Source: Candidatus Bathyarchaeota archaeon
GTDB lineage: Archaea; Thermoproteota; Bathyarchaeia; Bathyarchaeales; Bathycorpusculaceae
Reading direction: 5' to 3'
Assembly: GCA_963775465.1 (NCBI GenBank)
Contig: CAVZIW010000002.1
Span: forward strand, 32,001 to 96,000
DNA length: 64,000 nt
A program made the position numbers and the translations under genes. The notes below the pieces were generated by a model. The model made no database searches. It was not told the DNA's origin and saw nothing but the letters and a program-made list of their open reading frames with translations. Shown here piece after piece: positions 1 to 64,000 of this stretch. The stretch's first letter is position 1; each line of letters opens with the position of its first letter.

Positions 1-3000
1 AGTGATGATTCTTTAACTGCCTCAGGAATAGCGGAATACATTCGCTTCAACTGTTGCCCACGATTTTTCAAACTAAAATTCGAAGGAAAAGAAATAAAGA
101 AACGCCGATGGCCTGAAGCATTCAAACCAATCAGTCCCCTACTCTATGGCGCAGGCAAAGCCCTTGAAGAAAAAAAGGTAGCTGAACTCCGAGAAAGAGG
201 CGCCGAATACATTGATTTCACAAAATACGACCCTCATACCAACGGTTGGAGAAAAGCCGTTGACTCCATGAACAATCTGCGTTATGTTATTGAGCATCAA
301 ACATCTGAAGGAGAAAAAATTGATAGTCGACCTGTTTTGCTCTATCAGGTTCCAATGATTGGCCAGATTGGCGTTTGGAATGTTAAGGGCATTGCTGATT
401 TGATTGCTATCTGGCCACTCAAAGATGGCAAAGTAAAAGTTAGGATTTTTGAGCTTAAAGCTTCTTGGAAGGAGCAGACTGCCCATCGAATCCAAGTTGC
501 AATTTATGTTTTGTTACTTTCCAGAGAATTAGGTGAATTGAAGTCCAAAGTCGAGCTCGAAGGCGGAGTTATCAATAGAGAAACAGATCTTAAAAAGCTC
601 GATGCTGATAGCCTTCCTAAGTTTAAACTAAGCCCCCTTGTTCAGGATGTTGAGCGTTTGCTTGCTAAGAACGGCGAATTGAACCGCATTCATAACACTC
701 AGTTAGAGAATGTAGAGTTTCAGCTTTGCTGGAGATGCGAAAACTGCGGATTTAACGAATGCTGTATAGTTTGTGCAGTAGAAAATGAGACGATTGCTTT
801 GCTTAATTTGAGCAGAGGCGAACAGAAAGCGCTTGGACATTATGGAATCAAGTATTTAGAGGATTTGGCAAAACTAAAATTCCCTTCAGAATCATCCAAT
901 TCGCGACCCTTCGATTTCAAAGACATTTCCGCACGAGACCCAGCTAAGGTTCATGAGATTTCAACGGACCCCGTGGTCGGAGCTAAGCTAGATTGGTTGA
1001 TTGAGCGAGCCCAATACATGCTCGGTGGCATTCGACCCAGCAGTATGTTTGCGGGAAAAAACAGATGGATGCCTTGGCTGAGTGGAACAGGCTACGGCAG
1101 CCTCCCTGAAGATAGCCCAGTTGCAGGAACAGACACAGCCCTTATGTCGCGCCCTGAAAGTATGATTCGTGTTTACCTTTTCGTCGAATGGGACTACATG
1201 TTAGACGTTGTTTCCTTAATTAGTGCCCGTGTAAGCTGTACACGCTACAGAGCCGAACCAATTAGTGTGTCTAAAGTAATTGCCAATCTTCCAGACGACC
1301 ACCAAAAGTGTCTAGACGAAGAAAAAAAACTACTAGAGGACTTCTTCAAGGAATTGACGGAAGCAATAACCAAAGTGGCAAATGAAGTCGGCAGTCCCGA
1401 TGAAGCACCCATCCACCTTTACTTCTTTAGCCGGCAAGAACGTGACATGTTAATGAAAAGCGTTTGTCGTCAACCCTCCGTTATGGGTGCTCGAGCAGTC
1501 CGCGACCTTTTAGGGCTCAGACAAGCAATCGACCAGCCCATGTTCTCCATTATCCAAGACGAAGTACAACATAGAAAGGCACTAAAATTTCACAGCTATG
1601 GTCTTTTGCCAATTCTTGAGCAATCAAACTATTTTGACCGAAACAACTGGAGGGTAAAACGCGAAGATGGCTCGATAATTGATTTAAAATTGGTTTTCCG
1701 GGATGGACTATTTAATTACGCTTTGCCTTACCACAGAAACCCCGATGGATCAATAACTTTTCTAAAAGACGGTCAATATGACGGTTACTATCCAGCACGC
1801 GCCCGCTTCGGCGACCAAATACCCATAGAATATTTATGGGCAGCAAAGGGACGACTGGACAACTTTACCGATGTAAAGGGTCCAGCCAAGATTCTTTTGG
1901 ATAAACGCAAATGGTGTGATTACCCCCAAAAAACCCATCGAATAACCGATGAAGAACTCACCCTTATGGGCTCCAAAATCTGCATGGCACTTGAACATAT
2001 TGAACGATCCCTATCAATACGTAACAGACGACTAGGAAAAAAACCCATTCCTATTCCAACAATCTCCAGTTTTTCCCTAGGCGACTCAACTCTAGAGCGA
2101 AGTTGCAGAGAATTCCTAGACTTAGAATACTTCTCCAAACGTCAAGAAATGTATCAACACTACGCTCTACTTCCTTACCAGCGAGTTGCTTCAGGCAGAT
2201 CATTGATTTTTGAGTGCGCTAGCGTGTTTGAATCTGAGAAGGAATTCGTTGTAAAAGGTAAACTTGTTTACGAAGGCATTGGCTTGCCCAAAGCTGACTG
2301 CATAGCCAACGCTTGCCGAGTTAAAGGCGCAGACGGTTCCAGTTCAGGCGACTGGATGGTTCTATCAGAACTTCATCGAAATGAACAGGGTCAATTTGAG
2401 GAAAATCAGAGGCGTTCCCCTTCAGAAGTAGAAAAATCAGCACGCGCTATAGTTCAAAAAGTTGACATTCCAAAACTTGAGGTCACCGTCAAAGTTCTGA
2501 CTTATCCGAGAAGCAAAGGCAGCAAATACAGCGCTTGGCACAACCTTCCTACACTTGACCCCGAAAAAGCCCAAAACAACAAGTTCTCACAACTGTTTGA
2601 AATAGGTCGGTTCTACATTTTAGATGAATTAGCAGATGATATTATTTCTGATCGTGCAGCCAAATGCCTCGACTACCATGGAACAAATGTTCTTTATTGT
2701 CTATTAGCAAGCTATTTGGCAGGAAAACTGGGAGATTCAACACACACCGCCCTTTCAAAGGTGGAGGCTGCATCTTTTCTGCGTTGGGTTAAAGGTAGAC
2801 GTTATCCGCCTAAAGATGAACAAGCCCGATTCGTTGACCGCGTTTTCAGCAAAGAGCCGATTGTTATGTTGCAGGGGCCGCCTGGAACGGGAAAAACCGA
2901 GACACTGCAGCTGGCAGTTTTAGCTCACGTTGCAGCTCACAAGGAATCGAGATGCCGCGTATTGATGGTTGCCCCAACCCACAAAGCAATCCAGGAATTC

Positions 3001-4290
3001 GTTGCTAAACTTGCCCGCTGCTGGCAAGAGTACACAAATTCGGGTGGTAAAGACCTCAAAGACTTAAAGATTTTCCGAGTGCTTAGTAGCAATGTTGCCT
3101 CTGCCAAACCCATTGAGGGAGTCACTTATATCAATTATAATGAAGACCAACAAACTGTCGAAGAAATCTCTGACTGTTTAATGAATCAATCAACCTTAAA
3201 TGCAGACGTTATGGGGTCTTATCCTCTTGTTCTTTGCTTAACGCCGCCTGGTTTGTATGGTTTGATGAAGAAGATAGGTGATAAAGAGCCACCTTGGAGT
3301 CAAGGATTCTTTGACATGTTAGTGGTTGACGAAGCCAGCATGATGCGTCTACCCGAACTCATCCTTTCAGGTAGCTTTCTGTCAAAAAACAGTCAAATCC
3401 TTGTTGCTGGTGACCACCGACAGCTACCCCCAATAGTAGCTCATAACTGGGAAAAAGAAGATCGCCGTACCCTGGAAGAGATGGCATCCTTCCTTTCTGC
3501 TATGGATTTTCTGCGTCTACTTCGTAATGAAGATCTGGGCATTGAACGGATTAAATGTCAAAATCCAGCTGATATTCCCGCTGAACGTCTATGTGAGAGC
3601 CATAGATGCCATTCGGTTGTTGCAAACTTTCTTAAGGAATGGGTATATGAGAAGGACCAGATCGATTTTCACTCAGATCAAAAAGGCACAATACCGCTTT
3701 CTTCTCCCAATACAAACGGGTTAAAGACTGCTCTGGAACCCGATAACGTTTTTGTGCTTATCGTTCATGATGAAGCGGAGAGTTTCCAGTCAAACCAGGT
3801 TGAAGCTTCCATTGTGCTGGCTTTAGTGCAAAATGCCCAAACTGAGAGCATAGGGATCATAACACCTCATAACGCTCAGAAAGGATTACTCAAAAACGTG
3901 TTAGTTGAGAACGGCAAAGACACTCGAGTTGACACAGTGGAACGCTATCAAGGCGGCGAAGCAGACTTAATAATCATCTCTTCAACTGTTAGTGATCCTG
4001 ATTATGTCCGAAGCGAAAGTGACTTCTTGCTCAATCTTAACCGCATCAACGTAGCAATCTCTCGCATGAGAAAGAAACTTGTCATAGTTGCGAGCCGATC
4101 TATTTTCGAATTCATGCCCCAAAATGCCAGAGATTACGATAAAGCGCTTCTCTGGCGTGGGATTTCTGAAACTGTTGGCTTTACTGCAGATTCGAAACCT
4201 GATTGGAGTGGCGATTTATCGGCATTCATTGGGAAAATGGCTAATTCCCACGCTAGAGTTGAAGTTTACGTTAAATCGCAGAAGACATAA
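1..4290 (+). CDS. Cas4/RecB-like PD-(D/E)xK nuclease fused to a Dna2/Upf1-like SF1 helicase (5'-truncated by the window edge)
   Basis: Frame 1 is open from base 1 (SLTASGIAEYIRFNCCPRFF...), upstream of the ORF-track start at 268. Nuclease motifs GIADLI...FELKAS...HRIQVAIY, Cys cluster CWRCENCGFNECC, and helicase motifs QGPPGTGKT, VVDEASM, AGDHRQLPP, HRC, ITPHNAQ, TVERYQGGE, NRINVAISR. Confidence 0.85.
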   Translation, partial: SDDSLTASGIAEYIRFNCCPRFFKLKFEGKEIKKRRWPEAFKPISPLLYGAGKALEEKKVAELRERGAEYIDFTKYDPHTNGWRKAVDSMNNLRYVIEHQTSEGEKIDSRPVLLYQVPMIGQIGVWNVKGIADLIAIWPLKDGKVKVRIFELKASWKEQTAHRIQVAIYVLLLSRELGELKSKVELEGGVINRETDLKKLDADSLPKFKLSPLVQDVERLLAKNGELNRIHNTQLENVEFQLCWRCENCGFNECCIVCAVENETIALLNLSRGEQKALGHYGIKYLEDLAKLKFPSESSNSRPFDFKDISARDPAKVHEISTDPVVGAKLDWLIERAQYMLGGIRPSSMFAGKNRWMPWLSGTGYGSLPEDSPVAGTDTALMSRPESMIRVYLFVEWDYMLDVVSLISARVSCTRYRAEPISVSKVIANLPDDHQKCLDEEKKLLEDFFKELTEAITKVANEVGSPDEAPIHLYFFSRQERDMLMKSVCRQPSVMGARAVRDLLGLRQAIDQPMFSIIQDEVQHRKALKFHSYGLLPILEQSNYFDRNNWRVKREDGSIIDLKLVFRDGLFNYALPYHRNPDGSITFLKDGQYDGYYPARARFGDQIPIEYLWAAKGRLDNFTDVKGPAKILLDKRKWCDYPQKTHRITDEELTLMGSKICMALEHIERSLSIRNRRLGKKPIPIPTISSFSLGDSTLERSCREFLDLEYFSKRQEMYQHYALLPYQRVASGRSLIFECASVFESEKEFVVKGKLVYEGIGLPKADCIANACRVKGADGSSSGDWMVLSELHRNEQGQFEENQRRSPSEVEKSARAIVQKVDIPKLEVTVKVLTYPRSKGSKYSAWHNLPTLDPEKAQNNKFSQLFEIGRFYILDELADDIISDRAAKCLDYHGTNVLYCLLASYLAGKLGDSTHTALSKVEAASFLRWVKGRRYPPKDEQARFVDRVFSKEPIVMLQGPPGTGKTETLQLAVLAHVAAHKESRCRVLMVAPTHKAIQEFVAKLARCWQEYTNSGGKDLKDLKIFRVLSSNVASAKPIEGVTYINYNEDQQTVEEISDCLMNQSTLNADVMGSYPLVLCLTPPGLYGLMKKIGDKEPPWSQGFFDMLVVDEASMMRLPELILSGSFLSKNSQILVAGDHRQLPPIVAHNWEKEDRRTLEEMASFLSAMDFLRLLRNEDLGIERIKCQNPADIPAERLCESHRCHSVVANFLKEWVYEKDQIDFHSDQKGTIPLSSPNTNGLKTALEPDNVFVLIVHDEAESFQSNQVEASIVLALVQNAQTESIGIITPHNAQKGLLKNVLVENGKDTRVDTVERYQGGEADLIIISSTVSDPDYVRSESDFLLNLNRINVAISRMRKKLVIVASRSIFEFMPQNARDYDKALLWRGISETVGFTADSKPDWSGDLSAFIGKMANSHARVEVYVKSQKT

Positions 4291-4344
4291 CAAGTCTTAA
4301 AAGCGAGCCCTAAGATAACGATTAAAAATAGAAAAGGTGTTGTC

Positions 4345-4950
4345 ATGGGGTTCCTCAAGAAATTTACAGATAAACTTACAGCTCCAGATTCTACTGTTCA
4401 TTTAAGATTTGACTGCTACTCAGTGTCGTTGGGTAACGACCTTCAAGGAACCCTTAATGTTACCTCAAAGGAAGATTTTGAAACCACCGAAGTACGATGT
4501 GAAATTGCTTGTGTTGAACGGGCTAAGGTCATTAAACAAGTCTATGACGCTAACTTGAAGCGGTCAATTCCACAAGTTGTGGAGGAATCGATTGTTATTT
4601 ACAGTGCCAAACCAGCCCTTTCAGGTCCTTCACGGTTTGTCAAAGGAGAAACCCGTGCAATCCCCGTTAATATTAATATCCCCTCGGGAGCGAGACCAAC
4701 TTATGCCGGGGTTGATAGACATGTTACATGGACCATAAAAGGCGTATTAGCAGTTGATGGTAGACCCGATAAAACAACCGAGATAAGCGAAATCCAAGTT
4801 CTAACTCCTGCTCCAACCATTCAAAGTCAAGTCGCAGTTCAGAAGGAAGTAGTTCGAACGATCGTAATGATTCCCTGCAAGTACTGTCAAGGACTAATGG
4901 AGCAAACTTTGACGGTGTGCCCTAACTGCGGCGCCAAAAGGACTGTTTGA
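4345..4950 (+). CDS. Arrestin/SpoOM-like beta-sandwich protein with C-terminal zinc ribbon
   Basis: SD-like AGGTG upstream. Arrestin-N-like pattern (LQGTLNV...IPVNINIP.GARPTY.G...VTWTIKG) and C-terminal CKYC...CPNCG. Confidence 0.6.
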   Translation: MGFLKKFTDKLTAPDSTVHLRFDCYSVSLGNDLQGTLNVTSKEDFETTEVRCEIACVERAKVIKQVYDANLKRSIPQVVEESIVIYSAKPALSGPSRFVKGETRAIPVNINIPSGARPTYAGVDRHVTWTIKGVLAVDGRPDKTTEISEIQVLTPAPTIQSQVAVQKEVVRTIVMIPCKYCQGLMEQTLTVCPNCGAKRTV

Positions 4951-5013
4951 TATAAAACAATTCTTTTCATATTCATGAAATTTTTCTTCTAAAATAGAGG
5001 AAAAAAACGAGAG

Positions 5014-6426
5014 TTAGTTTCTATATAGCATAAATTCTTCATGGATTGCTTTTACGACTGCTACTCCATCTTTTTCTTTGACCACAAACGAAATGTTCAG
5101 CTCCGAGCTACCTTGCGCGATCATGCGGATGTTAATGCACTTTTTAGCGACTATGCTAAAAATTTTTGATGCAACTCCCAAGGTACCTTTCATGTTGGCT
5201 CCCATGACTGCAATTACTGCAACGTCGTCTTCGGCTGTAACTTCACTGACTACTCCACCCCTCTCCAAGAGTGCGATTTCGAGGTTACTGATAGCTCTGC
5301 CTAAGACTGCGCGTCTAATTATCATCGAGATGTTTGCTTCAGAAACTGCGGTAGATATCATCATGACGTTAATGTTGTTCTTACCTAAAACATCGAAGAC
5401 TTTTGCGTAGCTTCCTGGAGCGCCTACCATTGCGGCCCCGTTAATGTTTATCATAGCAACATCTTTTATCATAGCAACTGCTTTCACAGGGGTTGCTTCA
5501 TTGGCTGCAGGCTCTTTAGTTATGAGTGTTCCTTCATTCTCAGGGTGGGCTGTGTTGCGGATTCTCACAGGAATGTTTTCTTTAATGACTGGCGCTAATG
5601 CCCGTGGATGCATTGCTTTGGCTCCAAAAATTGCCATTTCAGCTGCTTCCTGGTAACTCAATTGGGGTAGCATTCTTGCGGACGGGACAATTTTAGGATC
5701 CGTAGTCATGATGCCGTCAACATCGGTCCATATCCAGACCTCATCAACATGGAGAGCAACTCCAAGGATGGTTGCAGTGTAATCTGAACCTCCACGCCCC
5801 ACAGTAGTAACAATTCCATCCTGGTTTGCTGCAATAAATCCAGTAACGACCGGAATAATTCCTTTTTCAAAAAGCGGTCCAAGCCTTTCACCGATAAGGT
5901 GACATGTAAAATTCATTAGTGGGTCGGCTTCACCAAAGTTAGAGTCTGTAACAATGCCCGCTTCTTTGCCTGTGAAAACTTGGGTTTCAACTTCACAGTC
6001 TTTTATTGCACCCCAAACAATGGGTGCGGAAAGCCGCTCGCCAAAAGAGACAACGTAGTCTTTAGATTTCGGGGTAAGCTCACCAACATAACAGATGCCT
6101 GTTAGGACTTTTTCTAGTTCGGAGAGTGTTTTTTCCGTGATTTGTGTTACTTCTTTTTGGATTTGTTTGTCAGCTATTGCAGCTGATATAGCTTCTTTGT
6201 GTTTTTGGAGCAACTGAGTTGTAAAGTTTTCAATTTGTTTTTCGTCGCTTTTTTTGGCTTGACAAGCAGTTTCAAGAAGGCTGTTTGTTACTCCTGCTAA
6301 CGCAGAAACTACCACGGCAATTTTGTAATCATCTTTAGCGTACTTTGCGACTAAGTCAGCAACGTGACGTATGCTGCCGCCTGTTCCAACACTTGTTCCG
6401 CCGAACTTCATGACGATTTTCTTCAT
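5014..6426 (-). CDS. lysC: Aspartate kinase (two ACT domains)
   Basis: MKFGGTS, VVVSAL, SFGERLS, GRGGSDYTA, WTDVDG motifs and C-terminal ACT repeats. Confidence 0.95.
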   Translation of the reverse strand: MKKIVMKFGGTSVGTGGSIRHVADLVAKYAKDDYKIAVVVSALAGVTNSLLETACQAKKSDEKQIENFTTQLLQKHKEAISAAIADKQIQKEVTQITEKTLSELEKVLTGICYVGELTPKSKDYVVSFGERLSAPIVWGAIKDCEVETQVFTGKEAGIVTDSNFGEADPLMNFTCHLIGERLGPLFEKGIIPVVTGFIAANQDGIVTTVGRGGSDYTATILGVALHVDEVWIWTDVDGIMTTDPKIVPSARMLPQLSYQEAAEMAIFGAKAMHPRALAPVIKENIPVRIRNTAHPENEGTLITKEPAANEATPVKAVAMIKDVAMININGAAMVGAPGSYAKVFDVLGKNNINVMMISTAVSEANISMIIRRAVLGRAISNLEIALLERGGVVSEVTAEDDVAVIAVMGANMKGTLGVASKIFSIVAKKCINIRMIAQGSSELNISFVVKEKDGVAVVKAIHEEFMLYRN

Positions 6427-6442
6427 TTTTTCTCTTGCTCTT

Positions 6443-7480
6443 TTAGTTTAGTAGTCTGTTTGCTAATTTACGTCTTATATCTAATAGGTCCCTTAAAACT
6501 GCACTGGCAGTCTCGATGCCTCCTGCGCCTCTGCCGATTAGGGTTTGATCCATTGCGTATTCAGTGGAGAAGGTTATGGCGTTCAAAACTCCCGTGACGC
6601 ACAATGGGTTGGTTATTGAAATTTCTGTAGGTTTAACTGTTATTTTGTTATCCTCTATTGAGCCTATCAGTTTGATAGTGCTGTCTTTTTTAGCGGCTTC
6701 TTCAAGCATCTGAAGGGATACATCCCTAATACCTGTTCGGTCCACATCTTTTAAGGTAATTTTTTTGTTCATTATCCAATTTGACAGAATGACTACTTTG
6801 CAGGCGGTATCAAATCCGTCTATATCCATGGATGGCTCTCGTTCAGCGTATCCTAGTTTCTGAGCGTTTGCAAGTGCATCTTGGAAAGAAACATGTTTTT
6901 GATACATTTCAGATAAGATGTAATTAGTTGTGCCGTTAAGTATGCCCTTTATTGCTAAGATTTTGTCTCCGGCAAGGCAGCGTTTTGCAAATTGCAGCAT
7001 GGGGGTTCCGCCGCCGACTGTACCGCTGAACCTCAGGTAAACATTATTGTATTCTGCAAGCTCAGTAAGGGCTGGCATGGCTAATGCTAAGGGTCCTTTG
7101 TTGGTTGTGACCACATGTTTGCCTGTTTTGAAGGCATTAGTTATGTGTGAAAGGGCTGGTTCTCCGTTTTTGATATTAACTGGTGTTACTTCTACAACTA
7201 CTTCTGCTTCCACTGATTCAATTACATCTAATGCTGATATGCCTGGGCGACCAAAATCGGGGTCTTTAGATATTGGATAGCCCTTTTGCTTGATTGCCTC
7301 GAGTTTTTCAGGGCCAAAACCACGTGGGTTTATTACTGCACCGTCTATGTCGGCGATGGCAACGATTTTCGGGTTAAACCCTGAGTCATTAACTTTTTCT
7401 TGTGTTCTACGTGCAAGAATGGTTGTTACGCCTTTTCCGACAACGCCGTACCCTACTAGAATTATCCTCATATATGTCAC
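6443..7480 (-). CDS. hom: Homoserine dehydrogenase
   Basis: GYGVVG, HVVTTNKGP, TVGGGTP, GILNGTTNYIL, GRGAGG motifs. The real start may be the ATG at 7471. Confidence 0.95.
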   Translation of the reverse strand: MTYMRIILVGYGVVGKGVTTILARRTQEKVNDSGFNPKIVAIADIDGAVINPRGFGPEKLEAIKQKGYPISKDPDFGRPGISALDVIESVEAEVVVEVTPVNIKNGEPALSHITNAFKTGKHVVTTNKGPLALAMPALTELAEYNNVYLRFSGTVGGGTPMLQFAKRCLAGDKILAIKGILNGTTNYILSEMYQKHVSFQDALANAQKLGYAEREPSMDIDGFDTACKVVILSNWIMNKKITLKDVDRTGIRDVSLQMLEEAAKKDSTIKLIGSIEDNKITVKPTEISITNPLCVTGVLNAITFSTEYAMDQTLIGRGAGGIETASAVLRDLLDIRRKLANRLLN

Positions 7481-8727
7481 CTTGATAGAACTGCAACTTG
7501 GTGTTTTAAGCCCAAGGCGTTCTCTATAGCTGATATTTCTGCGTCAACCTCCACTGGTTTCTCGCTTTGTTTAATTGCTGTGTCAGGATCTTTTAAACCG
7601 TGACCTGTGGTGATGCAGACAATCCGCTCGTCTTTGCTTATGACGCCGTTATTTACAAGTTTTTTTAAGCCAGCGATGGATGAGGCGCTTGCCGGTTCTA
7701 CAAAGATGCCTTCGATTCGTGCAAGGATTTTTTGTGCGTCTAAGATTTCTTCGTCGGTAACTGTTTCAGCAGTTCCTTTCGACTCATGAATGGCGTTGAC
7801 TGCTTTTTTCCAGCTTACTGGTGCACCGATACGTATGGCAGTGGCGATGGTTTCAGGATGTTCAACAGGGACAATTCTGTCGCTGCCTTTCTTGATGGCT
7901 TGGGCGATGGGTGCTGAACCTGCAGCTTGTATGCCTGTCATCTTGGGCAGTTTCTTTATGTAGCCAAGTTTGTAGAATTCAGTTAAACCTTTCCAGACGG
8001 CGCTGATGTTTCCTGCGTTTCCAACGGGTATGACGATTCGGTCTGGAGGTTCACAGTTTAGTTGTTCGCAGATTTCATATCCGAGTGATTTCTGTCCTTC
8101 AATTCGAAACGGATTAATCGAGTTAAGTAAGTAAATATCCTTATGTTTGTCCGCAAGTTTAAGCACGAACTCCAGTGCTTGATCAAAGTTTCCTTTAACC
8201 TGAAGGACTTTGGCACCGTGAATCATGGCTTGGGAGAGTTTGCCGTAAGCGATTTTGCCCGAGGGTATAAGGACGGTGCATTTTATTCTTGCACGTGCAG
8301 CAAAAGCCGCTAGGCTTGCCGAGGTGTTACCCGTGGAGGCGCAGATCACATGTCTTGCACCTAATTCTAAGGCTTTGGTTACACCCACAGTCATACCTCG
8401 GTCTTTGAAGCTGCCGGTTGGATTTTCCCCTTCGTTTTTAACATAAAGGTTCTTGAGGTCTAGTTCTGCACCTAAATGCTCTGAGCGATGAAGACCCGTT
8501 CCACCTTCACCTAACGTGACTATTTGGGTGGCTTCGTGGATAGGTAGGAAGTCGCGATAGCGCCAAACAGAGAGTGGCTTACTTCTCCAATCGCTCTTTT
8601 GGAACGCTTCAGATAACTCTTCGAGACCAAACTTTATTTCCAATATATCTCCGCATTTCTTGCAGAAGTAAACAATTTCATCTATTCCGTAAGCCGTTTT
8701 GCAGTTTATACATTCTTGGTGTACCAT
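7477..8727 (-). CDS. thrC: Threonine synthase
   Basis: N-terminal Zn ribbon, NPTGSFKDRG (PLP lysine), ASTGNT, PVGNAGN, TGHGLKD. Confidence 0.95.
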   Translation of the reverse strand: MVHQECINCKTAYGIDEIVYFCKKCGDILEIKFGLEELSEAFQKSDWRSKPLSVWRYRDFLPIHEATQIVTLGEGGTGLHRSEHLGAELDLKNLYVKNEGENPTGSFKDRGMTVGVTKALELGARHVICASTGNTSASLAAFAARARIKCTVLIPSGKIAYGKLSQAMIHGAKVLQVKGNFDQALEFVLKLADKHKDIYLLNSINPFRIEGQKSLGYEICEQLNCEPPDRIVIPVGNAGNISAVWKGLTEFYKLGYIKKLPKMTGIQAAGSAPIAQAIKKGSDRIVPVEHPETIATAIRIGAPVSWKKAVNAIHESKGTAETVTDEEILDAQKILARIEGIFVEPASASSIAGLKKLVNNGVISKDERIVCITTGHGLKDPDTAIKQSEKPVEVDAEISAIENALGLKHQVAVLSR

Positions 8728-8819
8728 TTTGTTGAGTCTCCATTAGACAAGCGACTTTCCAACGTTTTGCAATCAAGATACAAAATTAAGGATTGTCACA
8801 TTATTAATTTTGCTGCCTT

Positions 8820-9398
8820 TTATCCAACCATGTTAGATAAAACTTCGTAAGTTTTGAGGCTATCTTTCTTCTCGACTACCAAAATGGTTTCGGTCCAGCA
8901 GGAAATAAACTCGATGATGTTAACATTTTGCTCGGCAAGTAAGGTGGCAAGGAAAGCGACAACTCCCGGAGTGGCTTCTAGCTCTTCAGGTGAATGAATG
9001 ACAATCATTGTGCAATTGTCGTGTTTAACAAGGGTGGATATTCGTTGGGGTAATTCGTTACGGTCTAGGAGATATACGAATTTTCCCAACAAGTCTACTT
9101 TCATGCCTGTTTGAGACTCCAGCTCTTTACTTGTTATCATGACTGATTTTCGGTCATAGACAGCTATGTTGCTTCGTTTTAGAAGTTGAAGGACTTTTTC
9201 TTCACGTTTTTGCTTATGTTTTTGAAGTTCTTCAGAATAGCGCCGTAGAGCAGCCTTAATTGCGCTCGTGTCATCGGATTCTAGCTCCTTTTGGATTTGG
9301 CGTGAGAGTTCGCTGAGGTTAACAATGCCTTTTTCAAGGGCTTCTAGTAAATATGGTTTGTTTCGCAGATGATCTCGCACTTTTTGGGCTACTGTCAT
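8820..9398 (-). CDS. Archaeal ACT-domain protein with N-terminal helical/HTH-like region, probable amino-acid-responsive regulator
   Basis: C-terminal ACT-like segment TPGVVAFLATLLAEQNVNIIEFISCWTETILVV and N-terminal GIVNLSELSRQI...IKAALRR. Divergent from argG. Confidence 0.75.
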   Translation of the reverse strand: MTVAQKVRDHLRNKPYLLEALEKGIVNLSELSRQIQKELESDDTSAIKAALRRYSEELQKHKQKREEKVLQLLKRSNIAVYDRKSVMITSKELESQTGMKVDLLGKFVYLLDRNELPQRISTLVKHDNCTMIVIHSPEELEATPGVVAFLATLLAEQNVNIIEFISCWTETILVVEKKDSLKTYEVLSNMVG

Positions 9399-9425
9399 AG
9401 GGTCTTGAATGTATCAAATGGGACA

Positions 9426-9468
9426 TTTAAATCTTATTAAGTGACAAAAAAGTCACAACCTTTAAAAA
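9426..9468. promoter_or_regulatory. Divergent promoter region: TATA boxes flanking the inverted repeat GTGAC-A6-GTCAC
   Basis: TTTAAA at 9426-9431 (about 28 nt before the ACT gene ATG), palindrome at 9441-9456, TTTAAAAA at 9461-9468 facing argG. Confidence 0.55.
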
Positions 9469-9521
9469 TACAGCCCTCAAGGTAAGGGAAATAATTCAAA
9501 CTAAAAAATGAGGGAGCAAAA

Positions 9522-10739
9522 ATCACAGAAAAATTCGTTTTAGCATACTCCGGCGGGTTAGATACATCCGTTTTAATCAAATACCTCCAAGAAAAATGCA
9601 ACGGACAAGTAATCACAGTAACTGTGGACGTTGGGCAGCAAGAAGACATCAAAGCAGCTGAAGAAAAAGCCAAAAAACTTGGAGTGCTTAAACATTTTTC
9701 AGTAGACGCCAAAGAAGAGTTTGCTAAAGACTATATTTTTCCAGCTATCAAGGCTAATGCTCTGTACGAGGGTAAGTATCCCATTAGTACAAGTCTTTCT
9801 CGACCATTAATTGCTAAAAAGATGGTTGAAATCGCCGAAAAAGAAGGAGCAACAGGATTAGTGCATGGGTGTACTGGTAGAGGAAACGATCAAGTGCGTT
9901 TTGATATCTCTCTTAGTTCATTGGCGCCAGATATGAAAATTCTTGCCCCTATTCGTGAGTGGAGTTTGACACGTGAGGAAGAAATTGAATACGCTAGGAC
10001 TAAAGGTATTCATGTCTCTAATGCTGCTAAAAAATATAGTATAGACGCAAGCGTATGGGGGCGGGCTATCGAATGTGGGCTTTTAGAAGACGCAAGCCAA
10101 ACTCCTCCAGATGATGCTTTCGAATGGACCGTTGCACCTGAAAAGGCACCCGATAAACCTGAAATCATAACTATAACGTTTGAGGTGGGTGTACCCATAG
10201 CAATTAACGGCAAAAAGATGGCTCCTCTTGACCTTATTGAGGAAGTTAATAAAATTGCAGGGAGAAATGGGGTTGGACGAATCGACCATATCGAAGATCG
10301 CATAGTTGGTCTGAAATCTCGTGAATTATACGAGTGCCCAGCAGCAACAGTAATTTTGGAAGCACACAAAGATTTGGAAAAAATGGTGATGACTCGCCAC
10401 GAAGTTCTTTTCAAAGAGCAAGTTGACGCCCAATGGGTATTCCTAGCTTACGCCGGCTTATGGGCTGACCCCTTAAAAGATGACCTAGACGCCTTCATCA
10501 ATAAATCCCAAGAAAATGTAACCGGTGAGGTTAAACTCAAACTCTTCAAAGGAGGCCTTATAGTAATCGGACGGAGTTCACCCATGTCTCTCTACGACAA
10601 AAACTTAGCCAACTATAACATCAAAACAAGCTTTAACCAGTCATATTCGCATGGCTTTATCGAACTTTGGGGGCTCCAAACAAGAATGTACAATTCGCTA
10701 AAGAAAGCCGGAAAAAAGTCAAAGGCAAAGAGATCCTAA
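9522..10739 (+). CDS. argG: Argininosuccinate synthase
   Basis: The conserved N-terminus KFVLAYSGGLDTS is in frame upstream of the ORF-track start (9624); also HGCTGRGNDQVRF and GLKSRE.YE.P. Start placed tentatively at ATC 9522 (see findings). Confidence 0.95.
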   Translation: MTEKFVLAYSGGLDTSVLIKYLQEKCNGQVITVTVDVGQQEDIKAAEEKAKKLGVLKHFSVDAKEEFAKDYIFPAIKANALYEGKYPISTSLSRPLIAKKMVEIAEKEGATGLVHGCTGRGNDQVRFDISLSSLAPDMKILAPIREWSLTREEEIEYARTKGIHVSNAAKKYSIDASVWGRAIECGLLEDASQTPPDDAFEWTVAPEKAPDKPEIITITFEVGVPIAINGKKMAPLDLIEEVNKIAGRNGVGRIDHIEDRIVGLKSRELYECPAATVILEAHKDLEKMVMTRHEVLFKEQVDAQWVFLAYAGLWADPLKDDLDAFINKSQENVTGEVKLKLFKGGLIVIGRSSPMSLYDKNLANYNIKTSFNQSYSHGFIELWGLQTRMYNSLKKAGKKSKAKRS

Positions 10740-10777
10740 ATTCTTATAACCAGTAAGTTTGTTGAAGGGCGAGAAAA

Positions 10778-12244
10778 ATGTCAAAGATGCTGCATGGAGG
10801 ACGGTTGGGTAATGTCCGCGAAGATGTTGCTAAATTTTGTTCCTCCCGAAAAGATGACGTACGATTAGCTGAGGCTGTTTTAGAAATTAACAAGGTGCAC
10901 GTCGTCATGCTTATGGAAGAAAAAATAGTTCAGTGGTCAGAAGGAGCAAAAATCCTTTCGTCTCTTGACAAAATAGACAGCGAAAAACTTGACCCAAATG
11001 CAGAAGACGTTCATATGGCAATTGAAGAATCAGTGATTGCTGAGATAGGACCAGAAATTGGTGGAAACTTGCACATAGCCAAAAGCCGGAACGATCAAGT
11101 TACAACCGCCATTCGAATGGTGTTGCGCCAAGAGCTGCAAGAATTAATGCAACTAATCCTTAACATGCAGCAAAGCCTTCTAGAAGCAGCCAGTAAACAT
11201 ACCCAAACAATTATTTTAGAATACACTCACCTTCAACCAGCTCAACCTGTCACGTTTGCACACTATTTGCTGTCGCATGCTACTGCTTTAGGACGTGATT
11301 TAGAGCGGCTGCAAAGCGCTTACAGCCGAGTTAACCGGTGCCCGCTTGGGGCAGGTGCCTTGGCTACAACTAGCTTTCCAATTAACCGTAATAAAACAGC
11401 ATCGCTTCTTGGTTTTGATGCGGTAATGGAGAACTCCATAGATGCTGTTGGAAGCCGTGATTATATTGTTGAAACTTTAGCTGCACTTACTTTGCTTGCA
11501 ATAAACCTAAGTCGTCTAGCTGAGGATTTGATTGTTTGGAGCTCACCTGAATTTGGCACAATTGAGTTGCCTGATGAATTCACCTCAACCAGTAGTATTA
11601 TGCCTCAGAAAAAAAATCCTGAAGTACTTGAGGTCATTCGTGCACGGGCAAGCAATGCTTTGGGCGATTTTGTTGTTGCTGCTGCCGCCATTAAAAGTCT
11701 TCCAACAACTTACAATCTGGATTTCCAAGAGATAACACCGAAACTTTGGTCATCGATAGATAATCTCTCTGGTTCGCTGGATATGTTTGCCAAGTTAATC
11801 TCTGGAATCAAGGTCTCTAACAACGTTGAAGATAAAGCAGCATCAGGTTTTGTTGGTGCAACTGAGCTTGCGAACATGTTTGTACGCAAATACAATATTG
11901 CTTTCCGAACTTCGCATAAAATCGCAGGGGCTATAGTCAAGTCCTTAATAGATTCAAAAAAAACCTTAGTTGATGCTACTCCCGAACTTGTCCAGAAAAT
12001 AGCTTTAGACGCTGCAAACATCAAACTAACGATAAAAAGACAAGATTTGCTCGAATGCACAAATCCTCGCAAACTAGTCGAAACGTATAAAGTACTTGGA
12101 GGTCCATCTCCCAAAGAAGTTTATAGAGCAATAAAAGCACAAAATATGTCTCTGGCAAAGACGCGAGTAGACATCAACAAACTCAAGGAAAACCTCGCAG
12201 ACGCAAAAAGTACTCTAAACAAAACTGTAAAAAATTGCATTTGA
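10778..12244 (+). CDS. argH: Argininosuccinate lyase
   Basis: EDVHMAIE, KSRNDQV, YTHLQPAQP, SSIMPQKKNP signature. Confidence 0.95.
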   Translation: MSKMLHGGRLGNVREDVAKFCSSRKDDVRLAEAVLEINKVHVVMLMEEKIVQWSEGAKILSSLDKIDSEKLDPNAEDVHMAIEESVIAEIGPEIGGNLHIAKSRNDQVTTAIRMVLRQELQELMQLILNMQQSLLEAASKHTQTIILEYTHLQPAQPVTFAHYLLSHATALGRDLERLQSAYSRVNRCPLGAGALATTSFPINRNKTASLLGFDAVMENSIDAVGSRDYIVETLAALTLLAINLSRLAEDLIVWSSPEFGTIELPDEFTSTSSIMPQKKNPEVLEVIRARASNALGDFVVAAAAIKSLPTTYNLDFQEITPKLWSSIDNLSGSLDMFAKLISGIKVSNNVEDKAASGFVGATELANMFVRKYNIAFRTSHKIAGAIVKSLIDSKKTLVDATPELVQKIALDAANIKLTIKRQDLLECTNPRKLVETYKVLGGPSPKEVYRAIKAQNMSLAKTRVDINKLKENLADAKSTLNKTVKNCI

Positions 12245-12280
12245 CCAAAAACGATAAACTTAAAAATGTAAACTGATAGG

Positions 12281-13438
12281 TTGAATAGGGCTTTGGTCCC
12301 ACAAGATAGCACGTTCAATAAGAATAAAAAAGCAATACTGCTCCTTGAAGACGGAACGTCATTTATCGGTAAAGGGTTCGGTGCCATAGGAAAAATTTCT
12401 GGAGAAGTTGTTTTTTCTACCCAAATGGTTGGTTACCCTGAAGCCCTAACTGATCCATCGTACAAAGGGCAGATTTTAACTTTCACTTATCCAATGGTGG
12501 GCAATTATGGTGTTCCATCAGACGAGCAAAACCTTGGGCTTCCGCTTTACTTTGAGTCTGACCACATTCAAGTTCAAGGCTTAATTATCCATGAGCTCTG
12601 TCATGAACCGTTTCATTGGGCTTCAACTCGTACTCTTGACAGATGGCTTGCTGACGAGGGCGTTCCAGGTATCTACGGAGTAGATACAAGACGTTTAACA
12701 AAGAAATTGCGAACTCACGGTGTCATGCTTGGCATTCTGCAGACTTTCGAAGAGGGTATTAAGCCTGATTTGGATGCGTTGTTAGAGAATGGTAAAAACA
12801 TCGCTGACCCTAACCTTACAGACTTGGTTAAGGAAGTGTCAGTTAAGAAACCCATCACGTACAATGTAGATGGCAATAAAACTGTTGTGTTAATCGACTG
12901 TGGAGTCAAGTATAGTATCATTCGCAATTTATTGAAACGGGGAATAAACGTTGTCCGTGTGCCCTACGACACTTCTGCAAGTAAAGTATTGGGCTATTGC
13001 CCTGATGGTGTCTTTATAAGCAACGGTCCTGGCGATCCCAAAAAATGCGTAAAGACGATTGATTCTATCCGTGAGTTATCCGAAAAAGTTCCTTTAATGG
13101 GAATCTGTCTTGGTGCCCAAATCCTCTCTTTAGCGCTAGGAGGAGACACTTACAAACTTAAATTCGGTCATCGCGCTCAGAATCAACCTGCGCTTGATCT
13201 AAACAACAACCGTTGCTATATTACAACTCAAAATCATGGTTACGCAATAAATTTGGCTTCGTTAAAGGAAACGCCTCTTGAACCCTGGTTTGTAAACCCG
13301 AATGATAAGACAACTGAAGGTATCAAGCATAAATCCAAGCCAGTTTTTGCTGTGCAATGGCATCCTGAAGCCTCACCAGGACCTTACGATACGGAAATGT
13401 TGTTTGACAAGTTTGCCAAGACCTTGGAGGCGCCCTAG
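12281..13438 (+). CDS. carA: Carbamoyl-phosphate synthase small subunit
   Basis: GEVVFST.MVGY.E.LTDPSY, SNGPGDP, GICLG.Q, QWHPEA. Confidence 0.95.
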   Translation: MNRALVPQDSTFNKNKKAILLLEDGTSFIGKGFGAIGKISGEVVFSTQMVGYPEALTDPSYKGQILTFTYPMVGNYGVPSDEQNLGLPLYFESDHIQVQGLIIHELCHEPFHWASTRTLDRWLADEGVPGIYGVDTRRLTKKLRTHGVMLGILQTFEEGIKPDLDALLENGKNIADPNLTDLVKEVSVKKPITYNVDGNKTVVLIDCGVKYSIIRNLLKRGINVVRVPYDTSASKVLGYCPDGVFISNGPGDPKKCVKTIDSIRELSEKVPLMGICLGAQILSLALGGDTYKLKFGHRAQNQPALDLNNNRCYITTQNHGYAINLASLKETPLEPWFVNPNDKTTEGIKHKSKPVFAVQWHPEASPGPYDTEMLFDKFAKTLEAP

Positions 13439-13439
13439 T

Positions 13440-16400
13440 TTGCCCAAGTTTGATTGGATAAAGAAAGTCCTGGTTCTTGGCAGTGGCGCTATCAAAATTG
13501 GGGAAGCAGCCGAATTTGATTACAGCGGTAGCCAATGCTTGAAGGCTCTGCGTGAAGAAGGCATCAAGACTGTTCTTATTAACCCTAATATCGCTACGAT
13601 TCAAACTGATCCACGCTTGTCGGGAAAAGTGTACTTGTTGCCAGTTACGCCTGAATTTGTTGAAAAGGTCATCGCCAAGGAACGTCCAGACGGTATTCTT
13701 TTAGGCTTTGGTGGACAAACCGCTCTCAATTGTGGTCTAGAACTTGAAAAAACTGGGATTCTCCAAAAATACAATGTTAAAGTTCTAGGAACTCCAGTGC
13801 AGGCAATAGAAGATACGGGTGATCGTGAACGGTTCCGCCAAGCAATGCAAAAAGCAGGTGTTCCTTATCTGAAAAGCAGGGCTGCAACCAGCGTTAAGCA
13901 AGCGTTGGATATTGCGGATGAAATCAACTATCCCGTTATGGTTAGGGTAGCTTATACTTTGGGCGGTAAAGGTGCAGGGGTAGCACATAACCCTAAGGAA
14001 CTTAAAGAAATCGTAACAATCGGCATAGCGCAAAGCCGAATTAATCAAGTTCTTGTTGAAGAATATGTGGGTCATTGGAAAGAAGTCGAGTACGAAGTCA
14101 TGCGCGACTACGCCGATAACTGCTTAACTGTCTGTAACATGGAGAATTTTGACCCAATGGGGATCCACACCGGTGACTCCATTGTAGTTGCTCCATCACA
14201 GACTATGACCAACCGAGAATACCATCAAATACGCTCGATTTCCATAAACGCGATACGAAGTCTTGGTATTGTGGGTGAATGCAATATTCAATGGGCGCTG
14301 CATGCTAAGTCTGAGGAATGCCGGGTCATAGAAGTCAATTCACGTATGTCCCGTAGTTCTGCTTTAGCAAGCAAAGTCACCGGGTACCCGCTCGCATACA
14401 TCGCAACCAAACTCACTTTAGGCTACACCTTGCCCGAACTAATCAATAAAGTCACTGAAGTCACGACTGCTTGCTTTGAACCTGCTCTAGACTATATAAC
14501 AGTCAAGATTCCACGTTGGGACTTGCAGAAATTCAAAAACGCCGATCGTCATGTTGGTCCACAAATGCGAAGTGTAGGTGAGGTTATGGCGATTGGTCGC
14601 TGTTTTGAGGAGGCGTTGCAGAAAGCTGTTCGTATGCTCGACATCGGCAAGATTGGTTTGGTCTGCAACCCTGAAGATTGTGAAGCTGAGTCAGAAGAGC
14701 AACTTAGAAATGAAATGGCTCATCCTACTGACGAGCGTCTTTACAAGATTGCCAAAGCCCTCAAAATAGGGCTCTCGGTTATGGAAATCTATCGTATTAG
14801 CGGCGTTGACCCTTTCTTCCTCTATAAAATTCAAAACATTGTCGATATGGAAACTCAACTGTGTCATCTAAACTTAGCTGAAGAGTCTTCAGTTGAAGTT
14901 ATCCGTGAAGCTAAACGTTTAGGCTTCTCCGATGAGCAGATTGCTAAATGCCAAAAAACCAAAGAAGATACTATCCGCGCTTTTCGCAAAAATGCCAGTA
15001 TCCTTCCTGTTGTGAAACAGATTGATACGTTGGCTGCGGAATGGCCTGCAAAAACAAACTATCTCTACATGACTTATGGTGGAGATGAAGACGATATCGA
15101 ATTTGGTGACCACGCCAGTAAAGTCATTGTTTTAGGCGCAGGTGTGTTCCGAATTGGTTCCAGTGTCGAATTCGACTGGTGTGGTGTCAACACCATTTGG
15201 GCATTAAAGAAAAATGGCATTAAAGAAGCCATCATGGTTAACTATAACCCTGAAACTGTCTCTACTGACTACGACATATCTGACAAGCTTTACTTTGAAG
15301 AATTGACCAAAGAACGTATCTTAGACATTTACGAAAAAGAAAACCCGCTGGGTATCATTACCAGTGTTGGAGGTCAAATTCCAAATAATTTGTCTATTCC
15401 TCTTTCAGACGCGGGTGCGAATATTTTAGGTACCTCGGCTCAAGACGTAGACTTGGCAGAAGACCGCTCCAAATTCAGTGCACTTCTCGATCAGTTGAAA
15501 ATCTCTCAACCACCTTGGAGCAAACTGCAATCTATTGCAGAAGCCAAACGATTTGCGCAGAAAATCGGATACCCCGTTATTGTACGTCCCAGCTATGTTC
15601 TGTCGGGTTCGGCTATGCGGGTTGCTTATAACGAATCTTCTCTAGAGAATTTCCTGAACTTGGCAGCCAAAGTTGGACGCGATCACCCTGTAGTAATTAG
15701 CAAGTTTATTAACCGAGCCAAAGAAGTCGAAGTCGACGGTGTATCCGATGGAGAAAATGTATTCATAGGCGCAATCATGGAGCATGTCGAGAATGCAGGC
15801 GTCCATAGCGGTGATGCGACCATGACTATTCCACCTCAGGCGCTCAAAGTTGAAGTGCAAAAAGACATCGAAACAGCTACCATTAGCATCGTTAAAGCTC
15901 TTAAAATCCATGGCCCCTACAATATTCAGTACCTGGTCAAAGACGACGTTGTTAACGTTATCGAATGTAACCTTCGGGCATCGCGTTCCATGCCTTTTGT
16001 GAGCAAATGCCGCGGCATAAATATGATTGAATTGGCTACATTGGCGATGCTTGGTAAAAAAATTGACGGTGTTAAGTTGTCTCCTATGAAGGTTGCTCCT
16101 CATGTAGGGGTTAAAGTTCCTCAGTTTAGTTTCATGCGGTTAAGTGGGGCTGACCCTGTTTTGGGCGTGGAAATGCTCAGTACCGGTGAGGTCGCTTGTT
16201 TAGGAGAAAATTTCTCTGATGCTTTTAGCAAGGCGTTGCAGTCGGCTGAATTTAATATTCCGGCTAAAGATGGCGCTGTTCTTCTTAGTGTGGGTGGCGA
16301 CGAACAACGTAAAGCACGTGTGGTGCCGATTGGGAAGGCGTTTGCAGAGATGGGCTTTAAAATCTACGCAACAAAAAATACTGCGATAGTGCTCAGCGCT

Positions 16401-16715
16401 AACGGCATCGATGCAATTGTTCTCCACAAAGTTCGAGACCCCGAAGTTGCCCCAAACATACTTGACTGTTTGCAAGAACATAAAATTGATCTAGTAATCA
16501 ACGTGCCGATTGCGAATAGACGTTCAAACTTCTCTGCCATCTTAACTGATGGCTACATCATAAGGCGCCAAGCAGTAGAATTTAATGTTCCAGTAATTAC
16601 CAATTTGCAGCTTGCAGTTGCGCTTGTTGAGGTTCTAAAGACAAAAGGCAAAAACGGCAACAGCATTCGCAGTCTTAACGAATACATGGACGATTTACCC
16701 TGGAAGCACTGGTAA
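13440..16715 (+). CDS. carB: Carbamoyl-phosphate synthase large subunit
   Basis: GSGAIKIGEAAEFDYSG, two ATP-grasp domains and an MGS domain. TTG start at 13440 follows GGAGG and the carA stop. Confidence 0.95.
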   Translation: MPKFDWIKKVLVLGSGAIKIGEAAEFDYSGSQCLKALREEGIKTVLINPNIATIQTDPRLSGKVYLLPVTPEFVEKVIAKERPDGILLGFGGQTALNCGLELEKTGILQKYNVKVLGTPVQAIEDTGDRERFRQAMQKAGVPYLKSRAATSVKQALDIADEINYPVMVRVAYTLGGKGAGVAHNPKELKEIVTIGIAQSRINQVLVEEYVGHWKEVEYEVMRDYADNCLTVCNMENFDPMGIHTGDSIVVAPSQTMTNREYHQIRSISINAIRSLGIVGECNIQWALHAKSEECRVIEVNSRMSRSSALASKVTGYPLAYIATKLTLGYTLPELINKVTEVTTACFEPALDYITVKIPRWDLQKFKNADRHVGPQMRSVGEVMAIGRCFEEALQKAVRMLDIGKIGLVCNPEDCEAESEEQLRNEMAHPTDERLYKIAKALKIGLSVMEIYRISGVDPFFLYKIQNIVDMETQLCHLNLAEESSVEVIREAKRLGFSDEQIAKCQKTKEDTIRAFRKNASILPVVKQIDTLAAEWPAKTNYLYMTYGGDEDDIEFGDHASKVIVLGAGVFRIGSSVEFDWCGVNTIWALKKNGIKEAIMVNYNPETVSTDYDISDKLYFEELTKERILDIYEKENPLGIITSVGGQIPNNLSIPLSDAGANILGTSAQDVDLAEDRSKFSALLDQLKISQPPWSKLQSIAEAKRFAQKIGYPVIVRPSYVLSGSAMRVAYNESSLENFLNLAAKVGRDHPVVISKFINRAKEVEVDGVSDGENVFIGAIMEHVENAGVHSGDATMTIPPQALKVEVQKDIETATISIVKALKIHGPYNIQYLVKDDVVNVIECNLRASRSMPFVSKCRGINMIELATLAMLGKKIDGVKLSPMKVAPHVGVKVPQFSFMRLSGADPVLGVEMLSTGEVACLGENFSDAFSKALQSAEFNIPAKDGAVLLSVGGDEQRKARVVPIGKAFAEMGFKIYATKNTAIVLSANGIDAIVLHKVRDPEVAPNILDCLQEHKIDLVINVPIANRRSNFSAILTDGYIIRRQAVEFNVPVITNLQLAVALVEVLKTKGKNGNSIRSLNEYMDDLPWKHW

Positions 16716-16816
16716 CCAAAAATATCTTACACCTCATTTCTTTACTGTATCAGTGCTCTCTTACGTAAAAAATATATCTTTGAGTTTCCTTTTCGAATGC
16801 GTCAAGGTAACCTGCT

Positions 16817-18319
16817 TTGTCTAACCAAGCAAAGACTCGGACAGTAGAGGAAATTAATGCGAAAATTCGCAAGGGCGACGCTCAAATTTTAACCGTTGAG
16901 GAAATGAAGAAACTCGTGGACAGCAGTGGAGTAGAGGTTGCTTTTCGAGAAGTAGATGTAGTTACTACAGGTACATTTGGCGCTATGTGTAGTTCAGGCG
17001 CTGTGGTTAACGTAGGTCACTCTGATCCGCCGATAAAGATTGACAATGCTTGGATGAACAACGTGCCTGTATGCCACCCTGGTGCTGCAGTGGACTTATT
17101 CATTGGTGCCACAAACATGTCTGAGAAAATACCCTTCGAATATGGTGGTGGACATGTAATAGAAGATTTAGTCGCTGGAAACGAAATAGAACTCCGAGCA
17201 ACATCTTATGGGACTGATTGTTACCCTCGAACTTCTATTAAAACAACCTTGACAAAGGATGATTTGAACCAGTTTTATCTGATTAACTTCCGCAATGGAT
17301 ACCAACGTTACAACTGCGCGGTCAATGGAAGTGAGGAAATCATCTACACCTATATGAGTAAACTTTTGCCAAGGTTGCGAAACGCCACGTACTCTGGTGC
17401 GGGAGAACTCAACCCTTTGATGAATGACCCTGACTACGAAACCATGGGTATGGGTACTCGCATTTTCCTTGGAGGCGCTCAAGGTTACATTATTGGCGAA
17501 GGCACTCAGCATAGCCCTAAAAACCTAAGTGGAACTTTGATGGTCAAGGGAGATGCGAAAAAGATGTCGCCCGAGTTCTTGCAGGGTGCTGCCTTCACTG
17601 GGTATGGAACATCTTTGTATGTAGGTTTAGGTGTCCCGATTCCAATTTTAAACGAGGGATTGGCACGCAAGACTGCCATCCGTGACAGCGAAATTATGAC
17701 GGATATTGTTGATTACAGCGTACCCCGACGTGACCGCCCTAAGCTTGGTCAAGTCAGCTATGCAGAACTCAAATCAGGGTCCATTAACATTAATGGAAAG
17801 AAAATCCGCGTAAGCTCGCTTTCAAGTTTGAAAATGGCAAAGAAGGTTTCCCAAACGCTCAAAGAATGGATCGATGAAGGAAGCTTCTTTTTGACTTCAC
17901 CTGTGGAGCGTTTGCCAACGAACAGTACGTTTAAACCTATGCGTCAGACCGAGGAAATTCCTTTCGTGGTTAGCGTTATGCATCCAGCCATTACATGCAC
18001 TGAAAACGAAGAAATCCAAGTCATAGCCAAACTCATTGTTACAAATTCAGTTAACCACATAGTTGTTGTCGATGATGCAGGCAAACTTTTGGGTATCGTT
18101 ACTTCTTGGGACGTAACTAGAGCTATGGCGGAGGGCAAGAAAGCATTGGCTGACATAGAGACTCGCAGCGTTGTAACAGCCAAACCTGAAGAACCCCTTG
18201 AGATAGCCTCTAAACGCATGGCGCAGCACAACATCTCAGCTTTGCCTGTAATAAACATAGAAAGGAAGGTTCTTGGTATCGTTACAACTGAAGATGTGGC
18301 TAAATTGTTAGGAAGGTAA
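16817..18319 (+). CDS. L-aspartate semialdehyde sulfurtransferase (DUF39 + CBS pair; archaeal homocysteine biosynthesis)
   Basis: RTVEEINAKI...VDVVTTGTFGAMCSSGA, YGGGHVIEDLV, YGTDCYPR; two C-terminal CBS domains. Confidence 0.9.
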   Translation: MSNQAKTRTVEEINAKIRKGDAQILTVEEMKKLVDSSGVEVAFREVDVVTTGTFGAMCSSGAVVNVGHSDPPIKIDNAWMNNVPVCHPGAAVDLFIGATNMSEKIPFEYGGGHVIEDLVAGNEIELRATSYGTDCYPRTSIKTTLTKDDLNQFYLINFRNGYQRYNCAVNGSEEIIYTYMSKLLPRLRNATYSGAGELNPLMNDPDYETMGMGTRIFLGGAQGYIIGEGTQHSPKNLSGTLMVKGDAKKMSPEFLQGAAFTGYGTSLYVGLGVPIPILNEGLARKTAIRDSEIMTDIVDYSVPRRDRPKLGQVSYAELKSGSININGKKIRVSSLSSLKMAKKVSQTLKEWIDEGSFFLTSPVERLPTNSTFKPMRQTEEIPFVVSVMHPAITCTENEEIQVIAKLIVTNSVNHIVVVDDAGKLLGIVTSWDVTRAMAEGKKALADIETRSVVTAKPEEPLEIASKRMAQHNISALPVINIERKVLGIVTTEDVAKLLGR

Positions 18320-18323
18320 ACAT

Positions 18324-18752
18324 ATGGGAAGAATACTGATACGCTTTAACGAGGAACAAGTCTCAGAGCCGATTGCTTCACAAATTATAATTGAGCACAA
18401 AGTGCCGATGGCAATCTTAACAGCACACATTAACTCGAAGGGCGGGGAAATTCTTGCTGAAGTTCCCGATGACCAACTTCAAAAAGTCGTCGATGCATTC
18501 CGTAAACGGGGCGTTGCTATTATGGTGCCTAAACTCATCGAAGTAGATTCAGAAAAATGCTTCAGTTGCGGCAGTTGCGTAGCACTTTGCCCTGTTGAAG
18601 CAATTACCTTAGCACCGGATTCGACTGTACAGTTTGATAAAGTAAGATGTATGGGTAGCGCTTGCGGAATCTGCGTGGATGCTTGCCCTGCTCGAGCTAT
18701 TAAATCTGTCAAGCAAAACGGTGTCGACCTAATCAGGTTAAAGAAAAGTTGA
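18324..18752 (+). CDS. NIL-ferredoxin subunit of the homocysteine-synthesis system
   Basis: N-terminal NIL-like domain plus CxxCxxCxxxCP and a second Cys cluster; adjacent to DUF39-CBS. Confidence 0.85.
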   Translation: MGRILIRFNEEQVSEPIASQIIIEHKVPMAILTAHINSKGGEILAEVPDDQLQKVVDAFRKRGVAIMVPKLIEVDSEKCFSCGSCVALCPVEAITLAPDSTVQFDKVRCMGSACGICVDACPARAIKSVKQNGVDLIRLKKS

Positions 18753-19453
18753 CTGGCAACCTTCTGAGAGAAAATTTTCTTTTCAAAGAATCTCAATGCA
18801 CGATAATTTCTGATCAGGAAAAAGCCATTAGAATAGCTGTTGCCTCAATAAAGCAAAATTATCGAGAACTTGAACTCTACACGAGGGCAAACCCCAAATT
18901 TGTCCACGCTCTATCCCCTCTTCCTATACCTGATGAACCAGTAGTGGCCAAGCTGATGGCAGAGTTTGCCCAAAAGGCAGGTGTCGGTCCCATGGCTGCC
19001 GTAGCCGGAGCCATAGCAGATTTGGCTGTCAAAGACATGTTAAATGGAGGGTGCAAGGTAGCGGTGGTTGAGGATGGAGGCGAAATATCAGCCAACTCAA
19101 ACCAACCAATCGATATAGCAGTTGCTGCTGGTGAAGAGCCACTATCGAAACGTTTTGGATTTAGATTAACAGAGTTTCCGATAGGCGTTGCCACTAGCTC
19201 AGGACGCTTTAGTCACGCTATCAGTTTTGGGGATGCAGAGGCAGTGACGGTTTTTTGTAATAATGCAACTTTGGCAGATTCTGCAGCGACAGCAATCGGT
19301 AACACTGTGAAAGGCGAAGATGCCCACGTAGGAATTCAAGCAGGAATCGACAAAGCATTGTCAATTGAAGGTGTCCAAGGAGTATTCATCCTTTACAAAG
19401 GACAAGTTGGAACAGCTGGGAAAATTCCCCAAATAATAAAAATTCACGCTTAA
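18749..19453 (+). CDS. UPF0280/ApbE-like protein (COG2122; sulfur assimilation partner)
   Basis: GVGPMAAVAGAIAD, VEDGGEI, ATSSG, SFGDAEAVTV, ADSAATAIGN; 4-nt overlap with the upstream gene. Confidence 0.85.
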   Translation: MTGNLLRENFLFKESQCTIISDQEKAIRIAVASIKQNYRELELYTRANPKFVHALSPLPIPDEPVVAKLMAEFAQKAGVGPMAAVAGAIADLAVKDMLNGGCKVAVVEDGGEISANSNQPIDIAVAAGEEPLSKRFGFRLTEFPIGVATSSGRFSHAISFGDAEAVTVFCNNATLADSAATAIGNTVKGEDAHVGIQAGIDKALSIEGVQGVFILYKGQVGTAGKIPQIIKIHA

Positions 19454-19590
19454 GTTAGCTTTTCCTAATTTAGCCTCTTAAGCAAGGCAAGTAACTTGGC
19501 TAAGGCAACAACAAACGAAATTCCCATGAAACAAGAGTATTCTTGATTCCCACGAGCTCTGGAGCAGCGCCTTAAAGTTTACTTCAAATC

Positions 19591-19606
19591 CGAAACGCTT
19601 ATATTT
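19591..19606 (+). promoter_or_regulatory. BRE/TATA promoter of the aromatic operon leader
   Basis: CGAAACGC-TTATATTT about 35-40 nt upstream of the leader ATG at 19640. Confidence 0.6.
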
Positions 19607-19639
19607 TCAGGGACCTGACTGATTTGCAGGTTCGAAGCA

Positions 19640-19729
19640 ATGTCCAATCTAAGAAACACAGCGGTAAAAGCGGCTTCCCTGTTACACAGCTTCGAATACG
19701 GTTTTTATTATTTCGGTTATTTTACTTAA
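19640..19729 (+). CDS. Putative Phe/Tyr-sensing leader peptide, MSNLRNTAVKAASLLHSFEYGFYYFGYFT (29 aa)
   Basis: ATG...TAA ORF read directly from the sequence. Codons 18-28 contain 4 Phe and 4 Tyr. It ends 59 nt before the first gene of the aro/tyrA operon. Confidence 0.8.
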   Translation: MSNLRNTAVKAASLLHSFEYGFYYFGYFT

Positions 19730-19767
19730 GCCCAGAACTAAAAAATTTTTTAATAAAAGTTCTGGGC
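19730..19767 (+). terminator. Hairpin immediately after the leader stop (candidate attenuator)
   Basis: Perfect 10-bp inverted repeat GCCCAGAACT / AGTTCTGGGC; the loop contains a T6 tract (19746-19751). Confidence 0.6.
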
Positions 19768-19788
19768 AAAGCAAGGATGTAAAAACAA

Positions 19789-21033
19789 ATGGCAAAACTT
19801 TCCTCTAACCCAACTATAGTCGTTAAATTTGGCGGTTCTAGCCTATCTGACCACGAAAGACTCTTAAAAGCAGTTAGGGCAGTTGTAAACGAAACAAAAA
19901 AAGGCGTCAAAATTGCGGTAGTAGTTTCCGCCATGGGCAAAACCACCGATGTCCTAATGAAAACTGCCAAAAATACTTCAAACGGCAAACTAGCTAAGCA
20001 CGAGTTAGACGATATTCTTTCTATGGGGGAACGTACTAGTGTTCGCATCTTCGCCACCGCCCTTCGAAACAACGGTATTGACGCCTGCTATTTTGACCCC
20101 ATGGACAGCAAATGGCCTATCGTAACTGATGACTCATTTCAAAACGCTAATCCCATCGTCAAAGAATGTGAGAAGAACATCAAAGAATGCATACTTCCCC
20201 TTGTGAAGGCAGGTACTGTTCCGGTTATCGCTGGGTTTGTGGGTAAAACTAAAGATGGAAAAATCACAACACTTGGCAGAGGCGGCAGTGATACTTCCGC
20301 ATTCATTTTGGCTCAAGGTCTGGACGCCAATCAAATTGTCTTGGTCACAAACGCAGCTGGAATAATGTCAGGTGACCCCAAAATAATTGCTGCTCCTCAA
20401 CTTCTTCCAACAATTAACGTTACTACTCTTGTAGGATTGGCAGATTCAGGAGCCAAATTCATTCACAGTAAAGCTCTGAAGTATAAACCTAAAGATATAG
20501 ACATCAAAGTCATAAGTAATGCGCACGGCGATTTGAGTCATTCTGGGACAATCATTACGGGTGGATTAGCAACAGAACTTGACGCTGAAATTGCTCACCC
20601 AACCCAAGTTGTAGAAATTACTGTTATCGGCAATGGCTTGTCGGCAAACCCTGAAATAATCAATGCCTTGGTGGAAAAAGTTAGAGCTCACTCTATGCTA
20701 CTTGGAATGTCCATGAACACCAACTCAATCATCCTTTATGTTCCTCAAGAAAGGAGCATTGATACTCTCTTTAATCAAATTCACAAAATAACAATTGGTA
20801 ATAAGGAAACGATAGCAATGGCGGTCAAAAAGGATCTAGTGTTTATAAAAACCAGCGGAGTTGGTTTGGAGGAGACGCATGGAATAATAGGAAAAATCAG
20901 CGAGGATTTGCGTGTTAGCGGCATAAATATTTCTGGTATACTTACAATTACTTCTAGCATTCTTTTATTTGTGGATTGGAATGAAAAAGAGAAAGCATTA
21001 AAGTTAATTAAAAGCTCTCTCAAACAAAGTTAA
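19789..21033 (+). CDS. Second aspartate kinase, first gene of the aromatic operon
   Basis: VKFGGSS, VVVSAMGKTTD, SMGER, LGRGGSDTSA and degenerate ACT domains. Confidence 0.85.
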   Translation: MAKLSSNPTIVVKFGGSSLSDHERLLKAVRAVVNETKKGVKIAVVVSAMGKTTDVLMKTAKNTSNGKLAKHELDDILSMGERTSVRIFATALRNNGIDACYFDPMDSKWPIVTDDSFQNANPIVKECEKNIKECILPLVKAGTVPVIAGFVGKTKDGKITTLGRGGSDTSAFILAQGLDANQIVLVTNAAGIMSGDPKIIAAPQLLPTINVTTLVGLADSGAKFIHSKALKYKPKDIDIKVISNAHGDLSHSGTIITGGLATELDAEIAHPTQVVEITVIGNGLSANPEIINALVEKVRAHSMLLGMSMNTNSIILYVPQERSIDTLFNQIHKITIGNKETIAMAVKKDLVFIKTSGVGLEETHGIIGKISEDLRVSGINISGILTITSSILLFVDWNEKEKALKLIKSSLKQS

Positions 21034-21043
21034 GGTGGAAAGT

Positions 21044-21835
21044 ATGAACGAAGGTAAAACCCGCAGACTAAAAAGAATCATGCAAAAAGATAACCGTACA
21101 GTTATCGTGCCCATGGATCATGGTGTAACCATTGGACCAATTCAAGGCTTAACCGACATGCAAACCATAACTAACCAGCTAGTAAAAGGTGGAGTTGACG
21201 CTATACTTGTCCACAAAGGCATAGCTAAACGCGTTGACACAGCAAACGCAGGTTTAATCGTCATGCTTTCAGGGATGTCCAACCGTAGTCCGAACGTAAA
21301 CGGAAAAGTCCAAGTTTGTAGCGTGAAGGAAGCCATACACATCGGCGCAGATGCAGTAAGCGTTCATGTGAACATTGGAGCACAAGACGAAAATAAAATG
21401 CTTAAAAACTTAGGCAAAGTTTCTGAAGAATGCGACGAATTCGGTTTACCATTGTTAGCCATGATGTATCCGCGGGGTCCAAAAATCCAAAATGAACATG
21501 AACCAGAGGCAGTAGCGCATGCTGCAAGAATCGGTGCTGAACTTGGTGCAGACATCATCAAAACTAACTACACAGGTGACATAGAAACCTTCAAGGCAGT
21601 TGTTGAAAGCTGTCCTTCTCCAGTTGTAATAGCTGGAGGACCAAAATGTAAGTCTCCTGAAGAGATCCTTCAGACCACATGCGACGCAATAAAAGCTGGA
21701 GCTGCTGGTCTCTCGATAGGCAGAAACGTGTTTCAGTGTGAAAGCCCAACACAAATTTCCAAAGCCCTATGTGCTATAGTTCACCAAAACGCGAGCGTTG
21801 AGCAGACGCTAAAATTTCTCGGTGATAAGCGTTGA
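21044..21835 (+). CDS. aroA': 2-amino-3,7-dideoxy-D-threo-hept-6-ulosonate (ADH) synthase, class I aldolase
   Basis: IVPMDHG, AMMYPRG, GAELGADIIKTNY, GRNVFQ; next to DHQ synthase II. ATG 21044 follows SD AGGTGG. Confidence 0.9.
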   Translation: MNEGKTRRLKRIMQKDNRTVIVPMDHGVTIGPIQGLTDMQTITNQLVKGGVDAILVHKGIAKRVDTANAGLIVMLSGMSNRSPNVNGKVQVCSVKEAIHIGADAVSVHVNIGAQDENKMLKNLGKVSEECDEFGLPLLAMMYPRGPKIQNEHEPEAVAHAARIGAELGADIIKTNYTGDIETFKAVVESCPSPVVIAGGPKCKSPEEILQTTCDAIKAGAAGLSIGRNVFQCESPTQISKALCAIVHQNASVEQTLKFLGDKR

Positions 21836-22852
21836 AGGAACTCTGGGTAGAAATCACACAAGATCAAAAAGGAGGAATGCAGTCTCTAATTACTCAATAC
21901 TGCGATGCAGTCGTCGAAGGGGACCAAGCTACTTTTTTAGCAAACAAAGAAAGCCTCCGAGTAATCTCTCTCTCAGCTAATAATTTGGAAAAAATCAAAT
22001 CAGGCAGTGAAATTGTAAGAATTTGCATTGAGGATAAAGCAACAGAAGACCTGATCGTGAAAGCTGCAGACTTAGGTGCGAGATACTTAATCATCAGTTG
22101 TGCTAATTGGCGTGTAATTCCTCTTGAAAATCTTATCGCAAGAATAAAAAGTAAGAGCAAATTAATAGCCGAAGTAACCAACGCCGAAGAAGCAAAAGTG
22201 GCAGTGGATACTCTTGAATTGGGAACTAACGGCGTTTTGCTTAGAACTTCAGATCCCGAAGAACTAAAAAAAACCATTGCTGTAGTTAAGCCCGATGCCT
22301 TGAATCTTGATATGGCTGAGGCCAAAATTATTACAACTAAACCCATCAGTAATGGAGCACGAGTTTGTGTGGATACCTGCGATATGATGAGCGCAGGTGA
22401 AGGGATGCTTGTCGGTAGCCAAAGTGCGGGTTTGTTTTTGGTAGAAGCGGAGGTTCATGAAAATCCATACGTAGCTTCCCGACCCTTCAGGGTGAATGCA
22501 GGTTCGTTATCTATGTACACATTGGGCAATTTGGAAACTACACGTTACCTTCAAGAGTTCAAAGCTGGAGATGAAGTTGTAGTAGTTAATCGTGAAGGCA
22601 AAACCCGAAAAACCAACGTTGGTAGAATAAAGATAGAAATTAGACCGCTTATCCTTGTTGAAGCCCAAGTGAACGGCAAAATCATAAAAACTATCCTGCA
22701 AAATGCCGAAACAATCCGAGTTGTTACACCCAAAGACTCTAAACCCGTGACAGACCTAAAACCGGGTGATGAAGTCGTCGTGCATCTCAGCCGCGAAGGG
22801 AGGAAGACACTTCGGCATATCAGTGCCTAAAGAAACGGTGATTGAGAAGTGA
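21832..22852 (+). CDS. aroB': 3-dehydroquinate synthase II, with an apparent 1-nt frameshift near the 3' end
   Basis: W.VIPLENLIA, RVCVDTC, PYVASRPFRVNAG, LQNAETIR. The conserved tail GRHFG...ETVIEK* is in a shifted frame after GGG 22798-22800, and its stop overlaps the aroD GTG. Confidence 0.9.
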
Positions 22853-23532
22853 GTGTGAGAATCTGTGTTTCGATTCTCCCAAAAGAAATGACAGAAGCCC
22901 TAAATCTAATTGAAAAGGCAGAGAAGGCTCATTCTGACTTTATCGAAATTCGACTCGACTGCTTTGAAGAATCGCGAAACCTCAAAGATCTCAAAGAAAG
23001 CACAAGAATTCCCTTGATTGCCACAAATAAACTTGTAAACGAAAAAGGCTTTTTTGCAGGAACAGAGGCTGAACGTCAGCAAACCCTTCTAAATGCCGCC
23101 GTTAACGGTTTTGAATACATTGATGTTGATTCTTCAAGCTCAAAATGTGCTGAAACCATACGTCAACTCAGAGAATTTGGAGCAAAACCAATTGTTTCAT
23201 ACCACAATTATAATGGCGTTATAGATACTTTCAAAATGGAAAAGATTCTTAACGAACATATCGCTCAAGGCGCGGCAGTTTGCAAAATCGTTACTACCGC
23301 AAAACAGTTTGACGATAATTTACCTGTTTTAAGTTTTGTTTCTTTTGCTTCAGCTAAGTCTAAGCTGGTTTGTTTCTGCATGGGTGAAAAAGGAAAAATC
23401 TCTAGACTTCTTTCGCCCATGTTTGGTGCTTACTTTACATTTGCTTCGCTGGAAGGTGATTCAACCGCTCCGGGGCAAATGAGTATTGCCGAAATGCGTA
23501 AAGCCTACGCTTTATTGGGAGTTAAGCAATGA
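22849..23532 (+). CDS. aroD: Type I 3-dehydroquinate dehydratase
   Basis: IEIRLD, IVSYHN, CKIVT, FCMGEKGKISR, TAPGQ. Confidence 0.92.
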   Translation: MSVRICVSILPKEMTEALNLIEKAEKAHSDFIEIRLDCFEESRNLKDLKESTRIPLIATNKLVNEKGFFAGTEAERQQTLLNAAVNGFEYIDVDSSSSKCAETIRQLREFGAKPIVSYHNYNGVIDTFKMEKILNEHIAQGAAVCKIVTTAKQFDDNLPVLSFVSFASAKSKLVCFCMGEKGKISRLLSPMFGAYFTFASLEGDSTAPGQMSIAEMRKAYALLGVKQ

Positions 23533-24386
23533 ATATTTCGGGAAAAACACGCATCTGCGGAGTCATAGGTGACCCCATAGAACACAGCTTAAGCCCTCTA
23601 ATTCACAATGCTGCATTTCAGGAACTTAAGATAAATTATGTATATTTAGCTTTCAAAGTCAAGCCAGCTGAAGTTGCCAACGCAGTGAACGGTATGCGCG
23701 CCTTAAACATTCGCGGTTTGAACGTTACAATGCCCCATAAGAGCGCTGTAGTAAAACATTTAGATAGAGTTGATTTGTCAGCGCAAATCGTAAACTCTGT
23801 TAACACAATCTTGAATAAAGAAAATCTTCTTTTCGGGTTTAACACTGATGGTTTGGGTGCCCTTAGAGCTTTAAAAGAAAACGGAGTTGAACTTAAAGGT
23901 AGAAAAGTTCTTTTGTTAGGGGCTGGAGGCGCTTCACGAGCTATTGCTTACGCATTGGCAAAAGAAGCTGATGAAATTGCCGTTTTGAATCGCACAGTTA
24001 AACCTGCCCAAGCCTTGGCTAAAGTTTTGGAGAGAGCACTTACCAAAAAAGTCACCGTGGGTACTCTTTCACATAGCGATATAGCTCTTAATCTTAGAGA
24101 TTCAGATATTCTTGTTAACGCAACATCCATGGGTATGAAACCTCACTTCGACGATAGTCCCGTGCCTTCTAAATTGTTAAGACCTGATTTGGCAGTTATG
24201 GATATTGTTTACAATCCACTTGAAACAAAGCTTGTAAAAGAAGCAAAGATTGCTGGAGCTAAAGTAATTAATGGTGTGGAAATGCTCATTTATCAAGGGG
24301 CCGCATCACTTGAGCTTTGGACAGGTAAATCTGCTCCTGTTGAAGCAATGCGACAAGCATCGTTAAAACACTTAATGAAGGTATAA
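23529..24386 (+). CDS. aroE: Shikimate dehydrogenase
   Basis: GDPIEHSLSP, NVTMPHK, NTDG, GAGGA, DIVYNP, MLIYQG. Confidence 0.95.
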   Translation: MNISGKTRICGVIGDPIEHSLSPLIHNAAFQELKINYVYLAFKVKPAEVANAVNGMRALNIRGLNVTMPHKSAVVKHLDRVDLSAQIVNSVNTILNKENLLFGFNTDGLGALRALKENGVELKGRKVLLLGAGGASRAIAYALAKEADEIAVLNRTVKPAQALAKVLERALTKKVTVGTLSHSDIALNLRDSDILVNATSMGMKPHFDDSPVPSKLLRPDLAVMDIVYNPLETKLVKEAKIAGAKVINGVEMLIYQGAASLELWTGKSAPVEAMRQASLKHLMKV

Positions 24387-24389
24387 CCT

Positions 24390-25262
24390 GTGTCGGGAAA
24401 AGCTACGGCGTTAGTTCATGGGGCTGCAACAATCGTCAATGCGATTGCGTTAGGAAAGGGTGCAGCGTTTGGGGTTGATTTGTGGACTAAGGCAGAAGTC
24501 AAACTAACTGATGAGCCAGGTGTTATTTTGGCAGAGATTGTGTCTGACCATAAAGAAAGCACGCTTTTGATCGAAAAAACGGCTGTAAGGGTTTTGCAGC
24601 ATTTTAGTTTGGAGAAGAGTTTTGGTGTAAAAGTAAAAACTCAATCGAATATCCCCATTGCACGTGGACTAAAGAGTAGTAGTGCAGCTGCAAATGCAAC
24701 AGCTCTTGCCGTCGTTGCGGCTTTGGAAAAACTTCGAGATGACTTAGAAATTGTTAAAATCGGTGTGGAAGCGGCTTTTGCCGCAAAAGTCACCGTAACA
24801 GGAGCGTTTGATGATGCCTGTGCTTCATACTTTGGTGGGGTTGTAATAACGGATAACTTGAACAAAAAAATAATCAAGCAGATGCAGCTGACGGAAGATT
24901 TTTCTGTACTTTTCCATGTGCCCCCCCAGAAAGTTTACACTGCTGACTCAAACTTGAATCGACTTCAAACTGTCAAACCGCTTGTGGAAATGGCGTTCAA
25001 GTCCGCTTTGGAAGGTAAAGTTTGGGAAGCCCTAACTCTTAATGGATTAGTTTACTCCTCAGCCTCCAATCTAAACCCAGCAATCGCTATAGACGCTTTA
25101 GCAGCTGGAGCTGTGGCGGCTGGTCTTTGTGGCAAAGGACCTGCTGTTACCTCTGTGGTTTCAAAGGATAAAGTTGATTCGGTAAAAGCTGCCTTGAAAA
25201 ACTATGAAGGCGAAATCTTGCAGACAAAATTGAACCGTGAAAAAGCAAAGGTGATAACATAA
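24390..25262 (+). CDS. aroK: Archaeal (GHMP-family) shikimate kinase
   Basis: GAATIVNAIALGKGAAFG, GLKSSSA, VTGAFDDA, GLCGKGP. Confidence 0.92.
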   Translation: MSGKATALVHGAATIVNAIALGKGAAFGVDLWTKAEVKLTDEPGVILAEIVSDHKESTLLIEKTAVRVLQHFSLEKSFGVKVKTQSNIPIARGLKSSSAAANATALAVVAALEKLRDDLEIVKIGVEAAFAAKVTVTGAFDDACASYFGGVVITDNLNKKIIKQMQLTEDFSVLFHVPPQKVYTADSNLNRLQTVKPLVEMAFKSALEGKVWEALTLNGLVYSSASNLNPAIAIDALAAGAVAAGLCGKGPAVTSVVSKDKVDSVKAALKNYEGEILQTKLNREKAKVIT

Positions 25263-26560
25263 CGGCAACAGTCACGATCAGAAAAGCTCGAAGACTCAAT
25301 GGACAAATTTGCGCACCTTCCTCTAAATCATACACACAAAGAATGACTATAGCTGCTGCGCTTTGCTATGGGGTTTCTAAGGTTTCTGATCCCTTATTGT
25401 CCGAGGACACCGAAGCCACACTCCGAGCCATAACCGCTTTAGGTGCAAAAGTGAAAACCTCAGAGGGTTGTTGGACTATAGAGGGTGCAAAGACTCTTAA
25501 AGGCTCAAATGAGCCAATTGACTGTGGAGAATCAGGCACAACGCTTCGTTTCATGATTCCAATAGCTGCGTTAGCCAATGGCTCTTCGACTTTGGTTTTT
25601 AGAGGTTCTCTCGATAAACGCCCAGTGGAACCCTTGCTTACAAGCCTCAAAGAACTCGGAGCAAAAGCGGATGCTGGAAATCTGGATGCCAAAGACGCTG
25701 TTTTTGTGGAGGGTGGCGGAATTGTTGGTGGGGAAACTTACATTGCTGGGGATGTGAGTTCTCAGTTTATTTCTGGTTTGATGTTTGCGTGCCCACGAGC
25801 TGAAGTGGACACAGAAATAATGTTGACTTCACCTTTAGAGTCTGCAGACTATGTCAAGATGACAGAGGCTGTTCTATCTAATCACGGAATCAAAGTGCCA
25901 GCACACGAAAAACACATACATATCCCCGCAAAACAAACCTACCTGCCTTCCGATGGTATAGTTCCGGGCGATTTCTCTTCAGCTGCTTTCCTTCTTGCCG
26001 CTGCAGCCATAACAGAATCTAGAATTCAAGTAAATAACCTCAACTACGGCAGAATCCAGGGAGATCAAGCAATTATTGGGGTCCTAAAGCAAATGGGTGT
26101 TGAGGGGAAAGTGTGTGAGGAAAGCGTTGAGATTGAAGGCTCAGGCTATCTGCTTAAACCTGTAGAAGTTGATGCTAAGAATATTCCTGACCTTGTACCT
26201 GTTATTGCTGTCTTGGCATGTTATGCGCAAGGGCTTACTCACATTTTTGGAGCTCATAGACTTCGTTTAAAAGAGTCTAACCGCCTTGAGTCGCTATACC
26301 TTGAGTTAACAAAAATGGGTGCACAAATCACCCTCAACGATGATGGTTTACTTATACAGGGTGGCTCACTTCTGCATGGTGCAACAATAGACCCACATAA
26401 TGACCACCGAATTGCAATGGCTTGTGCAGTTGCTGCTTTACGTGCAGAAGGAGAAACAACGATTCAAAATGCTGACTGTGTCAGAAAGTCTTATCCACAA
26501 TTCTTCACTCATCTAAAGCAAATAGGAGTAGATTTAGTTGGCAGGAAATTCGATAGGTAA
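25259..26560 (+). CDS. aroA: EPSP synthase (3-phosphoshikimate 1-carboxyvinyltransferase)
   Basis: The conserved GQICAPSSKSYTQR lies upstream of the ORF-track start (25343); also GESGTTLR, SSQFISG, RLKESNR, DHRIAM. Probable ATA start at 25259. Confidence 0.93.
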   Translation: MTATVTIRKARRLNGQICAPSSKSYTQRMTIAAALCYGVSKVSDPLLSEDTEATLRAITALGAKVKTSEGCWTIEGAKTLKGSNEPIDCGESGTTLRFMIPIAALANGSSTLVFRGSLDKRPVEPLLTSLKELGAKADAGNLDAKDAVFVEGGGIVGGETYIAGDVSSQFISGLMFACPRAEVDTEIMLTSPLESADYVKMTEAVLSNHGIKVPAHEKHIHIPAKQTYLPSDGIVPGDFSSAAFLLAAAAITESRIQVNNLNYGRIQGDQAIIGVLKQMGVEGKVCEESVEIEGSGYLLKPVEVDAKNIPDLVPVIAVLACYAQGLTHIFGAHRLRLKESNRLESLYLELTKMGAQITLNDDGLLIQGGSLLHGATIDPHNDHRIAMACAVAALRAEGETTIQNADCVRKSYPQFFTHLKQIGVDLVGRKFDR

Positions 26561-27641
26561 AGAATTTGTTGTTACCACGTTTGGCGAAAGCCACGGAAGC
26601 GTTATCGGCGTTATTGTGGACGGTTGCCCCGCAGGATTACCGCTAGTCGAAGCTGATTTTCAAGAGGAGCTCGATCGTAGGATTCCGGCTGAAACAAAAA
26701 TTGTTTCTGCACGTATCGAGAAAGATATTGCCAAAATATTCAGCGGTGTTTTCAATGGTCTCACAACTGGTGCCCCCATCACTTTGATGGTTGAGAATAA
26801 AGACGTGAAATCTGGTGATTACGAAGAAATCAAGGATTTGCCAAGACCTGGTCAAGCGGATTACCCTGCACGAATTAAATACGGCGGCTTTAACGATTAC
26901 AGAGGAGGCGGGCGTTTCTCTGGACGCATCACTGTTGCGTTAATCATGGCTGGCACAATAGCCAAGAAGCTACTCGGTCGATACAATATCGATGTTTTGG
27001 CCTACACACTGGCGATTGGTGACATTAAATCTGAAAAACATTTTAGTTCCGCAGAGATCAGGAAAAACCGGGATGCTGCTGCTACGAGGTGCCCCGATTT
27101 AATTTGTGCTGATAAGATGGAGCAAGCTATCGTGGAAGCTAAAAAAGAAGGTGACAGCTTGGGTGGTATAGTCGAATGTGTCGCAGTTAACATGCCTGTG
27201 GGAATTGGCGAGCCGTTGTTTGATACACTAGACGGTGACTTGGCTAAAGTGTTGTTCGCCGTTCCAGCCGTGAAAGGCGTTGAATTCGGTATCGGTTTTG
27301 CGTCGGCTAATCTTCGGGGTTCAGAAAACAATGATGCTTACAAATCAAGTAATGGTAAGGTTACAACTTTGACTGAGAATGCTGGTGGCATCTTGGGCGG
27401 TTTATCCAGTGGCATGCCAATACTGATAAGGGTAGCGATAAAACCTACTCCTTCTATCGCCAAGGAGCAGAAGACTGTTAACGTTTGTACTTTGGAGAAT
27501 GCTGCCTTAAGTGTTAAGGGAAGACATGACCCTTGTATAGTTCCAAAAGCTGTACCTGCTATCGAAGCAGCAGTTGCTATAACTTTAGCTGATCATATGA
27601 TTCGCTCAGGCTATATGCCGCAAGTTATAAAGGAGCACTAA
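26538..27641 (+). CDS. aroC: Chorismate synthase
   Basis: TFGESHG, RPGQAD, RGGGRFSGR, KPTPSI, GRHDPC. Confidence 0.96.
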   Translation: MAGNSIGKEFVVTTFGESHGSVIGVIVDGCPAGLPLVEADFQEELDRRIPAETKIVSARIEKDIAKIFSGVFNGLTTGAPITLMVENKDVKSGDYEEIKDLPRPGQADYPARIKYGGFNDYRGGGRFSGRITVALIMAGTIAKKLLGRYNIDVLAYTLAIGDIKSEKHFSSAEIRKNRDAAATRCPDLICADKMEQAIVEAKKEGDSLGGIVECVAVNMPVGIGEPLFDTLDGDLAKVLFAVPAVKGVEFGIGFASANLRGSENNDAYKSSNGKVTTLTENAGGILGGLSSGMPILIRVAIKPTPSIAKEQKTVNVCTLENAALSVKGRHDPCIVPKAVPAIEAAVAITLADHMIRSGYMPQVIKEH

Positions 27642-27644
27642 ACC

Positions 27645-27905
27645 TTGGATGATCTCCACGTGTTTCGCCGAAGAATAGATGAAATAGACGACCAAATCTT
27701 AAACGCTCTATGTGAAAGAGCCAAGATATGCAAAGCCATCGGTGCAGCCAAGAAAAAGAAGGGAAAACCCGTTCGCGATCTCTCAAGAGAAAATCAGTTA
27801 TTCAAACGAATAGCTGCAAAGGGAATTGAATTCGGTCTTGATGCAAGTCAACTTAAAGCGGTATACCGCGAAATAGTTAATATGTGCAGTTCAGTTCAAG
27901 AATAA
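27645..27905 (+). CDS. Chorismate mutase (AroQ type)
   Basis: RRRIDEID.QIL..L.ER...IG..K......D..RE pattern; operon context. Confidence 0.88.
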   Translation: MDDLHVFRRRIDEIDDQILNALCERAKICKAIGAAKKKKGKPVRDLSRENQLFKRIAAKGIEFGLDASQLKAVYREIVNMCSSVQE

Positions 27906-27923
27906 GGAACTCTCAACGGAGAG

Positions 27924-29012
27924 TTGTTGTCTATGCTGTACGAGATCAATGAGAAAGCCCTAAAATTGGAAAGTGAAGGAAAAAAAATTATTCGGTTAAA
28001 CTTAGGTGACCCAGACTTGGCTACGCCCCCCGAAATAGTGGAAGCAGCTTTTGCTTCTATGAAAGCGGGCAAAACTAAGTACGCTTCATCTTATGGTGAG
28101 CTAAAGCTAAGGGAGAAAATCGCTGAGGTACATGGCGTTAAAGCAGAAAACGTTGTTGTTACCCCAGGTTCAAAATGGGCAGTATTCGCTACAATGTTTT
28201 TGATATTGAAGAATGGCGGCAACGTTATTATTCCAACGCCTTATTGGACAGCTTATGATTTGATCGCAAAAAGTTTTGGTGCCAAAACGAAACTGTTGCG
28301 AACAGAAATGGAAGATGGCTGGAAAGTTGATATAGACAAACTTGAGGCGTTGATTGATAAAGAAACAAAAATGATTATTATCAATAATCCGAACAACCCC
28401 ACAAGCAAAGCAATGGATAATGAAACTCTCGATTGTATAGTCGAGTTAGCCAATAAGAAAGGCGTAACAATCCTTTCTGATGAGGTTTATGGTGCAATTA
28501 GCTTTGTTAAAACTAAAAGCATCCTGGACTATGATGCTGAATGTAAGCATATCCTGTCAAACGGGTTCTCAAAAACTTTCACCATGACCGGTTGGCGCAT
28601 CGGCTATTTAATAGCCAATAAAATGTTTGTCGACAAAATAACCAAACTCAACCAAATTACCATAAATAACGTCCCGGTTTTTATCCAAGATGCAGCATTG
28701 AAAGGCTTAGAGCTAAGCAAACAAATAGCCTCCGCAATTAAAGCCAAATATAAACAACGCGCAGACCTTGCAAGTACCAAACTTTCTGCAGCAGGTTTCA
28801 AATTTACTAAACCCGATGCACCTTTCTATGTGTTCCCTAAACTTGACGGTTTAGATTCAGAGAAATTCACCCTCAATCTGCTTGAAAGAGGCGTCGCTGT
28901 GGCACCAGGGACATCATTTGGGGATTACCGCGAACACTTCCGCATCAGCTTAACGGCTCCAGACGGACAAATAGGAGACGGTCTGGATAAAATCTGTGAG
29001 GCAGTTCAATGA
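27924..29012 (+). CDS. Class I PLP aminotransferase (probable aromatic amino-acid aminotransferase)
   Basis: LGDPD, NNPNNPT, SDEVY, FSKTFTMTGWRIG. Confidence 0.88.
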   Translation: MLSMLYEINEKALKLESEGKKIIRLNLGDPDLATPPEIVEAAFASMKAGKTKYASSYGELKLREKIAEVHGVKAENVVVTPGSKWAVFATMFLILKNGGNVIIPTPYWTAYDLIAKSFGAKTKLLRTEMEDGWKVDIDKLEALIDKETKMIIINNPNNPTSKAMDNETLDCIVELANKKGVTILSDEVYGAISFVKTKSILDYDAECKHILSNGFSKTFTMTGWRIGYLIANKMFVDKITKLNQITINNVPVFIQDAALKGLELSKQIASAIKAKYKQRADLASTKLSAAGFKFTKPDAPFYVFPKLDGLDSEKFTLNLLERGVAVAPGTSFGDYREHFRISLTAPDGQIGDGLDKICEAVQ

Positions 29013-29881
29013 GAATTGCCGTAATCGGCGCGGGAAAAATGGGCGTTTGGTTCGCCAAGTTTTTTCTCGCTAAAGATTACGATGTTGTTTTAGCTGACCG
29101 GAAAAAGGAGAAACTTGAAAACCTCAAAGACGTTTTGGTGGACTTAACTACTAACTTCCAAGAGGCTGTTTTAGACGCTGACCAAATTTTTCTTTGCGTT
29201 TCCATAGATGCGATTGAGGAGGTAGTTAAAACAATCAGCCCTGTTCTGCGTGAAGGACAAGTAATTATGGACATCGCCTCAATCAAAGAAGCCCCAGTCA
29301 GAACTATGCATCAATACATAAAGACAGCAACTGTTTTGGGTACCCACCCTGTTTTTGGTCCAGGTAGTCATGGTCTAAAAAACAAAGCGTACGTGCTTAC
29401 ACCAACTACTCCTCAGGAGCAGGCGTTTGCGGAAAAATTCAAGGTGTGGCTTGAACAAGAAAAAGCAAATGTGTTTGTCATGACTCCAAAAAAGCATGAC
29501 GAATTGATGTCTGTTGTGTTAGGATTGCCGCATTTTGTTGGTTTAGTTGCTTGTGAAACGCTGTTAGAGCAGAAGAATTTGCTTGAAACCAAAAAAGTCG
29601 CGGGAACAACCTATCGTATGCTGTTCACATTGGCGGAGTCAACGGCGCTGGAAACCCCTGACCTCTTCGCAAACTTGCAAGCCAATTTGCCTGAACTGGG
29701 AAGAATCGAAGACTTATTTATGGTTAAAGCTCAAGAATGGGTTAGCTTAATAAAGAAGAAAGATTCAGATGCAATGATTCAACGTATGGAACAAATTAAG
29801 AAAAAGCTAAAGGAAAATGATAGCGACTTTGCCAAATCCTACGAAAACATGTATAAAATGCTGGAATCCACTGAAAAATAA
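29009..29881 (+). CDS. tyrA: Prephenate dehydrogenase
   Basis: IGAGKMG, DIASIK, HPVFGP, HDELMSVVLGLPH. Confidence 0.92.
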   Translation: MRIAVIGAGKMGVWFAKFFLAKDYDVVLADRKKEKLENLKDVLVDLTTNFQEAVLDADQIFLCVSIDAIEEVVKTISPVLREGQVIMDIASIKEAPVRTMHQYIKTATVLGTHPVFGPGSHGLKNKAYVLTPTTPQEQAFAEKFKVWLEQEKANVFVMTPKKHDELMSVVLGLPHFVGLVACETLLEQKNLLETKKVAGTTYRMLFTLAESTALETPDLFANLQANLPELGRIEDLFMVKAQEWVSLIKKKDSDAMIQRMEQIKKKLKENDSDFAKSYENMYKMLESTEK

Positions 29882-29905
29882 TCTGAATAATGAGGAAGCA
29901 CCACA

Positions 29906-30532
29906 ATGGCAAAAACCTTGCTCATAAACTGCTACTTAGAGGGCAAAGAAATCGATGAATTGCGCAAAGCTGCTGACAAGTTTAGTGCATGCACAGTTGT
30001 CTCCTATGAGAAGATAACCTCAGACTATAAAGTTGCGCAAGACATAGGCGCTGTGGTCATTAGTGGATCCGAAGCCCGAATAGTAAAAGCCTCTGATAGG
30101 GCAAAATTTGCCGGTGTTATGGAACTCATTGAATCATGTAGGCTGCCAATTCTTGGGGTTTGTTTTGGGTATCAGCTCCTTTGCTCTGTATTTGGAGCTA
30201 AAACAGCATCGATGCCCCACCCAATTATCGACCAATTTGGAGCGGTCAATGTAATACAAAGTGGCGATATATTTGCAAGGTTCAAACAAGGACAATCAAT
30301 TCCTCTAGCCCAGTATCACAACGACTTTGTCATAAAAGAAAGCCTTGATGATGCGGGCTTTAGGTTGCTGGCTGATTCTGTGTCATGTGAAGTTGAGGCT
30401 GTCAAACACAGAACTAATCCATTCTATGGTGTTCAATTTCACCCCGAGCGTGTTACAATAGGAAATAAAACACACCCCGAAGGACACAAAGTGATAGAGA
30501 ATTTTTACGTAAATGTAGTTAAGCGATTCTAG
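29906..30532 (+). CDS. Type 1 glutamine amidotransferase-like protein
   Basis: ISGS, LGVCFGYQL, YGVQFHPE catalytic triad motifs. Confidence 0.85.
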   Translation: MAKTLLINCYLEGKEIDELRKAADKFSACTVVSYEKITSDYKVAQDIGAVVISGSEARIVKASDRAKFAGVMELIESCRLPILGVCFGYQLLCSVFGAKTASMPHPIIDQFGAVNVIQSGDIFARFKQGQSIPLAQYHNDFVIKESLDDAGFRLLADSVSCEVEAVKHRTNPFYGVQFHPERVTIGNKTHPEGHKVIENFYVNVVKRF

Positions 30533-30813
30533 CGCAGAAATCAATCGAGAATTATTTTGACAGTAAGGTAAAATTTTATGTTTACTAGTTTTTCTGATAC
30601 ATCTCAAGATGAGAAAGAAAATTCGCCTAAAAGAGTATGAAACCAACAGTTTAGCCGAGGACTTAAACGTTTCTTAACCGAATGGTTGACGTGGAAAAAA
30701 TTAAGGTTGGCAAAAAGACAGCCCATTGACACTTGATCAGCGAAGAGGCTTTTCTGTTTGAGAAATATCTTAGACGTGAGCGGAAAGAGTGGATTCCGAG
30801 ATTCAGCTTTACA

Positions 30814-31107
30814 TTATGACTTTGATGTTTGTATCGCTCGATATTTTTCTGTCTCCAAAATAGCCAAGAGACGTCCCGTGATTGAATCAGCATCAGACAA
30901 AGTAAGCGAAAAATCGATCCTGCCAATAGCTGATTTAAACAATGCTTGATGGTCGGGTAGGATCTGAGATGCCATCTGCATCAGGTCGCGGAATTTTGAT
31001 GCAGACCCAGTTTTATATACTAGAAGTGAACGTCCCGTGGGTGTTTCCGTAAGAAATAATTTAGCCATCTTTTCAAGCTTTTCCAAATCGATTCCTTCTT
31101 TCACCAT
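30814..31107 (-). CDS. Hypothetical protein
   Basis: 97-aa ATG ORF with protein-like composition and no recognised motif. Confidence 0.4.
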   Translation of the reverse strand: MVKEGIDLEKLEKMAKLFLTETPTGRSLLVYKTGSASKFRDLMQMASQILPDHQALFKSAIGRIDFSLTLSDADSITGRLLAILETEKYRAIQTSKS

Positions 31108-31140
31108 TTATAGAGCGCGCGCGGCTAAAGACTGTTGTCG

Positions 31141-31479
31141 TCAGGGTATGTACTCTATAACAAGCTGCTCTGTTTGTTCAGTTGACAAATAGTCTGATAG
31201 ATACATCCGAATTAGTTCTCGTAGAGCATTCCTTCGCAGTTCCTTGTTGTATTGGTTATTTGATGCATTGTTAATTCCGCTATCTTTATTGTTAATTGAG
31301 CTGCAGGGATTGTTGATGGCGTAATTTGGGTTGTAAAAGTCGCTGTTTGGATTATTTAAGTAGCTATTTGGATTGTCATCCTTTGTCTTCAATACTTCGA
31401 CAATTTGCCTAAAAAGTGAACCGATTGGTATTGGCACAAAAATACACCCTATACTCTGGTCTATTAAAAGGTAAGGCAT
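31141..31479 (-). CDS. Hypothetical protein with Asn-rich 7-aa repeats
   Basis: Periodic NPNSYLN/NPNSDFY/NPNYAIN/NPCSSIN/NKDSGIN units followed by a helical C-terminus. Confidence 0.55.
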   Translation of the reverse strand: MPYLLIDQSIGCIFVPIPIGSLFRQIVEVLKTKDDNPNSYLNNPNSDFYNPNYAINNPCSSINNKDSGINNASNNQYNKELRRNALRELIRMYLSDYLSTEQTEQLVIEYIP

Positions 31480-31552
31480 CCTTATTAGTCTATACCGCAG
31501 GCGAAGTGCAAGTTATAGAGAGAAAGATCAAAATTTATGTGAACGTGTGAAG

Positions 31553-31867
31553 TTATTTCATTTGTTCAGCGTAGTTTATTTGCAGGTCTGTTATTAGTTT
31601 TCGCAGGCTTTCCATCTCCTTGTTATCTATGTTGGACTCAATTTTGTCAACAAGTGAGATTATGCAGTCTATGGCGACATGTGCTTTTGTTAGGTCTTTA
31701 TTTATTTTATTAGTGTGTGGATCAGCATGCAGTCCTATATTACGCCAGGCTTGTTCACTCAGTAGCATAATGAAGAACTCTACAAGTTGGTAAATATCTA
31801 GCGAAGATATGTCAACAGGGCTTGGTTCGTATTCTTTGTTTTCTGGTTCATTTGATGTCGAATTCAA
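31553..31867 (-). CDS. DUF1844-like protein
   Basis: QAW.NIGL..DP.T....DL.KA..AID...L...L.DLQ.NY pattern; SD GAGGTG upstream. Confidence 0.75.
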   Translation of the reverse strand: MNSTSNEPENKEYEPSPVDISSLDIYQLVEFFIMLLSEQAWRNIGLHADPHTNKINKDLTKAHVAIDCIISLVDKIESNIDNKEMESLRKLITDLQINYAEQMK

Positions 31868-31959
31868 CCGTAAACACCTCTCTAACTCTATTCTGTAATC
31901 TCAAATTTCATTTATATTCCTAACCCTAAGTTAAGGGATAAATGTGGTTGGGTACCGTC

Positions 31960-32781
31960 TTATGGCAAAATAGCTTTAGGGTAAGAACCTAAGATCTTCA
32001 CGAAAACCGCATATTTCTCCAATGCTATAAGAGCTTCGGCGCATTTTTGTTCGGTTCGATGTCCATCGAAGTCAAGGTAGAAGTTGTATTCCCAGGCGGT
32101 TTTTTTGGTTGGGCGGGATTCGATGCGTGTTAAGTTGATTTTGCGTTTGGCAAATTCACCTAGTGCATTGTATAGTGCGCCAGGTTCATGTTTGGCTGAG
32201 AAGATAATGCTGGTCTTATCTTTGCCTGTGCGTGCTGAATCTTCATGGGAGAGAACAAAGAAACGAGTAAAATTGTCTTTGTTGTCAGCTATATCTCTCT
32301 CCAGGATCTCCATGTCGTTTAACTCAGCTGCATGCTGGCTTGCGATAGCTGCTGCGTTTGTGATTTTTTGTTCTTTAATGATTTTTACACTGCCTGCGGT
32401 GTCATAAGCGGGGATTATTTCCCACTTCATCTTTTCCAGATATTTGCGACATTGCGCCAAAGCTTGAGGATGAGAATACACAGCTTTGATTTGCTCCATT
32501 GTTGTGCCTGGGTTAACGATGAGGCAATGCGCAATTCTGACGATGACTTCACCACATACTTTGAGATCGTAATTGAAAAAAAGGTCATAGTTTTGATTAA
32601 TGCTGCCCTCTATTGAGTTCTCCACGGGCACAACTCCCGCCGCAACTTGACCTTGCTTAACTGTTTCGAAAACTTCTAAAAAATCTCGGCAGGGCTTAGC
32701 TTCCACTTTAGAGCCGAAAAACTGAAAAACTGCAGATTCACTGTAGGCGCCAGGTTCTCCTTGGAAGGCTACGATTTTCAC
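31960..32781 (-). CDS. pheA: Prephenate dehydratase (PDT + ACT)
   Basis: FQGEPGAYSE, VPVENSIEG, SHPQALAQC, NFTRF, IESRP. Confidence 0.95.
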   Translation of the reverse strand: MKIVAFQGEPGAYSESAVFQFFGSKVEAKPCRDFLEVFETVKQGQVAAGVVPVENSIEGSINQNYDLFFNYDLKVCGEVIVRIAHCLIVNPGTTMEQIKAVYSHPQALAQCRKYLEKMKWEIIPAYDTAGSVKIIKEQKITNAAAIASQHAAELNDMEILERDIADNKDNFTRFFVLSHEDSARTGKDKTSIIFSAKHEPGALYNALGEFAKRKINLTRIESRPTKKTAWEYNFYLDFDGHRTEQKCAEALIALEKYAVFVKILGSYPKAILP

Positions 32782-34313
32782 TTTTTATTTCCCTGCTTAT
32801 GATTTTTTAGCAAGAGCTTGTTTATACCATTTATCATGGCTTCTACGCTTGCCATTACGATGTCTTCTCGGGCTGCACGTGCTGAAACGATGTTCCCTTT
32901 TTCGTCTTCTACTTTAATCACTACTTCGGCAACAGCATTGGAACCGCCCGTGATAGCTTCAAGTCGGTATTCGCTAAGACGGACTTTTTCCAAGTTGCTA
33001 GTTAGCTTCTGGATGGCTTTGAGAACTGCATCAACTGGGCCAACGCCTGTTTCAGCAGCAATATACTCTTTACCATCTAACGTTAAACGTACTGAGGCTG
33101 TTGGAATGACTTTAATGCCGGTTACTACAGCCATGTCGCATAAGTCAACGATTTTTTCTTCGCCAACTACTTCACCTATTACAGCAGAAGTTAACGCTAT
33201 CAAGTCGGCGTCAGTGACCATTTTGCCTTTGTCACCAAGTTCTTTAACCCGTTGCACGATTTCTTTTAGTTGCTCTTCAGTTGGGTGGATGCCAATTTCT
33301 TCCAGTTCTGCTTTGATTCCCCTTGTTCCTGCCAATTTACCAGCGACTAGTTTGCGTGTGCGTCCGACAAGTTCGGGGTTGATAGGTTCGAAGGTAAGGG
33401 GTTGTTCGGTAACGCCGCGGGTGTGAATGCCTGATTCGTGGGCAAACGCGTTTTCTCCCACGATGGCTTTGTTGGCTTGCACTTTAATACCCGTTAAGGC
33501 AGCTACCATACGGCTGGTGCTGTAGAGTAGTCTTGTGTTGACTCCGGTTTTATACTTGTAGATTACGTGTAACGCGGTTACGACTTCTTCAAGTGCTGTA
33601 TTTCCTGCCCGTTCTCCCAATCCGTTGACGGCGACGTGCACTTGGGTTGCGCCTGCTTCAACTGCAGCTAAACTGTTTGCAACTGCCAGACCGAAGTCGT
33701 CATGGCAATGGATGCTTATCGGAACGGTGACAACGGTTTTTAAGTCTTCGATTAGTTTGGCAGTTGTTTTGGGGATCATGATTCCCACGGTGTCGGGGAC
33801 GTTTAAGGTGTCCATGCCTGCATCTTGTGCAGCTTTGCATATTTTTTTCAAGAAAGCCAGTTCGCTACGTGTAGCATCCATTGGTGAAAACTCACATTTA
33901 ATGCCGTGCTTCTTTACGTACTGAATAGATTCGACTGCCGAAGCCAACACTTGTTCCTCCGTTAAATTAACGGCGTGTTTCATTTGTACAGGCGAGGTTG
34001 GGATGAAAACGTGAATTAAGTCAACGTCGCAACTCAGCGCTGCGTCGATGTCTCCTTTAGTTGCCCTTGACAAAGCGCATATTTCCGAGGATAAACCCAG
34101 TTTAGCGATTTCTTTGACTACTTTTTGCTCGCCGTCTGACGAACTTGGAAAACCAGCTTCAATAACATCAACGCCAAGTATGCTTAGTTGACGCGCTATC
34201 TCAATTTTATCATCGGCAGTTAAAGAAACTCCGGGGGTTTGTTCCCCGTCTCTTAAGGTAGTATCTAAAATACGAATGGTTCTTTGTGTTCTGTCTGGAG
34301 TCATTTTAGCCAC
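32778..34313 (-). CDS. leuA: 2-isopropylmalate synthase (LeuA/CimA family)
   Basis: DTTLRDGEQTPG, HCHDDFG, GERAGN, HESGIH, regulatory domain GPVDA; located in the leuCDB operon. Confidence 0.85.
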   Translation of the reverse strand: MAKMTPDRTQRTIRILDTTLRDGEQTPGVSLTADDKIEIARQLSILGVDVIEAGFPSSSDGEQKVVKEIAKLGLSSEICALSRATKGDIDAALSCDVDLIHVFIPTSPVQMKHAVNLTEEQVLASAVESIQYVKKHGIKCEFSPMDATRSELAFLKKICKAAQDAGMDTLNVPDTVGIMIPKTTAKLIEDLKTVVTVPISIHCHDDFGLAVANSLAAVEAGATQVHVAVNGLGERAGNTALEEVVTALHVIYKYKTGVNTRLLYSTSRMVAALTGIKVQANKAIVGENAFAHESGIHTRGVTEQPLTFEPINPELVGRTRKLVAGKLAGTRGIKAELEEIGIHPTEEQLKEIVQRVKELGDKGKMVTDADLIALTSAVIGEVVGEEKIVDLCDMAVVTGIKVIPTASVRLTLDGKEYIAAETGVGPVDAVLKAIQKLTSNLEKVRLSEYRLEAITGGSNAVAEVVIKVEDEKGNIVSARAAREDIVMASVEAMINGINKLLLKNHKQGNKK

Positions 34314-35343
34314 TTTTTTCTGTTAAGGCTGCGGCAATGGCTTCTGCCATTCCCACGGTTGTGGTTTTGCCGCCGCAGTCTGGAACAGATTGGCCGTTGC
34401 GCAAAGCGTACACTACTCCGTTCTCTATGGCTGCACCTGCTTGTAAGCATTTCTTGTCTCCGTACTTTTCACCCAGCCAATCCAGCATCATTTGTGCTGA
34501 TAGAATCATGCTGATTGGGTTTGCGGTGTGTTTACCTGCACGGTTTGGTGCGGAGCCATGTATGGGTTCGAATAAGCCAAAGTTGTCGCCGATGTTTGCG
34601 CCTGGAGCCATGCCCAACCCGCCGATCAATTGTGCTGCTTCATCGCTGAGTATGTCACCGAACATGTTGCATGTGCAAAGAACGTCAAAGGTTTGTGGTT
34701 CTTTTATTAGACGCATGGAAGCTGCATCAACGTAGAGTTCGTTGAAGGCGATGTCGGGGTAGCTTTTGGAGACTTCCCTGCAAACGCTTGCAAATAGGCC
34801 ATCAGTGACTCGCATAACATTTGCTTTGTGGATTGCTGTGACTTTCTTTTTGCCGTTTCTTAGGCGTGCGATTTCGAATGCTTTTTTGGCGATGCGTTCG
34901 CTGTTTTTACGTGTGATGACGCGTAAGCAAACTGTGGTGTCATTGCCGATTGTAAATTCTAGTCCTTTGTAGACGTCTTCGGTGTTTTCACGAACAAAGA
35001 ACATGTCGATATCTGGACGGGCAACAGGAACTGCTGGGAAAGCTTTCAATGGACGCAGGTTTGCATAAAGATCAAACATGCAACGAAGTTTTACTATGAC
35101 ATCTGCTGCGGACTCACCGACTGGACCTTTAAGGCAGGCATGGGAATCCTTGATTTTTTCCACAGTGTCCGCAGGCAACGCGGCGCCAAATGTTTCAAGG
35201 GCTATGTCACCTGCTGGGGAATCGATAATTTTTAATTTTAATCCGAATTTTTTCTCTGCTGCTTCAAGAACTTTTAGTGTGGCTTCGGATAATTCGGGTC
35301 CGATACCATCGCCTTGAATTAAGGATATTTTGTATTCTGTCAT
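34306..35343 (-). CDS. leuB: 3-isopropylmalate dehydrogenase
   Basis: GDGIGPE, GESAADVIVKLR, RENTED, HKANV, NMFGDILSD, EPIHGSAP. Confidence 0.9.
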   Translation of the reverse strand: MTEYKISLIQGDGIGPELSEATLKVLEAAEKKFGLKLKIIDSPAGDIALETFGAALPADTVEKIKDSHACLKGPVGESAADVIVKLRCMFDLYANLRPLKAFPAVPVARPDIDMFFVRENTEDVYKGLEFTIGNDTTVCLRVITRKNSERIAKKAFEIARLRNGKKKVTAIHKANVMRVTDGLFASVCREVSKSYPDIAFNELYVDAASMRLIKEPQTFDVLCTCNMFGDILSDEAAQLIGGLGMAPGANIGDNFGLFEPIHGSAPNRAGKHTANPISMILSAQMMLDWLGEKYGDKKCLQAGAAIENGVVYALRNGQSVPDCGGKTTTVGMAEAIAAALTEKSG

Positions 35344-35840
35344 TTTTTCATTTTTCTCCGTAAGTTTTCAATTAGACCGCCGTCCGTTAGGATTTGCATT
35401 ATGAAGGGGGGTAATTTTTCCACTTGGAATTTTTTGCCGTTTGTATTGTTCTCGATTTTGCCAGTTTCAAAGTCTACGGCTATTTCGTCGCCTGTCTTAA
35501 CCGCCTCTGATATGCCTTTGCATTCGATTACAGGTAAACCTATGTTGATCGAGTTGCGAAAAAATATTCTTGCAAAGGATTCGGCGATTACGCATTTAAC
35601 ACCTGAGTATTTCAGGGCTAAAGGTGCTTGTTCGCGACTGGACCCGCAGCCGAAGTTTTTGCCACCGACTAATATGACACCATCTTTAGCTTTCGCTACA
35701 AATTCGGTGTCTATACTTTCCAAGGCGTGTTTGCCTAGCTCGTTAGGATCAACGAGGATTAGGTATTTGCCTGGTAGGATGACGTCAGTGTCGATGTTAT
35801 TGCCAAAAACTATAGCTCTTGCTTTGATTTTATTGTTCAT
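35340..35840 (-). CDS. leuD: 3-isopropylmalate dehydratase small subunit
   Basis: NIDTDVILP, NFGCGSSREQA, SFARIFFRN. Confidence 0.93.
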   Translation of the reverse strand: MNNKIKARAIVFGNNIDTDVILPGKYLILVDPNELGKHALESIDTEFVAKAKDGVILVGGKNFGCGSSREQAPLALKYSGVKCVIAESFARIFFRNSINIGLPVIECKGISEAVKTGDEIAVDFETGKIENNTNGKKFQVEKLPPFIMQILTDGGLIENLRRKMKK

Positions 35841-37108
35841 TACGGTTTTGCCTCCAAATCAGCTGGATCGGTGATTCTTCCTGTAACTGCAGAAGCTGCA
35901 ACTGTTGCAGGTGATGCCAAGTAGACGTTGGCTTGGGTGCTGCCCATTCTACCTATAAAGTTGCGATTGGATGAACTGACACATGTTTCGCCGGCTGCCA
36001 ATAAGCCGATATGGCCTCCCAAACAAGGTCCACAGGCAGAGCCACATACGATTGCACCTGCATCTGTAAAGATTTTTAATAAACCTTCTTGCATGGCTTG
36101 ACTATAGACTTCTTGAGATGCAGGGATGACTAGGGCTCTGACGCCGTCTTTGACTTTTCTGCCCTTTATAACTTGAGCTGCGACCTGTAAGTCTTCCAAT
36201 CTACCGTTGGTGCAGGATCCGATAAAAGCTTGATCGACTGGAACGATTCCGATCTCTGAGACAGGTTTAACGTTGTCAACAGATGATGGGCAAGCGACTT
36301 GAGAAGGCATTTTTGAAATGTCGAATTCGACACTGCGCTCGTACTCAGCATCCTTGTCGCTTTGCAGAGCTTCGAAGTCTGGCAAAGTATTTGCTCTTGT
36401 GGATAAAAATTTGCGAGTGGTTTCGTCGGGTGCGATAATGCCGTTTTTGGCTCCCATCTCAACTGCCATATTACAAACTGTCATTCGACCAGCTATGCTC
36501 ATGTTTTGAATGGTTGGACCTGTGAATTCTGCAGCTTTGTATATTGCACCATCCGCGCTTAACTTGCCAATTATGGACAATATTAGATCTTTTGCCGTGA
36601 CATATTTGGGGAAATTGCCTTTAACGTTGACTTTAACTGTAGGCGGCACTTTGAACCAGATCTTGCCTGTTGCAAACACTGCGGCTGCTTCGGTTGAGCC
36701 GATGCCTGTTGCAAAAGCGCCGAATGCTCCGTACGTGCAGGTGTGGCTGTCTGCGCCGACAATTACGGTTCCTGGAATTACGTGTCCTTTTTCGGGCATA
36801 ACTTGGTGACAGATTCCGCCTCTACCAACATCGTAGAACGTCAGATTTTGATCTTTGGCAAATTGTCGCATTGTTTTATGCAGTTCTGCGGCTTTAACAG
36901 ACTCTGCTGGGACTTGGTGATCCAGAATTACTACTACTTTTTTGTTATCCCAAACTTTTTGGGTGCCTATTTTTTTGAATGCTTCAACCGCCAAGGGTCC
37001 GGTTAAGTCGTGCACCATTATCATATCGACGTTTGCGTCCACGATTTCACCTGGATGAACAGCTTTTTTGCTTGCGGCTTTGGCTAAGATTTTTTCTGTA
37101 ATGTTCAT
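35840..37108 (-). CDS. leuC: 3-isopropylmalate dehydratase large subunit
   Basis: DSHTCTYG, IGSCTNGR, CGPCLG, SNRNFIGRMG. Confidence 0.94.
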   Translation of the reverse strand: MNITEKILAKAASKKAVHPGEIVDANVDMIMVHDLTGPLAVEAFKKIGTQKVWDNKKVVVILDHQVPAESVKAAELHKTMRQFAKDQNLTFYDVGRGGICHQVMPEKGHVIPGTVIVGADSHTCTYGAFGAFATGIGSTEAAAVFATGKIWFKVPPTVKVNVKGNFPKYVTAKDLILSIIGKLSADGAIYKAAEFTGPTIQNMSIAGRMTVCNMAVEMGAKNGIIAPDETTRKFLSTRANTLPDFEALQSDKDAEYERSVEFDISKMPSQVACPSSVDNVKPVSEIGIVPVDQAFIGSCTNGRLEDLQVAAQVIKGRKVKDGVRALVIPASQEVYSQAMQEGLLKIFTDAGAIVCGSACGPCLGGHIGLLAAGETCVSSSNRNFIGRMGSTQANVYLASPATVAASAVTGRITDPADLEAKP

Positions 37109-37205
37109 GATGTTTACCTTGTCTTTGAATTAACCTGAATAGAGCTGGATAAATTGGGATTTTAAAAGAACAGAGAATTAAGTATTTCCGCTTTACTCAT
37201 GCCGT

Positions 37206-37718
37206 TTATTCGTCAATTCTTATTGATTTGGCACCCCGTGCCAGCGCTGTTATTCCTGTTCTTGCTAATTCAATGATTCCGTATGCTTTCATTAGGTTAA
37301 GGAACGCATCAATTTTGTCAGGGGTTCCTGTGATTTCAACTGTTAAGCTATCTGTAGAGACATCGATGATTCTGCCGCGGAACACTTCGACACAGTTTAT
37401 TATATCGCTACGTTCTTTGCTGCTTGGTACGTTGACTTTTACTAGTGATAGTTCACGCATGACAAAGTTGCCCTGTGAAAGTTCGTCAATTGTTAAGACA
37501 TCGATTTGTTTGGCGACTTGTTTGATTACTTGATCGATGGTTTTTTCGTCTTCATTAACAGTTATAGTCATTCGCGCGATGTCCTTTTGTTGGGTGGGAC
37601 CGACAGTGATGGATTCGATGTTAAAGTTTCGGCGTCGGAACAGGTTGGCTATTGTGTGGAGGACTCCTGGTTTGTTTTCGACTAGAACGGAGATAACTTT
37701 GGTTTTTCCGGTTTCCAT
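37206..37718 (-). CDS. ilvN: Acetolactate synthase small (regulatory) subunit
   Basis: ISVLVENKPGVL, FRRRNFNIESITVG, ELARTG. Confidence 0.93.
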   Translation of the reverse strand: METGKTKVISVLVENKPGVLHTIANLFRRRNFNIESITVGPTQQKDIARMTITVNEDEKTIDQVIKQVAKQIDVLTIDELSQGNFVMRELSLVKVNVPSSKERSDIINCVEVFRGRIIDVSTDSLTVEITGTPDKIDAFLNLMKAYGIIELARTGITALARGAKSIRIDE

Positions 37719-39424
37719 TAGTAGTCACCTTTTTGTTGGGGTAATCCGCATCCTGGTGGCACAAAGGGAACGACGTCGTTCTCGGAGCCAATGGGTACGT
37801 CGATTACCGTTGTTACCTTACTAGTCAGTGCTGTATTAACAGCTTTGTGGAATTCCTCGATTGAAGTTGCTCTTATTCCATGTGCTCCGTAAGCTTCTGC
37901 TAGCTTAACAAAGTCAGGTGTTTTGCCCAAATTAACTGCCATATAGCGGCGATTGTAGAGCATTCGCTGCCACTGTGCCACCATACCAAGCACAGAGTTG
38001 TTTAGCAATATGACTATAACAGGAATGTTTTCGTTAACGCTACAGGCTAACTCTTGTTCCGACATTATGAAGCTGCCGTCTCCTGCAATATCCACAACCA
38101 CTCGATCTGGGCATGCTACTTTGGCTCCGATGGCTGCAGGGAAGCCAAATCCCATCGTGCCTAGTCCACCTGAACTAATGAAAGTTCGAGGCATCAGACT
38201 TTTGAAGTATAATGCCGACCACATTTGGTTCTGTCCGACTTCTGTGGTGACAATGGCACTTTCAGGTAGTAGCTTGCGCAGTTCGCTTAGTAATGCTTTG
38301 GGTACCAGATCCCGGGGTAAGTCCTTGATTAATGGACTCAATTGTTCTTTTGCTTCTTTAACTCGTTTAGTCCATGCCTTGCCTTCGCCTTTTTTCAGTC
38401 TCTCATTGACTGCTGCAATTAGCATCTTCATTGTTATTTTGGCGTCTGCGACAATGGGTAAATCCACTTCAATGTTTTTGTTGATTTCAGCGTTATCTAT
38501 GTCTATTTGGATTTTTTTAGCGTTCTGCGCGAACGTGTCAAGGTTTGCGGTAGCGCGGTCAGAGAATCTTGTACCAATGGCCAACAACAGGTCTGCTTCA
38601 CTTAACAGTCTATTTGCCGCGGGGTTTCCGTGCATACCTATGCTTCCCAAAGATAGTGGGTGAGTTTCTGGAAATGCTCCTTTACCCATGAAGGTAGTTG
38701 CGACTGGAGCCATCAATAAATCTGACATTGCAACAATTTCGTCTGATGCCCCTGAAATTATCGCTCCGCCTCCTGCTAGTATTATTGGGCGTTCAGCTTT
38801 GGCTAGTAATTCAGCGGCTTTGCTTATTCTGTTTGGGCTGGGATGGGTGATTAGTTTGTATCCTCTCAAATCTATTTTATCTGTCAATTCAATGTCAGCA
38901 GTTCCTGCTTGAACGTTCTTTGGCAAATCAATAAGAACTGGTCCTGGTCTGCCTGTGGTAGCCAAGTGGAAAGCGTTGTTAACCATGACTGGGATTTCCT
39001 CGACGCTTCGAGGTTGATAACTATATTTAGTAACAGCTGTGACAATGCCGATTATATCAGATTCTTGGAAGGCGTCTCTTCCAATCATGTAGCTAGTATT
39101 TGCTCCTGTGCTAGGGACTTGGCCTGTTAGGGCAATTATCGGAGAAGAATCCATGTAGGCATTGGCTATACCTGTGACTAGATTGGTGGCTCCTGGACCA
39201 CTAGTTGCCATGCAAACGCCTGCGCGTCCGCTGGCTCTTGCATAACCTTCTGCTTCATGAGCGGCGCATTGCTCGTGTCGAGCAAGAATATGACGGATTT
39301 TTTTGTTGCCGCATAATGCATCGTATACTGGGAGTATGGCTCCACCTAAGATGCCAAAGATTGTATCAACCTTTTGTCTTTCAAGGGATTTTAAGAGTGC
39401 TTGTGCACCAGACATTTTTGTCAT
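37718..39424 (-). CDS. ilvB: Acetolactate synthase large subunit
   Basis: RHEQ.A.H.A.GYAR, TSGPGATN, SGGLGTMGFG, GDGSF, LGMVAQWQ. Confidence 0.95.
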   Translation of the reverse strand: MTKMSGAQALLKSLERQKVDTIFGILGGAILPVYDALCGNKKIRHILARHEQCAAHEAEGYARASGRAGVCMATSGPGATNLVTGIANAYMDSSPIIALTGQVPSTGANTSYMIGRDAFQESDIIGIVTAVTKYSYQPRSVEEIPVMVNNAFHLATTGRPGPVLIDLPKNVQAGTADIELTDKIDLRGYKLITHPSPNRISKAAELLAKAERPIILAGGGAIISGASDEIVAMSDLLMAPVATTFMGKGAFPETHPLSLGSIGMHGNPAANRLLSEADLLLAIGTRFSDRATANLDTFAQNAKKIQIDIDNAEINKNIEVDLPIVADAKITMKMLIAAVNERLKKGEGKAWTKRVKEAKEQLSPLIKDLPRDLVPKALLSELRKLLPESAIVTTEVGQNQMWSALYFKSLMPRTFISSGGLGTMGFGFPAAIGAKVACPDRVVVDIAGDGSFIMSEQELACSVNENIPVIVILLNNSVLGMVAQWQRMLYNRRYMAVNLGKTPDFVKLAEAYGAHGIRATSIEEFHKAVNTALTSKVTTVIDVPIGSENDVVPFVPPGCGLPQQKGDY

Positions 39425-39525
39425 TTCATTTTTGTCTCCTGTTCGTTGAATTGTTTATACTCTCGTCTCAAAAAATTATGTGCGAGAATTTTTCCGTGGC
39501 TTTTTTAGAGGTTAACCTGGGTGCA

Positions 39526-39576
39526 TCAGAGAATTTGTACCCGACGATCCCAGCTATCGAGGTGACGATCCCTCAT
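39526..39576 (-). CDS. Putative branched-chain-amino-acid leader peptide, MRDRHLDSWDRRVQIL (alternative ATG at 39582)
   Basis: SD GAGGT, then ATG AAT ATG...GTA CAA ATT CTC TGA; ends 101 nt upstream of ilvB. Confidence 0.5.
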   Translation of the reverse strand: MRDRHLDSWDRRVQIL

Positions 39577-39762
39577 ATTCATACCTCTTTAAACTCCGCG
39601 TACTTTTAAAGTTACATCCGTGAGAAAATAAAAAGTTTGTGGTGTTTGCTAAAATAATACGTAGCAATCCGCAAACAACAATCAGGACTAAAGTATCTCA
39701 TTTATCGAGTAAGTTAACTTTTGACCTGATTTTACAGTTCAATCAAAGCGATGAATTTAGAA

Positions 39763-41317
39763 TCATGCCGCGTTTCTAGTTCTGCTATTGACTTCAGTGC
39801 TGTTATTATGGTTGTAATCAGTCGTGAGTACGTTCATGCCGCTGATTACTGCATCCATGCTGGCTTTCACGATGTCTTCGCGGACGCCCAAGGCAGTGAC
39901 CCTTCGGTTGCCTTTTCGCATGTGAACAACCACTTCAACCATTGCATCTGTTCCACCTGTTATAGCTTTGACGTTGTATTGTTCTAGCGTTATTGGTTCT
40001 GTCTCTTTAATTGCGTCTTTGACAGCGTTTATGGCTGCATCGACAGGTCCAACTCCGACTGCTGTCCCCCAAACATCTTTACCATTTACGTTAAGACGTA
40101 CTGAAGCAGTTGCGGTGACTTTGTTTCCTCCCACAAAGGTCATTTCCTGCAGTTGAATCGGTTTAACTGCGCTTAAGCCCATAACGGTTTCGGCAATAGC
40201 CAGCACGTCCGCATCCATCACAGTTTTGCCTTTATCACCCAGTTCTTTAACTCTTTGAAAAATCTCTTTGAACTGTTCTTCACTAGGTTTTAATCCCATA
40301 TATTCGAGGTTAGCGCGTATTGCGTGCGAACCTGAGTGTTTTCCTGCAGATATACGGCGGGTGCAGCCGACTAGTTCAGGAGAGATTGGCTCATAAGTCA
40401 ACGGGTTAGAGAGCAAACCTTGAGTGTGGATGCCTGACTCATGTGTGAAGGCGTTTTCGCCGACTATGGCTTTATTTGGTTGTACATGTATGCCAGTTAA
40501 CCTTGAAACCAGCTGCGAGGTGCCATATAGCAGTTCAGTTTTTATTTTTAAGTCCAATTTGTAGAGTGATTTGAGAGTGATTACGACTTCTTCTAGTGCT
40601 GCGTTGCCTGCACGTTCACCTAAACCGTTTATGGTTGCATGAACTTCCTCTGCTCCAACACCTAAAGCAGCAACTGAATTGGCTACAGCCATTCCAAAGT
40701 CGTTGTGGCAATGTACGCCCACTGGGACTTTGATGTTTTCTTTTAGTTTTAAGAAATACTCTACTGTTCTTTCAGGAGTTAAAATACCCACAGTGTCACA
40801 TGGGACAACTCTGTCAACTCCACAAACGACAGCTTTCTGAAAGACCTGGACAAGATAATCAAAATTTGACCGTGTTGCATCCTCAGCCAACAACTCCACT
40901 ATCAAACCGTGTTCTTTCGCATAAGTTATACAATCCTCTGTTGCCTTAAGAATCTGTTCCCGAGTCTTTTTCAGCTTACATTCAATATGCAAGTCTGAAG
41001 TCGGTATGATCATACTTATGGTGGATGCTTCGCTTTTCAAAACAGCGTCTATGTCGTTTTTTGTTCCTCTAGCTGCGCTGCTAACTTGCGCCCTTAGACC
41101 TTGTTTGGCTACGAGTTTGACGGATTCCATTTCACCTTCAGAAACCGCAGCAAACCCTGCTTCAATCACGTCTACACCCAGGTCGTCTAGACGTTGTGCT
41201 ATGCGAAGTTTGTTTTCTGGAACAAGAGAGACTCCGGGTGTTTGTTCACCATCGCGTAGGGTGGTGTCTAAAAATTTTATGGTTTTAGGGAAGCGGTTGA
41301 ATAAAGCAATACCCCAT
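39763..41317 (-). CDS. LeuA/CimA-family synthase (probably citramalate synthase); 5' end frameshifted or non-canonical
   Basis: IKFLDTTLRDGEQTPG is in frame upstream of the ORF-track start (41169); also HCHNDFG and HESGIH. The nearest ATG (41317) is 1 nt out of frame across a G4 run. Confidence 0.85.
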
Positions 41318-41615
41318 TTAAATCACATCTCTTGTTTCACCGTCAAGCCAAGATATAAAATTTATGGTGGCCGATTCATGCACGTTTACGATCTGGGTTG
41401 GTTAGGCAAGGGGGTAATTAAGAAAATTGTTTAGAACTAAACTCATGTGTTACAGAAGAAAAACGATCTGTAGCCCTGAACCAGAATACCGTGACTTCAC
41501 AAAAACAATTGACCATCAGGTTTGGGATCCGAAAGGATTAACATTTGTTGCTGTGAAGGCACAATCACAAGTTTTTAAATAGAGTCAAAAGCCTCTTAAT
41601 TCACCCAAATAGGAG

Positions 41616-42044
41616 ATGAAATTTTTTATGGCAGATATAGTTGATACCGCAGTAGCGGCCGGTAATTTTAAAACACTCGTAGCAGCTGTAACGGCAGCAA
41701 AATTAGTTGACACATTAAAAAGCAAAGGTCCATTCACGGTTTTTGCACCCACAGACGAAGCATTCGCAAAATTACCAAAAGGTACAGTTGAAGGACTACT
41801 AAAAGACATCCCTAAACTCACAGCAATTCTAAAATATCATGTCGTTGAGGGAGCGGTACCTGCGGCAGACGTGGTACAGCACAAAAACATAACAACACTC
41901 CAAGGTCAAGACCTAAAAGTTGACGCTGTTAAATGGCATCTTCACAAGAATGTAAAGATAAACGACGCTGACATAGTAAAAGCGGACATAACTACGGATA
42001 ACGGAGTAATACACGTAATCGACAAAGTATTGTTGCCAACGTAG
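41616..42044 (+). CDS. Fasciclin (FAS1) domain protein
   Basis: [49 protein letters not shown]; no signal peptide. Confidence 0.93.
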
Positions 42045-42102
42045 AGCAAAACAAAAATACCTTCTTTTTTTATTGTTATTTTGTTCATTGGTGGATATAA
42101 TA

Positions 42103-43116
42103 GTGGAAGACATAGTAGTTGTCGATGACCTGCATAAAACTTATGGAAAAAATGTAATTGCTGTAGACGGCATATCGTTTAATGTTAAGAAAGGAGAGAT
42201 TTTTGGTTTCTTGGGCCCAAACGGCGCAGGCAAAAGCACGACGATCAAAATCCTCACAACATTGTTAGAAAAAACCTCTGGAAAAGCCACGATCGATGGA
42301 CTTGACATTGATGCTGACCAGGCAAAAGTGAGGCGAATAATCGGTTACTCCTCACAGGAAGTGGGAGTAGATGACGACCTCACCGCACGGGAGAACCTTA
42401 TGCTTCAATGTAGCTTCCATCACATTCCAAAAGAAAAAGCAAAACCCAAGGTAAACGAGCTCCTCCAAACAATTCGTCTCTTTGAGGCTGCCGATAGACG
42501 ATTGAAAACGTTTTCGGGAGGCATGAGAAAACGACTAGACTTAGCCTCATCATTAGTTTCAGATCCAAAAATCCTGTTCTTAGATGAGCCAACAACAGGG
42601 TTAGATCCTCAGAGTAGACAAGATATCTGGGAGTACATAATCAAACTGAACCGCGAAGGGATGACAATATTTCTAACAACACAATACATGGAAGAGGCAG
42701 ATCGCTTAGCCAATAGATTATGCATTGTAGACCAAGGAAAAATCGTAGCCGAAGGTACACCCGCCGAACTCAAAGCACAGGTAGGAGCAGACAAGATCAC
42801 TCTCCGTTTCAAAATAGATGATCATAAGGGCTGTGAGAAAGCCAAAGACTTGATGTCCAAGTTGCAGGAAATCGAAGCTGTTGGTAAATGTGGAGACGGG
42901 GTAGTTGCTGAAAATAGTTTAACAATAATGACCAAAAACGGCTCCGCCATAATCACACAGGTAGTAAGAGCTTTGGATGGAGCCGGAATAAACGTGGAAC
43001 AGCTCAACCTTTCAGCTCCCACTCTTGATGAAGTCTTCTTAAAGCTTACAGGAAAAACCCTCAATGTAGTGGAACGCAAGCAAAAAACAGGTGGATGGGG
43101 AAGAAGGAGAAGATGA
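42103..43116 (+). CDS. ABC exporter ATPase (DrrA-like)
   Basis: GPNGAGKST, FSGGMRKRL, LDEPTTGLDP; likely GTG start at 42103. Confidence 0.92.
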   Translation: MEDIVVVDDLHKTYGKNVIAVDGISFNVKKGEIFGFLGPNGAGKSTTIKILTTLLEKTSGKATIDGLDIDADQAKVRRIIGYSSQEVGVDDDLTARENLMLQCSFHHIPKEKAKPKVNELLQTIRLFEAADRRLKTFSGGMRKRLDLASSLVSDPKILFLDEPTTGLDPQSRQDIWEYIIKLNREGMTIFLTTQYMEEADRLANRLCIVDQGKIVAEGTPAELKAQVGADKITLRFKIDDHKGCEKAKDLMSKLQEIEAVGKCGDGVVAENSLTIMTKNGSAIITQVVRALDGAGINVEQLNLSAPTLDEVFLKLTGKTLNVVERKQKTGGWGRRRR

Positions 43117-43901
43117 ATATGATGGATATGGTATCGGAAGTCGTTGCGATTTTCTCCCGTTGGAACAAAAAACTACTCCGCCAACCTATTTTGATCTTTT
43201 TCAATCTTATTCAACCTTTGGTGTGGTTCCTGCTTTTTACCCAAGCCTTCTCAGCAATAGGAAACATACCTTCATTCCAGTTGCTCACCGGCACTAGCAG
43301 CTACATCACATTCTTCACTGCCGCTGTCATAATACAAACCATAGCCTCCTCAGCGCTTAACACCGGAATCGGCTTAGTCAACGACTTTGACAGCGGATTC
43401 ATGGACAAAATGAGAGTGGCCCCAATCAACAAATCCTCCATCTTGTTCGGCAGACTATTCAGCAGTGCCCTTACCACAGTCATCCAGGTTGCTATAATAT
43501 TACTTATAGGCCTAGTTTTGGGGGTGAACATAGCTTCCGGCGTTTTGGGTGCAATCGTTATTTTCATCTTAGCTGCCTTGTTCGGAATTGCTTGGTCAGG
43601 CATATCTCTGTTTGTAGCTCTAAACACAAAGAACGCAGAGACAACTCTTTCTGTGGGGTTACTTACCACTTTTCCGTTGTTATTCCTTTCTGCATCCGTA
43701 ATGCCAATAGGGTTATTACCGAGCTGGGTACAGCAAGTAGCGAACGTTAACCCATTCACCTACATCGCAGAGGCATTCCAATCACTAATCATCAACGGTT
43801 TTGCCTGGCAAAAAATAGAATACGCTTTAATCGCCATTTTCATCGTTGGAGTGATAAGCTTAGGTGCAAGCATATTACTGTTCAGACGAAAAGTATCCTG
43901 A
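43095..43901 (+). CDS. ABC-2 type exporter permease
   Basis: About 6 TM segments, QPLVWFLLF, LPSW...NPFTY; overlaps the ATPase gene. Confidence 0.9.
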   Translation: MGKKEKMNMMDMVSEVVAIFSRWNKKLLRQPILIFFNLIQPLVWFLLFTQAFSAIGNIPSFQLLTGTSSYITFFTAAVIIQTIASSALNTGIGLVNDFDSGFMDKMRVAPINKSSILFGRLFSSALTTVIQVAIILLIGLVLGVNIASGVLGAIVIFILAALFGIAWSGISLFVALNTKNAETTLSVGLLTTFPLLFLSASVMPIGLLPSWVQQVANVNPFTYIAEAFQSLIINGFAWQKIEYALIAIFIVGVISLGASILLFRRKVS

Positions 43902-44024
43902 CCCAAAAAAACTTTGCGTAAATTCCAAAACAATCCGCCATCTGAGCTAAACACCAAATTAGTATAAAGCAGACACCAAATTTTTTATACATAAAACACG
44001 AAATAAGCATAAGGGAGATTAAAA

Positions 44025-44795
44025 TTGGCAGCCAACAATTCAGTCTTGCTTAAATGGTCAAACATAGTTGCTTTTGTGTTCACCGTAATAGTTAACAGTT
44101 TAGCAGGCAGCACCAAACTAATAGGTGGGGTCACTACAGCTCAGATTTCCGATGCGAACCCCACATTAATTACTCCCGCAGGCTACGTTTTCTCTATATG
44201 GGGAATAATCTATGTTTTATTAGGCGTTTTTGTTGTCTTCCAAGCTCTACCAAGCCAAAAAGGAAAAGAATATACCAAAAAAATCGGCTGGTTATTTGTC
44301 CTAAGCAGCATAATAAACATTGCTTGGCTTTTCCTATGGCAATACAACTTCCTTAGCCTATCTGTTGTGCTTATTTTTCTGCTTTTGATAACTCTAATAT
44401 TTATCTACACTCGCCTTGGAATAGGCAAAACTCAAGCTAAGTTAAGTGAAAAACTAGCAACCCAGTTACCCTTCAGCGTTTACTTGGGCTGGATAACAAT
44501 AGCCTCAATCGCTAACGTTTCAGTTACATTGGTTTCAATAGGCTGGGACGGCTTTGGAATAGGAGCTGAAACTTGGGCAACGTTGATTGTAATAGTTGCA
44601 TTAGCTATTACCTTACTAGTGTTAGCTACGAGAAGAGACCTCGGTTATGGTCTCGTTATTGTCTGGGCGCTTATTGGTATTGCTGTTAAACAAAGTGGAA
44701 ACCAAAACATCTTTACATTGCTCGAGGCAAGCATAATTATTGTGATAATAGCAATTGTTGCAACACTCATTGTTAGTAGATTTAAAAAACATTGA
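44025..44795 (+). CDS. TspO-like tryptophan-rich membrane protein
   Basis: VNSLA, ISD..PTLITPAGYVFSIWGIIY, PFSVYLGWITIA; multiple TM helices. Confidence 0.75.
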   Translation: MAANNSVLLKWSNIVAFVFTVIVNSLAGSTKLIGGVTTAQISDANPTLITPAGYVFSIWGIIYVLLGVFVVFQALPSQKGKEYTKKIGWLFVLSSIINIAWLFLWQYNFLSLSVVLIFLLLITLIFIYTRLGIGKTQAKLSEKLATQLPFSVYLGWITIASIANVSVTLVSIGWDGFGIGAETWATLIVIVALAITLLVLATRRDLGYGLVIVWALIGIAVKQSGNQNIFTLLEASIIIVIIAIVATLIVSRFKKH

Positions 44796-44865
44796 TAACT
44801 TAATAATAGCCCGCTTGCGCAAATGTGTAATTTGTCATTCTTAGCGCTATAAAAAAAGAGAAGAT

Positions 44866-45039
44866 TTAGAGTTTTTCTGGAGCGCAGAGGTTTTCGGCTT
44901 TCGCAGCAGTTCTGTAGCAGCCTTTGCAAATGTACTTTGCATCTTTCACTAATGGCTTTACCTTTTCTATTGGTACTTTGTCCTCTACCATTTTGCAGAG
45001 GTGATGTTCATGTCCAGGATGAGGTTGAGCTTTAGACAA
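44866..45039 (-). CDS. Small His/Cys metal-binding protein (57 aa), absent from the ORF track
   Basis: TTG start after SD AGGTG: MSKAQPHPGHEHHLCKMVEDKVPIEKVKPLVKDAKYICKGCYRTAAKAENLCAPEKL*. Confidence 0.75.
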   Translation of the reverse strand: MSKAQPHPGHEHHLCKMVEDKVPIEKVKPLVKDAKYICKGCYRTAAKAENLCAPEKL

Positions 45040-45141
45040 AATATAACACCTAAACTAGAAGAAAAACGTGGCTTGGTATATAATTATCGGTAGCGCCAAC
45101 TACATAGAGCGCAGAAAGCTCCATACAAAAAGTTTCAAAAA

Positions 45142-45660
45142 CTACTGTTCAAATTCGATAGGAACCGCCACTTCATTTCTTCGCATAAACCACGGAGTAA
45201 AGGGACCATTATATCTCATCGAAAAAACGTTGCCTTGGGTCTTAATGTTAGCCTTTTTGAGTTCTTCTAGCAACTCTTTGGATTTCTTTTTGAATAATGA
45301 ATTGGACCAACGACCAGAAAACCGTAATGCGGCAACAACTCTTTCAGGAATTTCTACAATTTTAACCTGGTTATCAAGAGGCTCAGGCGTACTTTCAAGC
45401 GTAAACCCTTCGGGCATCACAAAAGCTATCGAACCTGCCTCAGACAATACTGGGGCGGTCATGGCTATTTCCTCAGAAACAACAGGAGCAGTCATTGCAA
45501 CATTTGATTTTTGCCTATTATTGCCAGTGATGAAACTGAAAAGTAAGTTGAAGCCTCCATCACCATAACCATCTACCCTTGCTATTACTAAAAGCGGGTA
45601 GCGTCTGATCTCAACTTTGCCAATTTCTCTGAGAACCTCGTACTTTGCCTGAGCAACCAT
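45142..45660 (-). CDS. SOUL heme-binding protein
   Basis: Y.V...EIRRY, GF..LF.FI.G.N, IAMTAPV, YN.P.TP...RRNEV. Confidence 0.92.
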   Translation of the reverse strand: MVAQAKYEVLREIGKVEIRRYPLLVIARVDGYGDGGFNLLFSFITGNNRQKSNVAMTAPVVSEEIAMTAPVLSEAGSIAFVMPEGFTLESTPEPLDNQVKIVEIPERVVAALRFSGRWSNSLFKKKSKELLEELKKANIKTQGNVFSMRYNGPFTPWFMRRNEVAVPIEFEQ

Positions 45661-45775
45661 AATGCTATAGAGAAAACTGGCAGGATATAATGATTTTCAT
45701 TAAATTGTTGGCCATCTTTGTTATGCATAGATTAAGCTTAAAAAGAAATTTCAACAATATAATAAGTGAGGTTAT

Positions 45776-46609
45776 TTGTTGAATTTTAAAGAAAGACAGG
45801 AAATAATTGCGAAATCACCCATATCTTTTAGATACCTAAAGAAATTCAACACTGGTGCAGGAACATTGCAACTGTTAAATGGAATTGCAATTCTGGCATT
45901 AACCTTTCTTTTGACTTGGCCTAAAGGAACCGACATCTACACCTTCTACCTAACTTTTGCACATGTTAGTCCAACAAACCCGGCAATTTTCGCCGTGCCA
46001 AACCCCCAAGTTCTCTTCACCGTAACTCATTTGGGGCTGCTACTTGCCGCATTCCCGCTAATCTCAGCCTTTGCACATTTCATGATTGCTTTTCCAAAAA
46101 ACAAAGCCTACAACGAAAACCTAAAGAAAGGAATGAATCCATATCGATGGTACGAATACGCTTTCTCAAGCTCAATAATGATCTGGATAATTGCAACTTT
46201 CGTTGGAATCTGGGACTTTTGGTCGTTAGCAATGATATTTGTTTTAAACGCCATGATGATAATGTTTGGATACCTCATGGAGTTGGTAAATCAGAAAACA
46301 GATAAAACAAACTGGTCATCGTTCCTTCTGGGATGCATTTCAGGTGGATTTCCATGGATTGTCCTTTTCTCATACTTCACAGGCGCTGTCATAAATAGTG
46401 AAAACAACGTTCCAAACTTCGTGTACGTCATATTCATCATATATCTAGTGTTGTTCATGAGTTTCGCAGTCAACCAGGTTCTGCAATACAAGGGCGTTGG
46501 TAAATGGAAAGATTATCTTTACGGCGAAAGAACCTACATAGTCCTTAGCTTCATAGCAAAGACATTTCTGGTTTGGTTAGTGTTTGTTGGTCTATTCAGA
46601 CCCTTCTAA
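45776..46609 (+). CDS. heR: Heliorhodopsin
   Basis: 7 TM helices; NPYRWYEYAFSSSIM, SAFAH, LMELVNQ, and GERTYIVLSFIAK with the retinal-binding Lys. Confidence 0.93.
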   Translation: MLNFKERQEIIAKSPISFRYLKKFNTGAGTLQLLNGIAILALTFLLTWPKGTDIYTFYLTFAHVSPTNPAIFAVPNPQVLFTVTHLGLLLAAFPLISAFAHFMIAFPKNKAYNENLKKGMNPYRWYEYAFSSSIMIWIIATFVGIWDFWSLAMIFVLNAMMIMFGYLMELVNQKTDKTNWSSFLLGCISGGFPWIVLFSYFTGAVINSENNVPNFVYVIFIIYLVLFMSFAVNQVLQYKGVGKWKDYLYGERTYIVLSFIAKTFLVWLVFVGLFRPF

Positions 46610-46784
46610 CCTCTCCCTTTTCTTTTTGATAATGAAGCATAATTCAATTAACCAAATGATAAACAAACGATTTTCTGACAAATATTGCGCTATTTCCACT
46701 TAACACGCGCGGTTAAGAAAAAGCAATCGATTAAGTCAGACAAGGAAATGTTGATTAAATTGTCTTAATTAAAAAGGTTAAAAT

Positions 46785-47518
46785 CTACAACTCCTCCAGC
46801 AATTGCACTGTAGCAGTTATCGTTTGATTTTGTTGTAGCTCTCTGGAGACGGTGGCTGCATTGTCTCCTGTTTGGTTCCCATACCAACCGAAGAAAGCAT
46901 GATTGCCTCCAGAAATTTCCAATCGAACTGTTGAAGGCGGAAGAAGCTTCAAGGAATCATCAATTTGTGCTTCACTAACGAGTCCGTCGTTTGTACCGTG
47001 AACGGTAGTCACTAGCAGATTGCTACTTGACAGGTTTGCTCCAGAAGGCGGATATGCTGCCAATAGTATTATTCATTTGATCTTCGAAGGGTTGTCATGA
47101 GCAAACTGGGCAGCCATACTGCCCCCAAGAGAATGCCCCCGATTGCCCAAGCACTAATTTGCGGGTAAGATTTGATTACGTCATTTGCTATGTTTACTCC
47201 AAAAACAGCCAAATTAAGCGGCATCTGAGGAATTACAACAAGATATCCTTGGGAAGCTATTGCATGGGCATAGGGTGCATAAGATAGGTAATTAACTCTC
47301 CCACCGGGATAGAAAATAAAACCTGTCGTGTAGTTGGTAGCCTTGGGCTCAAATACTAGCCATTGCCCCTGAGAAACAGTAACGTTTGCATCAGACTTTA
47401 AAGCATCGTAGGCTTGTTGCATCGGAGATGGAGGCGTTTCAGCCCAAATGATAAAACCCGAAAAAACAACCAATACAGCAACCAATACAACAATGAGTAT
47501 TTTGTAACGTCTACGCAT
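46785..47518 (-). pseudogene. Membrane-anchored alpha/beta hydrolase (carboxylesterase-like), disrupted
   Basis: FYPGG, MPLNLAV, GGHSLGG (restored by adding one G at the G5 run 47136-47140), GTNDG, GGNHA.FG.YG.Q.GD. An in-frame TGA at 47073-47075 is a second lesion. Confidence 0.85.
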
Positions 47519-47529
47519 TTCTAATTCAC

Positions 47530-48405
47530 CTATCTTAAACCCAGAAGCCGAACTGTTTCATTCCAAAGTCGTTCCTGTATTTCTCGGTCATACGACGCCC
47601 GGCAAGTTTCAACTGTTTTCTTTTTAGAGAAGCATTTGCCTGTAAGATCCTTAACTTCATCAGATGAAGCCAAATACACCGATGTTTCAGCACCTTTCTT
47701 AGCGTTCACCTGCATTGGACGAACCATCTTAAACAAAAGCGATGAACTGAGGCTGCCACTGTTTTTTCCAAGATTAGTCGCGACAAAACCAGGCATCAGC
47801 ACATTTGCAGTAACTCCGGTACCATTAAGTCGCCTTGCTAGTTCATACGTAAACATCATTAGCATCAGTTTAGTGTTAGCGTAAACCGGTGCCCGCACGC
47901 GAGCATAAGCTTTCGTTTCTGCGTAGTTCTTTTGACTCTGGAGGTCATCAAGATCTACCTTGCCGTTTTTGGCTAGTCCGGAACTTACGTTGACTATTCG
48001 AGAAGGAGCGCTAGATTTAAGCAAATCCAACAATTCATGTGTTAGTAGAAATGGCCCTAAATAATTGACGGCAAACGTACGTTCAAAACCCTCTGGTGTA
48101 ACCTCTCGTTTATTGAACATAGCTCCAGCATTATTAACCAGTACATCGAGTCTATCATATTTCTTCTTGAATTCCTGTGAGAACCGCCTGATTGAATCCA
48201 TAGAAGACAAGTCGCAAATCATCAAATCGATGGATTTGTTTCCCGTTTGACTCACTATTTCAAATTGTGCTTTTTCGCCTCGGTCTTGGTTGCGAACGAC
48301 CATAACAACGTGGGCACCCATCTTAGCTAAGCTTAAGACCGTTTCTTTCCCAATTCCAGAGTTGCTGCCCGTTACAATGCAAATTTTCCCTTTCATTTCG
48401 CTCAT
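47530..48405 (-). CDS. Classical SDR of the retinol-dehydrogenase/WWOX-like group
   Basis: VTGSNSGIG, CDLSS, NNAG, FAVNYLGPFLLT, RIVNVSS, YANTK, GAETSVYLASS, RLWNET; likely start MSEMKG at 48405. Confidence 0.88.
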   Translation of the reverse strand: MSEMKGKICIVTGSNSGIGKETVLSLAKMGAHVVMVVRNQDRGEKAQFEIVSQTGNKSIDLMICDLSSMDSIRRFSQEFKKKYDRLDVLVNNAGAMFNKREVTPEGFERTFAVNYLGPFLLTHELLDLLKSSAPSRIVNVSSGLAKNGKVDLDDLQSQKNYAETKAYARVRAPVYANTKLMLMMFTYELARRLNGTGVTANVLMPGFVATNLGKNSGSLSSSLLFKMVRPMQVNAKKGAETSVYLASSDEVKDLTGKCFSKKKTVETCRASYDREIQERLWNETVRLLGLR

Positions 48406-48730
48406 ATACCCTCGTCCCAACACTTTAAGAGCGCAATTATAAACAAGTCGAAAGTTGTTTCTCAAATACTTTTGTGTTCTTAACAGTCCAGATCGCACAA
48501 TAGAAAACCTTTGAGTCGGCTTTCATTGAATAAAGTGGAGGCATTTAAATAAAAAATCAATAAAATCCTATTGTAGAATTTAATAATAAAAAAGATTTGA
48601 CTACATTGACTTCTGCTAATTAATAATTATGTTCTCTGTGCAATTTTGTTCTTAAAAAATTGCTGTCATAGCGCCTGCCAAATCCAAATAAGGAAAGAAA
48701 TGAGTCGTCTCAGAAGGTTGATAAATCTGC

Positions 48731-48949
48731 CTAGGGCGTGCTGCTTGTTTGTTTTTCTGAATTCTTGTGCGGTTTATAAATAACACCTGCGATGAATAAA
48801 ACAGCCCCAACAATGGGTAATACGAGTACTACTTCTTGGCCTCTTGCAAAATAGAGGACAAGGCCCACAAGAATTAATATCCCCCCAATTCCAAGGAGTC
48901 TCCCTTTGTTTGTTTGATAATAATCTTTCATGTCCACCGCTTTTCCCAC
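48731..48949 (-). CDS. Small 2-TM membrane protein
   Basis: SD AGGAGG, two hydrophobic segments; downstream of the ABC permease gene. Confidence 0.6.
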   Translation of the reverse strand: MGKAVDMKDYYQTNKGRLLGIGGILILVGLVLYFARGQEVVLVLPIVGAVLFIAGVIYKPHKNSEKQTSSTP

Positions 48950-48974
48950 CTCCTTCTCGGCGCTTCCAACTTTG

Positions 48975-49718
48975 CTACTTCCACTTTGTTAGTATTTCCT
49001 CCCTTCGGAAAGTCTTGGTGCCGACAAAGAAAAGAGCCACATCAACCGCTAAAAGTATACCTGAGATTATGAGCAGACCGTTTACGTCAAGGGCTATTAT
49101 GCTTGTCTCGCTGAGAAGGTATACGCCTAAAAGGGGAAAGAGTATAAAAATTCCAAAACTGTTAGCGCTACGTACATCATTAACTCGCGATGAAACAATG
49201 ACGCTGAACAGAACACTCATCACAATGGCGACCGGCATCAGAACCAAGAGCAAAGTGGCGATGTTCCAGTTTGGAAAATAATAGTATCCAAGCGTACTGA
49301 AAGTAACCTCATCAACACCCACCATGAAGAATACAGCAGCCGCATACATTGCCACTAAAGTCGGAATAACTGCGGAAACAGCTTTTCCAAGCAATATTTC
49401 TCCATCAGTAAGGGGCGTGGCTAGAAGTGGTTCCAGACTCTTCTCAACTTTCTCCCCCACTATACTGTAGGAGGCAATCCCTAAGGGAACATATGCAGCT
49501 CCTATGACTAAAAAGAAGGAAAAAGAGTTAAGCAAATTTGGAAGCACACTTGGCGCTGCGAGCCCGGGGCTCCCCCTTAATGCTAAATACTCCAGTATCG
49601 CCGGAAACATTACCGAGATAACAACAGGGAAAATAATAATTGAATACCAGACATTTTTAACTCGCCTAAATATCTTGAAATCTCTAGCTGCAATAGTCCA
49701 CACCTTCGAGAGTCGCAT
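48975..49718 (-). CDS. ABC-2 family permease
   Basis: SIVGEKVEKSLEPLLATP...ILLGK; 6 TM segments. Confidence 0.88.
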   Translation of the reverse strand: MRLSKVWTIAARDFKIFRRVKNVWYSIIIFPVVISVMFPAILEYLALRGSPGLAAPSVLPNLLNSFSFFLVIGAAYVPLGIASYSIVGEKVEKSLEPLLATPLTDGEILLGKAVSAVIPTLVAMYAAAVFFMVGVDEVTFSTLGYYYFPNWNIATLLLVLMPVAIVMSVLFSVIVSSRVNDVRSANSFGIFILFPLLGVYLLSETSIIALDVNGLLIISGILLAVDVALFFVGTKTFRREEILTKWK

Positions 49719-49720
49719 GT

Positions 49721-50647
49721 TTATTTCCTCACAAGTTTTAGATAGGTATCTTCCAAAGTTGAGCCCACAACATTGATTGATCTGACACGACCACCAGCCA
49801 ACACTATAGCCTCTACAACAGGCGAATTCTCCTTATCTGGGTCTTCAACAACAAATGTTACCGTGTCGCCCTCACTTGACAGGTTCTTGAGCGGCAGTTT
49901 TTTCAATGCCCTCAAAACAATATCGCTTGCTTGCTGTTCTAATCCGATAACAGTCTTCTTACCGCTAATTGACCTCTCAAGTTCCTGCGGAGTCCCGATT
50001 GCTCTAAGACTCGTATTTATTATTGCTACCCTGTCGCAGATTCTTTGTGCCTCGTCGAGGTTGTGGGTGTTTAGAAAGATTGTTTTCTTCTCTTTTTTTA
50101 GTTGAAGAATGAAATCTCGTACTGTTTTCGCAGCTTCAGGATCAAGATTTGCAGTGGGCTCGTCCATGAAAAGTACTTGTGGATCATGAATTAGAGCCCG
50201 GGCTATAGCGAGCTTTTGTTTCATGCCCTTGGAAAAGGTTCCAGCTAAAACGTTTCTCTTATCCCAAAGCCCTAACATCTCAAGGAATCGCTTATTGTTC
50301 TCTTTCCTTTGAGCATCGGAGCAGTCGTATATTTTTCCGTAAAAATCCAAGTTGTCGTAAGCAGTCAAGTGTTCAGTCAGCCCAACATTGTCGGGAACTA
50401 AACCGATAATTTTGCGGATTTTAATTGAGTCTTCCTTTTTTCCAATGTCATAGCCGCCTATGTTTGCGTTCCCACTAGTTTTTGAAATTAGGCAGCAAAA
50501 CATTCTAACGGTTGTGGTTTTTCCTGCGCCGTTAGGTCCGAGAAAACCGAAAACTTCGCCGTCATCAACATGAAGGGTGAGGTTGTCTACGGCTGCTAAA
50601 TCACCAAATTTTTTGGTTAGATTTTCAGTTTCAATCAGATGTATCAC
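49721..50647 (-). CDS. ABC exporter ATPase
   Basis: GPNGAGKTT, FSKGMKQKL, MDEPTANLDP. Confidence 0.92.
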   Translation of the reverse strand: MIHLIETENLTKKFGDLAAVDNLTLHVDDGEVFGFLGPNGAGKTTTVRMFCCLISKTSGNANIGGYDIGKKEDSIKIRKIIGLVPDNVGLTEHLTAYDNLDFYGKIYDCSDAQRKENNKRFLEMLGLWDKRNVLAGTFSKGMKQKLAIARALIHDPQVLFMDEPTANLDPEAAKTVRDFILQLKKEKKTIFLNTHNLDEAQRICDRVAIINTSLRAIGTPQELERSISGKKTVIGLEQQASDIVLRALKKLPLKNLSSEGDTVTFVVEDPDKENSPVVEAIVLAGGRVRSINVVGSTLEDTYLKLVRK

Positions 50648-50659
50648 TAAAAACAGTTG

Positions 50660-50676
50660 ATTAGATTTTATCTAAT
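50660..50676. promoter_or_regulatory. Inverted repeat ATTAGA-N5-TCTAAT (candidate operator)
   Basis: Directly upstream of the ABC ATPase start; shares its arms with the 52721 site. Confidence 0.4.
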
Positions 50677-50813
50677 TTTTATTTGCAGACACCTATATTT
50701 AAGTCATAGTAACTACGCATTAAAAATTATGGCTATGCTTTCGATTTAGTCGCACAAAATTTAACAGCAACGCTGGCAAATAGTTTCCAGAGTATTTCAT
50801 TGAGGTATCTGAG

Positions 50814-52442
50814 TTGAAAAGCGACGCAATCAAGAAGGGAATAGAAAAAGCACCTCACCGTGCGCTCTTCAAATCTTTAGGTTTAGAAGACGATGACATA
50901 GCAAAGCCATTAATCGGGATAGCTAACAGCTACACAAACATAGTCCCCGGACATATACATCTGCGCACGATAGGCGAAGCTGTAAAAGAAGGCGTTTTAT
51001 CCGCAGGTGGCACACCTTTTGAGTTCAACACTATCGCTGTTTGCGATGGTATAGCGATGGGACATGAAGGCATGCGCTATTCCCTGCCCTCAAGAGAAAT
51101 AATTGCTGACTCCGTGGAAATTATGCTTCAAGCCCACAGCTTAGATGGACTTGTTATGATTTCTAACTGCGACAAAATAACCCCTGGTATGCTTATGGCA
51201 GCTGCGCGAGTTAACATCCCAGCCATAATGGTAACAGGAGGACCAATGGCGGCAGGACGCCACCACGGCAAAAAAATAAGCTATTCTGCAATGCCTGAAG
51301 CACTCGGACAAGTAGCCGCTGGAAAAATGACCAAAGGCGAATTACTGGAGATGGAAGCAAACGCCTGTCCAGGATGTGGATCTTGCAGCGGTATGTTCAC
51401 AGCCAACACCATGGCATGCATGACTGAAGCATTAGGGTTATCATTGCCTTATTGTGCAACATCACTTGCAAACAGCGCATTCAAAGCCCGATTAGCTAGA
51501 GCCACAGGCAAACAAATCATCAAACTTGTCCACGACGACCTCAAACCATCACAAATTCTCACCAAACAAGCCTTCCAAAACGCTATCGCACTCGACATGG
51601 CACTCGGCGGCTCCACCAACACCACTTTGCACTTGCCAGCGATCGCTAAAGAAGCCGGAATAAGCCTGCCTCTGTCAACCTTTGACGAAATCGGCAGAAA
51701 AGTGCCGCACTTATGTAGCATGATTCCCAGCGGAATCTATGCGTTGGAAGACTTGGATGCAGCGGGTGGCGTCCCGGCTGTTATGCATGAACTCGGCAAT
51801 CTGCTTCACATTGAGTTACCAACTGTTTCTGGTAGGACAGTTGGCGAAAACATCAAAGACGCCAAGGTGCTCGACCACGAAGTTATCCACAGTCTTTCTA
51901 ACCCCGTTCACAAGGAAGGCGGCATAGCCATTCTCACAGGTAACCTCGCACCCAAAGGTAGCGTTATCAAAACCGCAGGCGTTTCACCCAATATGCAAAA
52001 ACACACAGGTCCAGCAAAAGTCTACGATTCAGAAAAAGACGCCCTAACCGCCATACGGGAAAAGGAAGTCAAATCTGGTGATGTTGTCGTTATTAGATAT
52101 GAGGGACCAAGAGGTGGACCCGGTATGCCTGAAATGTTATTTCCAACCGCAACAATCGCAGGTATGGGTTTAGCTGAAAGTGTTGCATTAATCACCGATG
52201 GACGCTTCTCAGGCGCCACTCGAGGTGGAAGCATTGGCCATGTTGCTCCAGAAGCATTTGATGGAGGACCAATAGCTGTCATCCAAAATGGCGACACCAT
52301 AACCATCGACATCCCCAACCGAGTGCTAAAAGTCGAATTGACTGATAACGAACTCAAAGCACGCTTAACCGCTTGGAAACCCAGACCACCCAAAATTAGC
52401 AAGGGTATTCTCTCAAGGTACCAGCCGACACTAACAGAATAA
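50814..52442 (+). CDS. ilvD: Dihydroxy-acid dehydratase
   Basis: PGHIHL, CDGIAMGH, CDKITPG, CSGMFTANTM, ITDGRFSG. Confidence 0.96.
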   Translation: MKSDAIKKGIEKAPHRALFKSLGLEDDDIAKPLIGIANSYTNIVPGHIHLRTIGEAVKEGVLSAGGTPFEFNTIAVCDGIAMGHEGMRYSLPSREIIADSVEIMLQAHSLDGLVMISNCDKITPGMLMAAARVNIPAIMVTGGPMAAGRHHGKKISYSAMPEALGQVAAGKMTKGELLEMEANACPGCGSCSGMFTANTMACMTEALGLSLPYCATSLANSAFKARLARATGKQIIKLVHDDLKPSQILTKQAFQNAIALDMALGGSTNTTLHLPAIAKEAGISLPLSTFDEIGRKVPHLCSMIPSGIYALEDLDAAGGVPAVMHELGNLLHIELPTVSGRTVGENIKDAKVLDHEVIHSLSNPVHKEGGIAILTGNLAPKGSVIKTAGVSPNMQKHTGPAKVYDSEKDALTAIREKEVKSGDVVVIRYEGPRGGPGMPEMLFPTATIAGMGLAESVALITDGRFSGATRGGSIGHVAPEAFDGGPIAVIQNGDTITIDIPNRVLKVELTDNELKARLTAWKPRPPKISKGILSRYQPTLTE

Positions 52443-52720
52443 GAACAAAAACTTCTGAAAGTGACTCGCTGGTTATGTCCCGCGGTCACAAATTCTTGTC
52501 GAGAATAATATTGGACTTTTTCTCCTCAAATCTTGCATGAGGTAAGGATAATAATTGAGCCGTTGCTAAAGTTTGGTGTTATCGTTTGGTATTTCATGTT
52601 CGTATTTGTTTAGGTTAGATTGATGGTATGCTAAAACTGCGCATTTCGGTTTCTGAAGAAATTTTTTGTTGCTTGACGTTAAAAACATACATAACACTGT
52701 GATAATCCTTAAATCCCTCT

Positions 52721-52736
52721 ATTAGATACGTCTAAT
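52721..52736. promoter_or_regulatory. Inverted repeat ATTAGA-N4-TCTAAT (candidate operator)
   Basis: Lies between the TATA-like TTAAAT (about 52709) and the ATG at 52748. Confidence 0.45.
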
Positions 52737-52747
52737 TTAGATATAAA

Positions 52748-53347
52748 ATGAAAAGAGTCAGCTTGTTCGTAATTATACTGATCACTTCTTTAGCAGCTCT
52801 CATAGCCGCAACCATAATAGGCTTTGAAATCTTTGCGTCTACCCAAAATCCATACAATTGGATGAGTCAAATGATAGGTAGCGGCGGAGATACTGGTGGG
52901 ATGGCAGGAATGATGGGAGGAACGACAACTGCGCCAGTAACCAGCTCATTCTTGTCTTACTTTGGTGCCATTTTCGCTGTACTAATCATGGTCACAATTA
53001 TTGGAATATTTGGAGTAGCTTACTATCTTATTTACCCTCAGATAAAAGTTGGAGTTGTGGGGAGCATACATACAGCGTCTAATCCTACCGCGCTAAATGG
53101 GAACGAAGCTAGTGCATACGATTCCGTAGCAAAAACGCTGACCGCTGAAGAACTCAAAGTCGTAGATGTACTTTCCACGCACAATGGTACATACCTGCAA
53201 AAATATATTAAAAGCGAAACAGGTCTTAGCCGTCTTAAGACTCACCGAATCGTTGCACGCCTCTCAGAACGTGGTATCGTTTCACTGGAAAAAACAGGTA
53301 ACACTAATCAAGTTTACCTTGCTAACTGGCTTAACCAAAAAGGCTGA
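52748..53347 (+). CDS. Membrane-anchored winged-HTH protein
   Basis: Two TM helices, a Gly/Met-rich linker, and C-terminal LT.EE..V...Q..I..ETGLSRLKTHRIVARL.ERGIV...K.G.TN.V. Confidence 0.8.
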   Translation: MKRVSLFVIILITSLAALIAATIIGFEIFASTQNPYNWMSQMIGSGGDTGGMAGMMGGTTTAPVTSSFLSYFGAIFAVLIMVTIIGIFGVAYYLIYPQIKVGVVGSIHTASNPTALNGNEASAYDSVAKTLTAEELKVVDVLSTHNGTYLQKYIKSETGLSRLKTHRIVARLSERGIVSLEKTGNTNQVYLANWLNQKG

Positions 53348-53555
53348 GTCAAAACCAGTATTCTTCTTTATTGTCAACGAAAAAATAGATTTCGCGCTGC
53401 CAATATTATAACAAAATAATATATTGATTAATAGTTGTGGTTGTGGGTGTACTACTGCAAAAACCTTTTAGAAAGTAGATCTTCTAATTCTAATTAGTGT
53501 TAGATTCTAAAGGGGTAACAATCTTTTAAGGTCAAAACCGAAAAAGTCGATTTGA

Positions 53556-53903
53556 ATGTTAGTTAACGGTATGAAGCTGAAAGTTCAGCTTATTCCACGA
53601 AGTAAGCTTGCAGCGGTTTGGAAAACCTTAAGCGAAAAGCCTTTTCCAAACGTAAAAGCGTTGAAGCTAAACGATAATGATTTTAATTTTGTCCTTCAAC
53701 ACAGGCATTGCATCGAAGACGACTTCCGAGAAATCGAGGAATGGGGAAGAATACTTTCTACCAATGGCACCGATGCCTGCGTCTTTAACGCTGACGAAAA
53801 TGAGACCGAGGACTTTGTTATCTTAATCAGAGAAAACCCCTATCATAGCTTAGAAGAACTCTTGTTTCATGAATTGTCGCATATTGCCCGAGGAGATCTA
53901 TAA
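53556..53903 (+). CDS. Hypothetical protein with C-terminal HExxH motif
   Basis: LFHELSHIARG zincin-like motif. Confidence 0.6.
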   Translation: MLVNGMKLKVQLIPRSKLAAVWKTLSEKPFPNVKALKLNDNDFNFVLQHRHCIEDDFREIEEWGRILSTNGTDACVFNADENETEDFVILIRENPYHSLEELLFHELSHIARGDL

Positions 53904-53904
53904 A

Positions 53905-54849
53905 TTACACATTTTTGAGGATTTCTTCAGCAAATAACTTCAGACTGTCGAAATTTGGCAGATCAGCAAAGTATAGCATAAAGTAAGTTACCCCAAGATC
54001 TAGGTAAGCCTGCAGCGGTTCTATGCATTCCTCAGGTGTCCCAATTAAAGTCGCCTTTTTAAAGTCAGTTAAAGTCGTTGCGTTAGGTTTTGCTTCTTTA
54101 ACTTTCGTAATTAGCTCTTTCTGATTTTCGGCAATTAGTACTTGCCCTGCAGGCCAACAGGATTTTTCAATCTTACTAAAATCTCTGCCAATCTCTTTGC
54201 AGTTTTTTTCTAAAATCCCAAGTTTATTTTGAAACGATTCAATAGATAAATTGCCCCAGTCAAACCTGTCAGCGTATCTTGCAGTTACTTTCAGAAGTTT
54301 TTCTCCATTTCCCCCAATAATGATAGGTGGATTGGGCTTCTGAAGAGGTTTTGGTTCGCAAACCGCATCTTTAAGCGAGTAATGTTTACTTTGGTAGCTT
54401 GTTTTACCCTCTCTCCATAATTGAGTTATTACTTCGAGGGCTTGACCTAAAATTTCTATCCTCTCACTATGTTTCGGAAAACCAAAACCGTAAGCCACAT
54501 GCTCAGCTTTTTGTATCCCTGCCCCAATTCCAAACTCTAATCTGCCGCCCGAGATGGCATCAAGGGTAGCGGCTGATTTTGCTACTAACACGGGGTTTCT
54601 ATGGCTAATGCAGGAAACCATTGTTCCTAACCTGATTCTACTTGTCTTAGCGGCAAGTGCAGAGAGGGTTGTCCAAGACTCGAATATAGACCAATGATCA
54701 TACATTAAATGGTCATCTAGCCAAATAGAATCATAATTCAAACGTTCGCATTCTAAAACTACGTCTAAGAGTTGTTGGTAGTGTGCTGTTGGGTTTTGAG
54801 TTTGAAAAGCGTAGAAAGGTAAAAACACGCCGAATTTGATTTTGCTCAC
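53905..54849 (-). CDS. LLM-class (luciferase-like) flavin/F420-dependent oxidoreductase
   Basis: SIWLDDHL, TTLSALAAKTSRIRLGT, LDAISGGRLEFGIGAG, PKPLQ.P.PPIIIGG. Confidence 0.9.
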   Translation of the reverse strand: MSKIKFGVFLPFYAFQTQNPTAHYQQLLDVVLECERLNYDSIWLDDHLMYDHWSIFESWTTLSALAAKTSRIRLGTMVSCISHRNPVLVAKSAATLDAISGGRLEFGIGAGIQKAEHVAYGFGFPKHSERIEILGQALEVITQLWREGKTSYQSKHYSLKDAVCEPKPLQKPNPPIIIGGNGEKLLKVTARYADRFDWGNLSIESFQNKLGILEKNCKEIGRDFSKIEKSCWPAGQVLIAENQKELITKVKEAKPNATTLTDFKKATLIGTPEECIEPLQAYLDLGVTYFMLYFADLPNFDSLKLFAEEILKNV

Positions 54850-54903
54850 GCCAATCCTCTTATTGTTTAGAAAATAGGCAGGTTTAGAGTATTAGGCTTT
54901 AGG

Positions 54904-56379
54904 TTACTTTTCGCTTCGGACTTCTTTACCTCTAACAAATGACAGAATTCCTGCAATTGTTAGTATTATAATTGATGCGTAGAAGGCGTTGTGTATTCCT
55001 CCTAGGAAAGCGTCACTGATACTGCCTGTTAGGTTAGAGGTTCCTATGAAAACTTCTAAAGCAACTTGTCGTGGAACAGAAGCAGCTGCAACTGAAATAG
55101 CTAAAACGTAGCTTCCGACTAGCCCGATGTTTTGTAATGTTCTAAGTAGGCCGGAGATGCTGCCAAATGAGCCAAATCTTGCGTTTGCCATAACAGCGCT
55201 GTTATTGGCGGGGAAGAACATGGAGGTTCCTATACCTGAAACCGCTGATGCCACCAGTACTATCCAGAGCGGAGAAGTAGTTGTCATTGTTAAGTAGATA
55301 AGAATGGCAGCGCCTAGGAAGAAAACTCCCGAAGTAGCGATATCTCTTGAGCCATATTTGTCGCTGAGTCTCCCCATGACTGGTCCTAAAAAGCTACCTG
55401 CAACATAACCTGGCACCAGAAGCAAAGACGCATCCAAAGGTGAAAGTCCTCTTATGCCCTGCAAATACATTATAATTAAGAAGACAACGCTGAAATAGCC
55501 TACACTAAGGAAAAATGCGGAGAAAACTGCATTCCGCAGAACTTTGATTTTAAAGGCTTCAAAATCAATTAGAGAATTCTTTGAACGATGATCATACCAT
55601 AAAAACACTGGAATAAGCAGTGCACCAACTAAAGCGATAACGAAACTGAAAACGCTAAATCCTTGCGCCGCAAAATCGACCAAACCCAAAGAAAGCAAAA
55701 CTAACGCTGTTGCAAGCAGCCCCATGCTCAATAGGTTTAGTTTAGCGTCTGATTTTTGATTATCTTTTATGTATTTTATGCCGACGGCAGTGGCAACTAA
55801 TCCGATTGGGATGTTTATGAAGAAAATAAACTGCCAATTTACAAATGTGGCTATTACTCCGCCTAGCACTATGCCAAGCATGGCTCCGCTTGTGAAGCCC
55901 AAAGCATTATATCCATATGCTCTACCTCGGACTTTGGGTGGAAAAACGTCGGCTATAATGGCTCCGCTGGTTGCTTGCATTATAGCGCCTCCAGTTGCTT
56001 GTACTACTCTAAAAGCGATCAGCATGTAGATGTGCGTAGAAAAACCACATAATGCCGAGCCCACAGTAAAGATCACAAAGCCAAGGTTGAAGATTTTACT
56101 TCTGCCGTATATATCGCCGATTCTACCCATCTGTGTAGTGGCTACCGCAATTACAAGCAAATAAGCTAGAATTATCCAAATAGTTGTAGCAAGGTCAGAA
56201 TGGAGGCTGTCATTAATTACCGGAAATGCCAACAAAACGATGGTGCTGTCAAGCGCACCCATCATGGTGCCGAGCACAACAATTGCCAATATTATTCGAC
56301 TATGCGGTTTAGAAAAATTAGCAACAGGTTTGTTCTGCGGTTGACCTTGACTCATCAAGTCCCTTCTAATAAAAAACAA
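54904..56379 (-). CDS. MFS transporter, DHA2 (14-TM) family
   Basis: LDSTIV, GRIGDIYGR, WQFIFFINIPIG. Confidence 0.92.
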   Translation of the reverse strand: MFFIRRDLMSQGQPQNKPVANFSKPHSRIILAIVVLGTMMGALDSTIVLLAFPVINDSLHSDLATTIWIILAYLLVIAVATTQMGRIGDIYGRSKIFNLGFVIFTVGSALCGFSTHIYMLIAFRVVQATGGAIMQATSGAIIADVFPPKVRGRAYGYNALGFTSGAMLGIVLGGVIATFVNWQFIFFINIPIGLVATAVGIKYIKDNQKSDAKLNLLSMGLLATALVLLSLGLVDFAAQGFSVFSFVIALVGALLIPVFLWYDHRSKNSLIDFEAFKIKVLRNAVFSAFFLSVGYFSVVFLIIMYLQGIRGLSPLDASLLLVPGYVAGSFLGPVMGRLSDKYGSRDIATSGVFFLGAAILIYLTMTTTSPLWIVLVASAVSGIGTSMFFPANNSAVMANARFGSFGSISGLLRTLQNIGLVGSYVLAISVAAASVPRQVALEVFIGTSNLTGSISDAFLGGIHNAFYASIIILTIAGILSFVRGKEVRSEK

Positions 56380-56522
56380 GACAAGTTCTTCCTTAATATA
56401 AACAAACCCATAATGAAAAAATCTTTTTTCCTACCATCGTGATTACTTAAAGCAAGAAGATAAGTAATTATAATTCATAGACCCTATTTTTATAAGTCCT
56501 ACCAGAAGTAAGTGGTTTTCGA

Positions 56523-57035
56523 ATGCCTACCAAACCGCCCTCCATCTTCGAATTGATGAACGAAGAAAGCGAGAGCAAGGTCAGCGAAGAAGAAGAACGG
56601 CGACAGCGCCGAAAAGAACTCCTTGAACCCACAGGGATAAAAGAACTATTCAAAGAAGGCAAAATTGACATAAACAAATTTACCTGTGTGGGAGGACAAT
56701 GTAAACTCTGCATCAAAGCTTGCCCAACAAACGCACTTTATTGGAGCACGGGGCAAGTCGGCATCATCGAAGATTTATGTGTTTATTGCGGAGCTTGCGT
56801 GCTTAACTGCATGGTAGATGACTGCATAAAAGTCGAACGCAAACGCGAAGACGGAAAAACCGAATGTTTCAGCAAACCCAAAGACGTAATAAAATTAGCA
56901 GAAAAACTCAATAGCCAAAAACGTTTTGAGCGAGTAAAAACAAATGCAGCAACATTACGACGAAGCTACAAAGAAGACAATGTCAAGAAATATCAAAATC
57001 TGGAGAAACTCTACTCGGACCAAAGTAAAATTTAG
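56523..57035 (+). CDS. 4Fe-4S dicluster ferredoxin-like protein
   Basis: CVGGQCKLCIKACP and CVYCGACVLNC. Confidence 0.8.
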   Translation: MPTKPPSIFELMNEESESKVSEEEERRQRRKELLEPTGIKELFKEGKIDINKFTCVGGQCKLCIKACPTNALYWSTGQVGIIEDLCVYCGACVLNCMVDDCIKVERKREDGKTECFSKPKDVIKLAEKLNSQKRFERVKTNAATLRRSYKEDNVKKYQNLEKLYSDQSKI

Positions 57036-57123
57036 GGTATTGTTTGATTTAGAAATGGAAAAGCCGATAGGAACGCTGATAAGTAAAAACATTATTTTAA
57101 CAAAAACACAGGAAGTCAGATCC

Positions 57124-58140
57124 ATGAGTAAAACTTACAATATAGCTGCACTCAAAGGCGACGGCATTGGACCTGAAGTATCCGAAGCCACCGTTAAAGT
57201 GCTTGAAGCAGTTGAAAAAAAATCCAACATCAAACTTAACATTCTCTATGGTGAAGCAGGAGCCCACTGCATACCCCAGTTTGGAACGAATTTGCCTAAA
57301 GAAACAGTGGAGCTGATAAAACAGACAAACGCCTGCCTCAAAGGACCCATGACTACCCCCGAGGAACCGGGCGCTCCAGTCAGCGTAGCAGTTACCCTGC
57401 GACGAATGTTTAACTTATATGCTAACGTTCGTCCATGTCGCACTTTCCCAAACGTTGAATCCCTCAAACCCAACATTGACCTAGTTGTTGTCCGCGAAAA
57501 CACAGAGGGCATGTACTCTGGTATGGAATCGGTTTTATCCCCCGGTGTCGGCGTTGCCCTACGAATAATTACCCATGAAGCCTCGCTAAAAGTCGCTGAC
57601 TTCGCCTTTAAACTTTCCATGCAACGCAGAAAACACCTCACATACGTTCACAAAGGAAACATTCTTCGTGTAACTGATGGCATCTTCAAAGATGCAGTCA
57701 AAGAAGCACAGAAGAATTATCCTGACGTAGACGTCGATGACTTACATATTGACGCAGCCACGATGCAACTTATCAAACAACCTGAAAAATACGATGTCAT
57801 GGTAACCACAAACCTCTTCGGCGACATAATCAGTGATGAAGCAGCTCAAGTAACTGGCAGCTTAGGATTGGCAGCAGGCGCAAACATCGGACCTTCCTAC
57901 GGCATGTTTGAACCTGTTCACGGCTCCGCACCAAAATACACGGGCATGAACAGGGTGAACCCCATCGCAACCATAATGGCTGGTGCAATGATGCTGGATT
58001 ATCTCGGCGAAAAAGCAGCCTCAAAGAAAATAGAGGATGCAGTAATAGCTGTGCTTACCGAAGGCAAAGTTAGAACACCCGACTTAGGCGGCTCAGCTAA
58101 AGGCACCGAAATAACAGACGCTATCGTACAAAAAATTTAA
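57124..58140 (+). CDS. Isocitrate/isopropylmalate/homoisocitrate dehydrogenase family protein
   Basis: GDGIGPEV, RENTEG.Y, HKGN, NLFGDIISD, EPVHGSAP; start MSKTY at 57124. Confidence 0.88.
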   Translation: MSKTYNIAALKGDGIGPEVSEATVKVLEAVEKKSNIKLNILYGEAGAHCIPQFGTNLPKETVELIKQTNACLKGPMTTPEEPGAPVSVAVTLRRMFNLYANVRPCRTFPNVESLKPNIDLVVVRENTEGMYSGMESVLSPGVGVALRIITHEASLKVADFAFKLSMQRRKHLTYVHKGNILRVTDGIFKDAVKEAQKNYPDVDVDDLHIDAATMQLIKQPEKYDVMVTTNLFGDIISDEAAQVTGSLGLAAGANIGPSYGMFEPVHGSAPKYTGMNRVNPIATIMAGAMMLDYLGEKAASKKIEDAVIAVLTEGKVRTPDLGGSAKGTEITDAIVQKI

Positions 58141-58154
58141 CAACCATTCTCTTT

Positions 58155-59009
58155 TTATTTTAATACATCGACAAAGGTGTTTGAGTCCACGTGAACTTCT
58201 AGCATGCCATTTTGGGTTTCCTTTACTCTTGCATTAACTAATAGCAATCGCGGGCTTTCTCTAAGCAAAACTTCTATCTCAGCAACCTTTTCATTCCAAG
58301 CAACCAACGTAACTTCACCTGAGTCATCCCTGAAGGCTAAACGCATAACTACTCCATCACTATCATCGCTTCGTGAAAATGCTTTCTTGCCTAAAACCGC
58401 TTTCACTGCTCCTGAGAGGTGTACTTTTCCTGAGGTGCTACTCAAAGACTGAATTTTAGAGGCAAACTTTTTGATCGAAGAATAATCAAGGTTTTGAGCT
58501 GGACCTTTGATTTCAATTTGGCTTTTACTGCCCATATGCAGTTCAACTGCGCCGGTGCAATCTTGCTTTGTGTAGCCGTGCGTTAGTTTAATTGTTTGTC
58601 CCGCTATAAGTTCGCCCTGCTCAACCAACTCAACTTTTGAATCCCACAAGACTACCCGCAAAATCCCATTGCTATCCATCAACATAACAGTAGCTAACTT
58701 TCCAGATTTTTCAGCACCTTGAAAGGACTTGACTGGGTAAATTGCAACTATTTGTCCTTCAACCGTAACATTGTTCAAACCTGCTAGCAATTGATTAGTT
58801 TGCAAAATTCCTTTATTGGCAACGTGATTTTGCTGGACTTGAACGCCGAATTTAGCAGCAATCAAACGCAAAAGTGTTTCATCTCTCAATAGACCGCCCG
58901 TCCGGCTTCTTTCTGCTTTGAGTCTTTCTTGAATTTGTTCAAGGCTGATTTGAGGATTTTGACTTTGGATTTCTTTGACGAGGTCTTGGGTTGTCATTTG
59001 CGTCGACAC
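58155..59009 (-). CDS. Replication protein A-like OB-fold ssDNA-binding protein
   Basis: Two OB folds (D..G.LRVVLWD, DDSGEVTLVAWN) after an N-terminal GGLL.DE..L.LIA domain. Confidence 0.82.
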   Translation of the reverse strand: MSTQMTTQDLVKEIQSQNPQISLEQIQERLKAERSRTGGLLRDETLLRLIAAKFGVQVQQNHVANKGILQTNQLLAGLNNVTVEGQIVAIYPVKSFQGAEKSGKLATVMLMDSNGILRVVLWDSKVELVEQGELIAGQTIKLTHGYTKQDCTGAVELHMGSKSQIEIKGPAQNLDYSSIKKFASKIQSLSSTSGKVHLSGAVKAVLGKKAFSRSDDSDGVVMRLAFRDDSGEVTLVAWNEKVAEIEVLLRESPRLLLVNARVKETQNGMLEVHVDSNTFVDVLK

Positions 59010-59104
59010 GAATAGAGCGATAAGGGTTTTTAACTTTTAGCTTAATTACAACTTTTAACACTAATTATTGAATAAAGATAGATGGGTAACCAGGGGAAAC
59101 GAGC

Positions 59105-59356
59105 TTGGACGCATCAATATTTTACGCACTCGGCATTACACTTTTCATTGTCGGAGTAATAGTCATAATTACAGCCATTATACTCGCATCCTCCGCTAAC
59201 CCAAAGAAAGGAAAAATGAAAGGTGCAGGTGTAATCATGATTGGTCCAATTCCCATAATTTTTGGCACAGACAAGAAATCTGTAAAGATGGCGTTTGCTT
59301 TGGCGCTTGCCATGATCATGTTAATAGTTATAATAATATATTGGTTGATGAGGTAG
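59105..59356 (+). CDS. DUF131 (TIGR00304-like) membrane protein
   Basis: GAGVIMIGPIPIIFGTD motif. Confidence 0.85.
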   Translation: MDASIFYALGITLFIVGVIVIITAIILASSANPKKGKMKGAGVIMIGPIPIIFGTDKKSVKMAFALALAMIMLIVIIIYWLMR

Positions 59357-59655
59357 CAAGAATGCTTACTAAAGAATACGAGGATGCAGGTTTAGACGTT
59401 TCAAATAAAACTCTATGGCTCTTGTTTTTGGGCATAACTTTAGTTTTTGTGGGAATATTCGTTATTGTTGTTGCCTCAGTGGCTTTCGAAGGGTCAGGAA
59501 GCGTGGGAGGTGTTATTCTGATCGGTCCCATCCCCATTGTTTTTGGAGCTGGCCCCGATCCTGGACTACTTGTTGCCGTTGGAATAGTAATTACAATAAT
59601 TAGTGTCGTCTTATTTTTGGTTTTCAACAAACGTATGAAGAGAAAAAACGATTAA
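59341..59655 (+). CDS. DUF131 membrane protein (tandem paralogue)
   Basis: GGVILIGPIPIVFG motif; start uncertain. Confidence 0.8.
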   Translation: MVDEVARMLTKEYEDAGLDVSNKTLWLLFLGITLVFVGIFVIVVASVAFEGSGSVGGVILIGPIPIVFGAGPDPGLLVAVGIVITIISVVLFLVFNKRMKRKND

Positions 59656-59662
59656 TTTTTAC

Positions 59663-59785
59663 TTATTCGTTGTCTTGATCTTCATCTCTGCCAAAATAGG
59701 CATACATGAATATTAGGATTAGAGCAATAAAAATTGAACCCATCAAGATATACTGCAATGTTACGAAGTATGCGCCTAAATCCAT
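59663..59785 (-). CDS. Small single-TM protein (40 aa), absent from the ORF track
   Basis: MDLGAYFVTLQYILMGSIFIALILIFMYAYFGRDEDQDNE*; purine-rich AAGGGG upstream. Confidence 0.55.
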   Translation of the reverse strand: MDLGAYFVTLQYILMGSIFIALILIFMYAYFGRDEDQDNE

Positions 59786-59830
59786 AGAGATTCCCCTTGC
59801 ATTTTACTCTACACTTGTAACTCTTCATAT

Positions 59831-60244
59831 TTAAGTAGTAGCTTTTTTCCACTCATCCATTAGCATACCAAAACATTCATCGCTTTCCTCAAAACCCTCG
59901 AACCAGCCAAGGTTCTGCGCCATCTTCTGCGTCAATAAATGATAACACATGTGAACTCTCTTATCCAAAACCCGAAAATAGAAGTCGTCACATGTGCAAA
60001 ATTCAGCTTCAGGCATAATCAAATAATCACGCTCCCGACCAACAACAATCCAAACTGTTCTACCGCTAGGTTTGAAAACGTATTTTTTTACTCTGCCTTC
60101 TTTTAGGGCTTCTAACGCTTTGGTGAAACGTTGCCCAAAGAGTTCGTAGAGTTCGGTGAGGTTTTCACCTGACAGTTTCCCAACTGCTTTTGCTTCTCTA
60201 CATACAGCGTTTAGGGTGTCGATTTCTGATTTTCCACTCATCAT
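59831..60244 (-). CDS. SWIM zinc-finger protein
   Basis: FCTCDDF...CYH SWIM motif and the archaeal W.VVG...Y pattern. Confidence 0.82.
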   Translation of the reverse strand: MMSGKSEIDTLNAVCREAKAVGKLSGENLTELYELFGQRFTKALEALKEGRVKKYVFKPSGRTVWIVVGRERDYLIMPEAEFCTCDDFYFRVLDKRVHMCYHLLTQKMAQNLGWFEGFEESDECFGMLMDEWKKATT

Positions 60245-60283
60245 GACACTATCTACTGTGAATTAAGGGAACAATAGAGACGT

Positions 60284-60877
60284 TTATCCTATGTTGATTG
60301 GTTCGCCTTTAGGTTTTGACGCTTCTGATTTTGGAAGTACAACTTCTAGGACACCGTTTTTATAGCTCGAGTTCGCTTCTTTAACTTTTACTTTTACAGG
60401 TAACTTAACTTCTTTATAGTATTTGTATTGAGGGTTATCAACAGCAATTTCAAGTGAATCTTCCGTTCCTTGGAGTTTAATGTCACTTTTTTCAACTCCC
60501 GGAAGCTCAACAACAACATGGACATCGCTGTTTGTCTCAACGATGTCAACAAGAGGTTCCCGTTCTTCTTTTACTAGAGGAGTTCCTTTGAGTCCTTTCT
60601 TGATGTTTCCAAACTTTTGAATTTCAGGTTTACCATCTGATCCAATTTTCATGCTATAACCGTAAACAAACGGTCCAAGTTCCTTAACAGTGCTGCCGTC
60701 TGGAAGCTTGCGTTCCTTTACATATTCTTTTGGGACTTTTTGGGTAAATTTTTTCAGTTCTTCATCCATCATTTTCTCCATTTCATGAAACATTTCATCC
60801 ATATCTCCGAAGAATGGATCTTTTGATGGGCGACGCTTTCTGAACCATTCAGGGAAATCGTCATTATCTGAAGACAC
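60284..60877 (-). CDS. hsp20: Archaeal small heat-shock protein
   Basis: GPFVYGYS..IG.DGKP...FGN, REPLVDI, ELPGV.K.DI, YKNGVLEV; likely GTG start at 60877. Confidence 0.92.
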   Translation of the reverse strand: MSSDNDDFPEWFRKRRPSKDPFFGDMDEMFHEMEKMMDEELKKFTQKVPKEYVKERKLPDGSTVKELGPFVYGYSMKIGSDGKPEIQKFGNIKKGLKGTPLVKEEREPLVDIVETNSDVHVVVELPGVEKSDIKLQGTEDSLEIAVDNPQYKYYKEVKLPVKVKVKEANSSYKNGVLEVVLPKSEASKPKGEPINIG

Positions 60878-61140
60878 ACAAATCACCAAGGTATCATGGA
60901 TTTTTCAATCCAATAAATTTATTGTTACAACTAATAATAACTTCATGTAAATCTGCCCTGTCAATTTTCAATAGTTTATTGAATCAAAAAGAACTTCAAT
61001 TATGCACTTGAATAAACGGCTAATGCTTAGCGGCACAAAACTCTAAGTACATAAGCTAAAACTCAAGAAATATGGTTTAAAGGTTTAAATGAAGGAAAAT
61101 AAACTAAAATGGCATCGGCTTAAAAACCGGGAGGTAACGT

Positions 61141-61248
61141 GCCGGGGTAGCCTAGCCTGGCTAGGGCGCCAGACTCATAATCTGGAGAGTCACAGGGCCA
61201 AGCGCCTTAACCCAGAAGTCGCGGGCTCGAATCCCGCCCCCGGCACCA
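61141..61248 (+). tRNA. tRNA with CAT anticodon (elongator Met-like), 30-nt intron at position 45/46, encoded CCA
   Basis: Acceptor GCCGGGG/CCCCGGC-ACCA, anticodon arm CCAGA-CTCATAA-TCTGG, T arm GCGGG-CTCGAAT-CCCGC. Removing 61188-61217 restores the variable loop AGGTC. Confidence 0.92.
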
Positions 61249-61268
61249 TTTTTCTAAAACGCTCCTAT

Positions 61269-62015
61269 TCATAAAATAAGGTCTAGTTGACTCGAAACCC
61301 AGACGCTGTCCATTTTTAACAATCTATTCTTTTTAAGATTCTGCTTCATAACCCATGCGATGTTTTTGTCTTTTGTTCTAATCCACTTCTCAAACAACTT
61401 CTTGCCTCCCTCAGGATTAGCGGCAACGGCCACGCTCCAGCAATAAGCTAGTCCTTTTTTGAGTGCTTCGAAATCTTGGCTTCTCCTATTTTCTGACTTA
61501 GCAAAAGCTGTGGTTACCTGGTCGAGTATGTCCAAGGTTGAGGCTGCAACTTTTTCAGAAATCAGTAGCCTTGGTTCACAAAGTGCTGCTATTGCAGCTC
61601 TTTTTTCGTAGAGATTGCCCTTGCTCCACTTCGCTGTTTCTTCAAGGAGGACTTCGATGTCTGCGTCGCCGATCCTCTGAAGTGCCATCGCCACTGCCTC
61701 TCTGATTCTCCAGCGGGAATCCGAAGCGAACCGTCTAAGCCGGCTTAAATACTGCATTTTGCCTTCGTTAATCAAGGTTCCAAGTCCAACTACACCGCAG
61801 AAAGTCAAAAACATCCTTGCAGAGTTAACTGGTGCTTTTTCCTGTTCTATCGAGATGTAGCTTTGGATTTTTTCTTCGTTGCCAAGGTCCGCAAAAGCTT
61901 GAGCTAACTCCAAGTTTCCCCGAGGTCCAGGAAGCCCTGATTCTTTCTGGAGGTAACTATCCCAGTCATCAAGTGATCTTAGTTTCTCAGTGTAATAATC
62001 TATTTTGTTTACCAT
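61269..62015 (-). CDS. HEAT/ARM-repeat protein (AlkD-like fold possible)
   Basis: SGLPGPRGNLELA, ASDSRWRIREAVAMALQ, NLKKNRL helical-repeat pattern. Confidence 0.7.
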   Translation of the reverse strand: MVNKIDYYTEKLRSLDDWDSYLQKESGLPGPRGNLELAQAFADLGNEEKIQSYISIEQEKAPVNSARMFLTFCGVVGLGTLINEGKMQYLSRLRRFASDSRWRIREAVAMALQRIGDADIEVLLEETAKWSKGNLYEKRAAIAALCEPRLLISEKVAASTLDILDQVTTAFAKSENRRSQDFEALKKGLAYCWSVAVAANPEGGKKLFEKWIRTKDKNIAWVMKQNLKKNRLLKMDSVWVSSQLDLIL

Positions 62016-62119
62016 GATCCCTTCGACGAACTATACTATTGAATAATCGTTTTACGATTATAAATTATATGTTTGATCAATTCAGAAAAAGACCGATTAT
62101 CCTAAGAACAAAAACAATC

Positions 62120-62406
62120 AAAGTTTTCAGGATGGGTGCCAAAGTCACTCCAACATGTAGAGCTCAAGGTTGGACCTGCTCTGTCTTAGTAAATCCAATG
62201 TTTGTTTAGGGATTACTATTTTCCCATCTTTGCCCATTTTGTTAAAAAACTCCGAGAATCAGCACACCATACCCCGAGAAGACTTACAGTGAGTTCTAAA
62301 ATCTGATAACTCTCAAGCTTGAATCGCCACCGCACCATCTTTGGAACTTTCACACGCTTACTATCTGCAATCTCGCTTGAAACCTAACTCTCTCAGCTAA
62401 CGGCAC
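62120..62406 (-). pseudogene. Degraded tandem AbrB/SpoVT-like protein
   Basis: SD GAGGT + GTG. Fragments MPLAERVRFQARLQ / RVKVPKMVRWRFKLESYQILELTVS...SFLTK / MGKDGKIVIPKQTLDLL...MLE / VTLAP lie in different frames (about 3 frameshifts). Confidence 0.6.
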
Positions 62407-62633
62407 ACATCGTACCTCACACAACGCAAATTGACTCTTTCTATGACGTTCTGTGACGAATGCAGACGCAACCTGCAAACGCAACAAATCCTAAACCAAA
62501 GAAGCAAACTAAAAAAGCTTATTACAGAAACAAAAACCCCGTTGTTGTTTTATCAGAGAAAGTAAATTAGAATAAACATTTGATGGCAACAGTTTTTACC
62601 TTTATCACCAAATAACTCTAAGAGCAAAACAAC

Positions 62634-64000
62634 ATGAAAAACGAACCTGCCTGGTTTAGCCACTGGCCTACCGGAGTCCCAAAACACATAACCTACCCAA
62701 AGACTCCTCTGCAAAAAATCCTAACAAAAACCGCTGCAAACTACCCAAAAAAAAACGCCATAACCTACAATGAACGAGAAATCAGCTACTCCCAACTGGA
62801 AACACTCTCAAACAAATTTGCCAACTCAATGATCAAACTAGGAGTGAATAAAGGGGATAGAGTAGCTCTTTTCTTACCCAACATCCCCCAGTTCATTATT
62901 TCATATTTTGGCGCTCTTAAGGCAGGCGCAGTGGTTACAGCCATAAGTCCGCTACATCGAGAACGCGAAGTCGAGTACCAACTAGGAGATTCAGACGCAG
63001 AAACAATCGTAACATTAGATTCAACGTTGCCAATTATCAAAAATGTCAAACACAAAACCCAACTTAGAAACGTAATCACCACAAATCTGCAAGATTACAA
63101 CCCTCAACCAGCAACCTCTACGCCAACACTTAACACCCTATCCTTCAAAACCCTAATCGAGGAATCCTCAGAAAAAACCCCAAAAGTACAGCTAAATCCC
63201 GCCGAGGACTTAGCAGCTCTCCAATACACTGGCGGAACAACAGGAACATCCAAAGGCGCCATGCTCACCCACACAAACCTCCTTTCAAACGCCATAGCCT
63301 TCGCAGCTTGGATAAAAGGCACCCCCACCCAAGAAACATTCCTAACAGCCTTGCCACTATTCCACATATACGGCATGACAACAAGCATGACCGTCCCCAT
63401 CAGCTTAGCAGCAACAATAATCTTAATCCCCAAATTCGACCCCCAAAAAATCATGCAAACCATCCAGACCCAAAAGGTCACAGTTTTCTGCGGTGTCCCG
63501 ACAATGTACTCAACCCTAATCGCCAACCCAGAGCTTAAGAAATACGACCTAACCTCCATTCGAGTGTGCATTTCAGGCGCTTCCCCTTTGCCGCCTCAAG
63601 TACAAAAGCAATTCATCGAGGTCACAGGCGGTTTTCTTGCTGAAGGTTATGGATTAACAGAAGCCTCACCCGTTACGCATTGCACCCCTGTCGACAAGTC
63701 AATGCGCACAGTGAAGGTTGGCTCCATCGGATTGCCCCTACCCGACACAGAAGCTCAAATTATCGATTTAGAAACGGGCAAACCATTAAACGTTAACAAA
63801 GTAGGAGAACTCGCTGTTAAGGGACCACAAGTAATGAAAGGCTACTGGAACAAACCCAAAGAAACCTCTTTAGTAATGCATGAAGGTTGGCTGCTAACAG
63901 GTGACATTGCACGCATGGATTCAGACGGTTACTTCTACATCACTGACCGCAAAAAAGACCTTATAAAATACAAAGACTACAGCGTTTACCCCCGAGAAAT
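62634..64000 (+). CDS. fadD: Long-chain fatty acid-CoA ligase (runs off the 3' edge)
   Basis: MKNEPAWFSHWP.GVP, LQYTGGTTGTSKGAMLTH, EGYGLTEASP, GWLLTGDIA, ITDRKKDLI. Confidence 0.92.
   Translation, partial: MKNEPAWFSHWPTGVPKHITYPKTPLQKILTKTAANYPKKNAITYNEREISYSQLETLSNKFANSMIKLGVNKGDRVALFLPNIPQFIISYFGALKAGAVVTAISPLHREREVEYQLGDSDAETIVTLDSTLPIIKNVKHKTQLRNVITTNLQDYNPQPATSTPTLNTLSFKTLIEESSEKTPKVQLNPAEDLAALQYTGGTTGTSKGAMLTHTNLLSNAIAFAAWIKGTPTQETFLTALPLFHIYGMTTSMTVPISLAATIILIPKFDPQKIMQTIQTQKVTVFCGVPTMYSTLIANPELKKYDLTSIRVCISGASPLPPQVQKQFIEVTGGFLAEGYGLTEASPVTHCTPVDKSMRTVKVGSIGLPLPDTEAQIIDLETGKPLNVNKVGELAVKGPQVMKGYWNKPKETSLVMHEGWLLTGDIARMDSDGYFYITDRKKDLIKYKDYSVYPRE

Follow-up and report, generated by a model that had tools for sequence, protein, structure and literature searches.

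A conserved Phe/Tyr-codon leader and stop-adjacent RNA hairpin upstream of the aspartate kinase/aro operon of Bathyarchaeia: a candidate ribosome-read sensor of aromatic amino acids

Introduction

In bacteria, leader peptides that sense the supply of amino acids are a textbook form of gene control, one that relies on the coupling of transcription to translation. Enterobacterial aromatic genes provide the transcription attenuators pheL-pheA, pheM-pheST and trpL, and in translational attenuation of the ermC/cat type the stall signal consists of a drug together with the nascent peptide. Short leaderless open reading frames (ORFs) encoding polycysteine in mycobacteria have been tested experimentally as sensors of Cys; according to the authors’ model, a stalled ribosome blocks a structure that hides the ribosome-binding site (RBS) of the next gene, and a terminator is unneeded (Canestrari et al., bioRxiv 10.1101/834739). 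A full-text literature search found no report of leader-peptide amino-acid sensing in archaea, in line with the remark in an earlier, sequence-only reading of the locus studied here that the mechanism is not established in that domain. Neither “attenuation” nor “leader peptide” occurs in the text of a 2021 review of archaeal coupling.

Here, we analyze a putative leader upstream of the aspartate kinase (AK)/aro operon of Candidatus Bathyarchaeota archaeon, within a 64,000-nt stretch of DNA (the window; assembly GCA_963775465.1, contig CAVZIW010000002.1, positions 32,001 to 96,000). As in the pheL/trpL attenuators, a short ORF opens the mRNA of a biosynthetic operon, codons for the pathway’s own end products are clustered within it, helices overlap or abut it, and the rest of the leader peptide is not conserved. 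Unlike them, it resides in an archaeal host, mixes Phe with Tyr codons, has a hairpin that begins at the base after the stop codon, matches no Rfam leader family, and lacks a hairpin-plus-U-run terminator, and RNAalifold showed no conserved antiterminator/terminator pair in the window’s family; moreover, its first gene is an AK feeding the archaeal ASA/DKFP route. The likeness to ermC and cat lies in the output proposed below, in which a ribosome stalled in the leader ORF would remodel a hairpin beside the downstream RBS, although the stall signal here is presumed to be tRNA charging. The mycobacterial polycysteine ORFs are likewise sensory short ORFs that contain a run of cognate codons and occupy the very 5′-end of an operon mRNA. 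That bacterial system has been tested, whereas in the archaeal one RBS masking is a weak, composition-level prediction, and part of the ORF pairs with a short 5′ UTR.

Results

Anatomy of the leader and its operon

Inspection of the sequence and of the ORF list places a 29-codon upstream ORF (uORF) at 19640..19729 of the + strand, with an ATG start and a TAA stop at 19727-19729, so that a complete short leader ORF, start and stop included, lies behind the promoter and ahead of the AK gene, the first of the operon. Its N-terminal part is variable and its C-terminal part is rich in Phe and Tyr: eight of the 11 codons at positions 18-28 are aromatic (F18, Y20, F22, Y23, Y24, F25, Y27 and F28; 19691..19723, + strand) and constitute the proposed stall sites, no aromatic codon occurs elsewhere, and Trp is absent throughout. 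A perfect 10-bp stem, 19730-19739 with 19758-19767, follows directly 3′ of the stop. These features, as well as the TATA box at 19599, are present as the sequence-only reading had described them; the TATA element TTATATTTT spans 19599-19607 and, with the BRE-like CCGAAACGC, makes up an archaeal promoter at 19590..19607 (+ strand). In the same-genus loci compared, the block CCGAAAyGCTTATATTTT is retained at a constant distance from the uORF ATG. Judging from the TATA-to-ATG spacing and the TATA-to-start spacing usual in archaea, transcription probably begins near 19629-19631, leaving a 5′ UTR of ~10 nt. The predicted mRNA 5′-end thus carries the conserved alignment block GGTTCGAAGC (19629..19638, + strand), which ends 1 nt upstream of the uORF ATG.

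Downstream of the hairpin, an aligned column block at 19775..19779 (+ strand) reads GGATG in the window and GGGTG in relatives and is the likely Shine-Dalgarno (SD) sequence of the AK gene. AK itself (19789..21033, + strand, ATG at 19789; NCBIfam and Pfam) is the first gene of the operon and a member of the AK clade that carries the leader. The remaining operon, from ADH synthase to prephenate dehydrogenase, covers 21035..29881 of the same strand (NCBIfam and Pfam), with intergenic gaps of -23 to +80 nt. Its gene order is AK, ADH synthase, DHQ synthase II, aroD, aroE, archaeal shikimate kinase, EPSP synthase, chorismate synthase, chorismate mutase, aminotransferase, prephenate dehydrogenase and GATase. 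The NCBIfam/Pfam annotation contains no trp genes in the operon, in agreement with the initial description of a unit running to chorismate mutase and tyrA. RNA-library contigs from two metatranscriptome runs, which are unable to reveal transcript starts, ends or levels, match only the AK coding region at 19809-20369 and a short piece at ~21533-21570.

The leader accompanies one clade of AK genes

Comparison across relatives bore out the comparative expectation of the sequence-only reading: Phe/Tyr clusters with synonymous variation, together with a stop-adjacent hairpin that shows wobble and compensatory changes, are kept upstream of orthologous AK/aro operons. Of the 66 distinct upstream regions compared in the order, 62 contain an orthologous Phe/Tyr uORF of 23-29 codons, a count that overstates independence because the loci are related. 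Their layout is one of promoter, uORF with a variable N-terminal and a Phe/Tyr-rich C-terminal part, stop-adjacent hairpin, SD, and AK heading the aro operon. In the first locus set, 27 of 30 loci have the uORF (24/24 from the same genus and 3 from two other families), the three loci without it each containing a paralogous AK, as do 18 of 19 further loci of the AK clade. The leader was absent from all 12 loci with a paralogous AK (33-37% identity). At ADH-synthase loci without an adjacent AK (13/32 loci), our filter found no Phe/Tyr uORF; the leader therefore follows AK and not aroA′, which narrows the earlier assignment of the element to AK/aroA′ operons. Furthermore, AK remains the first gene behind the leader although the order of the aro genes differs between families. 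The same layout is also present in other orders of Bathyarchaeia, where 17 of 39 loci encode a second kind of uORF, limited to 2-4 aromatic codons and marked by a conserved G-[G/D]-H-[L/I]-[F/Y]-[G/W] core.

The coding pattern of the 62 uORFs is strongly polarized. Their last 13 codons comprise 27.4% Phe and 31.5% Tyr (59% together) and just 1.7% Trp, against 4.3% Phe plus Tyr in the remaining ORF. Start, frame and stop are kept in 62/62, with length shifting by whole codons and the N-terminus varying in sequence, and the other two frames within the uORF bounds are open in 19/62 and 5/62. Phe and Tyr swap freely among orthologous uORFs, with synonymous variation between TTT and TTC and between TAT and TAC, and Phe/Tyr runs persist, written with TTC and TAC, in families whose nucleotide sequence is unrelated and richer in G+C. 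Families that differ in nucleotide sequence also share the motif S-F-[D/E/G]-Y, with further aromatic residues behind it. In the alignment of the window’s family, the synonymous sites of AGC-TTC-GA and TTT-TAT-TAT are almost invariant, and the RNA is therefore under constraints beyond codon identity.

Two RNA helices are conserved

Two helices, P1 and P2, are conserved in the leader RNA, with wobble and compensatory changes, and RNAalifold recovered both on its own. In P1, the block at 19629-19638 pairs with GCTTCGAA at 19689-19696 (+ strand; codons Ser17-Phe18-Glu19), and seven pairs are retained in 41-43 of 43 sequences, in some cases as G-U variants and once through a double change from C-G to U-A. 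P2 is the hairpin at 19730..19767 (+ strand; arms as above), whose 18-nt loop contains A6T6 with the T-run at 19746-19751. For P1 and P2 together, 94.2% of alignment cells are paired, compared with 24-50% in slid controls, five pairs show double changes, and none of 500 shuffles attained the score. Near-invariance at the nucleotide level, synonymous sites included, extends over GGTTCGAAGC, AGCTTCGA, TTTTATTAT and GCCCAG/CTGGGC in the alignment. The leader RNA at 19629-19800 folds at -38.2 kcal/mol (z = -2.15, 200 shuffles).

Stop adjacency reaches well beyond the window’s family. A stable hairpin begins between -3 and +5 nt from the stop in 61/62 loci (median -18.7 kcal/mol; z below -2 in 59/62), and the stop-to-AK-start distance, most of which the hairpin fills, is 46-74 nt in 61/62. 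Hairpin sequences are wholly different between families (GCCCAGAAC-type, GGGGAAGGGG-type and GGAGAAACC-type), with their position at the stop kept. In the window’s family, RNAalifold yields two non-competing helices, and masking the 5′ arm uncovered no conserved alternative. One other genus gives weak support for a competing helix, in which the 5′ arm of P2 would be taken up by a complementary 5′ UTR to the exclusion of the hairpin (pairing in 88.9% of cells against 1-50% in slid controls, with one double change, n = 9).

Genome-wide controls

The leader layout is not a product of chance. The finder that had served for the relatives was applied to 1388 upstream regions of this genome, and 2/1388 reached a score of at least 7 aromatic residues among the final 14 codons of a short ORF, namely this locus and one other (1/1387 of the others). 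The second, a Phe-rich ORF on contig 12, consists of T-rich, low-complexity sequence and precedes a regulator-like gene. Among 2836 intergenic short ORFs with a stop-adjacent stem scanned in this genome, this locus alone emerged as a cognate leader. A Trp-rich ORF on contig 3 was rejected as a Trp leader, since it precedes a regulator-like gene and not trp genes, and no Trp leader was found upstream of trpE in this genome. The leader motifs are single-copy in the genome; two further TTCGAAGC-ATG sites are not leaders. An Rfam search of 18500-21000 with E up to 10 gave only three chance-level matches elsewhere in that interval and no leader or riboswitch family; at the gathering score, Rfam returned only a tRNA in the whole window, and a tRNA scan placed nothing near the leader locus.

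Predicted exposure of the AK ribosome-binding site

Predicted accessibility of the AK RBS was 0.386 with the native Phe/Tyr tract and 0.612 with the tract masked, and was lower with the native tract in 57/62 loci. Shuffling the same tract gave 0.41, with the native lower in only 31/62, and substituted tracts of other composition gave 0.46 and 0.475, with the native lower in 41/62 and 45/62, respectively. The predicted masking thus rests on composition, because the native tract masks no better than its shuffled form; register-specific pairing between the tract and the AK RBS was accordingly discarded, and RNAalifold found no register-conserved pairing of the two. In the window, the GGU-UUU-UAU codons are base-paired to the SD-AUG spacer in the MFE and the centroid structure alike. 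A cruder state model comparing terminating with stalled ribosomes found no systematic difference in SD accessibility in the window’s family. In GC-rich families, a different switch is predicted, in which the 3′ arm of P2 pairs with the SD once the 5′ arm is masked.

Discussion

The conserved uORF and hairpin support a Phe/Tyr sensor read by the ribosome, and we consider it quite probable that a translated Phe/Tyr-sensing leader of some kind lies at the 5′-end of the AK/aro mRNA. Its output is a more tentative matter: release of the AK RBS, a translational step weakly suggested by the accessibility modeling, is plausible, though we would stop short of calling it probable. Briefly, transcription would begin ~10 nt upstream of the uORF ATG, as placed by the TATA position, and the ribosome would pass ~16 unconstrained codons before entering a Phe/Tyr run that reaches within 1-2 codons of the stop. 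With an ample supply of charged tRNA-Phe and tRNA-Tyr, the ribosome would complete the uORF and depart, allowing both helices to fold: P1 would pair the mRNA 5′-end with the first Phe/Tyr codons, beside the uORF start, and P2 would set the U-rich Phe/Tyr tract beside the purine-rich AK RBS, keeping AK initiation low. When Phe or Tyr is scarce, the ribosome would stall on the tract and hold it single-stranded, at the last stall sites together with the base of P2. The AK RBS would then be open, AK would be translated, and the tightly packed downstream genes would follow by translational coupling.

With the same Phe/Tyr codon sensor, the output might instead be transcriptional, the position of the ribosome relative to the polymerase or to P2 deciding whether transcription stops at oligo-T. 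Such a stop could be intrinsic or could act via the archaeal cleavage factor aCPSF1/FttA, a factor that might in addition impose polarity on untranslated RNA, and the whole would amount to an archaeal form of attenuation. We regard this as possible but doubtful. A T-run of at least 5 lies between uORF stop and AK in 34/62 loci, and of at least 4 in 49/62, with an onset fixed at +15 to +19 nt past the stop in the window’s family. Across this genome, 33.7% of genes have a run of at least five T in the 60 nt downstream, against 10.3% inside genes and 17.3% upstream, a downstream excess expected if oligo-T is a terminator signal. By its geometry, a polymerase on the T-run would be abutted by a ribosome at the stop codon, and P1 beside the uORF start would limit sensing to the first ribosome, as would suit a one-shot co-transcriptional decision; the weakly supported exclusive pairing of 5′ UTR and P2 5′ arm in one genus (n = 9) also fits. 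However, a T-run of at least 4 is missing from 13/62 loci, and in the window the run lies inside the P2 loop and not 3′ of the hairpin (an arrangement confined to some other families), so that P2 cannot act on a polymerase there. A search for bacterial-type terminators (G+C-rich hairpin plus U-run) gave 0 terminator-like sites in 19300-20000, no conserved alternative structure was found in the window’s family, and the simplest coupling logic, in which a close ribosome suppresses termination, would turn the operon off under starvation.

Two statements of the sequence-only reading need revision in this light. The layout had been called the hallmark of bacterial pheL/trpL/hisL attenuators, a description that is not supported, since no bacterial-type terminator was found, the T-run lies in the hairpin loop, and the window’s family yielded no conserved 2:3 and 3:4 alternatives. 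It had further been proposed that stalling on Phe/Tyr codons controls read-through into the operon; the sensor half of that proposal is supported by conservation, whereas, for the same reasons, read-through is not. Release of the AK RBS would seem a likelier output than transcript read-through.

A different kind of sensor would arise if the uORF product were an arrest peptide that stalls the ribosome on free Phe/Tyr or another ligand and not at hungry codons, as TnaC responds to Trp. The recurrence of the S-F-[D/E/G]-Y motif and its aromatics across families of different nucleotide sequence could be read in this way, and the core with few aromatic codons in 17/39 loci of other orders suggests peptide selection. 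Yet Phe/Tyr order varies freely in the window’s family, and the invariant S-F-D/E codons coincide with P1, their invariance being explained at the RNA level because these codons form the helix. Moreover, a biosynthetic operon should not be induced by its end product, as this model implies unless arrest is repressive, and we consider an arrest peptide improbable.

It is also quite improbable that the ORF is incidental to an untranslated structured leader RNA (P1, U-rich tract and P2) bound by a protein or small molecule, or to a DNA operator in which half-sites X and B, each containing TTCGA, would place a repressor over the transcription start. Two supported helices and the near-invariant nucleotides listed above, synonymous sites included, would suit such an element, and half-site X lies at the usual binding position of archaeal repressors. 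Against it stand the start, frame and stop kept in every uORF across whole-codon length changes while the other frames are mostly closed, the Phe/Tyr runs maintained with TTC and TAC in unrelated, G+C-richer families, and the hairpin abutting the stop in 61/62 loci; the G-U variants suit a + strand RNA and not a DNA palindrome, and no Rfam family matches. A functional aromatic-rich micropeptide, such as a membrane or enzyme-associated subunit, is highly improbable: the C-terminal aromatic block is conserved class-wide, but the N-terminal two thirds are free in sequence and length, F, Y, H and G replace one another at most positions, the ORF is tied to a stop-adjacent hairpin and a single gene clade, and the genome holds no second copy.

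Returning to the Phe/Tyr-sensing leader, its implications extend from the single locus to the class. It would provide a marker of AK dedicated to the archaeal aromatic pathway, a concrete and mutable object with which to test the interplay of archaeal ribosome, RNA structure and RNA polymerase, and a regulatory part for possible use in archaeal genetics. Such leaders can function, or at least persist, without a bacterial-type terminator. The broadest reading, which we find rather unlikely, is a class-wide and ancient aromatic gauge of Bathyarchaeia that dispenses with the bacterial terminator and acts via the stop-abutting hairpin. This gauge may exist in two forms: the codon-run leader of the window and the G-G-H-L-Y-W-type leader of other orders, the latter perhaps a true arrest peptide. 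If that reading is true, it would, combined with the conserved M-R-D-R leader that precedes ilvB elsewhere in the window, make leader-ORF control of amino-acid operons a strategy general to archaea rather than one invented by bacteria.

Anatomy of the leader and its operon

Inspection of the sequence and of the ORF list bore out every element that the sequence-only reading had described, namely a promoter block, a short upstream ORF (uORF), its Phe/Tyr (F/Y) codons and a stem adjoining its stop. On the plus strand, a BRE/TATA-like block (19590–19607) precedes an ATG-initiated uORF of 29 residues (19640–19729), in which eight of codons 18–28 encode Phe or Tyr, no aromatic codon occurs elsewhere and Trp is absent. 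Directly after its TAA stop (19727–19729) begins a perfect 10-bp stem (19730–19739 paired with 19758–19767) that encloses an 18-nt loop made up of A6T6 and eight further bases; a GGATG (19775–19779) then leads into aspartate kinase (AK; start at 19789), the head of a compact twelve-gene row. AK is followed by ADH synthase (aroA′) and DHQ synthase II, which form the archaeal route from aspartate semialdehyde into the shikimate pathway, and the row also holds aroD, aroE, archaeal shikimate kinase, EPSP synthase, chorismate synthase, chorismate mutase, an aminotransferase, prephenate dehydrogenase and a GATase. Immediately 5′ of the leader promoter lies a homocysteine-biosynthesis cluster (16817–19453, plus strand; HcyBio with CBS domains, a NIL-ferredoxin protein and a PRK04334-like protein), another consumer of aspartate semialdehyde.

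As a control for chance, the uORF finder later applied to relatives was run on 1388 upstream regions from the genome to which the window belongs. No more than two of these contained a short ORF with at least seven aromatic residues in its last 14 codons, the leader locus being one. The other, which is the only further F/Y-tailed ORF found in this genome, falls in a T-rich low-complexity stretch of another contig (C12, near 131437–131600, plus strand, outside the window), 130 nt 5′ of a 715-residue regulator-like gene, and probably arose by chance. A more stringent search, for intergenic short ORFs rich in any single amino acid with a stem after them, recovered the leader locus alone, and each leader motif is present in one copy in the genome.

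The leader is conserved with aspartate kinase

Comparison of orthologous AK/aro loci, the test proposed for the idea of a ribosome-read Phe/Tyr leader, supported that idea. An AK protein search found orthologues in every one of the 24 genomes from the same genus and in three more from two other families, and all 27 loci carry an ATG ORF with an F/Y-rich C-terminus ending 45–77 nt 5′ of AK; no F/Y ORF was found at the three remaining loci, where a paralogous AK (34–36% identity) sits in a different context. When ADH synthase was used as the order-wide query, with wider flanks, the uORF was present at 18 of 19 loci whose AK belongs to the leader clade (including two at which AK is divergent from ADH synthase; the AK of the exception looks fragmented) vs none, by our filter, of 13 ADH synthase loci without an adjacent AK, and the leader therefore tracks AK, not aroA′. 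Named MAG contigs contributed 28 further Bathyarchaeia loci whose AK is at least 43% identical, together with nine loci carrying the paralogue (33–37%), none of which has the leader. Merging identical upstream regions reduced 82 loci to 66 distinct ones, and 62 of these possess an ATG uORF of 23–29 codons; the other four (AK 51–54% identical) have a different leader.

Across the 62 loci, the last 13 uORF codons are 27.4% Phe, 31.5% Tyr and 1.7% Trp, vs 4.3% Phe plus Tyr in the remainder, with aromatic peaks at codons −2, −3, −5, −6 and −7 counted from the stop and both synonymous codons of each residue in use (TTT 138, TTC 107, TAT 180, TAC 82). The other two frames are open within the uORF bounds at only 19 and 5 of the 62 loci; since the uORFs were picked by score, an open frame 0 is built into the selection. 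The fixed start beside a conserved 5′ block and the stop beside a hairpin are independent of that selection. At every locus checked the leader–AK pair heads the aro operon despite differing gene order, which runs AK–DHQS II–aroD in one family, AK–asd–ADH synthase in another and AK–DHQS II–aroD, divergent from ADH synthase, in a third. The strong conservation of the leader layout among relatives is confirmed by these comparisons.

Across the class, the AK clade (E ≤ 1e-85) occurs in 66 of 201 genomes sampled, which belong to many families. Inspection of 39 class-level loci (partly overlapping the MAG-contig set, with duplicates between sets kept) identified the same leader type at 20, 18 of which have a stop-adjacent hairpin of −15 kcal/mol or lower, along with one borderline case and one cut by a contig end. 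At the remaining 17, in other Bathyarchaeia orders, the same AK clade is preceded by a second uORF type, which is also the leader of the four odd loci among the 66. This short ORF has only two to four aromatic codons, no stop-adjacent hairpin and conserved cores such as G-D-H-L-F-G-D-G-V-Y, G-G-H-L-Y-G-G-H and M-G-G-H-L-Y-W-H; its first 24 bases are invariant in one genus, and it may reflect a peptide- or RNA-specific mechanism.

Two helices in the leader RNA

A stable hairpin starts at −3 to +5 nt relative to the first base beyond the stop at 61 of 62 loci (median energy −18.7 kcal/mol; z < −2 against shuffles in 59 of 62). Its arms show no sequence relation between families, so that structure rather than sequence is kept. 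From an alignment of 43 loci of the window's family, RNAalifold predicted two helices unaided: P2, which is the stop-adjacent hairpin, and P1, in which the block GGTTCGAAGC, located 1–6 nt 5′ of the uORF ATG and, by TATA spacing, putatively the extreme mRNA 5′ end, pairs with the codons AGC-TTC-GA that open the F/Y run. In this family 94.2% of 804 helix cells are paired, vs 24–50% when partners are slid; double changes occur at five helix pairs (14 cells), and one-sided changes are chiefly A-U to G-U, as fits an RNA of the plus strand. The covariation score was matched by none of 500 shuffles, a result that we regard as supportive and not decisive, the sequences being related and both helices highly conserved. 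P2 is also kept in a second genus (nine loci), where AACTGGGY, the 5′ UTR stretch directly preceding the uORF ATG, is instead able to base-pair with P2's 5′ arm. This pairing, which holds in 88.9% of cells (slid controls, 1–50%) with one compensatory double change, would exclude the hairpin, in a sample as small as n = 9.

A candidate leader before ilvB and other observations

The 340-nt gap before the ilvB operon (39425–39762, minus strand) contains a TATA-like block and a short ORF, a candidate for a second leader system in the window. The ORF begins M-(N-M)-R-D-R-H-L, is near-invariant at the nucleotide level in its N-terminal part and ends with R-R-V plus two or three mostly Leu/Ile/Val/Phe codons; it is present at 23 of 23 same-genus ilvB loci, and a related M/V-R-D-x-R start was judged by eye at six of seven ilvB loci of other families. 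The operon itself (ilvB at 37718–39424, minus strand) is ilvB–ilvN–leuC–leuD–leuB–leuA-like–pheA. Prephenate dehydratase (pheA; 31960–32781, minus strand) thus lies outside the aro operon and, as the final gene of this convergent operon for branched-chain amino acids, overlaps the stop of the isopropylmalate-synthase-like gene before it.

Elsewhere, Rfam placed a tRNA (57.8 bits) at 61141–61245 on the plus strand, which probably carries an intron because it spans 105 nt; ARAGORN found no tRNA in the window. On contig C8 of the same genome (about 87650–88300, outside the window), the trpE frame has no ATG, GTG or TTG start in its first ~180 codons, an anomaly that may reflect either a frameshift in the assembly or an unusual start. 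Just 5′ of it, a short ORF with an ATG start, in a different frame, extends into A-runs, and no Trp-rich leader precedes this trpE.

Possible translational or transcriptional output

The sequence-only reading had proposed bacterial-type attenuation, with stalling at Phe/Tyr codons governing read-through into the operon. Its ribosome-read leader is supported by conservation in relatives; its terminator is not, as a scan of the leader region found none of bacterial type. The likeness to bacterial attenuators fails on this point, and read-through into the operon is a less likely form of output. Full-text literature searching, which mostly missed subscription journals, found no archaeal leader-peptide attenuator among the papers listed, which is not proof of absence, and a term search of PMC8116511, a review of archaeal coupling, gave no match for "attenuation", "leader peptide" or "polarity".

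Leader geometry is invariant: the F/Y run extends into the last codons, the hairpin abuts the stop, and 10–25 nt with a Shine-Dalgarno-like (SD) site separate it from AK. This geometry suggests that ribosome position decides what the RNA just 3′ can do. A ribosome stalled at upstream F/Y codons would leave P2 free, and one that has reached the final codons or the stop would necessarily open its base. Our leading, though tentative, reading is a Phe/Tyr codon sensor with translational output. In the predicted fold of the window's leader, the AK SD–AUG spacer is taken up in pairing with the U-rich F/Y tract, across the P2 base. Across the 62 loci, the AK ribosome-binding site (RBS) is predicted to have an accessibility of 0.386 natively and 0.612 with the tract masked, the native value being lower in 57. 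With the tract shuffled, the value is almost as low (0.41), so that masking depends on composition rather than register; replacing the tract with others of different composition weakens it (0.46 and 0.475). G+C-rich families have a different predicted switch, in which masking of the 5′ arm lets a CUCC-like end of the 3′ arm pair with the SD. The work in bioRxiv 10.1101/834739 offers a bacterial precedent, a stalled ribosome that keeps the next RBS open.

The same sensor acting on transcription ranks second, and we consider it rather unlikely. Runs of T5 or longer do mark gene ends in the window's genome (≤60 nt 3′ of 33.7% of genes vs 10.3% inside genes), and 34 of the 62 leaders have such a run between the uORF stop and AK, its position in the window's family being constant at +15 to +19 nt from the stop; however, the run sits in the hairpin loop, 13 of the 62 leaders lack one even when the threshold is lowered to T4, and under the simplest coupling logic the sign of control would be wrong. 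An arrest peptide appears improbable, an untranslated RNA or operator slightly more so, and a functional micropeptide the least credible of all. Translation of the uORF, stalling and output are all proposals drawn from comparative sequence analysis. With translational output as the favored form, the locus probably represents a translated Phe/Tyr-sensing leader of some kind.
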